From Patescibacteria group bacterium (GTDB lineage: Bacteria; Patescibacteriota; Patescibacteriia; 2-12-FULL-60-25): 64,000 nt of DNA. Below the pieces are notes generated by a model. It ran no database searches. It saw nothing but the letters and a program-made list of their open reading frames with translations, and was not told the DNA's origin. Made by a program: the position numbers and the translations under genes. Below, one piece after another: positions 1 through 64,000 of this stretch (within the stretch, counting starts at the first letter, position 1; each line of letters begins with the position of its first letter). The DNA lies in NCBI GenBank assembly GCA_028688515.1, contig JAQTXZ010000002.1, positions 25,791 to 89,790 of the forward strand. Reading direction: 5' to 3'.

Positions 1-195
1 TTGACTGCACGCGCCGCTCTCACGACCAAAGATGAAGTCTGGAGCTTGGTGCACGACAGATTGGACGCGAAATTCGCCGTGATTGACGAAGATCGCTGGC
101 CTGATTTAGCCAAGATTTTTGCCCAAGATAAGCGATATATCAAGATTGGCGAAGGCGGCGGCGGTATTGCATACAGAGTCGAGGATCAACCCTGA
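1..195 (+). CDS. 3' end of a hypothetical protein (5'-truncated by window edge)
   Basis: Frame is open from position 1 to TGA at 193-195. Third codon positions are GC-rich. No recognisable motif. Confidence 0.35.
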   Translation: MTARAALTTKDEVWSLVHDRLDAKFAVIDEDRWPDLAKIFAQDKRYIKIGEGGGGIAYRVEDQP

Positions 196-208
196 AGTTC
201 TCGAGGGG

Positions 209-237
209 TTGACAAATTCGCAATTTTGTGCTATGTT
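209..237 (+). promoter_or_regulatory. sigma70-type promoter (TTGACA-17-TATGTT, extended -10 TGTGC)
   Basis: TTGACA at 209-214, 17-nt spacer ending TTTTGTGC, TATGTT at 232-237. One of four near-identical boxes (4023, 24719, 40142). Confidence 0.6.
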
Positions 238-342
238 GACGTGTTCTTTGGCTGAAAAGTCAAGAACGAAATCAACAACGCACGTCGACAAATCCCCTCG
301 TAGCTCGAAGAGCGAAGTGGGGTAGAGAAAGGACTAGACATA

Positions 343-1203
343 ATGGCGGCACCGAAGACGGCAGCACCGAAGAAGCATGTCTTGTTGGGATTCGTTGAAG
401 AGGCAGCGGAGTTTGCAACCGGCGTGGTTGCCGGCAGCGCGTTCTCGAGCATCCTCCGAGCCGGCGCATCAGGTCTGATTCGCGGTCTGAAGGGCGGTAT
501 GTTCGAAAAGCTCTTCGGCGGCACGCGTGCCAAGACCGAAGAGGCGAAGGCGGAAGACCTGGCGAAAGCGCCCAAAGATCTCGCCAAGGCGATCGAGAAC
601 GCGAGTGGTGATGCCAAGTTGGGTCAGTTGGCCCAGGAGCATCTCACCAACACGATCGCGATTCAGGTAAGCGGTCGTTCCGAGGCTGACAAGGCCAAGG
701 CGATTGAAGACGAGAAGGCTCGTTACAAGGCCGCGATCAACGAGTATCTGCTTGGCAAGAGCAAGCAGAGCATACAAAACATGATGGCCGAGCTCGCGGA
801 CATAGATGCGGACGCCGTTAGAATTGCTGCAAAGAATTTCAGAACGGCAGGTCGTGAGACCTATCGTGGGGATTTCTTTCAGTGGCTGTTCAACGAACTT
901 TCGCCCTCGCAGCGCGAGATCGTGCTTGCACGTCGTGACAAAATCACGACGGCTCGCATCATCACGGACATGCTGGACTTCAGCGAGAATTTCGCGGAGA
1001 GGTTCCAGTATCTCTCGTTTACGTTGGGCGACCCTGATTGGAAAGGAACACTCAACGAGTTGGCGCGTGCCGCGATGCACGGCTGTCTCGAAGATCATCC
1101 AGCCTATGTGGCGCTCAATGAGGCTTCGTCGCGTAACGTCGCGAGTCGCGAAGATCAAGCAGAGCTGATTGAACGCGGTTTTCGCAACCGCCGCAACATA
1201 TGA
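343..1203 (+). CDS. hypothetical protein with Ala/Lys-rich N-terminus
   Basis: 286-aa ORF in a GC-rich block with high GC3 in this frame. The antisense ORF 469..1485 looks like a shadow. No motif recognised. Confidence 0.6.
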   Translation: MAAPKTAAPKKHVLLGFVEEAAEFATGVVAGSAFSSILRAGASGLIRGLKGGMFEKLFGGTRAKTEEAKAEDLAKAPKDLAKAIENASGDAKLGQLAQEHLTNTIAIQVSGRSEADKAKAIEDEKARYKAAINEYLLGKSKQSIQNMMAELADIDADAVRIAAKNFRTAGRETYRGDFFQWLFNELSPSQREIVLARRDKITTARIITDMLDFSENFAERFQYLSFTLGDPDWKGTLNELARAAMHGCLEDHPAYVALNEASSRNVASREDQAELIERGFRNRRNI

Positions 1204-1219
1204 ATGAAAGGAGGGTCCC

Positions 1220-3175
1220 ATGGACCTATTGGGGTTTTTCGTTTGGGCGTTCATCATTCTCTTCCCGCCGCTTGCTCTGCGCGAGCAGATCCAGCAAGCC
1301 GGCATCGACATCGAGACGTTTCTGACCAACCAGGTTCCCTGGCGAATCAAGCAGCTCAAGTCGTTCTTCGTCGGACGGCTTGTTGTGCTCTCGCTCCTGA
1401 TCCTCGTGGTCAACGGAGTGTGGGCGTACACGCTGTTCCGCATGGAGCCACAGATCGCGCAAGACGCGATTCTGATGAGCATCATCGGTTACACGACGCT
1501 GATGCAGCTTGTGTTCGCGGCGTGGAACTTCACCAACGGACGTCTACGCTATCGTCCGATTGTCGGGGTGACTGTCGAACAGCGAACAGCTGCAACTTCG
1601 GCCATGGCGCAGGCGCAGGCGAGCAGGGAAACGTCCACTCGCTTGGATGCGTTGTACCAGTCGCAGTTGGACGAGTACAACCATGTGACGCCTCCGCCTG
1701 CCGCATTGGTGCTGGCGGCTCTGGCTGCCGGTGCTGCGCATGTGCGAAGGGCCGAAGCCTATGGTGAGGCAGCCGATGCCAACGCCGAAGTGCGCCGCAC
1801 CAGCAGAGTGCTGGCGTGTTCCGTGGCCGTGAAAGAATCGCTGGAGCGTGTCGCGCGCATCAGGGCAGTGGTTCCTCATCCCGTGCTTGATGCGAACTTC
1901 AATACAATACGCGACAATGTCATGCTTGCAGATCGGGCGGCGGAAGCTGCCTTGGTCGAGCAAGACAACCGCGTATTCGTCTGGGGTCCATTCGGCACGC
2001 GCTGGAGCAGGCCGGACATCTGGCTCGCTTCGGTCATCTTGTCTATGCTTGCCATGGGCATGTACGTTCACGTCTACGCTGTGGTCGTCGAAGACCGATG
2101 GCTGGCCGTGATGAGCTACGTTCCGTTCGCGCTTTGCTTCCTCATGACGCGGATCTCGGCTGAGGTGCTCGCCTGGTTGGTGCTCAAAGGCACCAAGCTG
2201 GCCGAGTTCATCTTGACCAAGACGGCGCAGCTGGCGGTTGCGGTGCTCCCGGGCAATACGCTCGCAACGGTGCAAGGTACGGTGAACATCAACATCCTCG
2301 AGGAGGACAAGAACGCCGCTGCCATCAAGGAGTGGGTCAACCTCTCCGCGGTGTTGGTAGCCCCGTACGCGGTGATCGTGTTCTGGGTCACCTGCCCGCT
2401 CGTATCCGTCATCATGGGTTCCATGACCGTGATCGGTGCTATCTTTGGACTGCTCTACATCACTCGCGGCAAAAAGACCGAGGTTGATGAGAACACCACT
2501 AAGACAATCGGCCACTTCTGGAAGTACGGCAAGCTGGCGACAGCTGTCGTGTTCCTTCTGGGAGCGTCGGTCGAGTGGGATGGGTTCATGAATCGGATCG
2601 CGGGCATCACGCCGATGATCACCGTTCCCGGGCTCGTGCGCTGGTATCTGCTCTTTGCGCTGCTCTCACTCATCGTGATGTGGGCGGCGTGGAAGGCGGC
2701 GAATGCGCTGAAGGGCAAGGCGGAAAAGGTGTTCAAGCCGATGGCCGCTGTTGCCGGCGCGATCGCGTTGCTCTTGATTATCGCACCTGCGGCACGTGCT
2801 GCGGCCGGCGGTCAGGAATCCTTCCAGCTCTCTGCGAGGAGCGGGCAGGACGCGGAAAAGCCGGTTGGGATGACGTTCCCCATCGTGACCTACGAGCCGA
2901 TGGTCAACGGCCACGAACAACTCGTCATCACGTTCTACTCCAAGGCGCGTCAGGCCAAGGGAGTGGTCGAGTTTGACCCCGCACTCGCGGCACAGCTCGG
3001 CGTTGAGCGGCAGGTGATGGTCAAGACGTACAGCGGGTACGTCGACTGCGGCGACGAACGTTGCCGCCAACACGAGGTCAGGATTCCTGAACTCAAATCG
3101 CGTCCGCATGGAACCTTTAAGGTGATCATGCGACGTCTTCTCACAACCGAGGTGGGCGAGGAGGTCGTCCTTTAG
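1220..3175 (+). CDS. large polytopic membrane protein, unknown function
   Basis: 651 aa. SD AAAGGAGGG lies 6 nt before the ATG, 17 nt after the upstream stop. Many hydrophobic helices (e.g. FFVWAFIILFPPLAL, LVVLSLLILVV, YAVIVFWVTCPLVSVIMG) and a soluble C-terminal domain. Confidence 0.7.
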   Translation: MDLLGFFVWAFIILFPPLALREQIQQAGIDIETFLTNQVPWRIKQLKSFFVGRLVVLSLLILVVNGVWAYTLFRMEPQIAQDAILMSIIGYTTLMQLVFAAWNFTNGRLRYRPIVGVTVEQRTAATSAMAQAQASRETSTRLDALYQSQLDEYNHVTPPPAALVLAALAAGAAHVRRAEAYGEAADANAEVRRTSRVLACSVAVKESLERVARIRAVVPHPVLDANFNTIRDNVMLADRAAEAALVEQDNRVFVWGPFGTRWSRPDIWLASVILSMLAMGMYVHVYAVVVEDRWLAVMSYVPFALCFLMTRISAEVLAWLVLKGTKLAEFILTKTAQLAVAVLPGNTLATVQGTVNINILEEDKNAAAIKEWVNLSAVLVAPYAVIVFWVTCPLVSVIMGSMTVIGAIFGLLYITRGKKTEVDENTTKTIGHFWKYGKLATAVVFLLGASVEWDGFMNRIAGITPMITVPGLVRWYLLFALLSLIVMWAAWKAANALKGKAEKVFKPMAAVAGAIALLLIIAPAARAAAGGQESFQLSARSGQDAEKPVGMTFPIVTYEPMVNGHEQLVITFYSKARQAKGVVEFDPALAAQLGVERQVMVKTYSGYVDCGDERCRQHEVRIPELKSRPHGTFKVIMRRLLTTEVGEEVVL

Positions 3176-3197
3176 CAGGTTTCGTTCTTACTTACTT

Positions 3198-3240
3198 AGG
3201 GCTCTCGATTGCGCAAGCGTTGAGGGCCCTCTTATTTTTC
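3198..3240 (+). terminator. putative intrinsic terminator
   Basis: Imperfect GC-rich hairpin AGGGCTCTC...GAGGGCCCT followed by CTTATTTTT. Confidence 0.4.
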
Positions 3241-3340
3241 AAAAAATAGCGGACCAAGCGGACTTGCGGACAAGGCGGAAAAAGTGCAAATACGCCTTGT
3301 CCGTTTGGTCCGTATCGTCCGTTTGGTCCGCGTAGTGAGG

Positions 3341-3369
3341 TTGACGCAAAGCGTGTTTAGTGGTATAGA
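3341..3369 (+). promoter_or_regulatory. sigma70-type promoter (TTGACG-17-TATAGA)
   Basis: TTGACG at 3341-3346, 17-nt spacer, TATAGA at 3364-3369, about 35 nt upstream of the 3403 ATG. Confidence 0.5.
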
Positions 3370-3402
3370 AAAGTCAGGCAAGAAACATGGAAGGAGAAAG
3401 CC

Positions 3403-3864
3403 ATGAGAATGTACATTTTGACACTAATCGTCGCGGTCGCGGTTCTCGCCGGCTGTACGGAAACGTTTACACGCAGAGCTGACGGGGTCGAGCGGTATCG
3501 CAGCCGCTCCACGAACTATGTCGTTGGCTCAGAGACTGTGATCGAGACCAACGACCAGGTCTATCCGGTCGCGCAGGCCAAGTACGGCCAGATGCCGGGC
3601 AACCTTCAGGACGGGTTTGCCGTCGAAGAAGCCGTCGCGGTGCACCAGCGGACAATGGATAACACGCTCTACCCAAACGGCGTCGGAATGGGCTACAACG
3701 GCTGGGCAGGCGGAGCGCCTGCCGGTTATGGCTACCGGCCATACGTGCTATCGCCTCGGCCGATGTATATGCTCAACCGCGATCAGTACGGCAATTCCCG
3801 TCTGGTCCCTGCCCCGGTCTACTACAACCCCCAGACCAGCTACCCTCTGACCCTAAGATACTGA
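3403..3864 (+). CDS. lipoprotein with Tyr/Pro/Gly-rich C-terminal half
   Basis: Lipobox MRMYILTLIVAVAVLAGC. SD GGAAGGAG upstream. Confidence 0.7.
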   Translation: MRMYILTLIVAVAVLAGCTETFTRRADGVERYRSRSTNYVVGSETVIETNDQVYPVAQAKYGQMPGNLQDGFAVEEAVAVHQRTMDNTLYPNGVGMGYNGWAGGAPAGYGYRPYVLSPRPMYMLNRDQYGNSRLVPAPVYYNPQTSYPLTLRY

Positions 3865-3883
3865 CTTGAGGGTCTATTTTTTT
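3849..3883 (+). terminator. intrinsic terminator
   Basis: GACCCT...AGGGTC hairpin spanning the stop codon, followed by a T-run (TATTTTTTT). Confidence 0.6.
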
Positions 3884-4022
3884 GCTAAAATTAGAGTAAA
3901 AGAGCATAACTCACTCTAACTCTCTCTTACTCAAGAGAGCACCTCATCATCCTCGCGTTGTTGAGCTATTCAGAACCCTCTCTTGGGTAAGAGAGGGCAG
4001 GGTGAGTTAGGCTGTCCAACAG

Positions 4023-4051
4023 TTGACAAAATGGCTAATTTGTGCTATATT
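4023..4051 (+). promoter_or_regulatory. sigma70-type promoter (TTGACA-17-TATATT, extended -10)
   Basis: TTGACA at 4023-4028, spacer ending TTTGTGC, TATATT at 4046-4051. Confidence 0.6.
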
Positions 4052-4190
4052 AGCCAGTCAACTTGGAGGCTCAAAAGGCATCCAAATGGCCTCGTTAAGC
4101 TGTAATCATTCAGCCAAACGAGCGCTCCTCGACAAACAAGGGATAAACCCTCGGCCAGGCCGAGGTAAACAATTCACCGGAGGTTTCGTC

Positions 4191-4649
4191 ATGCTCACCA
4201 ACACCTGTCGTCTGTTGTCTGTTGCCTGCTGTCTGCTGTCCGTCATCTTCGCCGGTTGCCACCAGAATGCGCCTCGGACGTCGCACAGTGTCGTCGACAT
4301 CCAGGGCAGGAAGTGCGAGGAGATGCGAACTCTTGTCGACAACGGCCGGAATCGTGACTTCGCATATTCCTACAACTGCGAAGGCGGTGGTCCGCCGTTG
4401 GGTTACATGGCGGCGACTCCGTACATGCAACCCTTCCCGCTCGTAACTCGAGCGCAAGCGGCACTGCTGAACGCGCCGTACAACCCGCCTGACGAAGTTT
4501 GTCAGGACGTGACATACAAGGAGGACGGACAGCCGAAGTTCACTGTTCCGTCGTGGTGCGTCCAGGCGAACACGATCCGCAACACACAGACTCAACCTCT
4601 AGTTCAACCGACGTCGCGCAAGAGCGCACGTGTAAGGAGTTCCCGATGA
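4191..4649 (+). CDS. lipoprotein
   Basis: Internal ATG at 4191 is preceded by CCGGAGG. Lipobox LLSVIFAGC. The longer TTG-started ORF (4023) would begin inside the promoter box. Confidence 0.6.
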   Translation: MLTNTCRLLSVACCLLSVIFAGCHQNAPRTSHSVVDIQGRKCEEMRTLVDNGRNRDFAYSYNCEGGGPPLGYMAATPYMQPFPLVTRAQAALLNAPYNPPDEVCQDVTYKEDGQPKFTVPSWCVQANTIRNTQTQPLVQPTSRKSARVRSSR

Positions 4650-5443
4650 AAAAGTACATCACGTGCATTGCGTACATCACGTTCATCGCGTTGGTTGCTG
4701 GTTGCGGTCAGGGTGCGATGCGATCCCCGGAGCTGCCAGAGTATGAGCCGTTGCAGCAGGCTCTGCCGCAGACGCAGACAACTTCGACTTCGGAGACGAT
4801 CGTGACCGGTGAGAATGTACCGCGTCAACCTCCGCCGCCGCCCGTTGTGACTCGTGAGTACGGCGATCCGTACTCCAGGTTTCCCGTCGAGTTGAAAGCG
4901 CACGATAACATGTGCGTGCAGGTGTACAACACGACGGCATTCTTCGTCTGCGCGATCTCGCCGACGTACGGAAACGGCATTCCCGTTTTCCGACTGCGTT
5001 ACGGCAATTACGCGCAGGATTTCCTTCCGGTACATCCGGAGTGGAAGGAAGTGCAATGTAACGCCGTGATCGTGCCGAATGAAACCGGCACGGATGACGG
5101 CGCACCCGAGGCATGGTTCGTCGCTGCGCATCCGGGGACGTACAGGATGATCTTCAAGATGTACACGGACGACGGAAACGGTCCGCAGTACACGGGGATC
5201 ACCAAGTCGAGCGAGGCTTGGGCATTTCCGAATGTCCACGCTTTGGACAGAACGTGCCCCAGTTGGTTCCGGCTCGGGTGCTTGCGCCACTATCCGGTGC
5301 GCGCTTCGCTCGAAGACAAGTCAGCCGGTGGTGCCTACGCTTACGTCCTGTTCCAGGACGGGCCCGGCAGCGTCGACGTGCTGTCTATGTTCGATCCCGC
5401 TCTGTCCTCGGCGCTCGCCGATGGATTCCTCGCGATGCGGTGA
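4646..5443 (+). CDS. lipoprotein
   Basis: ATG at 4646 overlaps the upstream TGA (ATGA). SD TAAGGAG. Lipobox ITFIALVAGC. Confidence 0.7.
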   Translation: MKKYITCIAYITFIALVAGCGQGAMRSPELPEYEPLQQALPQTQTTSTSETIVTGENVPRQPPPPPVVTREYGDPYSRFPVELKAHDNMCVQVYNTTAFFVCAISPTYGNGIPVFRLRYGNYAQDFLPVHPEWKEVQCNAVIVPNETGTDDGAPEAWFVAAHPGTYRMIFKMYTDDGNGPQYTGITKSSEAWAFPNVHALDRTCPSWFRLGCLRHYPVRASLEDKSAGGAYAYVLFQDGPGSVDVLSMFDPALSSALADGFLAMR

Positions 5444-5474
5444 GCAGGCTTGGCCTGCATCTTCACCCCGTCGC

Positions 5475-5512
5475 AAGCCGCGTAACTCGTTCTGAGTTAC
5501 GCGGCTTTTCAG
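5475..5512 (+). terminator. intrinsic terminator
   Basis: GCCGCGTAACTC-gttc-GAGTTACGCGGC hairpin followed by TTTTCAGTTTT. Confidence 0.6.
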
Positions 5513-5753
5513 TTTTAAAATAATATTCAGGTATCCCTCGGGATTCGGTTTTTGGGGTTCGGGTGATGAAATAGAAATCCCCCGTATGTACGGACAGGTC
5601 GAGACCTGTCTATACACACGGGGGATTACCTCCTACCGGATCAACAAGGCTTTTAACGTTGTTGAACGATCGCCGCCAAGCATGGGTGCGGCGAACGCAT
5701 CATTTTTCTCATGCCGCGAGATTATCGTCAATAGAGAACGGTGGATAAAATTT

Positions 5754-5843
5754 ATAATTAAGAATTATGAATTAAGAATTATGAATTTTGGAAGTGACAT
5801 TCGATATTCGATATTCAGCGAAGCGGATATTCGATATTCGACG
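5754..5843 (+). repeat. composite AT-rich repeat element: (AATTAAGAATTATGAATT)n + (GATATTCAGCGAAGCGGATATTC)n
   Basis: Same two-part element in inverted orientation at 13798-13911. Partial copies at 13219-13255, 22751-22806 and 36691-36723. Confidence 0.85.
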
Positions 5844-7568
5844 TCAGATTGAGAGCGGCGGTTTTGGTTCATTGTTGTTCACTTCGTTTGTACGTTGTGA
5901 CAATCCTCTGTCATCCTGCGACAGTCCGTCTTTGGAGGAAGCGGAGTCCGACGAAGTCGAAGGATCTGGATCAACTTTAATCAAATTCTCCGGTTCGTGC
6001 GCACTCGGATCATCTATTTTTTTATTCATGTCCGCAAAATTTATTTTTTTACCCAAACCCATACCCATCAGCGGCACCGTTGGCGATGAACTTGATAAAT
6101 CTTTCGAACGTTCGGGCAAAGTCGGCGTCTCTTGCCACTTAAAAATTATGAATCCGATGATGGCCAAGACTATCAGTGCGAGAATAGAAAGCAATATCAC
6201 TTGCGAGCCAAAAGACAAGTGTGGAAGTTTGTTCAGAATGCCGTTTATCGTCGATGACGCGGATGATGCAAATGAACTCGATGCCTTTTGCGGTGATTGG
6301 GTTTGATTGTTTGCAACATTCATCGGTTCGGTGCCTGCAAATCTGCCGTCCCACTGTGCGAGAAGCCGTCGGTCATTGGCAGAAAGCCTGTTGTCACCGT
6401 ACGGATCAGTATTGGTGATGTTGTTTGGATCATCCTGCAAACTGTTTTCGCCTTTTTGCGCAGCCAACTTTCGCAAAAACTGAAAATGCTTGTCGAGCGT
6501 AGATTGTACGGCAGATGACCTTTGATCAATCGGCATGGCAAGCAATTTAGCAACGGCGCCGCGATAACGTTCGGGGCGTTGTTGCATTGCGATGCACGCG
6601 GCGTTATCCCCTTGAGGGACTTGAAAACTTGCGCTGTAAAGCTCCATAGCCTGCATGTTTTGTTTATCGCCCTGCAGGGACGAAAGAATGCCGACTGAAA
6701 TCGTTTCGTACATGTTGTTCCACCAGGTTGCAAGCGGCAATACCTCTCCGTGGCATGGCGTCAGATCCAAAAGAGCGCGATGTAGTTCGATGTAGGCTTG
6801 AGGATTGGTATTATTGGCGCGCCACGCGTCCAAACCCTGTTCGTAATACGCCATGTTTTCCAAATTTGCCAATTGCCAAAAGACATCCGGTGCGGCCTGT
6901 AAATCTTTTTCGTTGAAAGTCCAAGACGTGTTTTTGCCGGAGTAAATAATTGGAATCATCGTCGGGTCGGCTTTAAGTTCGCGTAAAGCCACGTTCCAAT
7001 TGGCTGTTGTAAATGCAAAAAATGCCTCAATAGTTCCTGTGTTTATGTTTCCCGACCAGGCACGTCCGGTTTGAAATGCAAAAGGCACATTGTCTCCCGC
7101 AAGCGGCTGCAGCGCACGAACGTCCACGATGGCGTCAGCATCTTTTGCGACAGTCAAATTAAAAGAAACGGATGAAATCGGACTCGTAACGCCGAAATAA
7201 TTTTTATTTCGCATTTTACCAATAGGTTGCTCTCTGCCATTGACGTATATCGTCGTGATAACGGGAACTTCGTCTTCCGGCCCCGGGGTCGGGATCGAGA
7301 CCTCGATGTTTTGCGTCGCTGCAGGATTATGTAAACGATAAGTCATCTGCACGGGCACTGCTTGCGCACTTTTGCCTGTACCAATTTGATCAAAACGATA
7401 TGTTACGCGCATCTCGGCAACCTCGATGGGAGATTTTAGCCCGGTACCGATCATACCAAGCTGCATCAATGGCAAGCTCGTTTCCTGTGCTTTGACGGGC
7501 AGTGTGGATGCTGCTGTCAGTCCCAGCGTGAAGATGGAACAGATAAGGGCGGTGAGGATTTTTTTCAT
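5844..7568 (-). CDS. secreted, C-terminally anchored hypothetical protein
   Basis: Signal peptide MKKILTALICSIFTLGLTAASTLPVKAQ. C-terminal TM helix ILLSILALIVLAIIGFIIF followed by a Ser/Asp/Pro-rich tail. Confidence 0.7.
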   Translation of the reverse strand: MKKILTALICSIFTLGLTAASTLPVKAQETSLPLMQLGMIGTGLKSPIEVAEMRVTYRFDQIGTGKSAQAVPVQMTYRLHNPAATQNIEVSIPTPGPEDEVPVITTIYVNGREQPIGKMRNKNYFGVTSPISSVSFNLTVAKDADAIVDVRALQPLAGDNVPFAFQTGRAWSGNINTGTIEAFFAFTTANWNVALRELKADPTMIPIIYSGKNTSWTFNEKDLQAAPDVFWQLANLENMAYYEQGLDAWRANNTNPQAYIELHRALLDLTPCHGEVLPLATWWNNMYETISVGILSSLQGDKQNMQAMELYSASFQVPQGDNAACIAMQQRPERYRGAVAKLLAMPIDQRSSAVQSTLDKHFQFLRKLAAQKGENSLQDDPNNITNTDPYGDNRLSANDRRLLAQWDGRFAGTEPMNVANNQTQSPQKASSSFASSASSTINGILNKLPHLSFGSQVILLSILALIVLAIIGFIIFKWQETPTLPERSKDLSSSSPTVPLMGMGLGKKINFADMNKKIDDPSAHEPENLIKVDPDPSTSSDSASSKDGLSQDDRGLSQRTNEVNNNEPKPPLSI

Positions 7569-7728
7569 ATAAAAATAGGCAATGTTTATTGCCTACACTT
7601 TAGACTCAATGACCCAAAAGGGTCAATAACCAATAAATCAAGATTCCAATAATCCAACAAAACACAATTTGGTCATTGGTATTTGGCGTTTGGAATTTAT
7701 TTGGTTATTAGTGCTTGGTTATTGGAAT

Positions 7729-7917
7729 TTATTGGTTATCAGTGTCCCAAAGATTGGCTTCGGTTAGGGTTTTTTCGGCTAGATCCTCGGCTTCATCAAT
7801 ATCCATCATTTCATCCAAAATGAGATGGTTAATCATGGCCGCTCGGCACTCGGGCTTTGGTTTTACGGTGCCTTTTTCATCATAGCAAAGCTTGGTTAAT
7901 GTTTCTGGGGTGCTCAT
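7729..7917 (-). CDS. small acidic hypothetical protein
   Basis: First ATG (7917) downstream of a GTACAAC x3 tandem. The TTG-started 95-aa version begins inside a repeat. Confidence 0.45.
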   Translation of the reverse strand: MSTPETLTKLCYDEKGTVKPKPECRAAMINHLILDEMMDIDEAEDLAEKTLTEANLWDTDNQ

Positions 7918-8021
7918 ATTGAAAATATCGTACCACGTACAACGTACAACGTACAACGTTTGGAAAACCTCTGTCGCGTCAGACGCGACATCTCCTTTGC
8001 CAAGGAGAGGTTGCAAAGTGA

Positions 8022-8879
8022 CTACTCCCTAGGCAAAGGGAGGTAGGAGGGTTTTCGGGTTGCCGTCACGACGTTCGGTATCGGTGCGGAAGGGATTTCG
8101 AAAGTTTCGTCGTCTTTTTTGAATGACAATCCGGTCGAAGGGCCGCCATCCAAGTTGATAGCGATTTGGAATTTTTCAGGCTGATCCGCGATCCACTTTG
8201 CCGTTTCGTAAAGTGAAGTCGCGCCGCTTTCCGTTATGATTATAAAATTCGTACCGCCTGCATCTTGTGCCAAGATCGTGCGCCGCGCATATTTTTTGGA
8301 ATCTTCGCTGACCAAAGATTTTCCTTCGGCAAGCAAAGTCGGGTATGTTAAAAATGCTTGTTCATCATCTTTTGGTTTGTCTTGCGGATGAGCCGTCAAA
8401 TATGCGAGTTCCAACTTTCCGTCGTGCACGCGAGCCAGGCCGGAATAACTGGCAGGTTCATTTTGTTGTTCGCGGCTTGGCCACGTTTTTTCATTTATGA
8501 CATTTGGGCCGAAGTAATATCCCGAGGGTTGATAGTTCTCTTCAAAATAAGATCCGTTGATTACCAAATCCGCATCCAGCATCTCGCGCCACGCGCGGAC
8601 GGATTTTGGTTGCGTCGGGTCGTTGGCCAAAGACCACGCCCATTCGTCAGACTTAAACGGAATTACAATCAAACTGACTTTGCGGCCGTCCGCATAAGAG
8701 ATTTCGCGCCGTTCAAAGCCTGATGGGAGTTTTTGTTCATCGGCGATCTGCGAGTTAACCATCACTTGTCCGATGGGCATTGTTCGCGATTGATGGTCGG
8801 CCGTATTCGCAGTCGAACATCCTGCGCCAAACAGCGAAAGGATGATTAAAGTTGAACAGATGGGAACGGTGATGCGCAT
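8022..8879 (-). CDS. lipoprotein, phosphodiester glycosidase (DUF2233/NAGPA-like) family
   Basis: Lipobox LSLFGAGC. INGSYF and AINLDGGPSTGL motifs recalled from DUF2233-type proteins. Confidence 0.55.
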   Translation of the reverse strand: MRITVPICSTLIILSLFGAGCSTANTADHQSRTMPIGQVMVNSQIADEQKLPSGFERREISYADGRKVSLIVIPFKSDEWAWSLANDPTQPKSVRAWREMLDADLVINGSYFEENYQPSGYYFGPNVINEKTWPSREQQNEPASYSGLARVHDGKLELAYLTAHPQDKPKDDEQAFLTYPTLLAEGKSLVSEDSKKYARRTILAQDAGGTNFIIITESGATSLYETAKWIADQPEKFQIAINLDGGPSTGLSFKKDDETFEIPSAPIPNVVTATRKPSYLPLPRE

Positions 8880-8987
8880 AGTGGATTTTAAGTATGCAAT
8901 AAACGACGAAAAAAGTCATGCGGATACAAAACACCGTACGATGTACAGCCCCGTCAACTACTGGCGGAGCCATACACCATACGGTGT

Positions 8988-9078
<91 letters not shown>

Positions 9079-9214
9079 GTATTCAAATAACAATTAGCAA
9101 ATAACAATTAACAATTGTCGAGAGTCCGGATTGTTATTTTGACTAATTGCCCGCCAGTTTAGCCTAAAAGGCAGTTCTTGTCGAGTTGGTATGAGCGTAA
9201 GAGTTTTGATGTAT

Positions 9215-9242
9215 AAAAAATCCGGCCAGGTAGTTTGGCCGG
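9215..9242 (-). terminator. intrinsic terminator of the protease gene
   Basis: On the minus strand: CCGGCCAAACTACCTGGCCGG followed by ATTTTTT. Confidence 0.6.
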
Positions 9243-9254
9243 GGTGGTGTAGGG

Positions 9255-10490
9255 CTAGTTGGCGGAACTGAATTCGCTCAAGCGCCACTGACCGTGTTCG
9301 AAGGTCCAGAACAACTCGACGTTTTTGCCGTGAAGACTCACGTTGATGCGTACGTCTTCACCTTCGTCGAGTACGTTGTCCGAGGGGCTGATGTTGTCGC
9401 ATCTCTCGCCGGTGAGAACGCCGTTGCCGTCGTTGAAGAGCTCGAGAAGATACTTGGCCAGGGAGACCTTCATGCCCAGATACGGGTCATTGAGGAAGAC
9501 CTTCATCGCGTTTTCATCGTCGGCGTACTGATTGAATGCCGGTAACCCCTTCTGCGCCACCAGCTTGTAGGAGATCAGGGCGAGCAACATGTCAACGCGT
9601 GGCTTTGCCGATGACAGTTCGCTTACCAATTTGTAGCACGAGTCCTTGAGATGCGCGGTCATCCATTTGGCATCGGACCGGCTGGCGTGGATGGTCTCGG
9701 CGGATTGCACAGCCGCTTGGATTGCCTCGCCGGGAACGGCTACGTATACCTCGTGGTGCTGGGTGACGATAGCGGCGTTCACGCCGATGACTTGGTTGTC
9801 GGTCGTTACCAGCGGTCCGCCGCTCGAGCCGGGGTCGATCGCCGCAGTGTGCTGGATCCAGCAGAACTTTTTGCCGCTGTCGGTGATCTGATCGTCCTGC
9901 AGGCAGCGGTTGGAGACGTTGCCGCGCGTGATTTGGAAGTTGCCTTTCCTACCCATGGCGGGATAACCCACCGCGTTCACAACCTGAGACTCAGTGTACG
10001 TTGTTGTGACTTGGAGCCCGGGCACGGTGGTCGGAATCTCCAACACTGCCAGATCGTAGTTGTTGTCGATGAACAGGATCTTGGCAGTGATGTTGGTGTT
10101 TCCGCCGTCGAACGAGACCTGGGGCTTGTCGGAACCCTCGACCACGTGACGATTTGTCACCACCAGAGAATAGCCGCCGCCGGTGCGCGCCGTCACGAAG
10201 CCGCTGCCGCTCGCTTCGCGCAGAGCGTAGCTCATCAGGAACGCGCGGAACTGCTGGGAGAGGTCGCTGTCGTTGCTGATATTTAGGAACAGGTTGCGCA
10301 ACTCCATGGGAGTTGGCACCTGTATTAAGGCCGTTGAGGCCTTTGGATCTGCGGCAAGCGCGGTTGCCGCGGCCGACTGGCTGACAGTCGGCACAGGGGG
10401 CATCTCACCTCCTGTTCTCCCCGTTTTTTCGGGGCCGCAGGCAATGATCATGAGCGCGAACATCACGAACATCATTCCAAATTTCCTCAT
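9255..10490 (-). CDS. trypsin-like (S1 family) serine peptidase lipoprotein
   Basis: Start at MRKFGMMFVMFALMIIACG (lipobox) with AAAGGAAG upstream. Catalytic-triad contexts TNRHVV, DLAVLEI and DPGSSGGPLV. GC-rich gene between two tRNAs. Confidence 0.8.
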   Translation of the reverse strand: MRKFGMMFVMFALMIIACGPEKTGRTGGEMPPVPTVSQSAAATALAADPKASTALIQVPTPMELRNLFLNISNDSDLSQQFRAFLMSYALREASGSGFVTARTGGGYSLVVTNRHVVEGSDKPQVSFDGGNTNITAKILFIDNNYDLAVLEIPTTVPGLQVTTTYTESQVVNAVGYPAMGRKGNFQITRGNVSNRCLQDDQITDSGKKFCWIQHTAAIDPGSSGGPLVTTDNQVIGVNAAIVTQHHEVYVAVPGEAIQAAVQSAETIHASRSDAKWMTAHLKDSCYKLVSELSSAKPRVDMLLALISYKLVAQKGLPAFNQYADDENAMKVFLNDPYLGMKVSLAKYLLELFNDGNGVLTGERCDNISPSDNVLDEGEDVRINVSLHGKNVELFWTFEHGQWRLSEFSSAN

Positions 10491-10676
10491 CGTCTCATTA
10501 CTTCCTTTCGCTTCTAAGAGCGTCGAGAGTCTGTCATGAATAAGCTGTATCGTCAAGTGCTGTATCATTATCTGGTAAATTCATCACTCTTTACAAAATT
10601 AAGTCTTTTACATATACTTTCGGCGCGACATGTAACATATAACACGTGACATGTAACAAAAATTGTAATTGTTTAA

Positions 10677-10753
10677 GGACGGCTAGCTCAGTTGGTTAGA
10701 GCGTCACATTGACATTGTGAAGGTCAGAGGTTCAACTCCTCTGCCGTCCACCA
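10677..10753 (+). tRNA. tRNA-Val(GAC), CCA encoded
   Basis: GGACGGC/GCCGTCC acceptor stem, anticodon loop TTGACAT, T-arm AGAGGTTCAACTCCTCT. Followed by the hairpin AAATCCCCC...GGGGGATTT. Confidence 0.9.
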
Positions 10754-10793
10754 CATCAAATCCCCCACAGCGGGGGATTTTGATTTTTAAGTT

Positions 10794-12173
10794 ATGAGAT
10801 TGGCTAAATTCTTTAAATCATCTACACTGCTTGTTATGTCCATTGGCCAAGCTTGGCGCAAAACTGAAATCGCGATTTTATTTGCGCTGACCCTGGGAGT
10901 TTCCATTTTTATTTGGTGGTCAACATCCGGGGTTTTGTTGTTGAACGGCGGTCTGCCAATAATGCTGCGTTCAATCTCAAATTTGTTAGCAGTGCTGGCA
11001 GTCTTTTTTATTTTGTTGCAGCTCATGTTGATCGGCAGAGTCAAATGGATTGAGCAGGTTTTTGGTTTGGACAAATTGGCGCGCGTGCATCACGCAGTCG
11101 GTTTTAGCGTCATATTTTTTATTGTCGGCCATCCGCTTTTGCTGATCGCGAGTTCGTCATTGTTAACTCATCGAAGTTGGTATGTTACGTTTTGGAATTT
11201 TGTAAATTACATGGAAGATGTCGGAAGCGCTACAGTTGCAGTCGGACTGTTTCTCGTTTTGATCATCTTGGCCATCTTGATCGTACTGAAGAAATTGAAG
11301 TATGAGGCTTGGTATCTGACGCATCTGGCGATGTATGCCGCGGTGCTTTTGGCGTTCGGTCATCAACTGAATTTGGGAGATGATTTTGGCGCAATGTGGA
11401 CGATTGTGTTTTGGTATTTTTTGTACGTCTTTGTATTCGCGAACGTTTTGTATTATCGATTCTTTTCGCCTGTTTGGAATACTTGGCAGCATAAGTTTAT
11501 TGTCGACAAAGTCGTGCATGAAAACGATGACACGGTTTCGATTTATATTTCCGGACGCGATTTGGATAAATATAAAATCAAAGCCGGACAATTTTTCTTT
11601 TTCAGATTTTTGGACCGCAGCCGCTGGTGGCAGGCGCATCCTTTTTCGCTTTCGTGCTTGCCGAATGAAAAGTTTTTAAGGATTACGGTAAAAAATTTAG
11701 GAGACTACACGAGTGAACTCGCAAAAGTAAAACCCGGGACAAGAGTTTATATCGACGGACCGCATGGAGTTTTTATCGCAGATAAAATGAACACGGACAA
11801 ATGCCTTTTGATAGCAGGCGGTGTTGGCATCACTCCGGTCAGATCGCTGGTGGAGGATTTGCTTCAGCGCGGCAAAGATGTGATTTTGTTTTACGGCAAC
11901 CAAACGAAAAAAAGTTTGATCTTCGGCCAAGAGCTGGCGGATCTAGTCAGAAACAGCCGGCTTGAGGTCAAATACGTTTTAAGCGCAGAGCCGGAATGGC
12001 AAGGTGAAAAAGGTTTTATTGATCATGAAAAAATTCAGCGCCTTGTGCCGGATTATATGGAACGCGATATTTATGTTTGCGGCCCAAAGATGATGACTAA
12101 AATGATTCTACCCGCAATTAAAAGTTTGCACGTGCACAAAAGCCGGATACATTTTGAAAAGTTTAGTTTGTAG
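10794..12173 (+). CDS. ferric-reductase-like membrane flavoprotein (FRD TM domain + FAD/NAD-binding domain)
   Basis: N-terminal multi-TM domain with His pairs. HPFSLS (FAD) and LLIAGGVGITP (NAD) motifs. Confidence 0.75.
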   Translation: MRLAKFFKSSTLLVMSIGQAWRKTEIAILFALTLGVSIFIWWSTSGVLLLNGGLPIMLRSISNLLAVLAVFFILLQLMLIGRVKWIEQVFGLDKLARVHHAVGFSVIFFIVGHPLLLIASSSLLTHRSWYVTFWNFVNYMEDVGSATVAVGLFLVLIILAILIVLKKLKYEAWYLTHLAMYAAVLLAFGHQLNLGDDFGAMWTIVFWYFLYVFVFANVLYYRFFSPVWNTWQHKFIVDKVVHENDDTVSIYISGRDLDKYKIKAGQFFFFRFLDRSRWWQAHPFSLSCLPNEKFLRITVKNLGDYTSELAKVKPGTRVYIDGPHGVFIADKMNTDKCLLIAGGVGITPVRSLVEDLLQRGKDVILFYGNQTKKSLIFGQELADLVRNSRLEVKYVLSAEPEWQGEKGFIDHEKIQRLVPDYMERDIYVCGPKMMTKMILPAIKSLHVHKSRIHFEKFSL

Positions 12174-12525
12174 GCAAATCGTTTAACAATTTGATGATTT
12201 TTTCGTCGCCTTGCACGCAGGTTCTTCCGTCCCAAAGCAGGGGAACGCCTGCGGTTGAAAAATTTAAGTTGCAGGTTTGGATGGCTTTTACCAGCATGGC
12301 GGCGTTGTCTTGATTGTGAAAAACTTCCCTGACGTCGATGGATGAAAATTTGGGGTTGCCGTAAATTTTGTCCGCCACTATTTCGCAGTGCGTGCAACCT
12401 TGACCGACAAAAACAATCGTCTTGTCGTTTGGCAACTGAACATCTGGCTTGCTCTGACTGATTTTTGTGTTGCATCCCGCGCCGATCATCATCAGTCCGA
12501 TTGCGACGATTATCATTTGCTTCAT
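12163..12525 (-). CDS. thioredoxin-fold lipoprotein (CxxC)
   Basis: Lipobox LMMIGAGC. GQGCTHCE active-site-like motif. ATG overlaps the upstream stop (ATGA). Confidence 0.6.
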   Translation of the reverse strand: MKQMIIVAIGLMMIGAGCNTKISQSKPDVQLPNDKTIVFVGQGCTHCEIVADKIYGNPKFSSIDVREVFHNQDNAAMLVKAIQTCNLNFSTAGVPLLWDGRTCVQGDEKIIKLLNDLPTN

Positions 12526-13898
12526 ATTGTTGCTAAAGCCGCTAAAATCCAAAACTGCATGGCCAGATCATTTTTAAAATAAGGCATGTCAATCATTCCG
12601 TGCACCAAGATGACGATTAGCGGGATGACCCACAACCAGCGAGGCGGGTCCATGGTCCCGGGTCCATGGTCCTGGTTACTAAGTTGCTTGTAGGCCAGGA
12701 CTACGTACCTAGGACGCTGTACCATTTTCACCCAAGCCACGCAGATCCAAATAAACGCCAGCAAGCCGAGCAGACCCGTTTCTATCCAAACCATGAGAAT
12801 GATATTATGCGGATGAGGAAAAATTTCCATCCAGGTTGCGGTGTGATACGGAGCGATCGCCGTCTGATAACTGCGCAGACCCGTACCAAGCAAGGGATGA
12901 ACTTTGATGATTTGAATCGACTCTTGCCAGATGACAGTCCGAACCATACTCGACCAGCGTTTGGTCGAGAAAATTGTTGCGTCGATGTTCGTCGAATTTA
13001 ATTGCGTGCTAAGAATTTGATATCCGACAATTGCGGCGACAATTAGTCCTAAAGCGGACAGGGCGGCTCCAACACGTCGAGTTTTTTTGTTGATGATGAG
13101 CGTCAAAACGATACCGATTCCAAACGCGATTATCCCTCCCATCGATTTTGCCAAAACAACCGCCGTTCCCGCCGCAATCGTCGCCGATAAAAATAATATA
13201 GAATAAAAATTAACTCCGAAATTCTTAATTCTTAATTCATAATTCTTAATTTTTAAGAGTTCCATCCAACAGACGACTCCAAACGGTACAACAAAAAGCG
13301 ACAGCCCGTTTGGAAAACCAAACACTCCCGTAGCCCGTCGTCCCGGCCACGCATCCCACGGATGCGGAATGCCCCAGCCTGTCGCGAATTGCACAATCGC
13401 ATATAATCCAAGCATGATCGTCACTGCAGAGATGCCATACATCAACCACTGTTTTGTACCTCTCTTATTAAGGGGGGCAGGGGGGATCAAGTTCGTCAGC
13501 ATGACGAAAATCAAAATCGGTTCCAGCATGAAAGCGCGCCAATGACCGAACGCGCCCCATTTGTCTTGCGCAACAAGGGCTGCGATGAGCGTCGCAACCA
13601 GCCACGCCGTAATCGGCCACACCCAGCGGCGCAGCGCGGCGTTGTTCTGTAGAGACGCAAAATCTTGCGTCTTGCTCACCAGCCAAATCGCAAACGAAAC
13701 CAACACAAACACCTCCAACGCAGTCGTCGGCAGCGGTCCGATGTTGAAGCGAATGACGTATAACGGAAGAAAGATGGGCAACAAGAAAGCCCACACGTCG
13801 AATATCGAATATCCGCTTCGCTGAATATCCGCTTCGCTGAATATCCGCTTCGCTGAATGTCGAATATCGAATTTCGAAAATAATTTTCCAAAATTCAT
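12522..13898 (-). CDS. O-antigen ligase/polymerase (Wzy-like) family membrane protein, start uncertain
   Basis: About 12 TM helices with a large loop. Lies directly downstream of a flippase gene. The N-terminus and two internal segments are encoded by repeat elements. An alternative GTG start is near 13796. Confidence 0.55.
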   Translation of the reverse strand: MNFGKLFSKFDIRHSAKRIFSEADIQRSGYSIFDVWAFLLPIFLPLYVIRFNIGPLPTTALEVFVLVSFAIWLVSKTQDFASLQNNAALRRWVWPITAWLVATLIAALVAQDKWGAFGHWRAFMLEPILIFVMLTNLIPPAPLNKRGTKQWLMYGISAVTIMLGLYAIVQFATGWGIPHPWDAWPGRRATGVFGFPNGLSLFVVPFGVVCWMELLKIKNYELRIKNFGVNFYSILFLSATIAAGTAVVLAKSMGGIIAFGIGIVLTLIINKKTRRVGAALSALGLIVAAIVGYQILSTQLNSTNIDATIFSTKRWSSMVRTVIWQESIQIIKVHPLLGTGLRSYQTAIAPYHTATWMEIFPHPHNIILMVWIETGLLGLLAFIWICVAWVKMVQRPRYVVLAYKQLSNQDHGPGTMDPPRWLWVIPLIVILVHGMIDMPYFKNDLAMQFWILAALATI

Positions 13899-13911
13899 AA
13901 TTCTTAATTTT
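13798..13911 (-). repeat. composite repeat element (inverted copy of 5754-5843) with 3 tandem GAATATCCGCTTCGCT units
   Basis: Direct reading. Fills the spacer between the flippase stop (13913) and the ligase-like gene, and is read through as coding. Confidence 0.85.
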
Positions 13912-13912
13912 G

Positions 13913-15367
13913 TTAGATGACGTCGATAGTTGCTTCTCCGCGGCGCATGGCGAAAATTTCTTTGAGTGTTTCTTTGGAAATTGCGCCGGTAATAACAGTT
14001 AAGGCGGCGTAGACGATCACGCCGACGGCGATCGGGATCGGCAGCCAAAGATTCTGCAGCGGAAGGATCGTGAGCGCCATCACGAGTGATGCGAAAAGTG
14101 ATTTAAGAGTAACGCTCCACGAAAATCCTTTGGGGGATGCTTCAAGCGCAATCAAAGTCGATGCGACGGCAACTGCGGTTTCCGAAGCGACGGTCAGCCA
14201 GGCCGCAGCAACCATGCCGTACTGCGGAATCAGCGCCACATAACCAATAACCGTTAAAACTGCGACGATGATATAAACCGGCAGCATCTTCATCTGTTTA
14301 TTGACGGCGACCACGACGTGCGAAGATATTGTTCCAAAGTATATAACAGCGGTCGCGATGGCGAGAATCTTCAAAATTTGACCCGAAGCGGCATAGTCTT
14401 GTCCGGAGATAAAAATCATGGCAGGCACGCCCATTACGATAATGCCGATTGCCATCGGTATGGCGATTAAAATCATGACGTTGTAACTTTGCCGCAAAAG
14501 ATGCGCAAAACGGTCAGCGTTCTTTTTGGCCCAAGCGTGCGCCAAAAGCGGCAGCATAACCCCTGCAAGCATGAACGGAAAAGTCACCAGGATTTCCAGG
14601 ACGCGATAAGCTGCGCTGTAAATGCCGACTTCCGCAGCCGGTCGAACGAGTGAAAGAATAAGCGTGTCAGCTTTGAAATATGCGAGATTAAAAAAAATCG
14701 AAACGCCGATGGGCCAGGATCGCGTTAAAAGTTCTTTCCAAAAAGCCGTGTCCCAGTTCCATTTGAAAGATGCGTAATGTCTGGCGACCCACCAGTTTAT
14801 TATCAAATTGCAAGCGCTGCCGATCGAAACAAAAATCACGATGGGGATCAATCCGAGATTCAGCGCAATGGCGACAAGCAGTCCGATGAGCAAAATTGCG
14901 CGGCCCAAAACTTCGCTGATCGCAACGATGTGCATCTTTAAGTGTCTTTGCTGCACGCCGATGACGACCTGATTCAACGACGCGGAAAAGAAAGATGCCC
15001 ACAAAGCAAAGATGGCGAGTTTAACTTCCCATGCGTACGGAAACAACAAACTGATAAAGGGTGCGATGCCCAAAATCAAAATGCCGGTGGCAATCCGGAA
15101 CGTCATAGTTGCGCTCACCGCGCGATTTTCGTATTTTTCGTCTCCTTTGTGTTCGCCCAGCATCTGTACGAGCATCACGTTGATGCCAAGATCGAGCATG
15201 ATGGCAAAGATTTGAAAGAAAGCGTTTGCCGTGGAATAATACCCAAAGCCGATCAGGCCCAGATGCCTTGTCATGATGGCAATGCCGGCAACTCCAAGCA
15301 AAGTTGAAATAACTTTGCCCACGGCCTGCGAACCTGTGTTCCATGCAATCACGCGAGTTTCACTCAT
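13913..15367 (-). CDS. MOP/Wzx-type polysaccharide flippase
   Basis: 484 aa, about 14 TM helices. N-terminal GKVISTLLGVAGIAIMTRHLGLIGFGYY is typical of polysaccharide-biosynthesis (Wzx/MurJ-like) proteins. Confidence 0.7.
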   Translation of the reverse strand: MSETRVIAWNTGSQAVGKVISTLLGVAGIAIMTRHLGLIGFGYYSTANAFFQIFAIMLDLGINVMLVQMLGEHKGDEKYENRAVSATMTFRIATGILILGIAPFISLLFPYAWEVKLAIFALWASFFSASLNQVVIGVQQRHLKMHIVAISEVLGRAILLIGLLVAIALNLGLIPIVIFVSIGSACNLIINWWVARHYASFKWNWDTAFWKELLTRSWPIGVSIFFNLAYFKADTLILSLVRPAAEVGIYSAAYRVLEILVTFPFMLAGVMLPLLAHAWAKKNADRFAHLLRQSYNVMILIAIPMAIGIIVMGVPAMIFISGQDYAASGQILKILAIATAVIYFGTISSHVVVAVNKQMKMLPVYIIVAVLTVIGYVALIPQYGMVAAAWLTVASETAVAVASTLIALEASPKGFSWSVTLKSLFASLVMALTILPLQNLWLPIPIAVGVIVYAALTVITGAISKETLKEIFAMRRGEATIDVI

Positions 15368-15551
15368 AAGCTGTATTCTGTCACAAACCGGCTAACATGT
15401 CATCCTCGGGCGTAGTTCGACGACGTAAAGTCGCGTGGCGACCACGTCGCTTTACGCGAAGACCCGGGGATCTAATAAAATCAATTTGTTTCAATTTAAT
15501 GTTATTGGATTCCCGCCTCAACTAACCGCGGGAATGACAGAAAAATAAATT

Positions 15552-15803
15552 ATGTCCAAAAAGATTTCTCCCGGCGGCGACCATATGTCGGATGCCTCAC
15601 AACAGCCTGCGCAACAGATGATACAGGCCTCCAAAAACCAAAGACCGGCAGATGATACTTCCGGCGGGCTTTCGGCTAACCCGCGTATGAAACTTGCGGT
15701 TAATAAAATCGTCCACACGCCCGAAACTCCGGCGGATTACGAAAAAAGAGTTAAACTTGATCGGGAGTTAAGGAGTATCAAGGGCGATCAAGATATCAAA
15801 TAA
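15552..15803 (+). CDS. small hydrophilic hypothetical protein
   Basis: 83-aa ORF followed by a long AT-rich hairpin (15795-15860). No clear RBS. Confidence 0.35.
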   Translation: MSKKISPGGDHMSDASQQPAQQMIQASKNQRPADDTSGGLSANPRMKLAVNKIVHTPETPADYEKRVKLDRELRSIKGDQDIK

Positions 15804-16105
15804 CAAATAGCAAGAGCAACTAAGCGACTCTTGTTATTTGCTATTTGATATATGTTATTTGTTCCAGTCGCTTAACCGTCATGTTTTTGACCGAAGCCTC
15901 AAAAAATGCTATACTTAAATAAATAACCAAGAACCAAAAACACAAGAACCAATAATGACCGTACGTTTTATTCTCGCTATTATTTCTTGGAATTTAATTG
16001 GATATTGGCACTTGGTTATTGGAACTTAAAGATTCTATGCGGTTCTTAGCCCAAATATTCGGACAAGAGGCCAAACTATTTAATGTCTCTATTCGGAGAT
16101 ATTTG

Positions 16106-17944
16106 ATGGTTTGGCCTTTTTTAGGTCTTTTTTTATTGGCGGCTTTACCGGTGCAGGCTTATACCATTGTAGAAAAATCCAAAGTTCAACTGTTACCGGG
16201 AGAAGTTAAGCGTATTTTTGTCTCAATAAATAATCAGACGGGTCAAGTTTGGACGGGAGGTAATGGAAAAATCGCGCTTTATCTTTACGGCAGTTCCAGC
16301 GTTTTGCGCGACAGCAGTTGGAAGACGGCTGATTTGCCGGCCAATATAGATCAAAAAACAGTCTTGCCCGGGCAAGTGGCGACAGTATCGTTTAATGTAA
16401 AAGCGCCAGCTAAAGTCGGTACGTACATGGAACGGTTTTTGCTGGGCGATGGCAAAACATGGCAAAAAGATACGGTTATCGAAATATCTTTCGTTGTGCA
16501 GGGAGCTGCTGCATCTGTTGCGCCGACGGCAACCACTCAACCCTCTGCCGGCACGCCGGTCAATACGTCTAACAACGCCGCTGCGAGCGGCGCATCGGAT
16601 AGCGAGGCGTATGCCGCCAAACTTTTGTTAAAACCGAGCGGACCGTTTTCGATTTCCGGCAACGGTACATTGTCGGTGAACTTTGGAATAAAAAATATCG
16701 GCTCGGAAAGCTGGAAAAAACAAACCATTGTTTTAAAAGAAGTGATTCCCAATTTGGGAGTAAGACTTGCGAGCGTGCGCCACGATTCTTGGGTTTCGGG
16801 TACAAATGTCGTCGATGTCAGCAATCCTGTGGCACCAGGGACATTGGGTCTTTATGGTTTTAAAATTAAAGCTCCGGCCAAAAGCGGAACGTACACCGTG
16901 CGCTTTGCTGTACGAGCAGACGATCAAGAGGTTGATGGAGGAGAGATCGACATTCCTGTAACAGTCACGGCGGATGGCTACATCGCGCCCGAGCCGACAA
17001 CTCAAACTACAACTCAGACAACAAATTCGCAGCCGTCGGTCGTTACAAATGCAGATCCGGCCAACTTGCCTTCAGAGCCGATTATTCGAGTTGGTCTTTA
17101 TGCCACAACTGACGACGCATCTGTTCTTCGCGGGATTATTACCGGCATGAACTTGACGCAAAACGGCAATACTATTTGCACTGTTGGAGTCGGGCAAGAA
17201 ATCAGAATCGTTTTTGACCGCGCCAACAAAGTCTATAAGGCTACAGGCAGCGGTTGTACGACTCAATCCGGCAATTTTTACGTTGCTGTTGCTACGGACG
17301 GAGTTTCGCCACTCGAAGTTACGGATTTTTCACGCCCCGTTTCTTGGCTGCCGGGCGCAAATGACAATAAATTCCGCGGCAAACTGGAACTGCGTTATGC
17401 GCCAAAAACGGATACGGTTTGGTTAATCAACGAGCTTCCGGTCGAGACCTATCTTAAAGGCATTGCGGAAACGTCAGATGTGAGTCCCATGGAATTTCAA
17501 AAAACATTGCTTACAGCTGCACGTACTTATGCCATGTATCACGTGCAGCGTGCAACGAAACATGCAGACGAATATTATATTGTAGATGCCAAGTATGACC
17601 AGGTTTATAGAGGCTACGGACAAGAGGCCCGCAGTCCGCATATTGTCGAAGCGGTTGATGCTACGCGCGGTTCAGTAGTCCAGTATCAAGGCAAAATCGC
17701 CATCACGCCATACTTTTCGCGTTCGGATGGCCGCACTCGCGATTGGAGCGAGGTTTGGGGCGGGGAAGTTGCTTGGTGCAAAGGCGTGTCTGTTCCCCAA
17801 GATATCGGTAAAACTCTTTGGGGCCACGGCGTCGGCTTAAGCGCATCGGGGGCTTTGCAGATGGCGGCGCATGAAGGCAAAACCTACGATCAAATTCTAA
17901 AATATTTCTATACGGGGATAGAGCTGGTGAGGATATACAGGTAG
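16106..17944 (+). CDS. SpoIID/LytB-domain protein with N-terminal Ig-like repeats
   Basis: Signal peptide MVWPFLGLFLLAALPVQA. C-terminal ETYLKGIAE, ARTYAMYH, YDQVYRGY and ITPYFSRSDGRT motifs of the SpoIID family. Confidence 0.75.
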   Translation: MVWPFLGLFLLAALPVQAYTIVEKSKVQLLPGEVKRIFVSINNQTGQVWTGGNGKIALYLYGSSSVLRDSSWKTADLPANIDQKTVLPGQVATVSFNVKAPAKVGTYMERFLLGDGKTWQKDTVIEISFVVQGAAASVAPTATTQPSAGTPVNTSNNAAASGASDSEAYAAKLLLKPSGPFSISGNGTLSVNFGIKNIGSESWKKQTIVLKEVIPNLGVRLASVRHDSWVSGTNVVDVSNPVAPGTLGLYGFKIKAPAKSGTYTVRFAVRADDQEVDGGEIDIPVTVTADGYIAPEPTTQTTTQTTNSQPSVVTNADPANLPSEPIIRVGLYATTDDASVLRGIITGMNLTQNGNTICTVGVGQEIRIVFDRANKVYKATGSGCTTQSGNFYVAVATDGVSPLEVTDFSRPVSWLPGANDNKFRGKLELRYAPKTDTVWLINELPVETYLKGIAETSDVSPMEFQKTLLTAARTYAMYHVQRATKHADEYYIVDAKYDQVYRGYGQEARSPHIVEAVDATRGSVVQYQGKIAITPYFSRSDGRTRDWSEVWGGEVAWCKGVSVPQDIGKTLWGHGVGLSASGALQMAAHEGKTYDQILKYFYTGIELVRIYR

Positions 17945-18016
17945 CTCACAACTGACAACTGACAACTGACAAGAGCAACTAAGCAACTCTTGTTAGTTGT
18001 TAGTTGTAAGTTCGAG

Positions 18017-18637
18017 TTACGGCTCCAAACCTCTTGCCGTTTTTTCTTTTATCGCGTTGTGATGTTCGATTTCTGTAGACTCGATGGCTTCCATCGCTTC
18101 GTCCAAATGTTCTTTGCGGTCAATTTCGGCAAGCTCGAGGATTTTTTTTGCGATTTCATTCGGATGATGGACGTCTTCAAAAGTAAAATATTCTTTTTCA
18201 CCGGCTGTCTGTACAAAGACCATGCCAAAATCCAGCATGGTGCGTACAAAACCGTCCACTTTTGCCGTCACGTCTTGCACGCGATAGAGACGAAGTTCAG
18301 AAGTCGTTCGTGAGAACAGGCCGTTTTGTTCGATATTCATGATGCGGCGGTTGGTGACGATCCACATATCCAGCCAATAATCCAAAAAGTTTTGATAAAT
18401 GAACATGATGACGAATAAAAAGAAAAGTCCGCCAAACATAACAAAAACGGCCATTAACTGTTGATTGAGATAGTATGTCGGATGCAAAATAAGAATAAAG
18501 AGATACGCGGCAAAAGGTAAAACTATGACAATTACAAAAGAAATAATCAATGCAAGAATCGTTATCGGATGACGGCGGTACAGCCCTATCGGTTTTTCGT
18601 CTGGAAGCGCGCCGGGTAATTTATTCACATGAAACAT
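18017..18637 (-). CDS. membrane protein with bacterial PH (YdbS/YdbT-like) domain
   Basis: Two TM helices, then a domain resembling bPH_2 (NRRIMNIEQNGLFSRTTSELRLYRVQDV). Confidence 0.5.
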   Translation of the reverse strand: MFHVNKLPGALPDEKPIGLYRRHPITILALIISFVIVIVLPFAAYLFILILHPTYYLNQQLMAVFVMFGGLFFLFVIMFIYQNFLDYWLDMWIVTNRRIMNIEQNGLFSRTTSELRLYRVQDVTAKVDGFVRTMLDFGMVFVQTAGEKEYFTFEDVHHPNEIAKKILELAEIDRKEHLDEAMEAIESTEIEHHNAIKEKTARGLEP

Positions 18638-18696
18638 ATATTTGTCGTGACGGATGACTAACGACTAATGACTAATGATGAACGATTGATGATCAA

Positions 18697-18951
18697 TTAG
18701 AACAGCGGGGTTTGGCCGACGTTTAACAGCGCGCTAATGTCCAATCCGGACTTGAGGTCAACGCCCGAAAGATATCCGATTGTTCCGACAATAACCACAG
18801 CTACGATAAGTGCGAAAACCGCAGTCGAAATTTCCGTGACCGGATGAGCTAAGCCAAAGCGCAGCATTTGCAAAACGCTAAAACCGGCGAGTATGAAAAA
18901 CAGGCCAAGCACAATCACCCAGAGGATAAGAAAATAAATGAGAGGGATCAT
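18697..18951 (-). CDS. small 3-TM membrane protein
   Basis: ATG at 18951 (MIPLIYFLILWVIVLGLFF). The longer ORF upstream runs through REP-like repeats. Confidence 0.5.
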   Translation of the reverse strand: MIPLIYFLILWVIVLGLFFILAGFSVLQMLRFGLAHPVTEISTAVFALIVAVVIVGTIGYLSGVDLKSGLDISALLNVGQTPLF

Positions 18952-19060
18952 GTGGCTATTATAGCATCTGCTTGTCATTCCTGCGAAAGCGGGAATCCAG
19001 AAAAATAAACAAAAAGAAAATCGGATGGATCCTCGCATCCGCAAGGATGACAGAAGGGCG

Positions 19061-20074
19061 TTATAAAAGTTGTAAGTTTTCCGGCAGCGGATATCCCAGA
19101 TGCTTGTAAGCGAGTTCTGTGGCGACTCTGCCGCGCGGCGTGCGGGCGATAAAGCCTTCTTGTAATAAAAACGGCTCCAACACGTCTTCGAGCGTGTCGG
19201 TTTCTTCTGCCATGGCAGCGGCGAGGGTGGAAAGCCCGGCTGGTCCTCCGTTGAATTTTTCAATTAAAAGTTTGAGTGCGCGGCGGTCCGTATCATCCAA
19301 TCCGCGGTCATCGATGTTTAATGCTTTAAGCGCTCCAGTGACAGCCGTTTCATCAAAAACTCCTTCGTTTCTGACTTCGGCAAAATCGCGCACGCGTCTT
19401 AAAAGTCTGTTTGAAATGCGCGGCGTACGTCTTGATCTTGTCGCTACGCTGTTCGCTGTCGCTTTATCGATATTGATTCCCAAAAGTCCGGCGCTGCGTT
19501 CCACGATTGCCGTCATCTCGTCCGGTCCGTAGAATTCAAGGTGAAAAATGGAGCCAAAGCGGTCGCGTAACGGGCCGGAGAGCAGGCTGAGGCGAGTTGT
19601 CGCGCCGATCAAAGTAAAGTGTTTAAGGTCGAGTCTTAATGTCCTTGCCGCAGGACCTTTGCCGATTACCAAGTCCAGCGCATAGTCTTCCATTGCGGGA
19701 TAAAGTACCTCTTCGATGTTGCGGTTCATGCGGTGAATTTCATCAACAAACAAAATGTCGCCTTCCTCCAAGTTAGTCAGAATCGCCGCCAAGTCGCCGA
19801 CACGCTCCAGGGCTGGTCCGCTGGTGACTTTTACATGCGCTCCCATCTCATTTGCGATAACGTGCGCCAAAGTTGTTTTGCCCAAACCAGGCGGGCCGTA
19901 AAAAAGTACGTGTTCGCAGGGTTGGCCGCGTTTTTTAGCCGCTTCCAAAAAAATGCCCAGGTTTTCTTTAACCATTGGCTGGCCGATGAACTCCGCCAAA
20001 CTTTTTGGCCGCAACGAAAGGTCGATCCTTTCTTCGCCCGCAAGCTCCCCGGGTGCGATGATGCGTTCTTCCAT
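19061..20074 (-). CDS. ruvB: Holliday junction branch migration ATPase RuvB
   Basis: [11 protein letters not shown] Walker [10 protein letters not shown] Walker B, full-length RuvB-like sequence. Confidence 0.95.
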
Positions 20075-20241
20075 ACTCCAACAGATTAGTCCATAAAGTC
20101 CTTAAAGTCCATAAAGTTGTCGGAAAACCTCAGTCTCGTCGAACTCGACAGCTCCTTTGTCAAGGAGCTGTTTTGAGTAACTTAGCAACAAAGTAACTCT
20201 TGTTAGTTGTCACTTGTCACTCGTTATTTTATAATGTCCCC

Positions 20242-20538
20242 ATGCAACCGCGCATGAATCCTTTCAGACTTCAAACTCCCGTACAGCCAAAGTCGGCCGC
20301 TTTGCCGTCCGTCCCGGTTCAGGCTGCACCCAGAGCGAGCGGCGTGCGCGGACAAAGCGGGGAGGAACGCGCCAAGGTTTTAAGTTCAATGTCGCAAGAT
20401 CCGGCAGTGATGGCGTCGCGTATTCATTATCTCAAAACGTTGGGCAAGGAGATTTATAACGAACTTCAAGACGGAGAAGACGTCGGCTCATCACGTCTTA
20501 ACTGGCTGCACAATAAATTGACTCAACAAGATATATGA
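20242..20538 (+). CDS. hypothetical protein
   Basis: ATG at 20242. The stop overlaps the next ATG (ATGA). Confidence 0.45.
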   Translation: MQPRMNPFRLQTPVQPKSAALPSVPVQAAPRASGVRGQSGEERAKVLSSMSQDPAVMASRIHYLKTLGKEIYNELQDGEDVGSSRLNWLHNKLTQQDI

Positions 20539-20759
20539 TCAATCTTTTCGAAATGCCAGCGCAATCTCCGGACAGGTTGCCGTCATCTGAGCTGGTAAAG
20601 TTGGAGTCGCTGGAAGCGCAAAAATATTTTAGCCGCTTGTCCAATGCCTTAGATACAAGAGTCGCCGAATCCGTCAAACGCTCTCCGGAACGGTTGAGGC
20701 TTCTCGAACAAGTCAAAGAAGAGGTTGAGTCGATTCAAGAGGAGCTTTTGCGACGATGA
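20535..20759 (+). CDS. hypothetical protein (helical, acidic)
   Basis: Translationally coupled to 20242..20538. Confidence 0.45.
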   Translation: MINLFEMPAQSPDRLPSSELVKLESLEAQKYFSRLSNALDTRVAESVKRSPERLRLLEQVKEEVESIQEELLRR

Positions 20760-20793
20760 TAAAAACAGGAGAAATTAGAACATGAGAGAGCCT

Positions 20794-23340
20794 CTAAGCT
20801 CTCATTTTTTTATAGATATCGCTGCCGATTGCGGGGATCAGACCGAGTGCGACGGTCATCAGGAAAAGGCTGACGGGAATGGAAGTTAGGCTTAATTTAA
20901 AGTTTATGTGCGGTAGGTAAATCATGCCGACAAAGGCAACGAGCATCACCGTGTAGACGACGAGAAAAGTTTTGTTTTTTAGAATATCGCCGGTCAACAA
21001 TTCCGGTTTGCGGTAAGAGGCGGCAGTGATGACGTTGAAAAGATTGCTCCAAAGTATTACGCTAAAGCCGAGCGTACGCGCAGTTTCCACGCTGGCCCCG
21101 TATTTTAAAGCTAAATAATAAGTTGCAAAAGTCAAAGCAAAGATACTAATGCCTTGCACCAGTATGCGCAAAAATCTTTTGATTGAGATAATGGGTCTTT
21201 TTGGATCAAGGGGTTTGCGTTTGGCGATATCCGCCTCTGCGGGCATTGCCTCAAACACCAAAGAACAAGTGGGGTCTATAATCAGTTCTATCAGAACGAT
21301 GTGAATCGGTAAAAGCAAAGAGGGCATGCCCATAAGCGGAACGACCAGAGCAATTAAAATCACGTAAATGTGAATGCCGAAAATGTAAGAGATTCCTTTT
21401 TGTATGTTGTCATAAATGCGGCGCCCGTCGTGGATGGTGCTTACGACCGTATTCAATTGATCGTCCATCAAGATCATGTCCGCGGCTTCGCGTGCCACGT
21501 TCGTGCCGCCTAAGCCCATGGCAATACCAACATCGGCTTCTTTAAGCGAGGGTGCGTCGTTGACTCCGTCGCCGATCATGGCGACGATTTCTCCCGCCGC
21601 CTGCAGTGCGCGTACGATCTTGAGTTTTTGTTCCGGTTGAACGCGTGCAAAGATTTTGATGCCGTGAATTCGCGATGTCAGTTCCTCGTCCGTCATAGCA
21701 TCTATTTCCAGGCCGGTCATTATTTTATTTTTGTGATTGATGCCAACTGCCGTTGCGATGTGCAGTGCTGTTTTTGGATGGTCGCCGGTTATCATTCGCA
21801 CGGCGATTCCGGCGCGTTCGCAGGCCAATACAGCTTGTTTGGCTTCGGTTTTTGGAGGATCGCGAAACGCAAGCAGAGAAATGAATTCAAAATTATCGGC
21901 TTTTGATAAAGTCACCGGCAAAGCGCCGCGAACGTTCTTTTTCGCCAAAGCCAGAACGCGCATGCCGCGTGCAGAAAGTTTATCGACGTTTTTAAGTAAG
22001 AGCTTCTTTTCTTCCGCGGTCAGTTTTGATCGTTCGATGATTTGTTCTGCGCCGCCTTTGGCGTAAAGAGTCGTTTTGCCGGCATTCTTCCAAGCGTAAC
22101 CTATAAACTTCAATTTGTTGTCAAAACCGTATTCGCGCGTCAGGGCATTTTTTGATTGAAGGCTGTCGATATCAACGCCGGATTGTTTTGCTGTTTCAAA
22201 GATGGATAGATCTGCCGGATCGAACGGCTCCGACGGACAGGCGAGCATCGCATCTTTCAAAAACTCCTCACTCTTCATGTTCCGCCCCTCGCTGCCAATC
22301 ATGTCCTGCAGTTCCATTCGGTTGACTGTCAGTGTCCCCGTCTTATCAGTACAAAGCGTCGTTATACTGCCGAGCGTTTCGATGGCGTTGATTTTTTTTA
22401 TGAGGGCATTCTTTTTTGTCAGGCGATAAGCGCCGAGCGCGGCAAAAACAGCCAATACGACCGGCAGCTCTTCGGGAATTACGGAAATGGCAAGGGTAAG
22501 CCCTTTTAGCAGGCTGTCGATGAGATTTTTTGTGTTGGCAAAATTAATAAAAAATAGGGAGATGCAGGAAAACAAACCAATAATGCCGAAGATCTGCACG
22601 AGTCTTCTTGTTTTTTTCTGCAGGGGAGTGGGCGATTCGTTGATCTCAGCCAACGACTCTCCAATGCGTCCGTACTGCGTTTTGGTTCCAACGGCGGTGA
22701 CTTTTATTACAGCTTGACCGGTCAGGCATAGCGTTCCCGCGAATACGGAGTTCGAATCTCGAATATCCGCTTCGCTGAATATCCGCTTTGCTGAATATCG
22801 AATATCACTTTTGGTTGATTCCAAATCGAGTTTAGAGTTTCGAGTTTCGAAATTCGCTTTATGTATTGAACCGGATTCGCCGGTCAGCATCGATTCATCG
22901 ACCGAAAAGTTGGATGAGTCCAAAATCATGCCGTCGCCTGCGATGCGCTCACCCTCGCGAACAACCAGCGCGTCGCCTACAACAAGCTCATCGTTATTGA
23001 TGGAGATCAGTTTCTCGTCGCGGATAACGCTTATCTTTGGGGTTGAGAGTTCTTTTAGCGCGTCCAAGGCTTTGTCAGTCTTCGCTTCTTGATACAGATC
23101 AATGCCAATCATCAGCAAGACGCCTATCAGCATCAAAAAACCATCCCATGCTTCGCCGACCAAAAAGTAAATGAGCGCGGTCGCGAGAAGCAGCAACAAC
23201 ATCGGCTCGTTAAAGATTTGCATGACGTAATCAAAAAAGCCCTTCTTTTTCTTTTTAAAAAGAACATTGCCGCCGTTTTTTTGTCTGCGCACGGCTTCTG
23301 ATGTTGAAAGACCTTTAAAATGATCGTACTGCAACGACAT
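20794..23340 (-). CDS. P-type cation-transporting ATPase (P2, Ca2+/cation type)
   Basis: CTDKTGTLT, MITGDHPKTA and GDGVNDAPSLKEADVGIAMG motifs. Carries an in-frame repeat insert (DIRYSAKRIFSEADIR). Confidence 0.93.
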   Translation of the reverse strand: MSLQYDHFKGLSTSEAVRRQKNGGNVLFKKKKKGFFDYVMQIFNEPMLLLLLATALIYFLVGEAWDGFLMLIGVLLMIGIDLYQEAKTDKALDALKELSTPKISVIRDEKLISINNDELVVGDALVVREGERIAGDGMILDSSNFSVDESMLTGESGSIHKANFETRNSKLDLESTKSDIRYSAKRIFSEADIRDSNSVFAGTLCLTGQAVIKVTAVGTKTQYGRIGESLAEINESPTPLQKKTRRLVQIFGIIGLFSCISLFFINFANTKNLIDSLLKGLTLAISVIPEELPVVLAVFAALGAYRLTKKNALIKKINAIETLGSITTLCTDKTGTLTVNRMELQDMIGSEGRNMKSEEFLKDAMLACPSEPFDPADLSIFETAKQSGVDIDSLQSKNALTREYGFDNKLKFIGYAWKNAGKTTLYAKGGAEQIIERSKLTAEEKKLLLKNVDKLSARGMRVLALAKKNVRGALPVTLSKADNFEFISLLAFRDPPKTEAKQAVLACERAGIAVRMITGDHPKTALHIATAVGINHKNKIMTGLEIDAMTDEELTSRIHGIKIFARVQPEQKLKIVRALQAAGEIVAMIGDGVNDAPSLKEADVGIAMGLGGTNVAREAADMILMDDQLNTVVSTIHDGRRIYDNIQKGISYIFGIHIYVILIALVVPLMGMPSLLLPIHIVLIELIIDPTCSLVFEAMPAEADIAKRKPLDPKRPIISIKRFLRILVQGISIFALTFATYYLALKYGASVETARTLGFSVILWSNLFNVITAASYRKPELLTGDILKNKTFLVVYTVMLVAFVGMIYLPHINFKLSLTSIPVSLFLMTVALGLIPAIGSDIYKKMRA

Positions 23341-23506
23341 GCGGACATTATAACATGGAACATGTAACACGTAGCACATAACATGGAACAAAGAACATGG
23401 AATAGTTTGTCATTGCGAGCGGAGTTGGACGGAGCGCGGCAATCTGGGCTGTCATCTTGAACGCAGTACATTTCTGTCGAGACGACGGAAGTTGTATAAT
23501 GTATTT

Positions 23507-24439
23507 ATGCCTAAAATTTTAAAGATGCTTTCTGAGTCTTATCTTGCGGTGATGGTCGCGTCCCTGCTTATCGGACTGTTCGTTCCGTTTGCGAGGTACT
23601 TGATTCCGTTGAATACATTGTTGTTGCAAATCATCTTTTTTTTATCTTGTCTCAAAATAGATCTCAAACAAATGAAAGGATCTGCCAAGGATTGGCGCTT
23701 TTTGCTGTTGTCTAATTTTTTGATGCTTATCGCTTTTCCGATTATCGTTTGGTTTTTAATCGGTTCGCTGTATCCGGAAACGGGTCTCGCTTTGTTTTTG
23801 CTCGCCGCCATGCCGGCCGGCACGACAACGCCGTTGTTGGTTGAGATAGTCGGCGGCAAACAGGCGACGGCAATGGTACTGACTGTCACCACCGCTTTGC
23901 TTGCACCGATAACGATTCCGTTGCTTACAAAGTATCTTTACGGCGCAACAGTCAATGTCGACGCGTTCAACATGTTTAAACAACTTGCTTTGGTGATTTT
24001 TGTGCCTTTTGTTTTGGCGTTACTGGTCAGGCGACTGAATCTATCGTTCGTCAATAAAATCAAATCCAAGACAAAACCGATTTCCATTGCCATGCTCGGT
24101 TTGCTGATTATCGGCGCGGTTTCAAAAGAATCAGCATCAATAATCTCCATGTCAAAAGATTGGTGGCAACTTTTTGTTTTGATCGGCTCACTGTTCGTCT
24201 TTTTTCTTTTCACGCATTTCGTCGGTTACTATATTTTCTGGTGGAAAAATCACGACGAGAAAAATACGGCTTCCATCACTCTTACTTACATGAATTTTAC
24301 TTTGGCCATTTATCTGGCCTCGCAATTTTTTCCACGCCCCGGAGTTCTGTTGCCGTTAGTCCTCTGTATTTTGCCGTGGGCGACTTTGTTGCCACTTTGG
24401 AAGCAGGTTTCGGAAACTTTTTTAAAGCCGGGTAAGTAA
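23507..24439 (+). CDS. bile acid:Na+ symporter (BASS) family transporter
   Basis: Multi-TM protein. AAMPAGTTTPLLVEIVGG...LLAPITIPLL resembles the BASS signature region. TATAAT at 23495-23500 lies only 6 nt before the ATG. Confidence 0.65.
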   Translation: MPKILKMLSESYLAVMVASLLIGLFVPFARYLIPLNTLLLQIIFFLSCLKIDLKQMKGSAKDWRFLLLSNFLMLIAFPIIVWFLIGSLYPETGLALFLLAAMPAGTTTPLLVEIVGGKQATAMVLTVTTALLAPITIPLLTKYLYGATVNVDAFNMFKQLALVIFVPFVLALLVRRLNLSFVNKIKSKTKPISIAMLGLLIIGAVSKESASIISMSKDWWQLFVLIGSLFVFFLFTHFVGYYIFWWKNHDEKNTASITLTYMNFTLAIYLASQFFPRPGVLLPLVLCILPWATLLPLWKQVSETFLKPGK

Positions 24440-24460
24440 GCGATCGACCGGCCGTTCCCA

Positions 24461-24656
24461 CCCTCTATCCACCCCTCATTTTGATAATATTGCGGGGGAG
24501 CCTTTCCCCCGTCGAACAGGGGAAAGGCGGTTATAGGTTAATTAGTTAAACGCAAGATTTTGCGTCTCTACAGAACGGCTCACTAACTCCTTTCCCTCGT
24601 CTGACGGGGGAAAGGTGTCACCGCAATAAGATGTAGTAGAGGTGACGGATAGAGGG
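24461..24656. repeat. ~200-bp composite palindromic element
   Basis: Outer arms CCCTCTATCC/GGATAGAGGG. Inner arms GGGGGAGCCTTTCCCCC.../...GGGGGAAAGGTG. The centre carries a copy of the ACGCAAGATTTTGCGTCTCTACAG hairpin. Confidence 0.75.
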
Positions 24657-24718
24657 TTTTTCAGGCCGTTAACTAAGCCAATTTGGCTAATTTAAGCCAA
24701 AATACTTTCTTGAGGGGG

Positions 24719-24747
24719 TTGACAAAACCCTCGTTTTGTGTTATAGT
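24719..24747 (+). promoter_or_regulatory. sigma70-type promoter (TTGACA-17-TATAGT, extended -10)
   Basis: TTGACA at 24719-24724, spacer ending TTTTGTGT, TATAGT at 24742-24747. Confidence 0.6.
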
Positions 24748-25448
24748 ACTCGGTCAAACTCGAGATCAACGCAAACAGGAAGCGCGTTGCCGAGATGACG
24801 ATTCATCGCTTAAAAAGCGATTGGGCTTACACGGGGCATCCGTGGATGATTCTGCAGGGAGGTTCGAATGAACTATCTGTGGGACGGACCACTATTACAA
24901 AGTTTCAAGTGTTAAATGCGTGCCAGCTCGCACAAGGGCGAGCGGAAAGCAGGTGGTTGAGAATCACAGAAATACACCCAGCTCAAGGCGTCAGAATACC
25001 GACAACTCCAGCAAAAGGAGGAAGCTATGAGAAATTGGCAAGTGCCACATAGACGATAGCGTCGGAAATACGATAGGGCGCGTCACCTGCCCCTCGGCGA
25101 AAAGTGGTGAGATCTGTGAGACGAAAGCATCGTCTCCGCCTTCCAGGTAAGGCGTGAATCCTGGAAAATTCCATCGGGTTTGGAATTCTCTGCTTCACCT
25201 AGGACGTGACCCGACACGTTCCTGGGCAGTTATAAAATCATAAGTCTCTTGTGACTTTGTAACTGCCCTTTCTGTATAAGCGCTCACCGGCACCTGCAAA
25301 GGTGACCGGAAAGAGGCGAATCAGCCGACACGAGCCCAAACGGATTAGGCCATTGCGGTCGTAATTCGATGAACTAAAGGCGTATGGAAGCTGAAAATGG
25401 AATAGGGCAGACAATTCAACCGACGCGAGAAGCGTCAAAGGAGCTACA

Positions 25449-25730
25449 GTGGAGAACTTCAATCACGTCATCGCGATCGCCAGTGTCAACAACGTCAACC
25501 TGATCACCGTCCTGCGCAGCGATCGTGCCGCTCAAGTCAATATGTCGCGGAACGATGGCGAACGGTTCATGCGTCGCGTGGTGAGCGTCAAGCAGTTCGG
25601 CGAGTTCCTCGTCGATGCCACGCTGGACATGGATGAGCTCATCGAAGAGGGCTGGAAGATCGAGATCGGAAGCGAATCGATCATCTGCACCCGTCGTTCC
25701 GAGCTCGTCGACGTCGCCATCGCGGCCTAG
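25449..25730 (+). CDS. small hypothetical protein
   Basis: GTG start 6 nt after AAAGGAG. G/C strongly enriched at third positions in this frame. The antisense ORF 25416..25745 has its third positions on this frame's first positions. Confidence 0.6.
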   Translation: MENFNHVIAIASVNNVNLITVLRSDRAAQVNMSRNDGERFMRRVVSVKQFGEFLVDATLDMDELIEEGWKIEIGSESIICTRRSELVDVAIAA

Positions 25731-26181
25731 TCGCTCATTCATCACCTGCCCATTCTGGGCAACTCACCCCGATTTTCTTTCGGGGGTGGAACCGGAAGCG
25801 TGACAAAAAATTCATGCTTCCAGACCATTAAACAAAATTGCAAAACCTCGCTTACGCGGGGTTTTGTGTTTGGAGTTGATCCCCTGCATTGATGCTGCGC
25901 ATCTAATGCCGTCCCCTTAACAAGGGGACGGCAGAAGTCAGTACCCCTTTTTGTAAAGGGGGACATTTGACGCGCGGCGTTGAATTGGGGGAATCAACTT
26001 AACAACCCGTCTCCTCCTGGCGTAGGAGGAGCGGCGGGCGCGTAGCAAGCCGAGGTGGTAGACAGCTCTTGACGTCATCCTCTTGCCGTGGATTATTTTA
26101 TATTGTATCTTGTCGGTGCGTGACACTTTGGGTCACGTTGGCGACTTAGGTCGGTATCAAACCCGACCAAGGAGGAATCCC

Positions 26182-26289
26182 ATGTGTGTGTTGAACGGTA
26201 GCGTGAACGGAACGTCGATGGCAGCGCGGATGGGCGCAACGAGGACGGCGAAGGACGGCGTGCGTGGCACGCGAGCGATGGGCCGATGA
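26182..26289 (+). CDS. possible 35-aa Arg-rich peptide
   Basis: ATG is 6 nt after CAAGGAGGAA. Otherwise unsupported. Confidence 0.25.
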   Translation: MCVLNGSVNGTSMAARMGATRTAKDGVRGTRAMGR

Positions 26290-26819
26290 AGATCGAACAC
26301 CGTGCAAGATTGAGGTGGATCCTGCCTCAGTCGCGCCTCCCCAGGCAGTAGTTGGGGAGGCGACACGTGCAGCGCATCCAACTCGGCTGTCGCGTGAGAC
26401 GAGGGGTCTGTTCGACCCTCGACTCCGCGCGGTCACTCGCACTGAAAAACGGCAACTGTGGAGAAGATGCCAATGCGGGCTATGGCAAACGTCGTCAGGT
26501 AGCACCAGGGCGTCAGGGGCGCGCCAGGAGAACTAAGGAGTGGTTTCCAAACTTGCTCCTAGCACTCTTTCAACCGGCTTGACCGGTTTACCGACGGAGT
26601 GCGTTCTTTGTCCGCGCGTTTTCCCGGGTCGAACCGGCATGTCTGAAGATGGTGATGGCTATCGTAAGGCTGCAAGGCGCTCGGGGAATTCTTCTGAAGG
26701 AGACGTGACTAAGCGGCTCCTCTTTTTTTTGGGGAAGACGACAGACGTCCGTCGTCTGCTGTCTGCCGTTGCAGTTTTGTAAAAAATCCAGTACTCTTTT
26801 GCAGTCGCAGGCAATTGAT

Positions 26820-26906
26820 GCGCAAGTGGCGGAACTGGTATACGCGTTGGCCTTAGGAGCCAATGCCCGCAAGGGCTTGTGGGTTCAAGTCCCACCTTGC
26901 GCACCA
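26820..26906 (+). tRNA. tRNA-Leu(TAG), type II, CCA encoded
   Basis: GCGCAAG/CTTGCGC acceptor stem, anticodon arm TTGGC-CTTAGGA-GCCAA, long variable arm, T-arm GTGGGTTCAAGTCCCAC. Terminator hairpin at 26914-26938. Confidence 0.9.
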
Positions 26907-27023
26907 CGTAAAGGCCGTGAATAAAAGCACGGCTTTTATTTTTACGGCGGGGCGCGTCGTTAAGTGCTTGAGAATAAAAAAGCCGGCTAACTTGCCGACT
27001 CTTTTTAGTTTCCAGTTTCTAGT

Positions 27024-27587
27024 TCATTTCGCTCGTTCCACGTACTCTCCCGTATCCGTATTGATGATCACCGAATCGTCTTGATTGATAAAAAGCGGAA
27101 TTTGCACCATAAAACCGTTGTCGGTTTTGGCCTCTTTGGTGACGTTGCCGCTGGCCGTATCGCCTTTAACCGCAGGCGTTGTCTCCGTAATTTTAAAAGC
27201 CATCTTTTTTGGCAATTGCAAAGAGATGGGGCTGCCGTCATGCATCGAGATGGTAACTTCCAAACCTTCGCGCAAATATCGCGCCATATCGCCGACTTCG
27301 TCATCAGCCATCGTAACCTGGTCGTATGATTTTGAATCCATGAAAGTGTAACCCGTGTTGTCATGAAAAAGATATGACATGTTGTGGTATTCCAAATCCG
27401 CAAAAGTGATTGACTCGGATGTTTTGTAAGTCGTTTCCAAGGTTTTGCCGGTCTTTGCATTTTTGATGCGCGTGCGTACAAATGCCGCGCCTTTGCCCGG
27501 GTTTACGTGTTGAAATTCGGTGACGATCCAAAGCTCGTTGTTCTGCACGATGACTGCGCCTTTTTTGATTTCGCTTGTACTGCTCAT
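27024..27587 (-). CDS. efp: translation elongation factor P
   Basis: Full-length EF-P-like sequence (KKGAVIV...PGKGAAFVRTRIKN...). Confidence 0.95.
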   Translation of the reverse strand: MSSTSEIKKGAVIVQNNELWIVTEFQHVNPGKGAAFVRTRIKNAKTGKTLETTYKTSESITFADLEYHNMSYLFHDNTGYTFMDSKSYDQVTMADDEVGDMARYLREGLEVTISMHDGSPISLQLPKKMAFKITETTPAVKGDTASGNVTKEAKTDNGFMVQIPLFINQDDSVIINTDTGEYVERAK

Positions 27588-27885
27588 ACTTTACTCAATT
27601 ACGAATTACGAATGCCAAATTACGAATTCAGGAATTGCGCCGCAATACTATTTTATATTGCCGCAAGCCTCATCAATTTGGCATTACCTATAAGTGCGCC
27701 CATTATTGTTGAATCTGGAGGATTAGTCAAGTATGCAGAGAAAGTTAAAAGCAAGATGATTGAGGATCATAATTAAAGCAAATAGCAAGTGGCAAGAAGC
27801 GAAATAATTGAGGCCGGCACTTTGCTTCTTGCTTTAAGTTAACTTGCTTAAAGCTTTAAAAAAAAGAGTCGTCGTCAACTGCGTG

Positions 27886-28314
27886 TCAGTTGACGGCGAC
27901 GAGCGAGGGGGAGGGTTGGGCGGAGACGTGGGGCTTCGAGGCGGGCGCGAGAGCGGGAACGATGGTCGAGACGGAGACATGGTTGCGTTCGCGTTCGGTG
28001 GACGCGTTGATCGCCGCCGCCAACTGGGCGATGAGATGTTTCGTGCGCTTGGTGTCTTCGCCACGTGGGAAGGAGAGCATGATGAGCGCTCTACGAGCGT
28101 GGACGTGTGGCCCGGCGGCGATCAGGTCATGCCGCACGACCGCCTTCGCTGCATCTGCCAACATTTGGCGTGTATGAGACCATGCCAGATTGTTCGGTTC
28201 CATGCCGATCATCTCGATGAGTACGGAATCCAGGTAATCCAGGCCAGGCAGATCGCGGTGTCGCGCATTCTCGTGGATGATAAAAAATTGTCTACTGATC
28301 TCTGAAAGAGCCAT
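27886..28314 (-). CDS. hypothetical protein (GC-rich)
   Basis: ATG is 5 nt after GGAGG. Its own promoter lies at 28383-28411. The overlapping plus-strand ORFs look like shadows. Confidence 0.6.
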   Translation of the reverse strand: MALSEISRQFFIIHENARHRDLPGLDYLDSVLIEMIGMEPNNLAWSHTRQMLADAAKAVVRHDLIAAGPHVHARRALIMLSFPRGEDTKRTKHLIAQLAAAINASTERERNHVSVSTIVPALAPASKPHVSAQPSPSLVAVN

Positions 28315-28382
28315 TCAAACCTCCATTGGGGGAATGCCTGCCCGCGATGTTGCTGATTGCGGGTCAGACGGTGGGAGGCTAC

Positions 28383-28411
28383 AAAATACAAAAAAAGCCG
28401 GAGGGTGTCAA
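28383..28411 (-). promoter_or_regulatory. sigma70-type promoter (TTGACA-17-TATTTT) on the minus strand
   Basis: Reverse complement reads TTGACAccctccggctttttttgTATTTT. Confidence 0.5.
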
Positions 28412-28554
28412 CTTATCAGCCTGAATTCAACTTAATGACCAACCTCTTGCCTAACTTGCATCTATTTGTTAATCTATTCGCCGTCAGTCACGTAACACAT
28501 AACATCGGTCACCCAAATTGTTAATTGTTATTTGTTCATTGTAAATTGAATTAA

Positions 28555-28629
28555 GCGGGTATCGTATAGTGGCTATTATGCGACCTTGCCAAGGTCGAGA
28601 GGCGGGTTCAATTCCCGCTACCCGCTCCA
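28555..28629 (+). tRNA. tRNA-Gly(GCC), CCA encoded
   Basis: GCGGGTA/TACCCGC acceptor stem, anticodon arm CGACC-TTGCCAA-GGTCG, T-arm GGCGGGTTCAATTCCCGCT. Confidence 0.9.
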
Positions 28630-28743
28630 ATCCAGAGGCCGGCCGAATGGCCGGCTTTTGCGTTGGTTGAGAGAGGATTCCTCGGGAGCCTTGGTGACCG
28701 CTTTCTTCCTGTTACCCGCCTTGGTGGCCATTAGGTGACCATT

Positions 28744-31700
28744 TCAGTTTCGAATCTGGCCAGATCGCGGCTCGTTCGCTCGCGTCGAGTCCGTGTGCGC
28801 CGGACCCTCGGATGCACTCTTCGCGACCCGCTGCTGGGCACGAGGGCGTATGACCCCATCGCAGTCGTCGTCAACGACGCCGTCACATGTCTCGGCGGCG
28901 CCGGGGTGGACGCTGGTATTCCCGTCGTGGCAGTCGGCGCTGTTCGCTACGTAACCCGCTGGCGCGGAGCACGCGGCGTAGGGCTTCGTTGGATCGCCGA
29001 ACCCGTCGCTGTCTGCGTCTCGGTAGAAGGTCAGGGTCGCGCCGTCGTCGATCATGCCGTTGCAGTTGTTGTCCAAGCCGTCGCACTGCTCCGACGCCGG
29101 GAACACAAGCTGCGTGCAGACGATCGCCCCGATCGAGCATGATGACGTCCCTTTCGCACACTCCCCGAGTTGCTGGGTAACTGTGCAGGGGCTGCCGCCG
29201 CCGGGGTCGCCTTCGTCAGCGTTTCCGTCGCAGTCGTCATCGAGACCGTTGCACGTCTCCTGTCCTGGTGGCTTCGGGGTACACGGTTGGACTACGCCGC
29301 CTACGCAGTCGTCTTGGGTCACCGCGCACTGACCGATGCCGCACGCCGTAGATCCGAGCCCTTCGTCGATCTGCCCGTCGCAGTCGTTGTCCTTGCCGTC
29401 GCAGACTTCTGGGTCGGTAGGGACACAGACTAACAGGCAGCCGTCCAATCCCGAGCATTCTGAGTCCGCGCAATCCACTACGCCGTCGCAGTCATCGTCG
29501 ACGTCATTGCCGCACCGGCCAGCTACCCCTTCCGTCGTCGGGTAGCCCGTGAACGGGAGCTGGATTCCGCCACGGAAGCACGGACCCCAGGCTCCAGCCT
29601 GGCAAAGCTGACTCCCACCGGCACAGGCATCAAAGCCACAGCTCTGCGAGAAGGCGTCCACCTGCCCGTCACAGTCATCATCAACGCTGTTGCACGTCTC
29701 GGCACCGCAGCACTTCCCGCCGCTGCACCACTGCCCCTGCAGGCACTTGTGGAGACAGGCGCCGCAGTTCGCCCAGTCCGCCGACAGGTTGAACACCTCG
29801 TCAACTGCGCCGTCGCAGTCGTCGTCGAGACCGTTGCAAAGCTCGGTTCCTCCAGGGTGGACGCCCCAGATGGAGTCATCGCAGTCGGTCCCGCCGCAAG
29901 CCGCGTCTTCGATCCCGTCGCCATCCGCGTCGGGACATACAGGACCCGCGGGTCCGCATTTGCCGTTTGACACGCAGGTCGAGTCCTCAGCCGCGCATGT
30001 ACTGCCAGGGCAGCATGGCTCGCCGTTCTTCCCGCAGTACGTGCAACCCGTGCCCGGCACGCACACCCGGCCAGGATCGCACGTGTGCGGAGAGACCTTC
30101 ACGTTGCAGTAGCCAGAGAGGGTGCAGGAATACTCCTCGGTCTCGGAGTTGCACTGCCAGGTGTTCGAGGGGGAGCACTCGTCCGTGCAGGCAGTACCGC
30201 CCGAGCCTCCGGCACCACCCATTCCGCCGGAGCCTCCTCCGGCACCTCCACTACCCGAACTCTGGCACGACGATCCGTTGCACGACAAGCCTTGTTTGCA
30301 AGCGCTGGGGGAGTTCGAGCCGCAACACGGTCCATTCTCATCCCCGCAGGCAGTATTGCACGTCCCGTTTGGGGCTGTACACAGCAGCCACGAACCGCAG
30401 TTCGCTAGAGTCGTAGCGTCGCTAAGGCAGCCAGTGGGAGGGCAGAGGTAGATTTTGCCTTCGTCGGCACCGCAGGTCGTTATCCCTGGACTACACCCGT
30501 CGGAGCAAGAACCACCTGCTCCACCGCCCCCGCCGCCACTCCCACCCATTCCCTGACTGATGCACTGGCCGTCCACGCATTTCGTGTCGTCAACGCAAAG
30601 CTGGTCGGGTGACATCGTATAACACGGGTTGCTCCCGAATCCAGTCCCGCAGAAGCTCCTACTGTCCTGACTCGTGCATTCAGCGTGTCCCGGGGTGCAG
30701 TTATCCATACACGCGTCGGGACCGGGTTCGTTTTCTACAACGACCAAGTCGTGGCAATCCGGGTTCAGGGTGGGAATGTATCCTGGTAAATGCAGGTGAA
30801 CGCACGGCTCGCTCGGCGTCGGGCATTTGTCCCCCTTGCCCCACCACATATGACCATTCAAGAAGTTCTGTCGCGTCACGCTCTCGCTGTTGCCCAGGTT
30901 GACCTGACGCTCGTCTTCCACCGGCGGACCAAGCAGCCTGGGGCCCGCGGAGTCAGCTAGGCACTTGTAGGTACCCCAGAAGGCGCCCTTTACTACGTAT
31001 GCCTTCCGGTCGTTTGCCAGGATGGCCCAGGTGTGGGTTTGATCGACTGGACAGTGCAAAGATGGGGCGAAATCTTGAAGAAAGACACCGTGCCAGCTAT
31101 GCACGCCAACGCCGCCTCCGTTGTCAAAGGGATAACCCGGTGGAACGGTCTTGCCATAGTCCGTAGCAAAGAAACGCTCCCGAATCGCTCTGTCAGACTC
31201 GCCACAATCCGAAATGCACCTTCCGATGCACCAGGATCTTCGCAAGCGGCCCACGGAACTGTCGTCGCAGTCGAATGCAGAATCGCAAGCAGTGCTAAAC
31301 GGTTGTATGAGAGACGTATACGGGGACCTGAACTGGTAGACAGCATCCACGCGGAGTCGGATCTCGAAGTGAAGATGTCGGGTCGTATAAGGCTCTCCCG
31401 TGTTTGCGTCCAGGTTTGATACTTTAGCGATTCTTTGTCCCCGAGCGATGTGTGAATGTAATTTGAGACCCAACGCGGGATCGGTAGCAACATGCCCATA
31501 ATGATATTCTGCTGAACCATCGTCGGCTCTTAGAATGATCCATCCGTCGTGAAAAGTAGTAAGCGACCCATCCACCACCGCTACGACCCAATGGAGCTTG
31601 TCGCGGCAAGTCGGAGGTCGGACATCTTGGCCTTGATGCCCCGTTCCAGCCGGACAGGCTGGGTTCTTCCAAGAGCGAGGCTCGCAGAAGTTGTCCCACC

Positions 31701-31983
31701 ACGGGAAGTCGTAGTTTCCCGGATCGCATTGGAGCCCGTTCCCTCCGTCGGGAAAGAAGTAGTGATCTCCGCCAGGATTATAGTTCTGCGAGTTTGCAAA
31801 CCCGCCCCCTTCAACAGGGAACAGGATGCCAGGCGCCCAAACGATGTCATCCGAGACGCCCGCAGTGCCGGACAGGTTCTCGAGATCCCCTGGGTCGTGA
31901 TACTCGACTGGCGAAGCGTGCGCCGCGAGCGATGAGGCGCAAATGGAAGTCACCGTCGCGAGGAGTATGCGTGGTCGTATCAT
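28744..31983 (-). CDS. large secreted M23 metallopeptidase-domain protein with Cys-rich CxxxDDDCDGxxDE repeats
   Basis: Signal peptide MIRPRILLATVTSICASSLAAHA. M23 motifs HQGQD and RHLHFEI. More than 10 repeats of the type CNGLDDDCDGAVDE/CDGKDNDCDGQIDEG. Gly-rich linkers. Confidence 0.8.
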   Translation of the reverse strand: MIRPRILLATVTSICASSLAAHASPVEYHDPGDLENLSGTAGVSDDIVWAPGILFPVEGGGFANSQNYNPGGDHYFFPDGGNGLQCDPGNYDFPWWDNFCEPRSWKNPACPAGTGHQGQDVRPPTCRDKLHWVVAVVDGSLTTFHDGWIILRADDGSAEYHYGHVATDPALGLKLHSHIARGQRIAKVSNLDANTGEPYTTRHLHFEIRLRVDAVYQFRSPYTSLIQPFSTACDSAFDCDDSSVGRLRRSWCIGRCISDCGESDRAIRERFFATDYGKTVPPGYPFDNGGGVGVHSWHGVFLQDFAPSLHCPVDQTHTWAILANDRKAYVVKGAFWGTYKCLADSAGPRLLGPPVEDERQVNLGNSESVTRQNFLNGHMWWGKGDKCPTPSEPCVHLHLPGYIPTLNPDCHDLVVVENEPGPDACMDNCTPGHAECTSQDSRSFCGTGFGSNPCYTMSPDQLCVDDTKCVDGQCISQGMGGSGGGGGGAGGSCSDGCSPGITTCGADEGKIYLCPPTGCLSDATTLANCGSWLLCTAPNGTCNTACGDENGPCCGSNSPSACKQGLSCNGSSCQSSGSGGAGGGSGGMGGAGGSGGTACTDECSPSNTWQCNSETEEYSCTLSGYCNVKVSPHTCDPGRVCVPGTGCTYCGKNGEPCCPGSTCAAEDSTCVSNGKCGPAGPVCPDADGDGIEDAACGGTDCDDSIWGVHPGGTELCNGLDDDCDGAVDEVFNLSADWANCGACLHKCLQGQWCSGGKCCGAETCNSVDDDCDGQVDAFSQSCGFDACAGGSQLCQAGAWGPCFRGGIQLPFTGYPTTEGVAGRCGNDVDDDCDGVVDCADSECSGLDGCLLVCVPTDPEVCDGKDNDCDGQIDEGLGSTACGIGQCAVTQDDCVGGVVQPCTPKPPGQETCNGLDDDCDGNADEGDPGGGSPCTVTQQLGECAKGTSSCSIGAIVCTQLVFPASEQCDGLDNNCNGMIDDGATLTFYRDADSDGFGDPTKPYAACSAPAGYVANSADCHDGNTSVHPGAAETCDGVVDDDCDGVIRPRAQQRVAKSASEGPAHTDSTRANEPRSGQIRN

Positions 31984-32516
31984 CACGGTGCTCCTTTGCC
32001 TCCCACGAATACCGAAATCGACGCCAAGGACCGGGCATGCTGAATCGAAGCCGTACATTGTTGTGCACAACTTTCGATTATCTCGTACGCGGCACCGAAC
32101 TGCGTCCAACTGAACGTGAATCTACCATCGTCACTCTCGTACTCAGACGTTGATTCCTCGACGACAGGAGTACCTGGTACGTGGAATCCGACCTTCGTCG
32201 CGCTGATGTAAACGGAGCGGCCTTGGTAGTCCGCCGCGAAAGCGTACCCGCCCGCGTCCGAAATTAGCTTTCCGTTCCTGAGTAGCTCGACTTGTCTTGG
32301 GAGCAGTACCGGTACCGGCGACATGGCAACTGCCGCTTGACTCTCCGGAGGCAGCAGCGCGAAGGCGAGCTCATCCGGCTTGTCAGCCGGCCAAGTTATG
32401 TCAGCCTGAAATCGCTCAGGCGTCACCGGGCGTTGAAGGACGTCACTTGGTCGATTGTCGCTCCTCCCGCAGCCAGTCAAGACCAGTGCAATAAGCCCAG
32501 CTAGCACGAGCGTCAT
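31983..32516 (-). CDS. lipoprotein, unknown function (alternative start 32564)
   Basis: Lipobox LIALVLTGC. The TGA overlaps the ATG of the M23 gene by 1 nt (TGATG). Confidence 0.6.
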   Translation of the reverse strand: MTLVLAGLIALVLTGCGRSDNRPSDVLQRPVTPERFQADITWPADKPDELAFALLPPESQAAVAMSPVPVLLPRQVELLRNGKLISDAGGYAFAADYQGRSVYISATKVGFHVPGTPVVEESTSEYESDDGRFTFSWTQFGAAYEIIESCAQQCTASIQHARSLASISVFVGGKGAP

Positions 32517-32658
32517 CGGTTCGAAGGGTGCAACGCGCCTGGGGAGCGAATGGAGTGGCGGCATAGTACCCAATATGGAATACCAATCGCGACCAATAGT
32601 CAACAGGCAGGGATTGCCGGCTCGTAGGCCACGTGTTACGTCCAGACTGCAAGATCGC

Positions 32659-32845
32659 TCAGTCAGGGATAGTTGGTGCGCCGGCCTCGAGGTCAGCTTC
32701 GCGGATGCGCACCAGGCGCCCGATTGCGGAAGTGTGCCATGTCGCCTCGGGCGAGCAGGGCGTACACGCCGGAGGTCGCCATGTTGAGGCGACGGGCGAC
32801 ATCCGAGGCTGTGAGCAAGCGCGTGGATTGAATAACAGTTTGCAT
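32659..32845 (-). pseudogene. frameshifted excisionase/MerR-type HTH gene
   Basis: MQTVIQSTRLLTASDVARRLNMATSGVYALLARGDMAHFR continues in another frame as IGRLVRIREADLEAGAPTIPD. The span is 187 nt, i.e. one extra base, near 32721-32727. Confidence 0.6.
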
Positions 32846-33252
32846 ATAGTATTGTAGAGATAGGAATCAGGCCCCTCCTTCCTCCTCGCCACGCGCGGGT
32901 GGCGCACGACAGCGGGTGGCGCACGACTTGACGGCGATCGCCGCGTGCGGTGAAATATCGGCATCGGATGCATAATGCCGCGTACATTAACACCAATTGC
33001 GCCCCTGAAAAGGGACGCTGGCGGTCGCCAATATTTCAAGATGCCGCCCTCGCGAGGGGGTGCTCTCATCTCGAAACCATGGTGACCGCTTTGGTGACAG
33101 GAATGTCGCGCACGAGACGTTTTGTAAACCGACTGGCCAGACGGTGACCCTGGCTGAAAGCCGCTCTGCTGCGTGCAATCAGTGCGTCTCCGTCGTGCTC
33201 GATCGGGCACGACGACGCGCTTCGGCAAGTTCAATTCCCGCTACCCGCTCCA

Positions 33253-33286
33253 CGTAAAAACAGCTCCACAAGAGCTGTTTTTACGT
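33253..33286 (+). terminator. intrinsic terminator, probably the original tRNA-Gly terminator
   Basis: CGTAAAAACAGCTC-cacaa-GAGCTGTTTTTACG immediately after attR. Confidence 0.6.
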
Positions 33287-33440
33287 GTCCCGTGGCGCAT
33301 AGTATAAATTAGTTCTGCGCTTTACGGGACTAAATATTTCGCTGTTCACGTGGCGCCGCCAAAAAACTCCCACCGGGGAGTTTTTTGAATTTTCAATAAT
33401 CAACATTCAATATTCAATAGCCGATCAATCTCGTTAGCTA

Positions 33441-33469
33441 TTGCCCACTGCAAATCATCGCGCTACAAT
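33441..33469 (+). promoter_or_regulatory. sigma70-type promoter (TTGCCC-17-TACAAT)
   Basis: Direct reading, about 35 nt upstream of the 33503 ATG. Confidence 0.45.
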
Positions 33470-33502
33470 CCGTTCGTCCATAATTATTAATTATTAATTG
33501 TT

Positions 33503-33925
33503 ATGTCCCACACATGTTCCTCTCTCTTGATGCACTGCATGGATTTTCGCTTTGGATCAAAGATGAAAGAGTTTATGGCTGAAAAAGGTTTGATGAATGA
33601 CGCCGATATGGTGGCTTTTGCCGGGTCGGCCAAGAATCTTGTCAATCCGGAGACCCAGGCTTTTGCCTTGCGCCAGATTGAAATCTCAAAAACCCTGCAC
33701 GAGATGAAAGTCGTCCACCTCATGAACCACACGGATTGCGGCGGTTACGGCGGTAAAGCAGCTTTTGCGGACGAAGCGGCGGAGTACGACGAGTTGACGG
33801 GCGACCTTAAGGAGGCTAAAAACGTTGTTTTGGCAAAATGGCCCGATTTGGAGGTAAAACTTTGGCTGGCGCACATCAAAGAAGATGGTCATGAGGCCGA
33901 AATCAGTTTCGAAGAGATAGCCTAG
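33503..33925 (+). CDS. beta-carbonic-anhydrase-like small protein
   Basis: HCMDFR (CxDxR) and HTDCGG (HxxC) Zn-ligand-like motifs. Short (140 aa), so the family call is tentative. Confidence 0.4.
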   Translation: MSHTCSSLLMHCMDFRFGSKMKEFMAEKGLMNDADMVAFAGSAKNLVNPETQAFALRQIEISKTLHEMKVVHLMNHTDCGGYGGKAAFADEAAEYDELTGDLKEAKNVVLAKWPDLEVKLWLAHIKEDGHEAEISFEEIA

Positions 33926-33977
33926 CAGGGCTTGTTTGAGGCAAAATAATTAAATTCCCGGCAACACGTCCGGGAAT

Positions 33978-34006
33978 TTGACTTTTTGCCTTATTTCTGC
34001 TATATT
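33978..34006 (+). promoter_or_regulatory. sigma70-type promoter (TTGACT-17-TATATT)
   Basis: Direct reading. Leaves a ~115-nt 5' leader before the RRM gene. Confidence 0.5.
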
Positions 34007-34129
34007 ATTAGAGGATAGTTTAAGCGAATGCCGCCTGTTACCCGAAGTTTTAACGTAGGGTGATCGCAAAAAGTCGAAGGGAAAGGTCATGCGCAGCAAC
34101 ATCCGTGTTAATTCTTTAGTGTCAAACGC

Positions 34130-34399
34130 ATGCCTACGAAGTTGTTTGTTGGTGGCATTCCTTACCGCGCTACGGAAGACGAGCTTTCACAGCTTTTCTC
34201 CCAGTTCGGCGAAGTCGTTTCCGTGTTCATTCCGATGGACCGCGAAACTCATCGCCCTCGCGGTTTCGCGTTCGTCGAAATGGCTGATGATGCCGCTGCA
34301 GAAGAGGCCATCTCCAAACTCGACGGATCCGACATGGGTGGCCGCCGCATCGCGGTCAACAAAGCCCGTGCCATGGAAGAGCGCGGTCCTCGCCGCTAA
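34130..34399 (+). CDS. RRM-type RNA-binding protein
   Basis: RNP-2 LFVGGI and RNP-1 RGFAFVEM motifs. Confidence 0.9.
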   Translation: MPTKLFVGGIPYRATEDELSQLFSQFGEVVSVFIPMDRETHRPRGFAFVEMADDAAAEEAISKLDGSDMGGRRIAVNKARAMEERGPRR

Positions 34400-34484
34400 G
34401 TAACCTTGGTTACAAAAAATCCCCGCATTTTGCGGGGATTTTGATTTTACAATCGACTTGCCACGTGGTAATTTGTTGTTCTAT

Positions 34485-37280
34485 ATGTCATATCCGTATA
34501 AAGACTTTGAATCAAAATGGCAGGCTTGGTGGGAGGAACAGGGCGTTTACCATGCCAAAGAGGCGATCGATGCGGAAGGTGAAAAATTTTACGGCCTTAT
34601 TGAATTTCCATATCCATCGGGCGAAGGTTTGCATGTCGGGCATCCGCGTTCGTATACGGCGATAGACATTATGATGCGCAAAAAGCGCATGGAAGGAAAA
34701 AATGTTTTGTATCCGATAGGCTGGGATGCATTTGGTTTGCCCACGGAGAACTTCGCCATCAAAACAAAACAGCCGCCGGCACAAGTTACTGCTAAAAACA
34801 TCGCGAATTTTACGCATCAGATAAAAATCCTCGGCGTTGGTTTTGATTGGTCGCGCGAGATAAACACGACGGATCCCAAGTATTATCATTGGACACAATG
34901 GATGTTCATCAAGTTTTTTGATTCGTGGTTTGATGAAAAGTCGAACAAAGCACGTCCCATAAATGAGCTTATAATTCCAAAAGAAGTTGAAGAACAAGGT
35001 ATTGATGCAATGCGAAAATACCGCGACGATCGTCGCATGGCGTTTAAGCAGAAGACGGAAATCAATTGGTGTCCCAAAGATAAAATAGGACTTGCCAACG
35101 AAGAGGCTGCCGGCGGAGTTTGCGATCGCTGCGGCGGTCCTGTTGAAAAGCGCGAAAAAGAACAATGGATGTTGCGCATCACAGATTACTCGCAACGGCT
35201 CATCGACGAACTCGGGCAGGTCGACTATTTGGATAAGATAAAAACCTCGCAAGTAAATTGGATTGGGAGAAGCGAAGGCGCATCCATTCGGTTTGTCATT
35301 TCGGTTTCTTCTGTCATTTCGACCGAAGCGGAGAAATCTCAGAACTTAAAACAGTATACCAGCAAAGAGATCTCTCGACTGCGTAGGACTTCGCTCGAGA
35401 TGACAAAAGAGGATGACAATGCGGTCGAAGTTTTCACCACGCGCCCCGACACAATCTTTGGCGCAACCTATCTCGTTCTCTCACCCGATCATCGACTCAT
35501 CGCGCAATGGTTGGAAGACGGGACGATTGAGAATGCGAAGGATGTCAAAGCCTATCAAACTAAGACGAAAAAGAAATCTGATCTTGAACGTCAGGAGAAT
35601 AAGGAAAAAACAGGTGTTGAGCTCAAGGGCGTGACAGCCATCAACCCCGCGACAAAAAAAGAAATTCCAATCTGGATTGCAGATTACGTTCTCTCGGGCT
35701 ACGGCACCGGCGCCATCATGGCTGTGCCTGCGCATGACGAGAGAGATTTTGAGTTTGCCAAGAAGTTTAAGTTGCCTGTAATTAAAGTTGTTGAACCGCC
35801 GATTTTGGATACGATGTTCAGTCAAGACGTCGCAGTGTCCAAAGGATTGCAGGGAAACGTCAAAGTCAAAGCAGAATGTTGGATAGGAGACGGTGTCGCG
35901 GTTAACTCCGACTTCCTCGACGGACACGATACGTCCAAAGCCACGGAAAAAATTATAAGTTGGCTTGAGAAGAATAAAGTCGGGGAAAAGAAAGTCACGT
36001 ATAAACTTCGCGATTGGGTTTTTTCTCGTCAGCGTTACTGGGGCGAGCCGATTCCGATGGTCAACTGCGATCATTGCGGTTGGGTGCCGCTAGATGAATT
36101 CGAATTGCCGTTATTGCTTCCGGAAGTCAAGAATTATGAACCGACTGACACGGGCGAATCGCCGCTGGCGACAATGACGGATTGGTTAAAGGTCAAATGT
36201 CCGATTTGCGGAGCGAAAGCCAGACGAGAGACTGATACCATGCCTAACTGGGCTGGTTCATCTTGGTACTTCTTGCGTTACTGCGACCCGCACAATGAAC
36301 AAGAGTTTGCATCAAAGCATGCGCTTAAATATTGGATGCCAGTCGACCTCTACAACGGCGGCATGGAGCACACGACTTTGCATCTTTTGTATTCGCGATT
36401 TTGGTACAAAGTGCTTTTTGATCTTGGTTACATTCCGTCATCTTGCGGCAACGAGCCTTATTCGATGCGTAGGTCTCACGCCATGATTTTGGGCGAAGGT
36501 GGAATCAAAATGTCCAAGTCAAAGGGCAATGTGGTCAATCCGGATACAATGGTAGAGCAATATGGCGCCGATGTTTTTCGCACTTACGAAATGTTCATCG
36601 GTCCGTACGAAATGGATGCGCCGTGGAGCACAAAAGACATCCTCGGCGTCCGTCGCTTTTTGGATAAAGCATGGAATTTATCGCTAACTCAAATTAAGAA
36701 TTATGAATTAAGAATTAAGAATGACGGCGAGTACGCGTTGAGGGCGCCAAAGGACGTTGCAGGACGCGTTGAGGACGTTGTTAAGACGTTGAGCCTTCCC
36801 GGTATCGACTCGGAAGACGTTCAGCCGTACGATTATATTTTGAATTACTCGATCAAAAAAGTCGGTGAAGACATCGACAACATGCGATTTAATACCGCTG
36901 TCTCGCAGTTGATGATTTTGACCAATGAGCTGCAAGGTAAGCCGATGCGCTCGCGCGATGTCCGATCTTATTTGAAGCTCATCGCGCCTTTTGCGCCGCA
37001 TATGGCGGAAGAACTTTGGCATCAACTCGGCAACGACTCGTCGATTCATCTGGAAGCTTGGCCGCAGTTTGATGCGACAAAGATTGTTGAGACGGAAGTT
37101 ACGATTGCGGTGCAAGTCAATGGCAAGTTGCGCGGCAGCATCAAAGCCCCATCCGGCGCGGACGAGACGGTTGTGCGCAAGACGGCCGAATCAGAACCAA
37201 ACGTCCAAAAACATTTGGAAGGCAAAACAATCAAAAAAGTCATTTACGTCAAAAATAAAATTTTGAATTTTATAGTTTAA
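34485..37280 (+). CDS. leuS: leucine--tRNA ligase
   Basis: PYPSGEGLHVGH (HIGH) and KMSKSKGN (KMSKS) motifs with a CP1 editing region. Carries two in-frame repeat-derived inserts. Confidence 0.97.
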   Translation: MSYPYKDFESKWQAWWEEQGVYHAKEAIDAEGEKFYGLIEFPYPSGEGLHVGHPRSYTAIDIMMRKKRMEGKNVLYPIGWDAFGLPTENFAIKTKQPPAQVTAKNIANFTHQIKILGVGFDWSREINTTDPKYYHWTQWMFIKFFDSWFDEKSNKARPINELIIPKEVEEQGIDAMRKYRDDRRMAFKQKTEINWCPKDKIGLANEEAAGGVCDRCGGPVEKREKEQWMLRITDYSQRLIDELGQVDYLDKIKTSQVNWIGRSEGASIRFVISVSSVISTEAEKSQNLKQYTSKEISRLRRTSLEMTKEDDNAVEVFTTRPDTIFGATYLVLSPDHRLIAQWLEDGTIENAKDVKAYQTKTKKKSDLERQENKEKTGVELKGVTAINPATKKEIPIWIADYVLSGYGTGAIMAVPAHDERDFEFAKKFKLPVIKVVEPPILDTMFSQDVAVSKGLQGNVKVKAECWIGDGVAVNSDFLDGHDTSKATEKIISWLEKNKVGEKKVTYKLRDWVFSRQRYWGEPIPMVNCDHCGWVPLDEFELPLLLPEVKNYEPTDTGESPLATMTDWLKVKCPICGAKARRETDTMPNWAGSSWYFLRYCDPHNEQEFASKHALKYWMPVDLYNGGMEHTTLHLLYSRFWYKVLFDLGYIPSSCGNEPYSMRRSHAMILGEGGIKMSKSKGNVVNPDTMVEQYGADVFRTYEMFIGPYEMDAPWSTKDILGVRRFLDKAWNLSLTQIKNYELRIKNDGEYALRAPKDVAGRVEDVVKTLSLPGIDSEDVQPYDYILNYSIKKVGEDIDNMRFNTAVSQLMILTNELQGKPMRSRDVRSYLKLIAPFAPHMAEELWHQLGNDSSIHLEAWPQFDATKIVETEVTIAVQVNGKLRGSIKAPSGADETVVRKTAESEPNVQKHLEGKTIKKVIYVKNKILNFIV

Positions 37281-37286
37281 TGTTTT

Positions 37287-37403
37287 CTGTAGAGACGCAA
37301 AATCTTGCGTCTAACCTAAAACATTAAAACGGTTTGTACGCATGATTGTTATGCGGTGGTTTGTTTGCATGCGAGTTAGACGCAAGATTTTGCGTCTCTA
37401 CAG
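37287..37403. repeat. inverted pair of the 26-nt hairpin repeat CTGTAGAGACGCAAAATCTTGCGTCT
   Basis: Copies at 37287-37312 and 37378-37403 (reverse complement). Further copies at 13647-13672 and 24549-24573. Confidence 0.85.
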
Positions 37404-37489
37404 CGGGTTTGTAAAAAACGAGTGTCGTTGACGCCCGTTTTTGTTTATGGCAACATGGCTCTCGTCTTTGAAACACCTGGGAGGTGAAC

Positions 37490-37948
37490 ATGACGAACGC
37501 AGTGGTAATCGATGACACGAAACAGGAAATTGCCCAGACCGGAACCGACAGTGTCAACGCGGTGTGTCTGCACTGCCGCGGCGAACTGACCGAACTGCAA
37601 CCCGAGGACAGGTTGGTGTGGGACTCCAAGCACAATACTGTGGAACTCACTCGCCGCAACGGCGAACCGATCGTCCTCGTGCTTTCGCCGAAAGTGAAAC
37701 TGACGCAATGGCCTGCCGATCAGACCAACGACATCTTCGGGCTTGGCGCCTGTGGCACCTTGCAGGCGTTCGAGAGGCTCGCCACAAAGGCAGGGTTCAG
37801 ACTGCGCAAGCTCACAAGTCCCGCGCCGGTAAAGCCGAAGAGGTGGAAGACCAAGGAGGAAGAAGAGGCGGAGAAGAACGCTCCCGTCTACGTCTGTTTC
37901 ATGTTCCAGAACATGGGGTCTTCGCCCGCCATCTCATCCCGTCGCTGA
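37490..37948 (+). CDS. hypothetical protein (GC-rich)
   Basis: ATG is 5 nt after GGGAGG. No motif recognised. Confidence 0.55.
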   Translation: MTNAVVIDDTKQEIAQTGTDSVNAVCLHCRGELTELQPEDRLVWDSKHNTVELTRRNGEPIVLVLSPKVKLTQWPADQTNDIFGLGACGTLQAFERLATKAGFRLRKLTSPAPVKPKRWKTKEEEEAEKNAPVYVCFMFQNMGSSPAISSRR

Positions 37949-38000
37949 AAACTCCAGCTGACGGGTCTTTTTTTACCGCTTGTGATACTTTATTTACCGT

Positions 38001-39287
38001 ATGAAAATTACTATCATTGGCACAGGCTACGTCGGATTGGTCTCCGGCGCATGTCTTGCAGAACTTGGGCATCAAGTCATTTGCCTGGATGTTCAAGTCG
38101 AAAAGATTGAGATGTTGAACCAAGGTAAGATGCCGATTTACGAGCAGGGCTTGGACGAGCTTGTCCATCGTAACGTAAAAGCCGGGCGTTTGAGCTTTAC
38201 GTCATCTTACGAGCAGGCGATTCCAGGCATGGAATTGATTTCCATGGCCGTCGGTACGCCTTCGGCGGATGATGGGTCTGTTGATATGCAATACGTCTGG
38301 TCTGCGGCGCGTGAAATCTCCAAGCACTTGACCGATTATGTCGTGATTGCGGACAAAAGCACTGTGCCTGTCGGTACTGCGGAAGAAGTAGAAGAGATTG
38401 TTCGAGAGGGGTCGGGGATTCTGTGCGATGTTGTTTCCAATCCGGAATTTTTGCGCGAGGGACACGCCGTGTTTGATTTTTTGCAGCCGCCGCGGATAGT
38501 TATCGGCTCAAATTCAAAACGCGCCACGGAAACAATGCTGCATGCATACGAGCATGTCGATTGCCCCAAGTTTGTCATGGACAGGCGCAGCGCAGAACTG
38601 ACAAAATATGCGGCCAATGCTTTTTTGGCGACCAAAATCAGTTTTATAAACGAGATGGCCATGCTGGCGGAAGAATTGGGAGCTGATGTCACTCAAATCG
38701 CGGCAGGCATCGGTTCTGACCCGCGCATCGGCAAAGATTTTTTGCGCGCCGGGCTTGGCTGGGGAGGCAGTTGTTTTCCAAAAGACGTGCGCGCCATCCG
38801 CAAGATGGGGGAGAGCCTCGGCGTGCCGCTGCCTATAGTTAATGCAGCTTTTGAGACAAATGCGGGGATACGCAAAAGAGTCATTGATAGGCTGGAAAAA
38901 GCTCTCGGCAGTCTTAATGACAAAAAAGTTGCGGTTCTCGGCCTTGCGTTTAAAGACAATACGGACGACACGCGCGAGTCCGCGGCGATTGATTTGATTC
39001 GCCACCTAAAATCACGCGGTGCAGATGTGCGAGTCCACGATCCTGTTGCAAAAGTTTGTTCTCGCGAGACAGACGGCCACGAGCTTGAACATATCGCCTG
39101 CCCTTACGAAACTTGCCGCGATGCGCACGCCGTCATCATTGCAACGGAATGGGAACAATTCAGGACTTTGGATTTGGCGCGGCTCAAAGAAATCGCCGAG
39201 GGCAACATCTTGGTTGACGCCAGAAATCTTTTTGATCCCGCTCGCGCGCTGGAATGCGGCTGGCGTCACATCTCGGTGGGGAGATGA
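38001..39287 (+). CDS. ugd: UDP-glucose 6-dehydrogenase family protein
   Basis: N-terminal MKITIIGTGYVGLVSGACLA Rossmann motif. GWGGSCFPKD catalytic Cys region. Confidence 0.9.
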   Translation: MKITIIGTGYVGLVSGACLAELGHQVICLDVQVEKIEMLNQGKMPIYEQGLDELVHRNVKAGRLSFTSSYEQAIPGMELISMAVGTPSADDGSVDMQYVWSAAREISKHLTDYVVIADKSTVPVGTAEEVEEIVREGSGILCDVVSNPEFLREGHAVFDFLQPPRIVIGSNSKRATETMLHAYEHVDCPKFVMDRRSAELTKYAANAFLATKISFINEMAMLAEELGADVTQIAAGIGSDPRIGKDFLRAGLGWGGSCFPKDVRAIRKMGESLGVPLPIVNAAFETNAGIRKRVIDRLEKALGSLNDKKVAVLGLAFKDNTDDTRESAAIDLIRHLKSRGADVRVHDPVAKVCSRETDGHELEHIACPYETCRDAHAVIIATEWEQFRTLDLARLKEIAEGNILVDARNLFDPARALECGWRHISVGR

Positions 39288-39292
39288 CACGC

Positions 39293-40057
39293 TTAGCTTG
39301 TCAGTTTCCACATTTCCGCAAAAACGGTTCTTAAGTTTTGTGCCAAGGCGGGATCGCGCATTTCTATCAGATAGTGCGGGGACTGACGCACGTTGACGGT
39401 GATAACGTATTCGCCGACAATCCAAAGACTGCCCGTGAAAACATGTTCGCCTTTCCAGAATCTGATTTCGCGTCTTTCGGGCATGCGATTTTTTAATTCG
39501 TGTTCAATTTTTTCGTCATTGCTGAAAAGTTTTAACAGAATTTCTTTTGGCGCCAGTTCCCAATACCAGCTCAACCACTCGGTCGAATATTGTTTGATGA
39601 AATCGATGTCATTGTAACCCCACCAGGTTTTATCGGTCGCCATCAAGCTCGCATTCCAAACGTCGTTACGTTGTTTAAAATACTGTTGGATTCTTTGCTG
39701 CGGAATATAAGTAATGGCAGGCGCAACATAACCCGCGGCCGAAGGAGCGGAACGGATTTCTTCGATGGCTTCATTGACCAATTGCTTTTTCTTTTCCAAA
39801 CGAGTTTCTTCCTCCGTGGCCATAGCAGCCAAGGCTTCCGGGGGAGCGGCTACCAGGGCTTTGACCGGAGACGAGAAATCTTCCTGCAACATGCCGTTTG
39901 AGAGCAGCTCTTGTGCCACGCTATAAGTAGTGGTTCTGTTTAAACCGGTTTTTTTGGAAAGATCGGTGTAACTCAATCGTCCGTGTTCAAGTACTGACGT
40001 ATAGACGGTTATTTCTTTTTCCGACAGCCCGATTTTGGCAAGTATGTCTTTAAGCAT
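39293..40057 (-). CDS. TrmB-family transcriptional regulator
   Basis: N-terminal wHTH LGLSEKEITVYTSVLEHGRLSYTDLSKKTGLNRTTTYSVAQEL. Confidence 0.7.
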   Translation of the reverse strand: MLKDILAKIGLSEKEITVYTSVLEHGRLSYTDLSKKTGLNRTTTYSVAQELLSNGMLQEDFSSPVKALVAAPPEALAAMATEEETRLEKKKQLVNEAIEEIRSAPSAAGYVAPAITYIPQQRIQQYFKQRNDVWNASLMATDKTWWGYNDIDFIKQYSTEWLSWYWELAPKEILLKLFSNDEKIEHELKNRMPERREIRFWKGEHVFTGSLWIVGEYVITVNVRQSPHYLIEMRDPALAQNLRTVFAEMWKLTS

Positions 40058-40141
40058 GGGCTAATTATAGTAGTTTGTTGGAATTTCGTCAACAATATTA
40101 TAAATTTTGCTAATTTTAGATAAAATAATGACGTTTTTGTA

Positions 40142-40170
40142 TTGACAAATTTGCCATTTCGTGTTATTAT
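40142..40170 (+). promoter_or_regulatory. sigma70-type promoter (TTGACA-17-TATTAT)
   Basis: TTGACA at 40142-40147, spacer ending TTTCGTGT, TATTAT at 40165-40170. Confidence 0.55.
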
Positions 40171-40238
40171 TTGATATTGCACAAATGCAATCAGATCGAC
40201 TCAAGTCGATTTGTCACTTTGGACAAAAGGAGAGGGCC

Positions 40239-40946
40239 ATGTCGGACAAAAGATTTGAAGGTGTGCTCGGTGATGAATATGAGCTCTTTAAGCTCGCACT
40301 ACCTTACTACGACGAGCTGGAAGAGACGATTGGCCGAGCGGTGCGTGAACACTCCGCTGGTCTGACGGCATCTTCCATTGTGGTCGTCGAGGGCGGATGT
40401 GGAACCGGACTTACTACACGGCAGCTTTTGCAAGCTGATCCGCGGGTTCACGTTCTGGCCATCGACAATGAACCGATCATGCTTGTGCAGACGTGCGACA
40501 ACGTCAAAGACGAATGGAACAGGATCGAATTTCGTCGTCGCGATTTGCTGATGGTCTTGCGTGAATTGCAAACCGGGTCGATGGACGTTTTTGCGAGCGG
40601 ATATTTGATTCACAATCTCACGCCGCAATATCGTCGCGACCTGTACGCAGAAATTTCGCGCGTACTCAAACCGGGTGGTTTATTCGTCAACGGCGACAAG
40701 TGCGTTCGTGATGATCCCGTCAGTCAGGTCGAGGATTATCGAATGACGATCGCCGCGTATGATATATATGACACGATTGGCCGTTCCGACTACAAGGCTG
40801 AGTGGATCGAGCACTACGAGGAAGACGAATTGGTACGTTTTACCGAAGCGGAGCAGCGAGGGTTGCTGTCGGCTAATGGTTTTAGCGACGTTCGTCTCGT
40901 GAAACGGTTTGGTATGGATTCTGTCATGACGGCCATGAAGGCATGA
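40239..40946 (+). CDS. class I SAM-dependent methyltransferase (GC-rich paralogue of two cassette genes)
   Basis: ATG after AAAGGAGAGG. Motif I VVVEGGCGTGLTT. C-terminal W..HY..D...L..NGFSDV is shared with 50088..50792 and 51691..52383. Confidence 0.75.
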   Translation: MSDKRFEGVLGDEYELFKLALPYYDELEETIGRAVREHSAGLTASSIVVVEGGCGTGLTTRQLLQADPRVHVLAIDNEPIMLVQTCDNVKDEWNRIEFRRRDLLMVLRELQTGSMDVFASGYLIHNLTPQYRRDLYAEISRVLKPGGLFVNGDKCVRDDPVSQVEDYRMTIAAYDIYDTIGRSDYKAEWIEHYEEDELVRFTEAEQRGLLSANGFSDVRLVKRFGMDSVMTAMKA

Positions 40947-41515
40947 GGAGAATGAACATGAGAAACATCGTCACGATTCCGGTTGTTGTCGCGTGGGCGT
41001 TGGTCGCCGGTGTCGCTACTGCACAGCCGTTCGCTTTGGTGGACGCGGGGCGTAATTCATTCGGCGCAGGTGCGGGTTCAGCCTTTGGTGATGGCAAACT
41101 TCAGCCCGGGTTTCTGGTTGACGTCTTTCATTCGTACGACATGGAGCGTGTTCGTCCTGACACGGAAGCATACGGGGAACTCGCTTGGACGTTGCCGTCC
41201 AACTGGTACTTCATGGGTTTCCTTGGCGGGGGCGCGACGTTCAAGGGTGAGCGAGCGGACGTCGACTGGTCGGCGCGTTCCTTTCTGGTGCTGACGCAGA
41301 CTACGCCCGTTGCGTTTCGTACAAGTACATTCGTGATGTGGACGCCGCGTCATGAAAGTTGGCTCATCGAACAGCGCGTCGGACCGAGCGTCAAACTGCA
41401 CGACACGAGCCATCGACTCTTCCCGTATCTCGCACTCGATGTTACAACGCCTGGCATCAAGCACCGTGCCGACGTCGGTGTCAGTCCTGGTTGCACATTC
41501 ATCATGAATTTCTAA
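40943..41515 (+). CDS. secreted beta-rich protein ending in Phe (outer-membrane-barrel-like)
   Basis: ATGA overlap with the methyltransferase gene (alternative ATG at 40958 after GAGGAG). Signal peptide VVVAWALVAGVATAQP. Alternating hydrophobic pattern. C-terminal ...TFIMNF. Confidence 0.55.
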   Translation: MRRMNMRNIVTIPVVVAWALVAGVATAQPFALVDAGRNSFGAGAGSAFGDGKLQPGFLVDVFHSYDMERVRPDTEAYGELAWTLPSNWYFMGFLGGGATFKGERADVDWSARSFLVLTQTTPVAFRTSTFVMWTPRHESWLIEQRVGPSVKLHDTSHRLFPYLALDVTTPGIKHRADVGVSPGCTFIMNF

Positions 41516-41524
41516 CTCAACCTG

Positions 41525-41572
41525 CCGTCTGATCGTTCGCGTGCTCGCGACATGGTCAGACGGTGTTTTTTT
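41525..41572 (+). terminator. intrinsic terminator
   Basis: CCGTCTGA...TCAGACGG hairpin followed by TGTTTTTTT. Confidence 0.6.
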
Positions 41573-42803
41573 AAACAGATTCGACTGGTTGCGTCTGTAC
41601 TCGCGGTTTCTTCTCCGGCTTCGTCACATGGTAGTATCTCGCGGCCAGATATGTGGCGATAGGCATGGAGAGCGCCAGGCCGATGCTGCCGACAAGCGTG
41701 CGGACGATTTCGGTGGCGATTATTTCGTTGTTGATGACTTGCGAATAAGTCATGAACGGCGGTTGTTTGATGCTGAAGAGCAATAAGAGCGGCATGGCGG
41801 CGCCGGCGTAGGCCAGAAAAAGGGTGTTGACCATTGATCCCATGTGCGAATTACCGACGTGCAGCGCCATGCCAAAAACTTTTTTCCAAGGCAGATAAGG
41901 ATTGGCGTTTTTTATTTGAATGACGGCTTCGATTTGTCCGATGATGATGTCGTCGAGCACGCCCAGTGTGCCGATTAGGATGCCGGTCAGTAAAAGTCCT
42001 TTAAAGTTTAGAGCTTGTTTTGTAATGCCGATCAAAAACATTGTTTCTTCCTGCGCCGTTCCGGTTAATCGCGTGACGCTGGTAAATATGATCGATACGA
42101 CGCCGACAACGGTCAAACTGATAAACATTGTTAAGATCGCCAAGTGAGATTTTTTGTTAAATCCTTCCGTAACGTAGATCGTGAACGTAAAAATGATGAC
42201 CGACCCCAAGATTCCGATGGGTACGGGCGACCAGCCGTTTAAGATAAGCGGCACGATCATCATCATGATGATCAAAAAGCTGAATGCAAGACCGAGTAAG
42301 GCGCGAAAGCCTTTGCCGCGTGATATGAAAATGATAATGAGTACGAAAATTATTGCTAATGCATACAAATACGGACGACGAATAAAGTCCACGACATAAA
42401 ATACGTCCTTGCCATCCGGATTGACGGCATGTTGCACCAAAACGCGATCGCCTTTGTTGTATTTGTTGGAACCGAAAACGCTGATGTCGGAAATGCCGAC
42501 GTATTCAAAAGTCTGATTTTTCCAAGCCCCGTCCAATCCTTTTAATTGCAGATTTTGTTGAATCGCTCCGTTGGCGTTCGTGTCCGTTGAATGTCTTTCG
42601 TCCAAAACTTGCAGAATTTTTGCTTCAAACGCATCTTCCGTGTCGTTGGCCAGTGAACCGGTTTGAGTCGTACTGGCGGAGTTGGCAGTTGCAACGTCGC
42701 CGCTGGAGTCGACTTCGTCTTGCGCCAAAGCTTGAGAAAGCGGAACAAACGTCGAAATCGCAATAAAGGCAACAAGAGCGAGAGATGCTAAAAACTTACG
42801 CAT
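41571..42803 (-). CDS. YibE/F-family membrane protein
   Basis: Signal/anchor sequence, an extracellular domain, then about 8 TM helices with GVLDDIIIGQIEAV as recalled for YibE/F proteins. Confidence 0.55.
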   Translation of the reverse strand: MRKFLASLALVAFIAISTFVPLSQALAQDEVDSSGDVATANSASTTQTGSLANDTEDAFEAKILQVLDERHSTDTNANGAIQQNLQLKGLDGAWKNQTFEYVGISDISVFGSNKYNKGDRVLVQHAVNPDGKDVFYVVDFIRRPYLYALAIIFVLIIIFISRGKGFRALLGLAFSFLIIMMMIVPLILNGWSPVPIGILGSVIIFTFTIYVTEGFNKKSHLAILTMFISLTVVGVVSIIFTSVTRLTGTAQEETMFLIGITKQALNFKGLLLTGILIGTLGVLDDIIIGQIEAVIQIKNANPYLPWKKVFGMALHVGNSHMGSMVNTLFLAYAGAAMPLLLLFSIKQPPFMTYSQVINNEIIATEIVRTLVGSIGLALSMPIATYLAARYYHVTKPEKKPRVQTQPVESV

Positions 42804-42868
42804 AGAGAATCAGGTTAGCCGTCTTGATAAGTCCTGACAAGACCCGCACCGTTTGGTATATTACGCGC

Positions 42869-43825
42869 ATGCTTATATTGTTTTTCTTTGTCATCGGGAT
42901 GGTTCTGCTGCTTAAAGGCGCGGATTGGCTGGTGGACGGTTCGTCGGCGCTTGCCAAGCGGCTCAAGATTTCCGATATTGTCATCGGTTTGACTGTTGTT
43001 GCTTTTGGGACTTCCGCACCGGAGTTTGTAGTAAATCTCGTATCGAGTTGGCAAGGCCACACGCAGCTTGCAATCGGAAATATTTTGGGCAGCAACATCG
43101 CCAACATGCTTTTGATTTTGGGGGTCGCCGGCACCATCTATCCGTTAACTGTTAAGAGACAAACCATTTGGAAAGAAATACCTTTCAGTTTGTTGGCCGC
43201 GCTGGTTGTTTGGATTCTAGCCAACGACGTTTTATTGGATCATGCGGGCTTGTCTGCGCTGTCCAGAATAGATGGATTGATTTTGCTGTGTTTTTTTGTG
43301 ATTTTTCTTTATTACGTGGTCAACGTCGCATTAAGTTCAAAGTTCGAGAAAGCTGATGATATAAAAAGTATTTCGCTTGGCAAATCGTTTGGTCTCACTC
43401 TGATCGGTTTGATCGGTTTGACGCTTGGCGGCAAGTTAGTGGTTGATCAGGCGGTTTCGATGGCTACCGCGCTTGGCATAAGTCAGTCGATCATCGCGCT
43501 GACGATTGTCGCGTTGGGAACTTCACTGCCGGAATTGTTAACGTCCGCAATCGCGGCTTACAAGCATAAATCGGACATTGCAATCGGCAACGTTGTCGGT
43601 TCAAATATTTTTAATATCTTTTGGGTTTTGGGAGTCAGCGCCGTTATCCGCCCTTTGCCTTTTGATCCGGCAAGCAACATCGACGTGCTGGTCGGCGTCG
43701 GCGCAAGCGCACTGCTGTTTGCATTTATGTTCATCGGCAAAAGACATGTGCTGCAGCGTTGGCAGGCGGGATTATTTGTCGCACTTTACATGGGATATTT
43801 AGCCATGGTCGTGGGGAGGCTGTAG
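42869..43825 (+). CDS. Ca2+/Na+ antiporter (CaCA/YrbG family)
   Basis: Two alpha-repeats: GTSAPEFVV...GNILGSNIANMLLILG and GTSLPELLTS...GNVVGSNIFNIF. Confidence 0.85.
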   Translation: MLILFFFVIGMVLLLKGADWLVDGSSALAKRLKISDIVIGLTVVAFGTSAPEFVVNLVSSWQGHTQLAIGNILGSNIANMLLILGVAGTIYPLTVKRQTIWKEIPFSLLAALVVWILANDVLLDHAGLSALSRIDGLILLCFFVIFLYYVVNVALSSKFEKADDIKSISLGKSFGLTLIGLIGLTLGGKLVVDQAVSMATALGISQSIIALTIVALGTSLPELLTSAIAAYKHKSDIAIGNVVGSNIFNIFWVLGVSAVIRPLPFDPASNIDVLVGVGASALLFAFMFIGKRHVLQRWQAGLFVALYMGYLAMVVGRL

Positions 43826-43884
43826 GCCTTGCTAGATATGTTTTAATTTGCCACAATAGCGTGACAATAATTAAAGATACAAAT

Positions 43885-44820
43885 ATGCCAGAAAACATGT
43901 TAACCGCCGATATCGGCGTGATTGGGGCGGGGCCTGCGGGTTATAGCGCGGCGGTTTATGCGGTGCGCGCCGGTTTTAGCGTTGTGTTGTGGGGCGGTCC
44001 GGAACCGGGAGGGCAGTTGATGACCACTAACGAAGTCGAAAACTTTATCGGTTTTCCGGATGGGATAATGGGTCCGGAGTTGATGGAGCGCAGCAAGCAG
44101 CAAGCGATTCGTCTTGGAGTCAAATTCATCTGGGACAGTATAACCGGCATAGAAAAACAAGCTGACGGGTTTTTGCTTAAAGCGGATAAAGAACCGGGCA
44201 AGGTCAAAGCGGTTGTTATTGCCACTGGTGCGGTTGCCAAATGGCTCGGCACGGAATCGGAAACAAAGTTTCGCGGCAAAGGAATTTCCGCCTGTGCAAC
44301 TTGCGACGGATTTTTCTTTAAGGGCAAAAAAGTCGCGGTTATCGGCGGGGGAGACGTGGCTATGGAAGATACGAACACGCTCACGCAGTTTGCGGAGTCG
44401 GTTTCCGTCTTTGTTCGCGGAGAGGAGGACAAAATGAAGGCGAGCAAAATAATGTACGAACGCGCCAAAAACAATCCAAAAGTTAAATTTTATTTTAACA
44501 CCGAAGTTGATGAATTTTTGGGAGATGACAGATTAAAATCCGTGCGCATTAAAAATCGCACGACGGGTGAAACGCAGGAGTTGCCCATGGAGGGCGCATT
44601 TGTTGCCATCGGCCACAAGCCGAATACGGATGCGTTTAAGGATTTTGTCGAATGTGACGATGGAGGCTGGATAAAGGTCAACGTAACGGCAACGTCTGTT
44701 GCGGGTGTATTTGCTGCTGGCGATGTGGCCGACAAAGTCTACCGCCAAGCCATCACTTCCGCCGGCACGGGATGTATGGCGGCGTTGGATGCGAAGAGAT
44801 ATCTTGAACATCAAAATTAG
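43885..44820 (+). CDS. trxB: thioredoxin-disulfide reductase
   Basis: GAGPAGYSAA FAD motif, CATCDG redox centre, GGGDVAMED NADPH motif. Confidence 0.92.
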   Translation: MPENMLTADIGVIGAGPAGYSAAVYAVRAGFSVVLWGGPEPGGQLMTTNEVENFIGFPDGIMGPELMERSKQQAIRLGVKFIWDSITGIEKQADGFLLKADKEPGKVKAVVIATGAVAKWLGTESETKFRGKGISACATCDGFFFKGKKVAVIGGGDVAMEDTNTLTQFAESVSVFVRGEEDKMKASKIMYERAKNNPKVKFYFNTEVDEFLGDDRLKSVRIKNRTTGETQELPMEGAFVAIGHKPNTDAFKDFVECDDGGWIKVNVTATSVAGVFAAGDVADKVYRQAITSAGTGCMAALDAKRYLEHQN

Positions 44821-45491
44821 AGACTTAAAACTAGAAACTGGAAACTGGAAAGAGTAAACATTAGTAAAACACCCCTATGCAAATTTGCACCGGGGTGTTT
44901 TGTGGTACTCTGGACATTTTTATCTAGATATGCTTGAATTCCAGCGTTGGGTTAGCAATTCATGCGCTGGCTGCGCGATCACATGCAGCTAGGAGGTCGG
45001 TATGTTCATTATTCTGAAGAGAGACTGGACGGTTTCCGATGGTTCGACAAAGGTCAAGGATGGAATCATAAAAGCCGGAAGGCATGAGATCGAGCGGATC
45101 GAGAATCCTCGTGGCCATGCCGCTCCCCTGGCTTGTTCTCAAGGGTACCAAACTGGGCGCGGCTGAAGGCTTCTGGCGTCAATGGATCGGCCGCGAGTAT
45201 GACGACTTTGAGGTCGTCATCGAGGAATAGTCTGGGTTTTGCTAAGATTGGAGGACTGCCACGGCCACTCTCCTTAGGCCGTTCGCGTCAAAAGATGCGG
45301 GCGGCTTTTTTTATATATTCCAATTCTTTTTTGCTCCCCGAGATGATGTTTCTATTTTGCAACACAATCGTAGCAGTAAGTTTGACGCAGCTTGGTAGAT
45401 CTATTATTGATTTCATAATTCCGGCGTTATTTTATCAGCAACATGAGGGGCAACAAAGTGTGAATGACAATGTCGGCGGGAAAGTGTGCGA

Positions 45492-46010
45492 TTATCGCAT
45501 TAGCTTCATGCTTATGGTCGGCAAAAATTTTCCATCAATAGTTTCATACTTGCCCTCGCTCTTTGGCACAATCTGAAAGCCTGCCTTTTTGTAAAAATTG
45601 ATGGCGCTGGTATTATACGAGGCAACGTCCAGCCAAAGTTCTTTTGAGTCTTTGCGAAACTCCAGAATTTTTTGCAACAACATCGTGCCGATGCCTTTGC
45701 CTTGATATTCCGGTAGAACGTAGATAGCGCCTATGGTATCGTGTCCGTCTTTTTTGCGCACAATCGAGAATCCGATGATTTTCCCATCAGACTCCGCAAC
45801 CCAGCCTTGGCTGTCAGCGCCGTATTCCTCGATGCGCTGCCGGGTCTTATCAATCAAACTTTCTGTATCCGAGAATTTTTTGACAATGTCTTCGCGTCTA
45901 ATGTCGTATTCTTCGTTGGGATAAGTGTCCAACCAGGTAATTCTGTTGACGTTATATATTCCTTCAGCATCTTCTATTGTTGCAGGGCGGATTTGCATAT
46001 CAATCCTCAT
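45492..46010 (-). CDS. GNAT family N-acetyltransferase
   Basis: QGKGIGTMLLQ acetyl-CoA-binding motif. Confidence 0.75.
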   Translation of the reverse strand: MRIDMQIRPATIEDAEGIYNVNRITWLDTYPNEEYDIRREDIVKKFSDTESLIDKTRQRIEEYGADSQGWVAESDGKIIGFSIVRKKDGHDTIGAIYVLPEYQGKGIGTMLLQKILEFRKDSKELWLDVASYNTSAINFYKKAGFQIVPKSEGKYETIDGKFLPTISMKLMR

Positions 46011-46636
46011 ATGATACCACGATTGAAGTTGTTATAACTTAATTCAAAATCATAAATTGACTTGAATAGATGTGCGAAGGCATCTTTGGAATCAGATTCA
46101 CTGGCTCTTTTTAGCAGCTCGAGGATTTTTTCTTTTCCGTGTTTTTCAACCAAAAATTCAACAACAAAACCGGCTTCCGAATAAACTTCCGCTCCGCCGC
46201 TTTCGTAAAAATCGATGAATTTTAAATACTGTTCCGGTTTTGTCTTAAAATCCAGTTGGCCGGATAAAAATATGGCAATACCTTCTAGCAGCCACACCGG
46301 TTTTTGAGCAGACTTGCTGATGAGATGGGAAAAACAATGCGCCAGTTCGTGTTTTAGCAAGGCAAAATATTTGTCGTCGGAATATTTGTGGCTGCTCTCT
46401 TTTTCAAAATTTTTATCAGAAAGAATATAAACGGTCTTTCCGTTACCCCAACCCACAACCCAAGCCTCCGTAGCTTTGCCTTTTAAAGCGTTTATGGTTT
46501 TTCTGTCTGGCACTATAACGACGTTCGGTTTGCCATGCTCCCACCCCAAATCAAAAAAAGAATCCAATTCCCGCATTGATTTCTCGTAAACTGCATTCAA
46601 TTTTTTGTCGGTGATCCCATTAATCTTAAAAAGCAT
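46007..46636 (-). CDS. HExxH metallopeptidase-like protein
   Basis: LLKHELAHCFSH motif. 4-nt overlap with the downstream GNAT gene. Confidence 0.45.
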   Translation of the reverse strand: MLFKINGITDKKLNAVYEKSMRELDSFFDLGWEHGKPNVVIVPDRKTINALKGKATEAWVVGWGNGKTVYILSDKNFEKESSHKYSDDKYFALLKHELAHCFSHLISKSAQKPVWLLEGIAIFLSGQLDFKTKPEQYLKFIDFYESGGAEVYSEAGFVVEFLVEKHGKEKILELLKRASESDSKDAFAHLFKSIYDFELSYNNFNRGII

Positions 46637-46671
46637 AAGCGGTTTTTAAGGGTTTTTGGCAGAGGCATTAA

Positions 46672-47088
46672 TTATCCTTTCAGTTTCTTATACAAACATC
46701 TGTATTTTCCGCCTCGAAGGTAGCCGCGCTTCTCGTAATATTGCTGGAGCCCCGCATCATCTTCGTTAACGAAGATGGCGACTTCATCTTCGCTGTCTTT
46801 TTTCAACATTTCTTCTGCGTGTGAAATCAGCGAAGATCCAATGCCTTTGCCACGTTGGTCTTCTATTACGGCAAGACGAAATAAAAAACACGTCCATTTA
46901 TCTTTAATAATAAGTATGCATCCAAGCACCCCATCATCATTCTCGGCAATGAGAATGCTGTTGCTGTCGTTTTCACTTTTTGCTTTCCAATGCGAACGGC
47001 TGTCCCAAACATCATCAAAATGCCCGCCTTGCTGCAGGATGACTTTTACCTCGTCGTAATCCTTATCTTGATATGGCCGGATGTTCAT
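46672..47088 (-). CDS. GNAT family N-acetyltransferase
   Basis: QRGKGIGSSLISHAEE motif. Confidence 0.75.
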   Translation of the reverse strand: MNIRPYQDKDYDEVKVILQQGGHFDDVWDSRSHWKAKSENDSNSILIAENDDGVLGCILIIKDKWTCFLFRLAVIEDQRGKGIGSSLISHAEEMLKKDSEDEVAIFVNEDDAGLQQYYEKRGYLRGGKYRCLYKKLKG

Positions 47089-47095
47089 AGCCGAT

Positions 47096-47506
47096 TTACA
47101 ACCACAAAGAAAACTTTTTGGTCAGCTCGTCCAGTTCGTCTTTTTCGCCGATCAAACAAATACCGTAATACTCAAGATCCGCCTCTGGCGCGGCTTTTGA
47201 TCTTTCAACTTGATCCTCCCAGCTTCCAACCGTCATGCGGTCGGTAAACGAGGCGAAGGGAATATTCTTTTCAATGCAGGCGTTTCTCAATGTCCTGATT
47301 TTGTTGGAATTGTCCGCGCGAAGAATTATGAACGGAAATTTTGATGCCAGATGCGCGCCTCCGTCCTTGTCTTCATAATTGACCACGCCAAAATCTTGTC
47401 CGGGATTTGAACCAACCAAACCGATTGTCATGTGCGCCAAAGCGTTCATGATTTTGCCCGTTTCAATTTTTTTATTGAGCACCGCCACGAGTTTTGTGGT
47501 TGTCAT
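47096..47506 (-). CDS. DUF2000-like protein
   Basis: N-terminal KLVAVLNKKIETGKIMNALAHMTIGL resembles DUF2000 proteins from memory. Confidence 0.4.
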   Translation of the reverse strand: MTTTKLVAVLNKKIETGKIMNALAHMTIGLVGSNPGQDFGVVNYEDKDGGAHLASKFPFIILRADNSNKIRTLRNACIEKNIPFASFTDRMTVGSWEDQVERSKAAPEADLEYYGICLIGEKDELDELTKKFSLWL

Positions 47507-47727
47507 ATCGTTACAGGCATCTTGCCGCTTTGCTCAAGCTTTGTCTAGCACGTCGGTTTTATTATCCCGCCCGCCGGGCTAAGTAAAACGGGGGAGGGAG
47601 CCATTGACGGATCGGGTTGGATGCGTGTAAGTTTGATGTCACGTGTCTAACCGGCAAGCTGTCACGGTTGCGTCGGCGAACGCGAGTCGTACGCTAGTCG
47701 ACATTGTTGCGTGCCAAGGAGGATTAG

Positions 47728-48120
47728 ATGAGTCTCGAGCAACATACAAACGCTTTGCTGAAAGGCTTTCAACCGCCGGTATTTCCCAGTTCCCTCATGA
47801 GCTTGGCGCAAATGCTTGTTCAGATCAATGGATCTGAGCTTGGAACTATTGGCAGAGAACTGCCAGGCTGTACCTGTGTTAAGTCGTTCCTCGAAACATC
47901 CGATGGCTATAGTTGGTACCGTTGCATGTTTTTCGGGTCCGGGGGCGAGATTTGTATCGCCATACCATGGTGTCAGGATTGGGAGAAAACTGACGGATTC
48001 CAATCCGACCGTTCGCCCGCGGTTTACGTCTCGCGCCCGGATGTTCCTTTGGAGAAGATCGATGGCATCATCGAACGTCTCGTTGACAGGCTGGTAGAGT
48101 ACAAAAGAGTAGGTCGATAA
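47728..48120 (+). CDS. hypothetical protein, possibly SMI1/KNR4 (SUKH)-like
   Basis: ATG is 6 nt after AAGGAGG. FPSSLMSLAQMLVQINGSEL fits the loose LPxxLxxLLxxxNG pattern. GC-rich. Confidence 0.35.
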   Translation: MSLEQHTNALLKGFQPPVFPSSLMSLAQMLVQINGSELGTIGRELPGCTCVKSFLETSDGYSWYRCMFFGSGGEICIAIPWCQDWEKTDGFQSDRSPAVYVSRPDVPLEKIDGIIERLVDRLVEYKRVGR

Positions 48121-48223
48121 GCCGCGGCAGGTAAGCTCTCAGTACACCTAGAGCGTCTGGCTCACGGGCAGCTTTTTCTCACCGCTTTTTCTGATCGTTA
48201 CGAGGTCGGGAAGGCGGATTTTT

Positions 48224-48697
48224 TTATTGTTTGCTTTGCTCTGTCATCTGCAATATCGCTTGTTCTAACTTTTCAGGTTCATCGGTTCCTACTCTGTACG
48301 TTCTGCCGTTTTTCAGTTTTATTTCAACCGCATCAAAACCGGAAACATTGTAGATCCACATTTTGGGCCACAGCCATCCTCTGATTCCCCATCCATAATA
48401 CCAATGATTCTTAACGGTATTAGCGGATGTTATTTCATTGAGTAAAAATTTTTTTCGATATATGCCGTAGCCAAATTTGATGCGCAAATATTCTCCGTCA
48501 ACAATCACTTGCAGAGACGCAAAGGAAGCGAGAATAAAGATGATTAACGCCATGACGGTTGTAACGGCAAAATTAGTACCTGAATCAACCGAAGGGGGTT
48601 CGGCGGAAGTTGTGATGTAAGCCCATGCGAAAAGCACAAGTACGACAAGCGTCACAACAAGCATCAGATAGCCGATTTGAGTGTGTTTGTAGCTCAT
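48224..48697 (-). CDS. 2-TM membrane protein with PH-like C-terminal domain
   Basis: Two N-terminal TM helices followed by a beta-rich domain. Confidence 0.5.
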   Translation of the reverse strand: MSYKHTQIGYLMLVVTLVVLVLFAWAYITTSAEPPSVDSGTNFAVTTVMALIIFILASFASLQVIVDGEYLRIKFGYGIYRKKFLLNEITSANTVKNHWYYGWGIRGWLWPKMWIYNVSGFDAVEIKLKNGRTYRVGTDEPEKLEQAILQMTEQSKQ

Positions 48698-48758
48698 AAG
48701 GTTGTGATTTTTGTATTCTTTGTTTATAAAGTACGCCGATGGGAGGAGTTACGCAAAT

Positions 48759-49361
48759 TTAATCGACAACCGTGCCGGTTTTGACTTTTCCGGCTCGCTT
48801 GTAATGAGACATGATTAATCCGCTTGGCGTAACGGTGCTCTCCAACAAGGTAAACGCTGCCGGAATCGCGCCGCCGTCAAACAGTTTTTTGCCTTTGCCA
48901 AGAGTCAATGGATAAACGTTGAGCCAAAGTTCGTCCACCAAGTCGTTCTTAAGCAGAAGTTGGATAAGTTTGCCGCTGCCCCAAACTTTAATGTCAGAGC
49001 CTTTTGAATTTTTTAACTTTTTTATATCCGCCAAACTTTTGAGGAAGATGGAATTTTGCCACGGGGAACTTTTCATGGTCTTGGACATGACGTATTTTGT
49101 TACATCATTAATGCCCGGCCAGGAGTCTGCGTGTTTAGGCCAATAGGAGGCAAAGATTTCGTAAGTTTTTCTGCCCAAAAGAAGATCGGCGGATTCCATT
49201 TGTTTTAACATGACCTTGTTGGAAACTTCGTCTGCAAACGGCGCCGTCCAGCCGCCGTACTTAAAGCCGCCCGAAGTATCCTCATCGGGTCCGCCCGGCG
49301 CCTGCATAACGCCGTCTAATGTGACCATTGATAAAACGATGATTTTTCTCATATCTTTCAC
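48759..49361 (-). CDS. dihydrofolate-reductase-family (RibD C-terminal domain) protein
   Basis: GTG start after GGAG. RKIIVLSMVTLDGVMQAPGGPDED...GGW is typical of this family. Confidence 0.7.
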   Translation of the reverse strand: MKDMRKIIVLSMVTLDGVMQAPGGPDEDTSGGFKYGGWTAPFADEVSNKVMLKQMESADLLLGRKTYEIFASYWPKHADSWPGINDVTKYVMSKTMKSSPWQNSIFLKSLADIKKLKNSKGSDIKVWGSGKLIQLLLKNDLVDELWLNVYPLTLGKGKKLFDGGAIPAAFTLLESTVTPSGLIMSHYKRAGKVKTGTVVD

Positions 49362-49566
49362 CTCCTTGCGTAAACATCGTGTATGCCTAATTTCAGCTTG
49401 CCACTTTGCGATAAAATTGTACAGGGTTGAATTTTTGTTTAACGTTGGTTCTGTCGTCCCCCCGCCGATTGAAGTAAAACGGGGGAGCTGTTAGATTTAA
49501 TATTAATCGTATAATGCAATTGCTTTATTGCGACCATTCGCACTTTGCCTCTAAAGGGAGGGCAAG

Positions 49567-49830
49567 ATGAAAAAGGGTGAATTTGTTGCCGAATACGGCA
49601 CATGCGTACTGATTATCGAGGAAGACGATTTTCCTCTGGATGCGGACAATGTGATGCAGGTCGCTTGGGACTTGGGTGCCGCAGAGCACAACGAAGATCC
49701 TGACAATCCGGACAGCTTGCTCTGGATCCGCTTTCCCGGCAAAGAGGATGAACTGTGCGGCAGCCTTCTTGATTTGCGTAACGCCATCTATTTTGAGGAG
49801 AACAGGCGGTCTCATGCGCGCAACGGCTAA
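49567..49830 (+). CDS. small acidic hypothetical protein
   Basis: ATG after AGGGAGGG. Terminator-like hairpin at about 49852-49878. Confidence 0.5.
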   Translation: MKKGEFVAEYGTCVLIIEEDDFPLDADNVMQVAWDLGAAEHNEDPDNPDSLLWIRFPGKEDELCGSLLDLRNAIYFEENRRSHARNG

Positions 49831-49929
49831 GCCGTGTTCGTAAGCTTCTCCGGTCGATCTCCAAGATCGGCTTTTTTTGTAAAAATAGGAATGAATTTTG
49901 CGTGGATTTGTCGGTTGTTATCTGATTTC

Positions 49930-50065
49930 GTATACCGTCTAGGTATATGTGAAGTCGGCTGAAGTGAAGGCGGTAAAATTGAACTGTGCTCTACCGCCGT
50001 AACGGAAGCCGATTTGGGCGTAGCTGGGCGTTAGCCACAACGCAGGCACATATACCTTGTTGTAC
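49930..50065 (-). repeat. attC-like site A (distal, partly degenerate)
   Basis: Plus strand: ATTTCGTATACC-G-TCTAGGTATATGTG...CACATATACC-TT-GTTGTAC-GATGT. Confidence 0.55.
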
Positions 50066-50087
50066 GATGTTGTTGTGAAAATTTATT

Positions 50088-50792
50088 TCATTTCTTTGCA
50101 ATAATAAGTGCAGTGTTCAAATGCTCATAAGCAACACTAATTTCCGAAAAGCCTGCCTCCTTCAGCCAGTCAATTTGATCCTCAATCGGGGCAAGCAAGT
50201 TCAGAAATTTATGATGATAAGCCCATTCTTTAAGTGATGGTTCGTTGCGAGCATGTTCGACTAGGTGATGAAAATGCTGAGCATCATTAATGGCCGCCTT
50301 GGTTTTAGCTTTGTACGTGACTAAATCACCAAATATGAACACACCGCCAGACTTTAAAGAGCCGTAGATTTTTCTGAACAATTTTTTCTTACCTTCGTCT
50401 TTCTGATGATGGATACCAATAACAGATATAACCATATCGAAGTCGTCATCCAGGTTAATTTCAGCATAATCACCTAGGATATATGCGACGTTGTATTTTG
50501 ATAATCGCTTTTTTGCTCCGTCCATCATTTTTTCAGAAAAATCTACAGCCGTTAATGATGCGGTCGGGATAAGTTTCAGTATCTTTTCTGAAGTAAGCCC
50601 GGTTCCAATACCAAGCTCCAATATTCTTTCAACCTTGTTAGAAGCAATATACTCACGGGCGACCTCCTCAAATTTTTTATGCAGCTCATCATGACCTGGT
50701 ATTGAACGGCGAATATCATCGTCATAAATTTCTGACTCATACGAATCATAATTTAGATCGCCCGCAGCAACATTTGTGGTTCGATCATCCAT
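50088..50792 (-). CDS. cassette gene: class I SAM-dependent methyltransferase
   Basis: Motif I ILELGIGTGLTS and post-I AVDFS. Paralogue of 51691..52383 and 40239..40946. Confidence 0.8.
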   Translation of the reverse strand: MDDRTTNVAAGDLNYDSYESEIYDDDIRRSIPGHDELHKKFEEVAREYIASNKVERILELGIGTGLTSEKILKLIPTASLTAVDFSEKMMDGAKKRLSKYNVAYILGDYAEINLDDDFDMVISVIGIHHQKDEGKKKLFRKIYGSLKSGGVFIFGDLVTYKAKTKAAINDAQHFHHLVEHARNEPSLKEWAYHHKFLNLLAPIEDQIDWLKEAGFSEISVAYEHLNTALIIAKK

Positions 50793-50844
50793 ATTGTTAT
50801 TGCAAAGAAATGAATTGATAAGAGTAAATTTTCACAACAATTTC

Positions 50845-50983
50845 GTACAACGTTTCTGAATATCTGAAGTTTGCCAAAATTCCTTTAAAAATCAATTAGT
50901 TTTGGCAAATTTGGGTGAAGATATTTTGCATTCCTTAGCTTTTAATTGTGAAAAATTCCTGAACCGGATATGCCGTGTTATGT
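50845..50983 (-). repeat. attC-like site B
   Basis: ATTTC-GTACAAC-GTTT-CTGAATATCTGAAG...CCGGATATGCC-GT-GTTATGT-GATGT. Confidence 0.65.
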
Positions 50984-51007
50984 GATGTAGCCAGAAATTT
51001 CTATTCC

Positions 51008-51394
51008 TTAATTATTTTTGGTTTCTTTGTTTCTGTATGCATATAAATACAATGCAATAAATAATGGGATAAAAATAACAATATTAATTGTGGCAATAAC
51101 AGGTTGAGACAAGCCGCCCATATCTTTCTCTACTGTCTCTTGAACGACTTGTGACAATGGCAAAATATATTGTTGAAAAATATTCCAAACTATATATCCG
51201 CCAAAGAATATTTTCCAGAACATTAAACTAAACCATCTTTTTTGCCAACAGAATGCAAATAGCCCCACCATGGCTACCAACATAAGAGCAACATCAATAA
51301 CTTCCCAAACTCTTGAGAATCCTTGCCACAAATATGTTGGAATTATAGCAATTAAAAGAAACCAAAAATAAATTTTCCAAAAAGTTTTTTTCAT
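51008..51394 (-). CDS. cassette gene: 4-TM small membrane protein
   Basis: 128 aa with four hydrophobic helices. Confidence 0.6.
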   Translation of the reverse strand: MKKTFWKIYFWFLLIAIIPTYLWQGFSRVWEVIDVALMLVAMVGLFAFCWQKRWFSLMFWKIFFGGYIVWNIFQQYILPLSQVVQETVEKDMGGLSQPVIATINIVIFIPLFIALYLYAYRNKETKNN

Positions 51395-51500
51395 AATGTT
51401 ATTTGGTTAAAAATTAAATATATTTCATTATACACAAGTTATACCGACCACGAAATAAATTACCAAACAAATCTTAAAAAAAGAAATTTTTGGCTATTTC

Positions 51501-51600
51501 ACTTAACGTATCCGAATAAACGAAGTTCGTTTGAAACGCAGTGAGAACGAATTTGCGAAAATGCCGAGCCGAGGCATTTTCCGTTTATTCGGTGTTAGAC
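51501..51600 (-). repeat. attC-like site C
   Basis: ATTTC-ACTTAAC-GTAT-CCGAATAAACG...CGTTTATTCGG-T-GTTAGAC. Confidence 0.75.
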
Positions 51601-51690
51601 GAGGGTTTGTTTCGTCCTCCTATTATATCAATATTCAAAGGCAAAACAAAAGCGCAGCGTCCCCTTGCGTATGCCACAAACATAAATTAT

Positions 51691-52383
51691 TTACTTTTTA
51701 GCAAAGAATACAGCATAATTCATATATTCCCAAGTACTTCTCGAGTCAGAAAAGCCAGCGTCCCTTAGCCATTGCAATTGCTCATTAACCGAACTTGGCA
51801 AGTCCTCCTCTTTGTAATTATCAAACCAATATTGACCTTCTTTTGTCCCGAGATTTTTGATGAGAAAAGCCCTCCACTCTTCCTCTTTTGCAATAGTTTC
51901 TTTTTCTGAATCAAATTTGACAATATCCCCCAATACAAAGATACCACCACTTTTAAGATGATTGAAAATTTTCTTGAACAATTCTTTCTTTTGTTCACCA
52001 GTAAGATGGTGAACGGAGAGTACGGCCACACCAGCGTCGTAATGTTTTTCCTTAAGTTCAAGGTCTTTAATATCTTGCTCGATAAAATGAACATGACTCA
52101 GATTATCCCTTAAGCGAGTTTTGCCCTGTTCAATCATCTTGGGGGATATGTCAAATCCATCAATTACCGCTTGAGGATATTTGTTTAACAAGTGGAGGGC
52201 GGTTTTTCCAGTACCGATACCGAGATCCAATAATACTGGCTTTTCTGACGTTGTATTCACAAGGTCAATTACACTTTGATGCATTTTCTCATAATTTGGA
52301 ATGAGCTTTTTTATTAAAGCATCATAATCATGGTATTTCGCTTCAAAGTGTTCCTTGACTAAACTGCTGTGTTCATTTTCCAT
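51691..52383 (-). CDS. cassette gene: class I SAM-dependent methyltransferase
   Basis: Motif I LLDLGIGTGKTA. Same C-terminal extension ending FFAKK/IIAKK as 50088..50792. Confidence 0.8.
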   Translation of the reverse strand: MENEHSSLVKEHFEAKYHDYDALIKKLIPNYEKMHQSVIDLVNTTSEKPVLLDLGIGTGKTALHLLNKYPQAVIDGFDISPKMIEQGKTRLRDNLSHVHFIEQDIKDLELKEKHYDAGVAVLSVHHLTGEQKKELFKKIFNHLKSGGIFVLGDIVKFDSEKETIAKEEEWRAFLIKNLGTKEGQYWFDNYKEEDLPSSVNEQLQWLRDAGFSDSRSTWEYMNYAVFFAKK

Positions 52384-52414
52384 GAAAATTAATTTAGTTT
52401 TTGTGGCATATTTC

Positions 52415-52491
52415 GCCTAACGTTTCCGAGTATCTGATGTTGCGAAGCAATATGGGTGGAGCGAAGCGGAACCAGATACTCGGTGTTGTAC
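52415..52491 (-). repeat. attC-like site D
   Basis: ATTTC-GCCTAAC-GTTT-CCGAGTATCTG...CAGATACTCGG-T-GTTGTAC-GATGT. Confidence 0.8.
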
Positions 52492-52618
52492 GATGTAGAT
52501 TTTTTATCGTCGTCTTTAGTGGTACTTACGATATTTATTTTAAAAGAAAATTTGATTTTTTGTTTTGAAAAATTAAAGAGGGGTAGGGGGTGAATTTCAT
52601 TTTTCAAAGCTTATTATT

Positions 52619-53545
52619 CTACTTCTCAAGTAAGGGTCTTTGAAGCTCTGGGTTATTTTCGTCGATTTCGGCCATTTTATTTACTGGTATCAAATCAGCT
52701 ATAGATTCTTCACGTTTCCAATTTTGTAAAATATCCCAAATATTTCCTTCGCCAATGTAATCCATAGTTAGCTCACTTCTTTTTGCTTCATATTGCGGAT
52801 AAAGTACACTTTGCGGGTCTTTGATAAATCTTTCAGCAAAATCTTCTGTCCCATTGTAAACATCAGTAATCCATTCGGGTCTCAAGTCTAGTGTGTTTAC
52901 TTCTTTTTCCATTTCAATATTCATAGTTTTGAAGAGAGGATGAACTATTACATCATCGGAAGGTATAGAAAATTCAACAACAGGAAGTCCCTCTTTGTGA
53001 CCAGTGCGTGATTCAGCGGGATTGTGAGGGGGTTGATAAGAAGCTCCGACTGAGACTGAATTAAGTCCTGTCAAGCCCGGAAAATCACCACCGGGACCAA
53101 TATGCAGTTTGAATAATTTAATTCGAGGTATTTTGTGTTGAACAAAATTTCGATAACTATCTAATGAAAAATTGTCTGATAATTCAGCAAAGTCTTTTTC
53201 AAGTTGTGCGTAAATATCCTCTTGTTCAAGAAAACTTCGTAACGCATCTTTAATTCGTTTCGAATTTTTTTGAAAAGATTCTGCCGCATTAGGATTCTCC
53301 AAAACTGCATTTTGGGGATGGTTTAAAATTGCATTCAGTTCTTCATAACTAACCAATCTAAAATATCTGACAGGATTACCTTTGCTATCCTTGTCGGCGG
53401 CGGTTAGTATTTCCCGCTTACGTTCCTCTGGAAATAGATTGCGGGTTAACGATATTCTTTCTTCAATTGATGTGTCGGTAGCAGTAAGGCGAGAAATTAG
53501 AACATTTCGATTAATGTTTTCTGGCGTTGGCATTGCTTCGTTCAT
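52619..53545 (-). CDS. cassette gene: hypothetical protein
   Basis: 308-aa ORF bounded by sites D and E. No motif recognised. Confidence 0.6.
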   Translation of the reverse strand: MNEAMPTPENINRNVLISRLTATDTSIEERISLTRNLFPEERKREILTAADKDSKGNPVRYFRLVSYEELNAILNHPQNAVLENPNAAESFQKNSKRIKDALRSFLEQEDIYAQLEKDFAELSDNFSLDSYRNFVQHKIPRIKLFKLHIGPGGDFPGLTGLNSVSVGASYQPPHNPAESRTGHKEGLPVVEFSIPSDDVIVHPLFKTMNIEMEKEVNTLDLRPEWITDVYNGTEDFAERFIKDPQSVLYPQYEAKRSELTMDYIGEGNIWDILQNWKREESIADLIPVNKMAEIDENNPELQRPLLEK

Positions 53546-53638
53546 AAACCCCTTTATTATATTATTAAAAAAATGAAATTTTCTGTCTTTTTAAAATCAT
53601 TTAAACCCTATTTTACCACGAGATAAAAAATTTATTTC

Positions 53639-54256
53639 GTACAACGTTTCCGAATATCTGAAGTTGCGCCCGTGTTTATTGGTTAAAACTTCAAACATTC
53701 TACTATCTTAATTATATCACTAAACTTTGTTTTATCACAGCGCAATTTGAGTGGAACAGAAAAGAAAATCACAAATATTTTCCTTATTTTAAGCCCTTTT
53801 TTTGAATTTTTTGAAAGTGCTATGGACAAAGACTGAAAAATATGCTATAGTCTAGTGTCCAGTGGATTTCCCGCTGGCATACCTTACAAAGGAGGACATT
53901 ATGAGGATCGCTTTTCTTCTGGTAGCATTGTGGAATACGGTGGTGGCAGCAATTAACGTCAATATATTGCCGTTGTATATGTCACCGGAAGCCATGGTAT
54001 ATGTAACACCGTTATCACAGCTTCTTCCAATCTGTATACCACTCGTAATTGCGGCAGCATTGCCAAGTGGAGGCAATTCAATCACGCTCAACGACCTTCG
54101 CAAATGTTTGTCGTAAGCAATTCACGACTTACCCCCTGGTGGAATCTATTTCTACCAAGGGCTCTTTTTTTCAAAAAATTCAAAAAAAGGGCCATATAAA
54201 TTGTAAAAAATATTTGTGATTTTCTTTTCTGTGTAACCAGATATTCGGTGTTAGAT
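53639..54256 (-). repeat. attC-like site E, interrupted or expanded by a 477-bp IR-flanked module
   Basis: Left half ATTTC-GTACAAC-GTTT-CCGAATATCTG. Right half CAGATATTCGG-T-GTTAGAT-GATGT. The two halves are 590 bp apart. Confidence 0.55.
53901..54116 (+). CDS. small 2-TM hydrophobic protein inside site E (reverse orientation, own promoter and SD)
   Basis: ATG is 6 nt after AAAGGAGGA. TGGACA-17-TATAGT lies upstream (about 53823-53850). MRIAFLLVALWNTVVAAINVNILPLY.... Confidence 0.5.
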   Translation: MRIAFLLVALWNTVVAAINVNILPLYMSPEAMVYVTPLSQLLPICIPLVIAAALPSGGNSITLNDLRKCLS

Positions 54257-54355
54257 GATGTTTTGCCGACTCTGCAAGCTACAAATTACTTTATTGGAAC
54301 AAACTTTTTATCTGCACGAACATTTTTTAGTTTCTATATTACAAGGCGAAATTTC

Positions 54356-54422
54356 ATCTAACGTCATCGCGATATCTGACGTTTTAATGTGGCGAAGCCC
54401 TTGCAGATATCGCGTGTTAGGC
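54356..54422 (-). repeat. attC-like site F
   Basis: ATTTC-ATCTAAC-GTCAT-CGCGATATCTG...CAGATATCGCG-T-GTTAGGC-GATGT. Confidence 0.8.
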
Positions 54423-54439
54423 GATGTAAAGCCCAAAAA

Positions 54440-55309
54440 TTAATTTATAACCGCCATTAATGTTCTTTCTTTGCCAAATTTATTATAATCTTCTTTTGCT
54501 AAGGATAGACTATACGGAACGAAGGCTTGATCAATTAAACTTTCTGTTTTTTGATAAATGGTTTCAAAAAATTTTTTGTGTTGCACCGTGGCTTCAAAAC
54601 CATCCGTGTAAAAAACCACCAAATCTCCCTTGCTTAATCCGATTTCTCCAAAATTCATAAACTTTTCAGCTTCATTTTCACCGGTTAATGCGCCGTAAGA
54701 AACACATTTATTTTCAACGATTTTTTTGGCGTTGTTTCTATATTCAGACCTGATCATCTTGCGGTACTTAGGCATGGCAAAATTGAAATCGGATTTTTGC
54801 AGATTTGATTTTTCATATTCTTCAAACGTCTTCATCCAATTCGGTGTCTGAAATTTAATTTTGCCATTTTTATCATAAACAATAATTCCACAGTCACATA
54901 TTCCAGCCCAGAATAGTTTGCCGTTATAAATAATTCCACCACTGGCAACGCAGCCAAAAAAATCATTTATCAAGTAATCAACTTTTTTAGTATTGTCTTT
55001 GTTCAACTCGGCAATCTTTTTATTTCCAAAAATAAATGCGTTTCTGATTGTTTTTAATGAAGGAATTTTGTTATCTAGAGATTTTACAAACGATTCACAA
55101 AAAATATCAGCTGAAAAACGGGCACCACTTGGATTTGGATAATTTTTCAGAGAATCTTCTATGGACAAGTTTGTAAAATCTTTTGGAGAAATTGGATCTC
55201 GTGTAATTCCATCGGCAACACAAAAAATTTTTCCATCAACCATCATTGAATCTTCCGGAGGCATTAGATGTCCGTATAATAAATTTGGCAAAGATACTTT
55301 ATAAATCAT
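54440..55309 (-). CDS. cassette gene: PP2C/SpoIIE-like phosphatase-fold protein (tentative)
   Basis: FCVADGITRD and VVFYTDGFEA resemble the two Asp-containing PP2C motifs. Confidence 0.4.
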   Translation of the reverse strand: MIYKVSLPNLLYGHLMPPEDSMMVDGKIFCVADGITRDPISPKDFTNLSIEDSLKNYPNPSGARFSADIFCESFVKSLDNKIPSLKTIRNAFIFGNKKIAELNKDNTKKVDYLINDFFGCVASGGIIYNGKLFWAGICDCGIIVYDKNGKIKFQTPNWMKTFEEYEKSNLQKSDFNFAMPKYRKMIRSEYRNNAKKIVENKCVSYGALTGENEAEKFMNFGEIGLSKGDLVVFYTDGFEATVQHKKFFETIYQKTESLIDQAFVPYSLSLAKEDYNKFGKERTLMAVIN

Positions 55310-55333
55310 AAATTAATTTTTGGGCTTTATTTC

Positions 55334-55451
55334 GTCTAACGTTCCGGGCTATGCGAAGACCGCCTCAAGCGGTTTTGGGTGAGCGTCCTAATTCGCTTTA
55401 GCTACCTAAATACTAGCAAAACCGTCGCGAACCGCATAGCCCGAGTTAGCT
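55334..55451 (-). repeat. attC-like site G
   Basis: ATTTC-GTCTAAC-GTTC-CGGGCTATGCG...CGCATAGCCCG-A-GTTAGCT-GAAGT. Confidence 0.75.
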
Positions 55452-55673
55452 GAAGTATTCCTTTTCTTTTTTCCTTGATTTTACTGTTAAAATTTTTAAA
55501 TTTCTTTTTCTTTTCTGTGTGGAGGGCAAGAGGGGAAATAAAGGGGTGAATTGCCCGGAGCTACTAAAAAACTTTACTACATATAAAAAGGAAGGGGTTT
55601 AGGTTGGGGGTGGGGTGGGGTGGGGTGCTTTTTATTTAGGTTTGATTCCTAAAATTTTAATGTAAACTTACAG

Positions 55674-57929
55674 TTACTTATCAAATGTAACTATACCCTG
55701 TGCCTTGTTGTAAATATCAATTTTATTATCTATATCTACACGATTTACCAACCAACCAAGTAATTCGCATTGATGCACAAAATCATTAATTCTATTAACA
55801 CCATTAATCTCTTTTAATGTCACAACCAAACCAAAATTAATATCATTACTGCGCCTACTCAATCTTTCTTTTGATTTAACGCTGAGTCCCCACATGCCTT
55901 TATCGTAAACATCGCGTGCAAGAACTCTATCTGTAAAAATTTCATTTATATGTTTAGTGTTGTCCCATTTTCGGTAAAATTTCCTGGCGTTACCTTCGTA
56001 TATATAATGTTTTTCACCGTCATTATTATTTTGACAATTCTTGTTTATAGACTTGATGCCCTTGCCTTTGATTCTACCAAAATATATATCTAGCTCCGTG
56101 TTTGTGTAATCAACTCCTTGATTAATAGAGCAACTGGGGAAATAACATAAGGTAGCTTTAGCAACAAAAGGGTGTTTATTGTTATTTATTGGAACAGGTA
56201 AATTATAAGCATATGTATCCCATTTTTTAGAGATACCACTAATAATAAACTTTATTTCATCATTATCCGCTTTTATAATGTTTTCTATATTTTTAGGTAC
56301 TACACCATGACCCACAAAGGGTGCTAATTTAGTATTATTACCAATGCTATTCCACCCAGCAGCAGCATCTATAATTAGTGCTTTTGCGACTTCTCGGTTA
56401 AGCCCAAGGACTTCTATTAAATAAGCAATTTTTCGTGTTACCCATGGAGCTGCGTATGAAGTACCACTACATAAGCCTTCGCCAGTTGGCGTGCACACCC
56501 TAAGATAATCGCCTTTATCACCGCCATAACTGCTAACGTCTGGTTTATTAAAAAATGATAAAACTAACCCCTTTCTTGAATAGGTTGCTGGAGACCCCTT
56601 ACTATTTACCGAATTTACAACTATAGCGTTAATTGAATCGGCGGGTGAGCCAATCATTTTTTCCACTCTACTTTCATCGTCGCGTTTATTAGTACCTGCT
56701 ATTACAAAAATAACATTATTTTCGTATTGAATTTCGTCTAATATAGCAGCTTCTGGTGATATAAAATTGGGATTAATTTCTCTATCGGATCCCAAAGATA
56801 GATTCCATACTGTTATATCGGGATTTGAAGTAACTATCTCTCTTATGGCCTTCATAATAGAAAAAGCACTATACTGTCCTTGTGCGGCTACGCCAAAATG
56901 CCTAACTTTAAATCTACCACACCCATCATCTAGCTCTGGGTGAATAGTTGGCCCATCAACAATAATTGAACTTACCGATGTTCCGTGAACATAATCTTTG
57001 GATTCCGTAGGTATCTCCTCATTGATCATTTTTCTAAAATCCACCCATTCAGAAAAATATACTGATTTATCAAATAAAGTATCTATTACCCCTACAATAG
57101 GTTCGTCTTTTGGTGGGTCTATTGTTTTTATAGTCGCATCGCTGCTTGCGTCATCAACAACCTCCTCAAAACTTAGTTTAGATATATCTTCTGTCGACAT
57201 TGCAATAAGATAAGGAGCCTTGTCTGACAAGAGTTTAATTTCGTCTGGATATAAAAGTAAGGTGGTTTCACTTAGTATTTTATCAGGCTGAATATTTATA
57301 CCGATCCCTTTCATCAATTCAGTTAAATCGACATTTGTTTTATATACTGTAATTATCGATCTATTGTTTGTATTCGCGCTATTATTAGGAACCTTAAAAC
57401 CTTCTATATAATGTGAATCTACAATTATATTTCTAAAATTTGTTTTTGTGACCCCATATTTTTCATACTTAATATTTTTATCATTTAAACCACTAATCAA
57501 ATCGTGGGTTATCTTTCCGTTAAATATTTCATCTAATAGCTTTATACAGCCTTCTAATTTTTTAATTGTATCCTGAATTACTTTTTCGCTAACATGATGC
57601 GTAATCACATGTTTTCTTGTCACTTCATTAGCAAATCTCGCACCAACAACAGAATCATTTACAGAGCCACTATTTGATAATAGCCCACTTATCCTATTGC
57701 TCTTAGCGATGACGTCGATATAACAAACATCAACTAGGCAACCTTTGATAATACTTTGTCTAGTCCAATAATCAGCTAAGGCATTAAGCTGACTAACAAA
57801 AGACTTTAGTTTATCAGAATCTATAGATGGGGAATTTTTAGGAATGTTACGAGAGCTTGGCCGGATATCATGCGAGCGTTCCTGAAGAGTTCCTTTTAAT
57901 TGAAGTATGTTATTCATAATTTTAGACAT
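55674..57929 (-). CDS. S8 (subtilase) serine peptidase with ~290-aa unknown N-terminal domain (IetS-like)
   Basis: Catalytic contexts VGVIDT (D), HGTSVSSII (H), WNLSLG (N) and GTSYAAPWV (S). Confidence 0.85.
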   Translation of the reverse strand: MSKIMNNILQLKGTLQERSHDIRPSSRNIPKNSPSIDSDKLKSFVSQLNALADYWTRQSIIKGCLVDVCYIDVIAKSNRISGLLSNSGSVNDSVVGARFANEVTRKHVITHHVSEKVIQDTIKKLEGCIKLLDEIFNGKITHDLISGLNDKNIKYEKYGVTKTNFRNIIVDSHYIEGFKVPNNSANTNNRSIITVYKTNVDLTELMKGIGINIQPDKILSETTLLLYPDEIKLLSDKAPYLIAMSTEDISKLSFEEVVDDASSDATIKTIDPPKDEPIVGVIDTLFDKSVYFSEWVDFRKMINEEIPTESKDYVHGTSVSSIIVDGPTIHPELDDGCGRFKVRHFGVAAQGQYSAFSIMKAIREIVTSNPDITVWNLSLGSDREINPNFISPEAAILDEIQYENNVIFVIAGTNKRDDESRVEKMIGSPADSINAIVVNSVNSKGSPATYSRKGLVLSFFNKPDVSSYGGDKGDYLRVCTPTGEGLCSGTSYAAPWVTRKIAYLIEVLGLNREVAKALIIDAAAGWNSIGNNTKLAPFVGHGVVPKNIENIIKADNDEIKFIISGISKKWDTYAYNLPVPINNNKHPFVAKATLCYFPSCSINQGVDYTNTELDIYFGRIKGKGIKSINKNCQNNNDGEKHYIYEGNARKFYRKWDNTKHINEIFTDRVLARDVYDKGMWGLSVKSKERLSRRSNDINFGLVVTLKEINGVNRINDFVHQCELLGWLVNRVDIDNKIDIYNKAQGIVTFDK

Positions 57930-58968
57930 TTAGTTCTCTCGAAACTTGGCTTTTAGAAACTCCTGTTAATATTTCTATTTCTCTAACCGTAAAACCGCTG
58001 TGTTGTAATTTTTTTAAATCTATCTTGTTGTCTTTAGTCCGTATAGATTCATATAATTTTTTTAAGTAATCGTATTCATTATTTGGATCACTAAACGCTA
58101 GTGCGGTTTTAATTATATTTTTTAAATCACCGGGATAAGGAATATGATCTAATGTTAAAAATATTTTTTTAAATAGCCTCATATTGCGACTAGCGAATTT
58201 AAATTTTGTTAAAAACTCATTTAACATTGATTCTGCGACTTCAATCAATTCTTCTTTGTTATATCTATTAAAATTTATAGTTGAATCAAATCTTCTAAGT
58301 AACGCCTTATCGAATTGCCCAAAAAGATTAGTGGTGGCTATAAGTACGATTTCATCACTTAATCCATCCAACCCTTTTAAAACAGAAGATGTTACTCGAC
58401 CCATTTCTCGTAAATCATTAGAATTAATTCTATCTAGAGCTATTGCGTCTATCTCGTCAAACAAAATAATCACTTTTTCTGGGTGAGGTAATCTACTTAA
58501 CTCTGTAAAAACGGAAGCAATGTTTTTGGACGTTTGGCCAAGCTTGCTATCAATAACACTATCAAAATCTATCGCATATAAATCACGTTCAAGAATACGA
58601 GCAATCTGTTTTGCGGTTTCAGTTTTACCTGTTCCAGGATCACCCTCAAATAAGAACTTACTAACTCCAATTTTATGTCCAATTGAATTTATAATGCCCA
58701 CTATATCGTTTTTTATAAGAGTGGGGAGGGGGAAGGAGTTACTACTATCTAAGTTCACTCTCATAAAAAATGGAAGGCTGTATTCGTTGTCCTGTGGTAC
58801 AAAAGTATTAGCACCAGACAGCAAAGCCATAATATATTGAGCCAATTCAGAATCTCCAGTAGAATCGAAGTACCTAGCTATATCATAAGCTTCATTTTTA
58901 AAACCCGCCTCATTTTTTTCCGCATGGTATTTAATTAAATTTAAAATATTTTTTTTGCGCATATACAT
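57922..58968 (-). CDS. AAA+ ATPase with C-terminal HTH (IetA-like)
   Basis: Walker A GDPGTGKTETA, Walker B ILFDEIDAI, ATTN sensor-1. C-terminal FTVREIEILTGVSKSQVSRELN. 8-nt overlap with the S8 gene. Confidence 0.88.
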   Translation of the reverse strand: MYMRKKNILNLIKYHAEKNEAGFKNEAYDIARYFDSTGDSELAQYIMALLSGANTFVPQDNEYSLPFFMRVNLDSSNSFPLPTLIKNDIVGIINSIGHKIGVSKFLFEGDPGTGKTETAKQIARILERDLYAIDFDSVIDSKLGQTSKNIASVFTELSRLPHPEKVIILFDEIDAIALDRINSNDLREMGRVTSSVLKGLDGLSDEIVLIATTNLFGQFDKALLRRFDSTINFNRYNKEELIEVAESMLNEFLTKFKFASRNMRLFKKIFLTLDHIPYPGDLKNIIKTALAFSDPNNEYDYLKKLYESIRTKDNKIDLKKLQHSGFTVREIEILTGVSKSQVSRELNV

Positions 58969-59231
58969 TTTTTTAATGAAATGAATTTATGTTATCCATA
59001 CTTTATATTAACATATTTGGGACACCAGTACAACAAAATGGGACACAATAATAAAAAATTGCGATTTCATTGATGTTTTGCCTTTCATATATTTAATCCT
59101 ATTAATGCAAAAAACGCCTTAACTAGGCGTTTTCCGTTGCTGTCTTTAGCTTAAACAATATATGAAATTTCACTTTTTCCATTAGAACCACATTTTTTGT
59201 GCATTTTCCATGCTGGTTTTGATTTATTTAG

Positions 59232-60395
59232 TTACCGATTTCCCTTTGCCCTATTATGCGTCTTACACAACATCTGACAGTTTTTTGTTGCAGTTTTACC
59301 GCCTTTGCTCCAAGCGGCAACATGATCTGCATCCATATCACTCAAGCTCCAAATTTTATCTATGTTTGCATCGTGGCCTATTGCACAATGTGGGCAGTTT
59401 GAAACACCTTTTTCCTTTGCAGTAGCGGTTTGAACTTCGTAAACTGACCGCTTAGTCGGGTCATCAAATACACGCACCTCCAGTAATTTTTTATCAACCT
59501 CACCACCTAAAACATATTCGAAAATCCCTCGTCGATTCTTTACGTAAGCATCACCGTACAGCTTCTGTACTGAAGCGGACACTTTAGCCGGGTCGTATTT
59601 TTTCTTGTGGTAAGTTTTGTAAAGCCTGTTCCACTCAAGACCTTTCATTTCGCTTTCAACGTCTGTGAACGTGGTTGAAACCCAGTCGATAACAGTATTA
59701 AAATGCTTTTTTAATTCGGTTATATTTTTATCATTACGGTGCATGCTCATATAATTGTCGATCGCACCATCAGAAACCCAATCCAAAGCACGCTCCAAAT
59801 ATGCTTGGCGCTTAATGTCACCAGCAATGTACGTGCTCCACTTCTGTACGTTTGCGTTTTGGCTATTACTAAACTCTTCGCGCGCCTTGGTAACAAAAGG
59901 CCCTGAATAAACAGCGTTCAAGATTTCTTGCTCTGTCAGTGGCACACCAGCGATATTGATAGTTTTAAACCAATCCTTAATTTCAGGTTCGTCACCTTCA
60001 CATACATACACTAGTAATTTAGTGTCCATTATTTGCTCACGCTGACTACTAGCCATGCCACTGAAATACTGTTCATGGCCATTTTTATCTTTGACAGCAA
60101 ACTTACCTGCCACAAACCGACCAATACTTGTGATGCGTTGCTGTCCGTCGAGCACTTCAAATATATCAGTACCTGCTTGGTTAAAATAAATTAAACCTAT
60201 CGGATAACCTTTCAAAATTGAATCGATCACCGCAACGTCTCTTTTACCATCGGCATAAATGTAATTACGTTGGTACTCTGGCTGAATAGTTAACTTGCCT
60301 GACAAGCCAAACAAGCCTTTTCCTTCCAGTTCGTTATAAACAAAACCGTCGCAAATTTCTTTTATAGTGATGTCTTTTTTTAGGGTTGTTTTCAT
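59232..60395 (-). CDS. DUF262 (ParB/GmrSD N-terminal-like) + HNH nuclease fusion
   Basis: [12 protein letters not shown] motif. C-terminal CPHC...DADHV...[18 protein letters not shown]/zinc-hook. Confidence 0.8.
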
Positions 60396-60397
60396 AA

Positions 60398-61552
60398 CTA
60401 TTTTTGCAGTTGTTTAACTAATAATCGCGGAAATGTTTGACGATAAAGTTTTTCATTTACAATGTAATAAGTTTTGTTTTTAAGTGGTTCACTAATTTTT
60501 AAAACTGCACCATCATTTAATTTAGTTACCTTACTTTTTTCATTATTTTCTCCGACCTGTATTTGTTCAGGATAGGTTTTGGTAGCAGCACCGAACCAGG
60601 TTTTAGTTAAACCCAGAATTTCAAATTGATCAGGATTGTACTTATCTAGAAACGAAACAGGAACCCCCATAACACCATTGTAATTGCTAGGGATAGCGTC
60701 GACAAAAGGAACTTCAATTGCGTTAAAATTATCATATTTTTCGTACGCTTGTTTTCCTTGCAGTTTTTTGTTGAATTTTTTGTTATCACTCATAGACATC
60801 AGACTCATGGGTTGATGGCGACGACCGTGATCAAGATTAGTGAACCAACCCACGTTTCCAAACGACTGAGTTGAGCCATCGGGTTTATTAAATACTTTGA
60901 CTTTACTATATCCAAACCATATTTTATTGTCCTTAACCAACGGAAAGATTTCTTTTAGAGTAATAGAGTTTTGATTACCTATAATAAGAAAATTCCTTTT
61001 ATATTCTACTAGCTGTGCCACGTACTCACGAAATAAACTAAATGGTGGATTAGTCACCACAATATCACTTTTCTTAAGAAGTTCTATACATTCGTCACTA
61101 CGAAAATCACCGTCGCCGTCAAGAGGAGTCCATTCGTTATTTTTATTCGCTCGAAGTTGTTGTGCAATATCTTCTAGTGTAAAGGACCCGTCGCCGTCTA
61201 TATCGCCAACTTCGTTGATAATAAATTTGTTAGCAGTGATTTTAGGTCTCCCCTTTGATTTGGTAAGAGTTTTGTCATCGCCAAATAATCCCAGTTGTGT
61301 ATTGGCTACGGGTGAGGGTTTGTAACTCGTTGAAATAAGTTTTTTTAGGCCCAAACGATCAAAGTTTAATACAAAATAACGAAAGAAATTGCTTTCGTAT
61401 GGGTCGTCGCAGTTGCTGTAAATTACCTTATTTTTAAAAGTATTTGGGTTATACTCAAGATAAGATTCAATTTCTTTCTGAATATCTGAAAATTGCGTAT
61501 AGAATTCATCATTTTTTGCTTTTTTTGCTTTTGTGAGGTTTTTGTTTGCCAT
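60398..61552 (-). CDS. N6-adenine DNA methyltransferase, EcoRI-methylase-like family
   Basis: NDEFYTQ N-terminal motif and TNPPFS (NPPF) catalytic motif. ATG at 61552 (the TTG at 61573 is an alternative). The stop is 2 nt from the DUF262-HNH start. Confidence 0.8.
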
Positions 61553-61863
61553 ACATTCAATATATTCCTCCAATTACATTAATAAATCAAGATATTAATA
61601 TAAAATTAGATTTTCGTAGAAACTCCTTATAACCCCCTCTAAAATTAAATCCCAACATTATGAAAAGAAAAAGAAATTTGAAAATTTTACTAAATGGCTT
61701 TGTTCGTAGCTAAGAAAAAAGAAAAGGAATATTTCAGCTAACTCTTTTTTATACGAAAACACTTCGTATAGCTATCCACATCTTGCCACTTAGGCGAAAA
61801 AATGTATAGAATGGATTAGGTGTGAAGAGTTGACGGCCTCACTAATTATTAAAGTGAGGTTTT

Positions 61864-62679
61864 ATGTTAGATGAACAATTGAAGCGGACGTCGGACGAGA
61901 TGGTTTTGCGTAATTACAGTCAAAAAACGGTTAAGGCGTATGTTGGTTGTATTGAGGATTATCTAAGTCAGAATCAAGCGGACTTATATTGGTGTGATAT
62001 CGAGGCGATCCGTCAATTTTTGCTGGAGAAGCAGTCAAGAGGGTTGGCGCCGCAGACTATCAATCTATATCTAAACGCCATAAAGTTTTATTATCGTGAT
62101 GTTTTGCATTTAGGCGACACGATCAATCTAAAATTCGCTAAACGCTCGAAGAAGCTACCGGTTGTTCTGTCGAAAAGCGAAGTTTTACGAATCATTGACG
62201 CTGTCAGCAATCCAAAACATAAAGCGATGATCGCTTTGGCATACGGTGCCGGCCTTCGTGTTAGCGAGGTCGTTAAATTGCGGATCGGGGACTTGAATTT
62301 GGAGGAGTTGACCATCCATCTCAAGCAAGCAAAGGGAAACAAAGATCGGATTACCATCTTGTCTGCATCTATAGTAAATGATTTAAGACGGTTGATGACT
62401 GGAAGGTTGGTCGGCGATTTTGTGTTTGCCAGTGAACGCGGAGGGAGATTGACGGAGAGGACGGCGCAAAAGATTTTTGAACATGCCCTTAAAGCCGCCC
62501 GAATCGGTCGGGGAGCGACATTTCATTCGTTGAGGCACAGCTTCGCGACTCATCTTTTGGAAAATGGAGTTGATGTCAGGTACGTTCAGGAACTTCTTGG
62601 TCACCAGAATATTCGGACTACGCAGATTTATACGCACATAACCAATCCGGCGATGCGGCGGATTGTAAGTCCGCTATGA
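61864..62679 (+). CDS. tyrosine recombinase, IntI-like but without the IntI-specific insertion
   Basis: N-terminal SAM-like YSQKTVKAYVGCIEDYL. Catalytic contexts AGLRVSE (R), HSLRHSFATH (H-x-x-R) and LLGHQNIRTTQIYTH (H...Y). C-terminal ...RRIVSPL resembles IntI1 ...GVRSPL. Confidence 0.9.
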   Translation: MLDEQLKRTSDEMVLRNYSQKTVKAYVGCIEDYLSQNQADLYWCDIEAIRQFLLEKQSRGLAPQTINLYLNAIKFYYRDVLHLGDTINLKFAKRSKKLPVVLSKSEVLRIIDAVSNPKHKAMIALAYGAGLRVSEVVKLRIGDLNLEELTIHLKQAKGNKDRITILSASIVNDLRRLMTGRLVGDFVFASERGGRLTERTAQKIFEHALKAARIGRGATFHSLRHSFATHLLENGVDVRYVQELLGHQNIRTTQIYTHITNPAMRRIVSPL

Positions 62680-64000
62680 AGTTTACAGATTTCGCTGCCA
62701 AGCAAAAACCCGCAGTTATAATGCTTTCATTCTTGTCCGGCATCGCTATCCATTCCTTTTTCCCGCTGACGCCGGTTCCGACATTTGTTTGGTGGGGGAT
62801 TGCAGGTTTGATGTTGGTCGGTCTCATATTCAGAAAGCCCCTCTCCTGCTCGTGTGGGAGAGGGGTTGGGGTGAGGGCGCAGCGGTGGGACAGCGATGAT
62901 GTTGTTAAACAAGGGATTCCTCGACTGCGTGCCTTTAGTTTGGGCACTACGCTCGGAATGACAATGAGTTTTTTAGTGATAGGTCTCCTCCGTTTCGACA
63001 TCGCAATTCCTCGCGCGATCGACATCAAAGAGTCGCAAACTTTTGTCGGCGTTCTGACCGACGTCAACGACGGACTCTTCGGCAAACAGGGCACTATTGC
63101 CATTCAACCCCCCTTTTCCAAAGGGGGCAGGGGGAATCAACTTATAACAATTAACCTCAAAACCTCCCTCCCTCTCGGTTCCGCTATTAGCTTCTCGTGT
63201 GCATTAAAACCGGTTGCGCAAAAACCTGACGAGCTTGATCGACGGTTTGCGTATCGTCTGCATTTTTCTCAAGCAACCTGCTCGCCGAAAGATTTGACCG
63301 TTATCAAGCCGCCTGCGTGGTGGGATGTGCGGCAAAGTTTTGTCGAGCTGCGCGCGTGGACGAACTTGCGCATCAAATCCATATTGCCCGGCGACGAAGG
63401 TGCATTGATTGCGGGGATGCTTTACGGCGAACGTGGCATGTCGCAACAATCGAATAATCTTTTTCGCAACGCAGGTCTCACTCACTTGATCGCCGTCTCC
63501 GGTTCAAACATCACGATCGTCGCGTCGATCGTTTTTGCAATTTTGCTCGGCATTGGGCTTTGGCGCAGACAGGCGTTTTGGGTTACGACCGTGACGCTGC
63601 TCGCGTATGTGACGTTTACCGGCTTTTCTGCTTCGGTCGCGCGCGCGGCCGTGATGGGTTGGCTGGTTTTGTTTGCGCGCTACATCGGGCGTCGTCCAAA
63701 AACTTGGCATGTGCTGCTCGTGTCCGCATTTGCATTGTGTCTGCTGGACCCGTGGATGCTGGCATTCGACGCGGGATTTGCGCTTTCATTTTTGGCGACA
63801 ATCGGTCTCATGAGCTGGTCGCCGATATTCAGTCGTCTCTTAAAGTTTTTACCCGAGATTGGCGGTCTGCGTGAGGCTGCAGCGACGACAATCTCTGCGA
63901 CATTGATGACGACTCCTTACATGGCTTTTGCTTTTGAAAAGATATCGCTCGCCGGACTTGTCACGAACTTGATCGCTGTTCCTCTCGTGCCTTGGGCCAT
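62676..64000 (+). CDS. comEC: DNA internalization competence protein ComEC/Rec2 (3'-truncated by window edge)
   Basis: Frame is open from ATG 62676 to the window end (absent from the ORF track because there is no stop). GLTHLIAVSGSNITIV and SASVARAAVMG competence-domain motifs. ATGA overlap with the recombinase stop. Confidence 0.85.
   Translation, partial: MKFTDFAAKQKPAVIMLSFLSGIAIHSFFPLTPVPTFVWWGIAGLMLVGLIFRKPLSCSCGRGVGVRAQRWDSDDVVKQGIPRLRAFSLGTTLGMTMSFLVIGLLRFDIAIPRAIDIKESQTFVGVLTDVNDGLFGKQGTIAIQPPFSKGGRGNQLITINLKTSLPLGSAISFSCALKPVAQKPDELDRRFAYRLHFSQATCSPKDLTVIKPPAWWDVRQSFVELRAWTNLRIKSILPGDEGALIAGMLYGERGMSQQSNNLFRNAGLTHLIAVSGSNITIVASIVFAILLGIGLWRRQAFWVTTVTLLAYVTFTGFSASVARAAVMGWLVLFARYIGRRPKTWHVLLVSAFALCLLDPWMLAFDAGFALSFLATIGLMSWSPIFSRLLKFLPEIGGLREAAATTISATLMTTPYMAFAFEKISLAGLVTNLIAVPLVPWA

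Follow-up and report, generated by a model that had tools for sequence, protein, structure and literature searches.

Sedentary chromosomal integrons with anti-phage cassettes (BRiCs) have been described by Kieffer 2025, Darracq 2025 and Getz 2025, as cited in 10.64898/2026.03.17.712381 and 10.1101/2024.07.02.601719. It was only in 2025 that defence systems were recognised in integron cassettes, and the size of a cassette is considered a limit on its mobility. In Vibrio, the recovery of cassettes falls with their size, and a cassette with attC sites 4 kb apart was not recovered (10.64898/2026.03.17.712381). Integrons have also been reported from archaea, with 6 IntIs across 75 genomes and most arrays without a detectable IntI (Ghaly et al. 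2022, PMC9668308).

The DNA analysed here, called the window, is a stretch of 64,000 nucleotides from a Patescibacteria (CPR) chromosome. A 6.3-kb unit of four minus-strand genes was found at positions 55445-61742, bounded by GTT/AAC cores. This unit is probably a single mobile gene cassette with a cargo of two defence systems, located at the recombinase-proximal end of an integron-like array. The locus resembles the BRiC integrons in several ways: the cassettes are co-oriented and run divergently from the recombinase gene, an attI-like site is present, defence systems occur as cargo, and the cassettes are separated by imperfect palindromes whose cores are AAC...GTT and whose stems covary. It differs from them in several respects. 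The recombinase is XerA-like, with 271 aa and no IntI-specific domain; the R boxes of the sites are 12 nt long, and an asymmetric bulge replaces the canonical spacer layout; complementarity between the cassette ends reaches ~75 nt past the R boxes, and these ends belong to conserved leader/trailer frames; two complete systems are held in 6.3 kb; and the host is a CPR bacterium. With the archaeal integrons it shares the presence of attC arrays in small-genome lineages, whereas the IntI-specific domain is present in the reported archaeal IntIs. Acinetobacter plasmids have pdif (Xer) modules, which are similar in their Xer-family recombinase and in the inverted sites that flank gene modules exchanged between replicons. 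At the present locus, by contrast, the sites are long covarying palindromes that share one orientation and lie next to an attI-like site and the gene of a dedicated recombinase, and the cassette-specific complementarity suggests folded-strand substrates.

Two defence systems in one unit

The genes of the unit and the signals between them are as follows.

60398-61552, minus strand: EcoRI-like N6-adenine DNA methyltransferase (PF13651, EcoRI_methylase, 2e-113; PADLOC MTase_II 1.2e-96; NPPF motif)
59232-60395, minus strand: restriction endonuclease, DUF262/GmrSD_N with C-terminal HNH (PADLOC REase_II 8.5e-88, full length; Pfam GmrSD_N and HNH; DGQQR motif)
59109-59135, minus strand: intrinsic terminator after the restriction-modification (RM) pair (hairpin and U-tract, -15.2 kcal/mol, z = -4.2)
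59005-59045, minus strand: predicted ietAS promoter/operator (direct repeats TGTCCCA-N14-TGTCCCA overlapping TTGTAC-17-TAATAT)
57922-58968, minus strand: IetA AAA+ ATPase (PADLOC IetA 1.5e-44, full length, residues 6-346; NCBIfam IteA 5e-35, below the equivalog cut-off)
55674-57929, minus strand: IetS S8 subtilase (PADLOC IetS 1.4e-63, residues 72-738; Pfam Peptidase_S8 1.5e-31; NCBIfam IteS 5e-44, below the cut-off)

An earlier note on this DNA had placed four minus-strand ORFs at these coordinates and had proposed that the recombinase-proximal cassette holds a multigene immune module. Both points were borne out, and PADLOC, Pfam and NCBIfam identified two known defence systems. The tight packing of the genes claimed in the same note held within each pair, with 2 nt between the methylase and nuclease genes and an 8-nt overlap of ietS with ietA, but not between the pairs, where the nuclease and IetA genes are separated by 263 nt that hold the terminator and the promoter/operator.

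The domain calls for the methylase and the DUF262-HNH nuclease were upheld, with Pfam and PADLOC in agreement. A motif IV methyltransferase (NPPF) next to a separate endonuclease (DGQQR and HNH) is the arrangement of a type II RM system. The methylase start, ATG at 61552, coincides with the start conserved in relatives. The methylase would protect the host DNA by m6A and the nuclease would cut unmodified DNA, so that the pair is predicted to be an autonomous anti-phage module. The terminator downstream of it is conserved in three other loci (L001, L002 and L003). Between cassette copies the methylase (65-69% amino acid identity) is much more diverged than the nuclease (72-87%), and one copy departs from the type II RM pairs by an extra DUF2130 gene between the two. 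The RM pair by itself is also present in marine Gammaproteobacteria, a Flavobacterium phage and further genomes.

The remaining two genes correspond to ietAS, a system reportedly first described by Gao et al. in 2020. Like the system represented in PADLOC-DB and in NCBIfam (IteA/IteS), the pair consists of adjacent, overlapping genes for an AAA+ ATPase (Walker A at residues 109-116 and Walker B at 167-172) and an S8 peptidase, in which the D-H-S catalytic triad is present. The S8 subtilase assignment of the earlier note was confirmed by Pfam, PADLOC and the triad. Its description of the ATPase as AAA+ with an HTH agreed with the AAA and IetA matches in the first part; a C-terminal HTH is plausible from the sequence (FTVREIEILTGVSKSQVSRELNV) but was confirmed by no domain model. 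The scores against NCBIfam were far below the equivalog cut-offs (121.3 bits against 510 for IteA, and 150.7 against 900 for IteS), and the two proteins are therefore regarded as divergent family members, assigned to ietAS by their gene architecture and their matches to the PADLOC models. The operator upstream of ietA was conserved in all loci examined, including two outside arrays (L088 and L090), and it may be autoregulated via the HTH-like tail of IetA. With this putative operator and promoter, ietAS would be an autonomous anti-phage module, and it was also found alone, without the RM pair. In contrast to known ietAS, the pair here rides in a predicted recombinase-mobilised cassette, downstream of an RM pair.

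Sites and recombinase of the array

Seven attC-like sites were detected in the window, delimiting co-oriented cassettes. The three features next to the unit that are relevant to its movement are given below.

55329-55456, plus strand: attC-like site G, which belongs to the four-gene cassette (R''-L''-loop-L'-R' palindrome; covariance model 93.6 bits)
61749-61771, unstranded: attI-like inverted repeat (TTATACGAA-aacac-TTCGTATAG), separated from the cassette junction by 6-7 nt
61864-62679, plus strand: tyrosine recombinase, 271 aa, XerA/IntI-like (Pfam Phage_integrase and SAM_4), divergent from the cassettes

The unit is bounded on one side by the GTTAGC core at 55445, at the right end of site G, and on the other by the GCTAAC ending at 61742, adjoining the attI-like repeat. 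The AAC/GTT cores are invariant in all seven real sites, and each R'' plus L'' measures 12+4+11 nt with an invariant AACGT centre. The L boxes differ greatly between sites and stay complementary within each site; the consensus fold has 20 pairs, seven of them with compensatory changes. The sites are thus imperfect palindromes of the attC kind, with structure conserved over sequence. Their asymmetric bulge lies on the arm opposite to that of the canonical attC layout. All cassette ORFs in the window lie on the minus strand and are transcribed away from the recombinase gene. The median inter-site interval is 774 nt, in keeping with an integron, in which cassettes are mostly single ORFs. The size of the four-gene unit is unusual, as had been proposed, with only 5 of 102 inter-site intervals reaching 6 kb or more. 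A covariance model of the sites found 129 of them in 80 metagenome loci, in one orientation relative to the recombinase gene, and in 13 recombinase loci all 31 matches were upstream of that gene and on its strand.

The recombinase scored 215.9 bits with the NCBIfam model XerA_Arch (cut-off 220) and 206.7 bits, in two stretches, with integrase_gron (TIGR02249, cut-off 265). With the integron integrase model PRK15417 it reached 127.6 (cut-off 435). In the PDB alignment to VchIntIA (2A3V) there is a break between query positions 175 and 195, corresponding to 178 and 241 of IntI, where 20 query residues face 63 of IntI, so that about 40 are missing; the IntI-specific additional domain around patch III is absent. 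This domain is reported to be necessary for integron integrase activity (Messier and Roy 2001, as cited in PMC9668308). Integron-type single-strand recombination can therefore not be assumed for this enzyme.

The arms of the attI-like repeat are similar to the R boxes (TTCGTAYA) found in the attC-like sites. The repeat and the junction are conserved in the window and in L006, L007 and L003, while to the left of the AAC (61740-61742) the four loci differ, the divergence starting exactly at AAC|T, as in an attI site. Judged from this pattern, the repeat may serve as the recombination site. The further proposal that the first cassette occupies the best-expressed position was not substantiated. 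The promoter scan found no minus-strand promoter-like site in the attI region or the 5' region of the recombinase gene, and it was not enriched over shuffled sequences (32 matches against 24.9 +/- 5.8). Promoter-like boxes do occur in the conserved leader of the cassettes, and the unit seems to bring along expression signals of its own.

Cassette ends and the shared frame

The two ends of the unit contain the following elements.

61553-61742, minus strand: cassette leader of the frame A family, with terminal inverted repeat (TIR) blocks 1 (61714-61744) and 2 (61662-61689), a promoter-like pair and a copy of the leader hairpin
61731-61742, minus strand: R' box of the first cassette (top strand GTTAGCTGAAAT), with the putative crossover core at 61740-61742
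55445-55673, minus strand: cassette trailer, with a C-rich motif (55521-55556), TIR block 2 (55488-55515), TIR block 1 (55443-55473) and the R'' box ACTTCAGCTAAC (55456-55445)

The terminal inverted repeats, first claimed as 30 bp, proved to be real and longer, covering ~75 nt in two blocks of 31 nt (97% identity) and 28 nt (96%). Aligning one end of the unit with the other gave a score of 25.5, whereas non-cognate ends averaged 7.1 (sd 2.1). Among the gene-bearing cassettes of the window and the L001 array, cognate ends scored 8-29 and exceeded the non-cognate maximum in 11 of 14 cases. Complementary ends are therefore not a special mark of the unit, since most of these cassettes have them.

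The leader contains the promoter-like pair TTTTCA-16-CATAAT (61684-61657) and a leader hairpin that in the window is a degenerate copy and not thermodynamically distinctive. The leader probably supplies the expression signals, which would make the cassette independent of a platform promoter. The same frame A leader heads a different cargo in L007. Within the frame family, a leader of ~130 nt and a trailer of ~170 nt are conserved around unrelated cargos, and an exact 23-mer of the end sequence was present in more than 120 metagenome contigs. In the copies inspected, complete framed units end just before the L'' arm. Framed units in the metagenome loci close at 0.97-9.2 kb; the large cargos are mostly defence systems (type I, IIG and III RM, and PDC-S37/Mokosh-like helicases) and the small ones are not defence, statistics that are biased by the selection of these loci by frame sequence.

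Recurrence, possible movement and rival readings

The four-gene unit recurred in Patescibacteria arrays of two or more further genomes, and two additional contigs hold partial copies. In L003 the order is recombinase, attI-like repeat, the same four genes, attC site, GNAT cassette and core genes; in L001 a five-gene version lies deep within an array that has 13 or more sites. The search suggested earlier thus found the same genes as one unit flanked by boundary repeats inside arrays, which is the opposite of conserved chromosomal neighbours with no such repeats. The cargo is 82-89% identical in nucleotides between copies. Neither an excised circle nor an empty site nor a variant within a population was observed, and the mobility of the unit is predicted from comparisons between loci.

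In the mechanism that we propose, the unit would move as one piece and the excised circle would join its two ends around the attC-like site. There the ~75-nt inverted repeats would lengthen the stem that R'' and R' form when the site folds. A folding energy of -72.9 kcal/mol was calculated for the junction of the circular form, compared with -36.8 in the array context. At the GTT core, the neighbouring XerA-like recombinase may then join the attC-like site to the attI-like one. The chemistry and the strand used are likewise predictions.

A rather unlikely alternative is a chain of Xer-type modules of the pdif kind, in which each half-palindrome of ~27 bp (R box, spacer and L box) is a double-stranded Xer site and segments flanked by inverted sites are swapped by double-strand recombination. 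The XerA-like enzyme without the IntI insertion agrees with it, as do the compatible half-site geometry with its invariant centre and the inverted sites around every gene segment. However, the L boxes are not conserved between sites and covary with their partners, which is easier to reconcile with an enzyme that reads a fold than with one that reads a sequence. The cassette-specific complementarity of R boxes and flanks has no double-strand role, and the single orientation of the sites, adjoined by a dedicated recombinase and attI, also argues against such a chain. Two ordinary cassettes, RM and ietAS, split by a weak functional site at ~59082-59168, are hardly credible, even though each half occurs separately elsewhere. 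Within the unit, the best match to the covariance model, built from the array's own sites, was one of 20.5 bits (E = 0.03) in the 263-nt gap. This match has reverse orientation, lacks the AAC/GTT cores and overlaps the conserved terminator, and its short palindrome is not kept in L001, L002 and L003. Frame-type leader and trailer sequences are absent at the junction of the RM pair and ietAS, and the two halves occur together in every array copy with both unit ends on the contig (L001 and L003). The earlier view of one unit and not several ordinary cassettes was thereby supported.

The long inverted repeats had also led to the suggestion of a TIR-bounded element inserted into the GTTAGC core. 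Such an independent transposable element, with its ~75-nt TIRs and an end sequence highly repeated in metagenomes, is very improbable. No transposase was found among the four ORFs and no target-site duplication at the unit ends; most other gene-bearing cassettes have complementary ends of their own; none of the 81 inspected copies of the end sequence was seen outside an attC L'-arm or attI-type context; and no copy was found in 2.9 million viral contigs. It is also very improbable that the recombinase and the four genes form an integrative island that moves whole with its own integrase, the palindromes being unrelated repeats. Although the unit adjoins a homologous recombinase gene in two genomes, the recombinases are only 59% identical in protein, against 87-93% for IetA and IetS, and the closest recombinase relative, in L006 (84%), has an identical attI region with a different first cassette. 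The deep position of the unit in L001 and the arrays with other cargo in recombinase loci of 13 genomes also disagree with such an island.

Because the recombinase is Xer-like and lacks the IntI domain, standard IntI-requiring integron detection would not call this platform, and such arrays would at best be listed as clusters of orphan attC sites. No description of Patescibacteria arrays with a Xer-like recombinase was found in the literature searched. The host platform is widespread in Patescibacteria, hosts whose immunity is poorly known, and its framed cassettes mark a large reservoir of mobile defence islands. One 6.3-kb cassette stacks two complete immune systems, within a framed family of up to ~9 kb.

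The shared two-ended frame is a starting point for understanding how cassettes arise and how they are expressed. Empty frames of ~80-110 nt are present in arrays, one cargo occurs in two different frames and one frame occurs with many cargos. These observations point to a tentative reading, one that we put forward as a possibility, in which the conserved frame would be a reusable cassette chassis: a trailer-attC-leader circle module of ~450 nt with a stem of ~100 bp, repeatedly loaded with unrelated cargo of 1-9 kb. With the ends of a single-stranded cassette zipped up by their long complementarity, a Xer-like recombinase without the IntI domain might then move whole defence islands largely independently of their length. 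If true, this would offer a testable route to the unsolved question of integron cassette creation and a new class of integron-like elements in CPR bacteria, possibly also in DPANN archaea. Relatives of the recombinase were found in DPANN archaea at 34-38% identity.

Gene content, boundaries and recurrence of the defence cassette

The 6.3-kb defence unit (55445-61742) was found to contain four minus-strand ORFs at the coordinates that the earlier note had assigned to them. When the proteins were searched with PADLOC, as had been proposed, matches were obtained to MTase_II, a type II restriction enzyme, IetA and IetS.

Features of the defence unit and of the adjoining recombinase (window coordinates)
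60398-61552, minus strand: methylase; EcoRI_methylase (2e-113), PADLOC MTase_II
59232-60395, minus strand: nuclease; GmrSD_N/DUF262 plus HNH, full-length match to the PADLOC type II restriction enzyme model (8.5e-88)
57922-58968, minus strand: IetA, AAA ATPase; IetA match (1.5e-44)
55674-57929, minus strand: IetS, S8 peptidase; IetS match (1.4e-63)
59109-59135: conserved intrinsic terminator in the nuclease-ietA gap (-15.2 kcal/mol, z = -4.2)
55443-55473 / 61714-61744: terminal inverted repeat (TIR) block 1, 31 nt, 97%
55488-55515 / 61662-61689: TIR block 2, 28 nt, 96%
61864-62679: tyrosine recombinase, 271 aa, at the right end of the array and transcribed away from it

The catalytic motifs were intact in all four proteins: NPPF in the methylase, DGQQR and HNH in the nuclease, Walker A and B in IetA and the Asp-His-Ser triad in IetS. 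Two known defence modules are present in intact form, a methylase-nuclease pair and ietAS. The methylase would protect the host DNA and the HNH nuclease would restrict unmodified DNA. The HTH attributed to IetA is plausible from the C-terminal sequence, with no domain model confirming it. The packing of the four genes, described as tight, is not uniform, as the nuclease gene and ietA lie 263 nt apart.

In a four-locus comparison, conservation extended from the recombinase gene to ...T|AAC. Beyond this point the related locus L006, whose recombinase is 84% identical, was unrelated to the window. The cassette junction was therefore placed at 61740-61742, confirming the proposed boundary at a conserved attI junction. 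The interior of the unit (55457-61730) was searched with simple core patterns and, with and without filters, with a covariance model built from the seven attC-like sites of the window, each of which it recovered at 63-101 bits. A single weak match was obtained (59082-59168, 20.5 bits). This candidate was rejected: it lies in reverse orientation, is without the AAC and GTT cores present unchanged in all real sites, coincides with the conserved terminator and has a short palindrome that is not conserved in relatives. Since the match is not credible, the 6.3 kb was treated as a single cassette, as had been suggested, with site G (55329-55456) as its own site.

The search for the unit in other genomes revealed it as one unit in the arrays of two related loci. 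L003, from Magasanikbacteria, starts with a 270-aa recombinase, an attI-like repeat as in the window and GTTAGCC. These are followed by methylase, nuclease, IetA and IetS, then ...GGCTAAC with an attC-like site, a GNAT cassette, another site and core genes (ruvC, rpoC). In the second locus, L001, a DUF2130 gene is added to the four of the unit, which stands next to a two-gene trypsin-Shedu cassette in an array with 13 or more sites. Close IetS relatives (87-93%) came from other Patescibacteria. No record was obtained when the window IetS and the 100%-identical nuclease were looked up as exact proteins. Between loci, the nuclease-ietAS stretch shares 82-89% nucleotide identity and IetA and IetS share 87-96% protein identity, whereas the window and L003 share only 59% recombinase identity and have different chromosomal contexts. 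This is the pattern that would be expected from horizontal cassette movement between platforms. On a metagenome contig (L115), a related methylase-nuclease pair is the first cassette, beside a recombinase 52% identical to that of the window. The known defence modules, the recurrence and the lack of a credible internal site support the reading of one recombinase-proximal cassette that carries a multigene immune module.

Cassette ends, shared frames and cargo

The TIRs, given as 30 bp in the earlier note, exist, are longer than reported and include a second block. Each cassette was scored end to end with the shared 12-nt R boxes excluded, covering 14 gene-bearing cassettes from the window and L001. 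Cognate ends scored 8-29, above the non-cognate maximum in 11 of the 14; non-cognate ends averaged 7.1 (sd 2.1) and short empty cassettes scored about 5. The TIRs are not peculiar to the defence unit: most of the gene-bearing cassettes have complementary ends, and these form part of a frame of conserved ends, leader and trailer that is common to many cassettes. In an excised circle both ends flank the cassette's own site, so that the repeats lengthen its stem. The folding energy of the defence-unit junction was -72.9 kcal/mol in the circular form versus -36.8 in the array context, and the predicted circular junction would be trailer-attC-G|TTAGCTGAAAT-leader.

A 23-mer of the end sequence, GTTAGCTGAARTATTCCTTTTCT, was found in at least 120 metagenome contigs and in none of 2.9 million viral contigs. 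It runs into a conserved leader, about 130 nt long, and is preceded by diverse attC L' arms or attI-type junctions. Many framed units end with ...AAAAGAAAAGGAATACATCAGCTAAC after 0.97-9.2 kb and have a conserved trailer in common, and the framed cargo is on the top strand. The metagenome loci with the frame yielded 129 covariance-model matches, and 11 of the loci encode recombinases 40-58% identical to that of the window. The L001 copy of the defence unit has a different frame (GTTATACGCAAT...), which recurs at other loci on neighbouring cassettes. Taken with the varied cargo, one frame is found with different cargo and one cargo with different frames. The TIRs had also been read as bounding an element that inserted into the core. 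This reading accounts for two long repeats at the ends of one unit, but it is unsupported, because such repeats are a trait of cassette ends and none of the 81 frame copies inspected stood outside an attC L'-arm or attI-type context.

The large framed units include a 9.2-kb unit with a type I RM system and an OLD/AriA-like ATPase (L102, 121-9368) and a type III RM first cassette (L007, 1-5703) that exceeds 5.7 kb and shares its leader with the window. Others carry type IIG RM or PDC-S37/Mokosh-like helicases of 1.1-1.7 thousand residues. A further multigene defence cassette from an array of this kind, 3.7 kb long, encodes a trypsin-like protease and Shedu (SduA_C) (L001, 875-4584). Small framed units contain ordinary cassette genes, among them methyltransferases, transporters and others unrelated to defence, and the frame was therefore rejected as a defence-specific marker. 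The median of the inter-site intervals in these arrays (n = 102) was 774 nt, with 12 of at least 3 kb and five, the defence unit included, of at least 6 kb; these values are indicative only, since the metagenome loci were picked by frame sequence. Among the results of a Vibrio study, cassette recovery drops with size, and a cassette whose attC sites stood 4 kb apart through an inserted IS was not recovered (10.64898/2026.03.17.712381). A family of 4-9 kb cassettes is notable against these limits.

The second cassette (54416-55340) has a 33-nt TIR. Its 289-aa ORF, with a sub-threshold PP2C_2 match only, contains perfect inverted repeats within both ends (20 nt, 54468-54487/55275-55294; 18 nt, 54567-54584/55215-55232), so that end complementarity extends into coding sequence. 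ORF-less empty cassettes of about 80-113 nt were observed between sites (window 54250-54362; L001 702-781, 4698-4777 and 12649-12730). L001 has several occurrences of an 80-nt spacer coupled with a 93-nt site, and a 78-nt unit in the related locus L147 is made solely of frame ends. A C-rich, hairpin-enclosed top-strand trailer motif, GGGCAWTTCACCCCTTTAATTCCCCTCTGCCC, is conserved at 55521-55556, at about 52575-52600 and at the 3' ends of most units with the defence unit's own frame (frame A). It had no Rfam match, and a (GGGGT)n run lies nearby (55606-55627).

Two separable modules and their putative expression signals

In the nuclease-ietA gap the terminator is followed by a promoter-like pair (TTGTAC-17-TAATAT) overlapped by two TGTCCCA direct repeats, 21 nt apart. 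This arrangement was present upstream of ietA at every locus examined, among them loci of a Shapirobacteria genome and of Acidithrix that lie in no array. ietAS was found alone in other genomes (61-77% protein identity, without attC-like sites nearby) and on Clostridium perfringens plasmids (70% nucleotide identity). The methylase-nuclease pair was found alone in marine Gammaproteobacteria and another genome (nuclease identity 86-89%, without attC-like sites) and in a Flavobacterium phage (70% nucleotide identity). None of the plasmid and phage records covered at least 80% of the defence unit, only separate halves. The unit is therefore a composite of two defence systems that are autonomous and have travelled widely. 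Carriage of the entire unit by phages or plasmids was rejected, as the records hold only halves and the frame is absent from viral contigs.

Between the window, L001 and L003 copies, the methylase had diverged most (65-69% aa, with about 70 C-terminal residues unaligned), compared with 72-87% for the nuclease and 87-96% for IetA and IetS. The DUF2130 gene of L001 is inserted between methylase and nuclease. The uneven divergence and this insertion suggest mosaic evolution inside the cassette.

The leader has promoter-like boxes at 61684-61657, with the -35 in TIR block 2 and the -10 in its unique part, and would supply expression. ietAS would be transcribed from its own promoter, possibly regulated by IetA. 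A promoter/terminator scan gave no enrichment over shuffles and missed the clear terminator at 59109-59135; hence, the promoter assignments are to be read as putative. With a leader and an ietAS promoter of this kind, the best-expressed position invoked in the earlier note probably matters less than supposed.

Of 35 frame-A leader sequences, 8 have a compensatory UA-to-CG change in a conserved hairpin, GTTTTC...GAAAAC (alignment columns 123-151; window about 61610-61625). The hairpin was rejected as a stable RNA structure, having no thermodynamic support and only modest covariation, and it is degenerate in the window. Small local hairpins with a TATC loop are found at both frame-A ends, on the same strand.

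The array and its recombinase

Seven palindromic sites lie at 49.9-61.7 kb of the window, in the plus-strand order ATTTCGYMYAAC, L'', loop, L', GTTRKAYGATGT, and every ORF in the gene segments between them is on the minus strand. Their common fold consists of an R stem, an asymmetric bulge and an L stem, with compensatory changes at 7 of 20 predicted pairs. Between the recombinase and the first cassette an inverted repeat, TTATACGAA-N5-TTCGTATAG, was found, whose arms resemble R boxes. The G+C content of the recombinase-proximal cassettes was 33-36%, or 31-39% taken over 50000-62000. The remainder of the window had 45-60%, with values of 48-53% in the recombinase and the comEC-like flank. The low values are consistent with a recent foreign origin of the proximal cassettes. 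No Rfam family matched the sites, leader or trailer.

Recombinase relatives (50-84% identity) are common in Patescibacteria MAGs. In 40 such loci the covariance model detected 31 sites, distributed over 13 loci, all upstream of the recombinase gene and on its strand, as in the window. The recombinase scored 215.9 with the NCBIfam XerA model, just under the cut-off of 220, and 206.7 with the integron-integrase model, below its cut-off of 265; its best solved relatives are archaeal XerA proteins. When it was aligned with Vibrio IntIA (2A3V), a stretch of 63 residues in IntI corresponded to 20 in the recombinase, indicating that the IntI-specific domain is missing. The array is integron-like in anatomy, whereas its recombinase lacks this defining feature of an integron. 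Defence cassettes in integron-like arrays are already known; the CPR host, an Xer-like recombinase without the IntI domain and long conserved two-ended frames set this array apart. Searches of the available literature on integrons and attC in Patescibacteria/CPR yielded no account of arrays of this type, which does not prove that none exists.

The recombinase would exchange the folded attC-like site, its stem extended by the TIRs, with attI at the GTT core. As a mechanism, this competes mainly with a scheme of double-strand Xer modules, in which no folded site is exchanged. Both the covariation of the L boxes and the cassette-specific complementarity argue against that scheme and make folded-site exchange the more probable.

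Recombinase relatives at 34-38% identity were also observed in DPANN archaea (Woesearchaeota and Pacearchaeota; loci L031 and L046). Figures from a survey of archaeal integrons put attC arrays in 75 genomes, with only six IntIs (PMC9668308). An Xer-like enzyme of this kind might serve some archaeal attC arrays.

Site E (53634-54261) is split, its L'' arm reaching to about 53665 and its L' arm starting at about 54236, 570 nt apart. Within the insert lie an ORF of 83-84 aa and two pairs of perfect inverted repeats of its own (53756-53781/54207-54232 and 53793-53816/54169-54192). The split may reflect a nested insertion into the attC loop or a loop of unusual length. Further along, at 45300-49900, past the last site detected with the model, more co-oriented small minus-strand genes were observed at a higher G+C of about 46-49%, together with short G+C-rich palindromes with AAC...GTTAG ends (47540-47600 and 49438-49497). 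This region may belong to the array as an older part, with another type of site.

Follow-up and report, generated by a model that had tools for sequence, protein, structure and literature searches.

The only tyrosine recombinase encoded in the window, a stretch of 64 kb from an uncultured Patescibacteria (CPR) bacterium, is probably the integrase of an integron-like gene-capture platform: it belongs with the closest relatives of the integron integrase IntI, keeps the length of a Xer/XerA recombinase and is devoid of the I2 helix region, or patch. Its gene stands beside an attI-like core and an array of seven cassettes closed by attC-like hairpins (Table 1), an organization found again, with a fixed polarity, in other genomes.

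A recombinase without the I2 region

The additional domain bearing the I2 helix, located around patch III between the beta-hairpin and box II, defines IntI and has been reported as necessary for its activity. An earlier note on this DNA had proposed that the recombinase resembles IntI at both termini and lacks the IntI-specific insert, and family scores, alignment and structure comparison all bear this out. Of the HMMs which the note had suggested scoring, Pfam Phage_integrase (PF00589) matches at 2.9e-45 and Phage_int_SAM_4 at 1.9e-11. The integron integrase model TIGR02249 matches in two stretches with 206.7 bits, below its cutoff of 265, and the IntI model NF011946 reaches 127.6 for a cutoff of 435. 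The top NCBIfam model is recomb_XerA_Arch, marginally short of its cutoff (215.9 bits versus 220), and the XerC and XerD models give 181.9 and 181 for cutoffs of 335 and 330. Comparison with the PDB pairs residues 11-175 of the query with 11-178 of VchIntIA (2a3v) and residues 195-271 with 241-317, a two-block match which therefore leaves about 60 IntI residues without counterpart; the XerA structures 4a8e and 5hxy align with it from end to end.

Aligning the protein with IntI1 and VchIntIA, to which it is 34-35% identical, located the difference: both integrases have two insertions, of 29 and 11 columns, after the KGxKxR hairpin and ahead of HxLRH, in the I2 helix region, and these are absent from the window protein, its relatives and XerD. 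For this alignment the IntI1 sequence was 100% identical to the annotated intI1, VchIntIA was checked against 2a3v, and XerD was that of E. coli. The spacing between KGNKDRITIL and ATFHSLRH, previously estimated at about 50 residues, is 51 aa. The catalytic residues R132, K157, H221, R224, H247 and Y256 are invariant. The structure prediction that the earlier note had called for gave an AF2 model (pLDDT 85) with a complete two-domain fold, and its closest match by structure, at E 4e-16, is VchIntIA, the superposition leaving about 45 gap columns; the IntI patch appears neither in the alignment nor in the superposition.

A bootstrapped neighbor-joining tree gathered IntI and the patch-less proteins in a 100% group, leaving outside two XerA with solved structures and XerD, so that the recombinase does not fall among the characterized dimer-resolving Xer proteins, the placement that would have spoken against the proposal. 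The tree is a rough one, with three outgroups and with IntIs of the Vibrio type plus IntI1; this sampling is thin because a VchIntIA search for diverse IntIs returned only Vibrio-type ones, and the monophyly of the patch-less clade has a bootstrap support of 47%. Close homologues exist in thousands, with a length of about 270 aa in CPR, and the gene is vertically inherited in a core neighborhood with ComEC, RecA and FtsK. Judged from its sequence, the 271-aa protein is among the closest relatives of IntI, yet it has the length and the layout of Xer/XerA; the best reading is that this integrase never acquired, or lost, the I2 domain.

The cassette array, its hairpin sites and the attI-like core

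Table 1. Coordinates of the array, hairpin sites, attI-like region and recombinase gene in the window. R1, covariance model.
Feature	Position	Strand	Content or support
Array of seven cassettes	49937..61742	genes on -	one orientation; 35% GC, host about 50%
Cassette c1	55341-61742	-	EcoRI-like methylase, GmrSD/HNH nuclease, AAA ATPase, S8 peptidase
Cassette c2	54363-55340	-	weak PP2C-like match, under Pfam cutoff
Cassette c3	53646-54362	-	
Cassette c4	52422-53645	-	without named function
Cassette c5	51508-52421	-	SAM methyltransferase
Cassette c6	50852-51507	-	no Pfam match
Cassette c7	49937-50851	-	SAM methyltransferase
Site G (end of c1)	55327..55458	+	R1 72.6 bits, E 4e-15; fold
Site F	54349..54429	+	R1 65.8 bits; fold
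Site E	53633..54261	+	R/L arms at both ends, loop about 560 nt; nhmmer module matches; repeats I19, I25
Site D	52408..52498	+	R1 78.6 bits; fold
Site C	51494..51607	+	R1 88.2 bits; fold
Site B	50838..50990	+	R1 63.9 bits; L arms pair imperfectly
Site A (last in array)	49923..50072	+	R1 56.7 bits; degenerate R box GTATACC
attI-like core	61736..61757	+	RYYYAAC, 7 nt, TATACGAA; 120 nt upstream of recombinase gene
Cassette-derived R arm of core	61736-61742		AGCTAAC; junction after 61742; followed by spacer TCTTTTT
Box of core	61750-61757		TATACGAA
Palindrome	61750..61770		TATACGAA-AACAC-TTCGTATA; attI box plus inverted accessory copy
Promoter-like site	61783..61812	+	TTGCCA-18-TAGAAT, for recombinase gene; 10/12 positions match
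Second box copy	61791-61798	+	TAGGCGAA, within spacer of promoter-like site
Recombinase gene	61864..62679	+	ATG start, 271 aa; I2-less (patch-less) tyrosine recombinase, proposed array integrase

The arrays are AT-rich compared with both of their flanks and, as in integrons, their cassettes are delimited directly after AAC (between G and TT on the coding strand). The attC-like sites all have one orientation relative to attI and are separated mostly by single ORFs. Within the same cassette, across the ORF, R' and R'' are complementary at 7, 5, 6, 7, 7, 6 and 7 of 7 positions for the seven cassettes, and inside one hairpin only at 4-5 of 7. The termini of cassettes also carry their own inverted repeats (I11, I12, I21).

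Folded as single strands, the sites present an R helix (RYYYAAC/GTTRRRY), a bulge of 3-4 nt confined to one side, an uninterrupted L helix of 11 bp and a variable branched loop. The spacer between the helices is 3-5 nt long on one arm but a single nucleotide on its partner; the folds contain neither extrahelical bases in the L helix nor a roughly symmetric unpaired central spacer. ATTTC/GATG lengthens the R helix, as do inverted repeats of 27-33 nt that are particular to each cassette. These long cassette-end repeats had been put forward as elements that the recombinase might recognize: they are extensions of the R-box helix and change from cassette to cassette. What is conserved is the R box, ATTTC-RYYYAAC, and a TAT-N-Y-G-A-N-GT box common to attI and to the L arm of the hairpin, and these are therefore probably the recognized elements. 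Site E, missed by the covariance model, encloses in its loop inverted repeats of its own and a 72-aa ORF on the + strand, and site B is possibly a hybrid.

Covariation supports the fold: over 53 sites from 22 sequences (21 loci and the window), 87.5% of the cells are paired and compensatory changes occur in 10 of the 11 L-helix pairs, with none of 500 shuffles as good and a slide control peaking at register 0 only. Searching Rfam at the gathering threshold returned four tRNAs and nothing else, and the hairpin sites therefore lie outside any curated family. Regex and complementarity scans for AAC...GTT hairpins did not tell one strand or one flank from the other, the counts being similar, and were replaced by module profiles and then by the covariance model.

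On the recombinase side, the gene adjoins a conserved attI-like core, from which it is transcribed away and at which the cassette junction falls between G and TT. The region homologous to the sister genome L001 begins at 61740, at the AAC junction, and the RYNY positions of the R arm vary between sister genomes despite syntenic right flanks. In about 25 CPR loci the layout RYYYAAC, 7 nt, TATRCGAA recurs ahead of the gene, at a distance of 69-160 nt, and in most CPR loci a copy of the box lies between the -35 and -10 elements. The palindrome formed by the attI box and its inverted accessory copy is also present in L001, L005, L012 (where its spacer is inverted) and L041. It had been considered as the crossover core, a candidate rejected on finding that the arms of TATACGAA-N5-TTCGTATA have the wrong orientation for the junction as mapped; for the same reason we treat it as a box plus an accessory copy. 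Matches of the attI profile in CPR are circular because the profile was trained on CPR junctions; independent support comes from the direct reading of CPR loci and from untrained profile matches downstream of the gene in L036, L040 and L051, along with regex matches in L040, L051, L062 and L080. The profile and regex searches found no clear attI in most of the non-CPR loci.

Recurrence in other genomes

The earlier note had asked whether such arrays accompany the protein elsewhere, and they do. Examining flanks of up to 10 kb on each side of the homologues, we obtained 68 matches of the covariance model in 83 sequences with related recombinases (1.07 Mb; the model was trained on the same loci, themselves picked for their similarity to the query). 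Every one of the 68 is on the side of the array and is directed toward the recombinase: those upstream are on the + strand, those downstream on the - strand, and the two other configurations are empty. Among CPR loci, 15 distinct ones have an upstream flank of 1 kb or more, and 14 of these carry sites there; in four further groups, Flavobacteriia, Cytophagales, Spirochaetota and Firmicutes, the sites are downstream. The covariance-model search gave no match for most DPANN homologues and for many of the non-CPR bacterial ones. Altogether, about 30 independent loci, spread over five or more phyla, combine gene, attI and array with fixed polarity. Contigs tend to end at the array: less than 600 nt from the gene, a contig end is met on the array side in 20 of 32 CPR loci and on the other side in 1 of 32. 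In a cultured strain of Flavobacterium difficile (L062), 12 or more copies of the repeat, spaced by 486-1332 nt, lie next to a patch-less homologue, and the attI core is the same. Restriction-modification or other defense genes are found in the first cassette of the window and of two sister genomes.

Taken with the conserved attI-like core and the tree, this strict polarity supports the idea, read from sequence, of a non-canonical integron type served by an Xer-length recombinase.

Comparison with known systems, alternative readings and significance

The likeness to integrons is extensive: a tyrosine recombinase stands beside attI, followed by cassettes, mostly of a single ORF, that are arrayed in one direction and each end in an imperfect palindrome with R'', L'', L' and R' boxes; the core is RYYYAAC/GTTRRRY with its boundary between G and TT; R' is part of the next cassette; and the sites resemble each other within one array. 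Both orientations of the integrase gene are found, as in integrons when the 'inverted integrase' type of Spirochaetes is included, the gene being divergent in CPR and co-directional in the other phyla (Flavobacteriia, Cytophagales, Spirochaetota, Firmicutes). The differences concern the integrase, which has no I2-helix domain and scores below the IntI HMM cutoffs, and the sites: canonical attC have extrahelical bases and a roughly symmetric spacer, whereas here 3-4 nt bulge out on one side only, R'/L' of the bottom strand, and there is an R helix extended by ATTTC/GATG and the cassette-specific repeats. Integrons were reported to be absent or very rare in CPR, Bacteroidota and Firmicutes (PMC9024848), and the hosts found here include these groups.

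Other Xer-based systems share parts of this design. In Vibrio cholerae, XerC without I2 acts on the CTX phage, a single-stranded IMEX whose incoming folded hairpin mimics a two-arm core with an irregular central region, and which integrates beside a chromosomal core site and accumulates in tandem. Here, the mobile units are not phages but promoter-poor cassettes of one gene each, of which an array has from 7 to at least 12; the site is in the promoter region of the recombinase itself and, it appears, not at a GC-skew switch; and one recombinase replaces the XerC/XerD pair. The XerA/dif, XerS/difSL and XerH/difH systems likewise use one recombinase of about 270-290 aa, and no cassette array is known to accompany them; archaeal XerA, which provides the best NCBIfam model and the end-to-end structural alignment, differs in that characterized XerA fall outside the group of IntI and patch-less proteins. 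In Acinetobacter, too, an Xer-length recombinase moves discrete units, the pdif modules, in which genes are flanked by Xer-type sites, but these sites are double-stranded XerC/D sites of 28 bp in alternating orientation on plasmids, without hairpin, attI or polarity toward a recombinase gene.

These resemblances make it worth considering that the protein is a single XerA-like dimer resolvase and the upstream site its dif, the cassettes being IMEX-type parasites which hijack Xer/dif through a folded hairpin, as the CTX phage does, and the recombinase not being dedicated to them. We regard this as unlikely, while giving it more weight than any other alternative. The near-cutoff score of the XerA_Arch model, the Xer length and layout, the thousands of homologues of about 270 aa in CPR and the conserved core neighborhood with ftsK and recA, as expected of a housekeeping Xer, speak in its favor. 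In the single-recombinase systems XerS and XerH, moreover, dif adjoins the gene. Hijacking of Xer/dif by single-stranded elements is also a discussed scenario (PMC7790495). Against it, GC skew keeps the same sign on both flanks of the locus in the window, L010, L012, L018, L024 and L063, which points to a position away from the skew switch that would mark a bacterial dif; from one sister genome to the next, the left arm of the site has been replaced; the box copy inside the promoter suggests a dedicated attI with autoregulation; and the clade groups with IntI and not with characterized XerA. The two readings exclude each other only in part, as a dual-use enzyme fits both: the integrase proposed here may also serve as the chromosomal Xer, resolving dimers at attI.

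It seems very improbable that the neighborhood of gene and array is a coincidence, the array being a CALIN, a group of attC sites without an integrase, served in trans by a canonical IntI located elsewhere or in other cells, and the recombinase having nothing to do with it. CALINs are common, most of the reported archaeal integrons are CALINs (PMC9668308), and the genome is known here from 64 kb only; yet the same arrangement recurs with fixed polarity in the independent loci described above, the distance from junction to gene is fixed and the sites do not have the extrahelical bases that IntI reads. Least credible of all is that the repeats are no recombination sites but intergenic structured repeats (REP-like elements or terminators) of a variable island. 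They do lie between convergently packed ORFs and fold into hairpins, but they point strictly toward one gene in many phyla, their half-sites form a junction with the conserved core beside it, R' and R'' are complementary within cassettes and not within hairpins, and a search for T-tract terminators found none.

For the patch-less integrase, a mechanism can be proposed by analogy with IntI and with XerC acting on the CTX phage. Recombinase monomers would bind the R box and the TAT-N-Y-G-A-N-GT box, set 7 nt apart in double-stranded attI and, in the folded hairpin, 9 and 6 nt apart on the two arms. A single strand would be cut after AAC and exchanged, and the junction would be resolved via replication without a second exchange, a resolution which fits the lack of shared homology between the central regions of attI and the hairpin. 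With no extrahelical bases in the L helix, the base-reading domain of IntI would not be needed, and the one-sided bulge may both set the choice of the strand and block the second exchange, a lethal step. The unpaired bases are on the arm opposite to the canonical extrahelical ones, and the strand choice of IntI is therefore not transferable. Since the central regions vary from one site to another and do not match that of attI, double-stranded recombination between half-sites was judged unlikely.

The prevailing view holds that gaining the I2 helix was the innovation which allowed recombination of folded single-stranded attC. In one published scenario, I2 was acquired in a Xer-like ancestor hijacked by single-stranded elements (PMC7790495). 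Our literature search, subscription-only papers being outside its scope, found no account of a patch-less integron integrase or of CPR integrons. If our reading is true, a widespread natural sister of IntI heading cassette arrays without I2 would make the I2-acquisition scenario testable, and the cultured Flavobacterium strains that carry the system make experiments feasible. The recurrence points to a kind of integron that has been overlooked and is possibly ancestral. In its broadest form, to which we give an even chance, the proposal is that of a second phylum-spanning integron lineage with an I2-less XerA-like integrase and attC without extrahelical bases, near-universal in Patescibacteria/CPR and occurring also in Flavobacteriia, Cytophagales, Spirochaetota, Firmicutes and some DPANN archaea. 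Such a lineage would explain arrays missed by current tools or labelled CALIN 'lacking an integrase', and would represent either the state before I2 or a different route by which the recombination of single-stranded cassettes evolved from Xer. Pipelines demanding the IntI patch would then systematically overlook these platforms. The known range of integron-like gene capture would widen to take in CPR bacteria, Bacteroidota and Firmicutes, and the defense genes in the first cassettes of the window and its two sister genomes suggest that, in ultrasmall bacteria, it is a system for exchanging them.

Recombinase without the IntI additional domain

The only tyrosine recombinase in the 64-kb window is a 271-aa protein, the one that the earlier note had quoted; the same sequence is recorded for a Patescibacteria (CPR) MAG. 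The profile scoring proposed there recovered both domains in Pfam, Phage_integrase (2.9e-45) and a SAM-like N-terminal domain. In NCBIfam the top model was archaeal XerA (215.9 bits, cutoff 220) and the second was the integron-integrase model TIGR02249 (206.7 bits versus a cutoff of 265), which matched in two separate stretches. The XerA structures 4a8e and 5hxy aligned with the recombinase from end to end, and the VchIntIA structure 2a3v did so in two pieces, with residues 179-240 of VchIntIA skipped. Our sequence alignment included an IntI1 with 100% identity to annotated intI1 on plasmids, a VchIntIA matching 2a3v across 320 residues, and E. coli XerD. Insertions of 29 and 11 columns lie in IntI1 and VchIntIA between the KGxKxR hairpin and HxLRH, and are absent from the window recombinase, four relatives and XerD. 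The catalytic residues are invariant, and the recombinase is 35% identical to VchIntIA, 34% to IntI1 and 31% to XerD. For its AlphaFold model (pLDDT 85) the closest structure was VchIntIA (E 4e-16), followed by XerA, and the structural alignment with VchIntIA was about 45 columns longer than the query. The alignment, the two-piece match and the structure comparison thus bear out the claim that the IntI-specific segment is missing, and the two-stretch matches of TIGR02249 and 2a3v confirm the resemblance to IntI on either side of it.

Homologues of about 270 aa number in the thousands, hundreds of them at 60-65% identity. A neighbor-joining tree (271 columns, 200 bootstraps) was built from IntI1, Vibrio IntIs, patch-less proteins (those without the additional domain), the XerA of P. 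abyssi and T. acidophilum, and E. coli XerD. The IntIs and the patch-less proteins formed one group with 100% bootstrap and the two XerA and XerD fell outside it, so that the phylogenetic check raised by the earlier note places the recombinase with IntI; within the group, support was 100% for the IntIs alone and 47% for the patch-less set. Since the method and the sampling are weak, we take the coarse result alone, namely that the patch-less proteins are the nearest relatives of IntI lacking the patch. Scanning one genome per species gave 80 loci encoding relatives (designated L), and the K-to-H distance was short, 65-66 aa, wherever spacing was measurable, except in L078 (80 aa). In eight Bacteroidota loci (L039, L047, L049, L055, L060, L070, L075, L083) the open frame that contains the recombinase runs for 550-630 codons from stop to stop, so the patch-less recombinase there may carry about 300 aa of fused N-terminal extension.

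Hairpin sites, attI-like core and their polarity

The ORFs of the array are separated by seven repeats which read, on the recombinase-sense strand, ATTTC-RYYYAAC, GT(N)2-3, L'' (11 nt), AAGTT, variable hairpins, ATTTGGG..., L' (11 nt), T and GTTRRRY-GATG. As single strands they fold into an R helix, a one-arm bulge of 3-4 nt, an uninterrupted 11-bp L helix and a branched loop. In 13 hand-picked sites the two helices were 86% paired, with compensatory changes in 8 of 11 L-helix pairs; in 53 sites from the covariance model R1, whose alignment was fitted to that model and is somewhat favoured by it, 87.5% of cells were paired and 10 of 11 L-helix pairs were compensatory. None of 500 shuffles matched these values, and sliding the register by 1-3 columns made the pairing collapse. 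Inside one hairpin, pairing is poor at the variable RYY/RRR positions of the R helix (4-5 of 7). The R boxes at the two ends of the same cassette are complementary at 7, 5, 6, 7, 7, 6 and 7 of 7 positions, a complementarity that reaches 27-33 nt in three inverted repeats (I11, I12, I21) and is the signature of circularised cassettes inserted, like those of integrons, by exchange at AAC/ (G/TT on the coding strand; the slash marks the junction). Two sites are near-identical between CPR genomes whose recombinases are only 55% identical. In two others an ORF lies within the loop: in the window one for a hydrophobic protein of 72 aa (+ strand) with its own flanking inverted repeats (I19, I25), and in L001 a cupin cassette that has GTTAAGA...TCTTAAT as its bounds. 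Both appear to result from nested insertion, the loop providing a secondary site. A Wolfebacteria genome (L012, CP011209) repeats three times a composite unit, about 190 nt long. The unit is a hairpin site with an additional internal GTTAGGCGATG and a mini-cassette of 40 nt bounded by inverted ends of its own.

Just upstream of the recombinase gene the window reads CAGCTAAC/TCTTTTT-TATACGAA-AACAC-TTCGTATAG. Everything right of AAC/ is kept in two sister genomes; to its left the R arm differs in L001 (CACACAAC) and is the same as the window in L005, and blastn homology between window and L001 begins at 61740, the junction. Direct reading of the 230 nt ahead of the gene at 28 CPR loci showed (ATTTC)RYNYAAC, exactly 7 nt and TAT(A/G)CGAA in nearly all. 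A second TAT(A/G)CGAA box follows after about 45 nt, placed between a TTG... -35 and a TATAAT-like -10. The arms TTTCGYYTA and TATRCGAAA are inverted repeats, which is how a tyrosine-recombinase core site is laid out, and the left arm of this one came from the last cassette inserted. Past the spacer, the hairpin consensus is TAT-S-Y-G-A-N-GT, similar to the TAT-R-C-G-A-A-GT of the attI box. Both attI and the hairpins therefore present a TAT arm as well as an R arm; the two are separated by 7 nt in attI, and by 9 nt on one hairpin arm and 6 nt on the other. In L012 the attI palindrome has a 5-nt spacer, GTGTT, inverted relative to AACAC of the window. The Shine-Dalgarno just ahead of the recombinase start codon is overlapped by an inverted repeat that is conserved in L001 and L005; by sequestering the ribosome-binding site, this repeat could control integrase translation.

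R1 gave 68 matches at E <=1 in 1.07 Mb. They lie either upstream on the recombinase sense strand, in CPR (L001, L010-12, L017, L018, L020, L021, L024, L026, L031-33, L041, L063 and the window), a Spirochaete (L046) and a Woesearchaeote (L048), or downstream on the opposite strand, in Flavobacteriia (L047, L050, L051, L062), Cytophagales (L086), Spirochaetota (L040, L043), Paenibacillus (L035) and Saccharibacillus (L042). The other two configurations hold 0 of the 68, and the sites are therefore always oriented toward the recombinase; the association recurs next to relatives in CPR and other phyla. Among the CPR loci, 15 distinct ones have an upstream flank of 1 kb or more; 14 of these carry upstream sites, and R1 found no site within 10 kb downstream of the gene in any of the 15. 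Contigs end less than 600 nt from the gene upstream in 20 of 32 CPR loci versus 1 of 32 downstream, and in other phyla breaks are downstream (14 versus 3), as expected if an array on that side is repeat-rich or strain-variable. The cultured Flavobacterium difficile KDG-16 (L062) has a site of about 150 nt in at least 12 copies, 486-1332 nt apart, between co-directional single ORFs directly after the recombinase gene, and the core there is that of the attI-like site (TGCGTATA, 7 nt, G/TTAGCA).

Genomic neighbourhood

GC is 35% at 49.9-61.7 kb and about 50% on both sides. In the two sister genomes (84% and 70% identity) the right flank is kept (recombinase, ComEC and, at a greater distance, RecA and FtsK). 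The left flank differs between them, all its genes are directed away from the recombinase, and it carries restriction-modification genes and, in L001-L003, also small cassettes. Cassette 1 of the window is 6.4 kb long and holds four genes, for a methylase, a nuclease, an ATPase and a subtilase, and other restriction-modification or helicase sets occupy its position in sister genomes, so the first slot looks like a defence-gene slot. A module of about 100 nt (..CCCCTC..AAAGAAAAAGAAATTT..GGAATATTTCAGCTAAC) recurs at cassette ends as inverted pairs in several CPR genomes, and in the window contains a promoter-like site directed into cassette 1. Elsewhere, a high-GC block (about 60%) follows tRNA-Gly, runs up to a 29-nt copy of the 3' end of the tRNA (93% identical) and holds a 1121-aa ORF (-) with internal repeats of 44-54 nt; it looks like an island integrated at the tRNA, and no integrase was seen within it. 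The host part of the window also has two kinds of short intergenic repeats at dispersed positions, frequently paired as inverted copies over long range.

Coordinates of features in the window and in related loci
Feature	Position	Strand	Detail
Recombinase gene	61864-62679	+	271 aa
Recombinase promoter-like site	61783-61812		TTGCCA-18-TAGAAT, TAGGCGAA in spacer
Inverted repeat at Shine-Dalgarno	61836-61866		CCTCACT-N9-AGTGAGG
Cassette 1 genes	55674-61573	-	EcoRI-like adenine methylase, GmrSD-N/HNH nuclease, AAA ATPase, S8 subtilase
Cassette-end module	55443-55550, 61662-61744; L005 5627-5700; L017 342-453, 4284-4359; L012 8798-8941		
Promoter-like site in module	61684-61657	-	TTTTCA-16-CATAAT
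Sites with ORF in loop	53646-54256; L001 8830-9323		
Near-identical sites	L001 2264-2377; L017 240-355		
Composite units	L012 7716-7918, 8512-8700, 9708-9897		
tRNA-Gly and high-GC block	28555-33252		
tRNA-Gly	28555-28629		
Copy of tRNA 3' end	33224-33252		
Tandem 14-nt units and palindrome	5742-5844, 13205-13911, 22752-22806, 36691-36727; also 13644-13672, 24545-24576, 37285-37403		units AATTAAGAATTATG, GATATTCAGCGAAGCG; palindrome AGACGCAAGATTTTGCGTCT

Proposed mechanism, rival explanations and relation to integrons

The main rival to an integron-like system is that the recombinase is the cell's Xer, the core site is dif and the cassettes are hijackers resembling IMEX (single-stranded elements of the CTX phage type). 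It is supported by the XerA-like score, by how widespread the family is and by synteny with core genes, but the sign of the GC skew is unchanged across the locus in six genomes, the left arm of the core site turns over, a box lies within the recombinase promoter and the patch-less clade groups with IntI. The recombinase may also have a dual role, as array integrase and as Xer. The polarity statistics exclude for practical purposes both that it adjoins the array by coincidence and that the hairpin repeats serve a role unrelated to recombination.

The anatomy, conservation, covariation and polarity of the sites, the position of the junction and the turnover between sister genomes are observations, next to which a mechanism of cassette integration may be proposed. 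The recombinase would bind both arms, R and TAT, in double-stranded attI as well as in the folded hairpin, cut after AAC and exchange one strand, the product being resolved by replication. Single-strand exchange is favoured because the attI centre (TCNTTTN) and the hairpin centres (GTNNSSGNA, site-specific) share no homology. The I2 helix of IntI serves to dock extrahelical bases and to prevent the second exchange (PMC7790495); the hairpin sites have no extrahelical bases, so a patch-less enzyme suits them. The one-sided bulge is the obvious candidate for what might set polarity, although in these sites it occupies the R'/L' side of the bottom strand, the reverse of the canonical arrangement.

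Full-text searches turned up neither a description of CPR integrons nor one of an integron integrase lacking the patch. Integrons are very rare in Firmicutes and Bacteroidetes according to IntegronFinder 2.0 (PMC9024848), and the study of archaeal integrons, which stresses the additional domain in its IntIs, counted 6 IntIs for 539 attC sites, most in CALINs (PMC9668308). The recombinase lacks the defining feature of IntI and the hairpin sites lack two of the three unpaired features of canonical attC, but the recombinase-array system resembles integrons in its architecture and logic.
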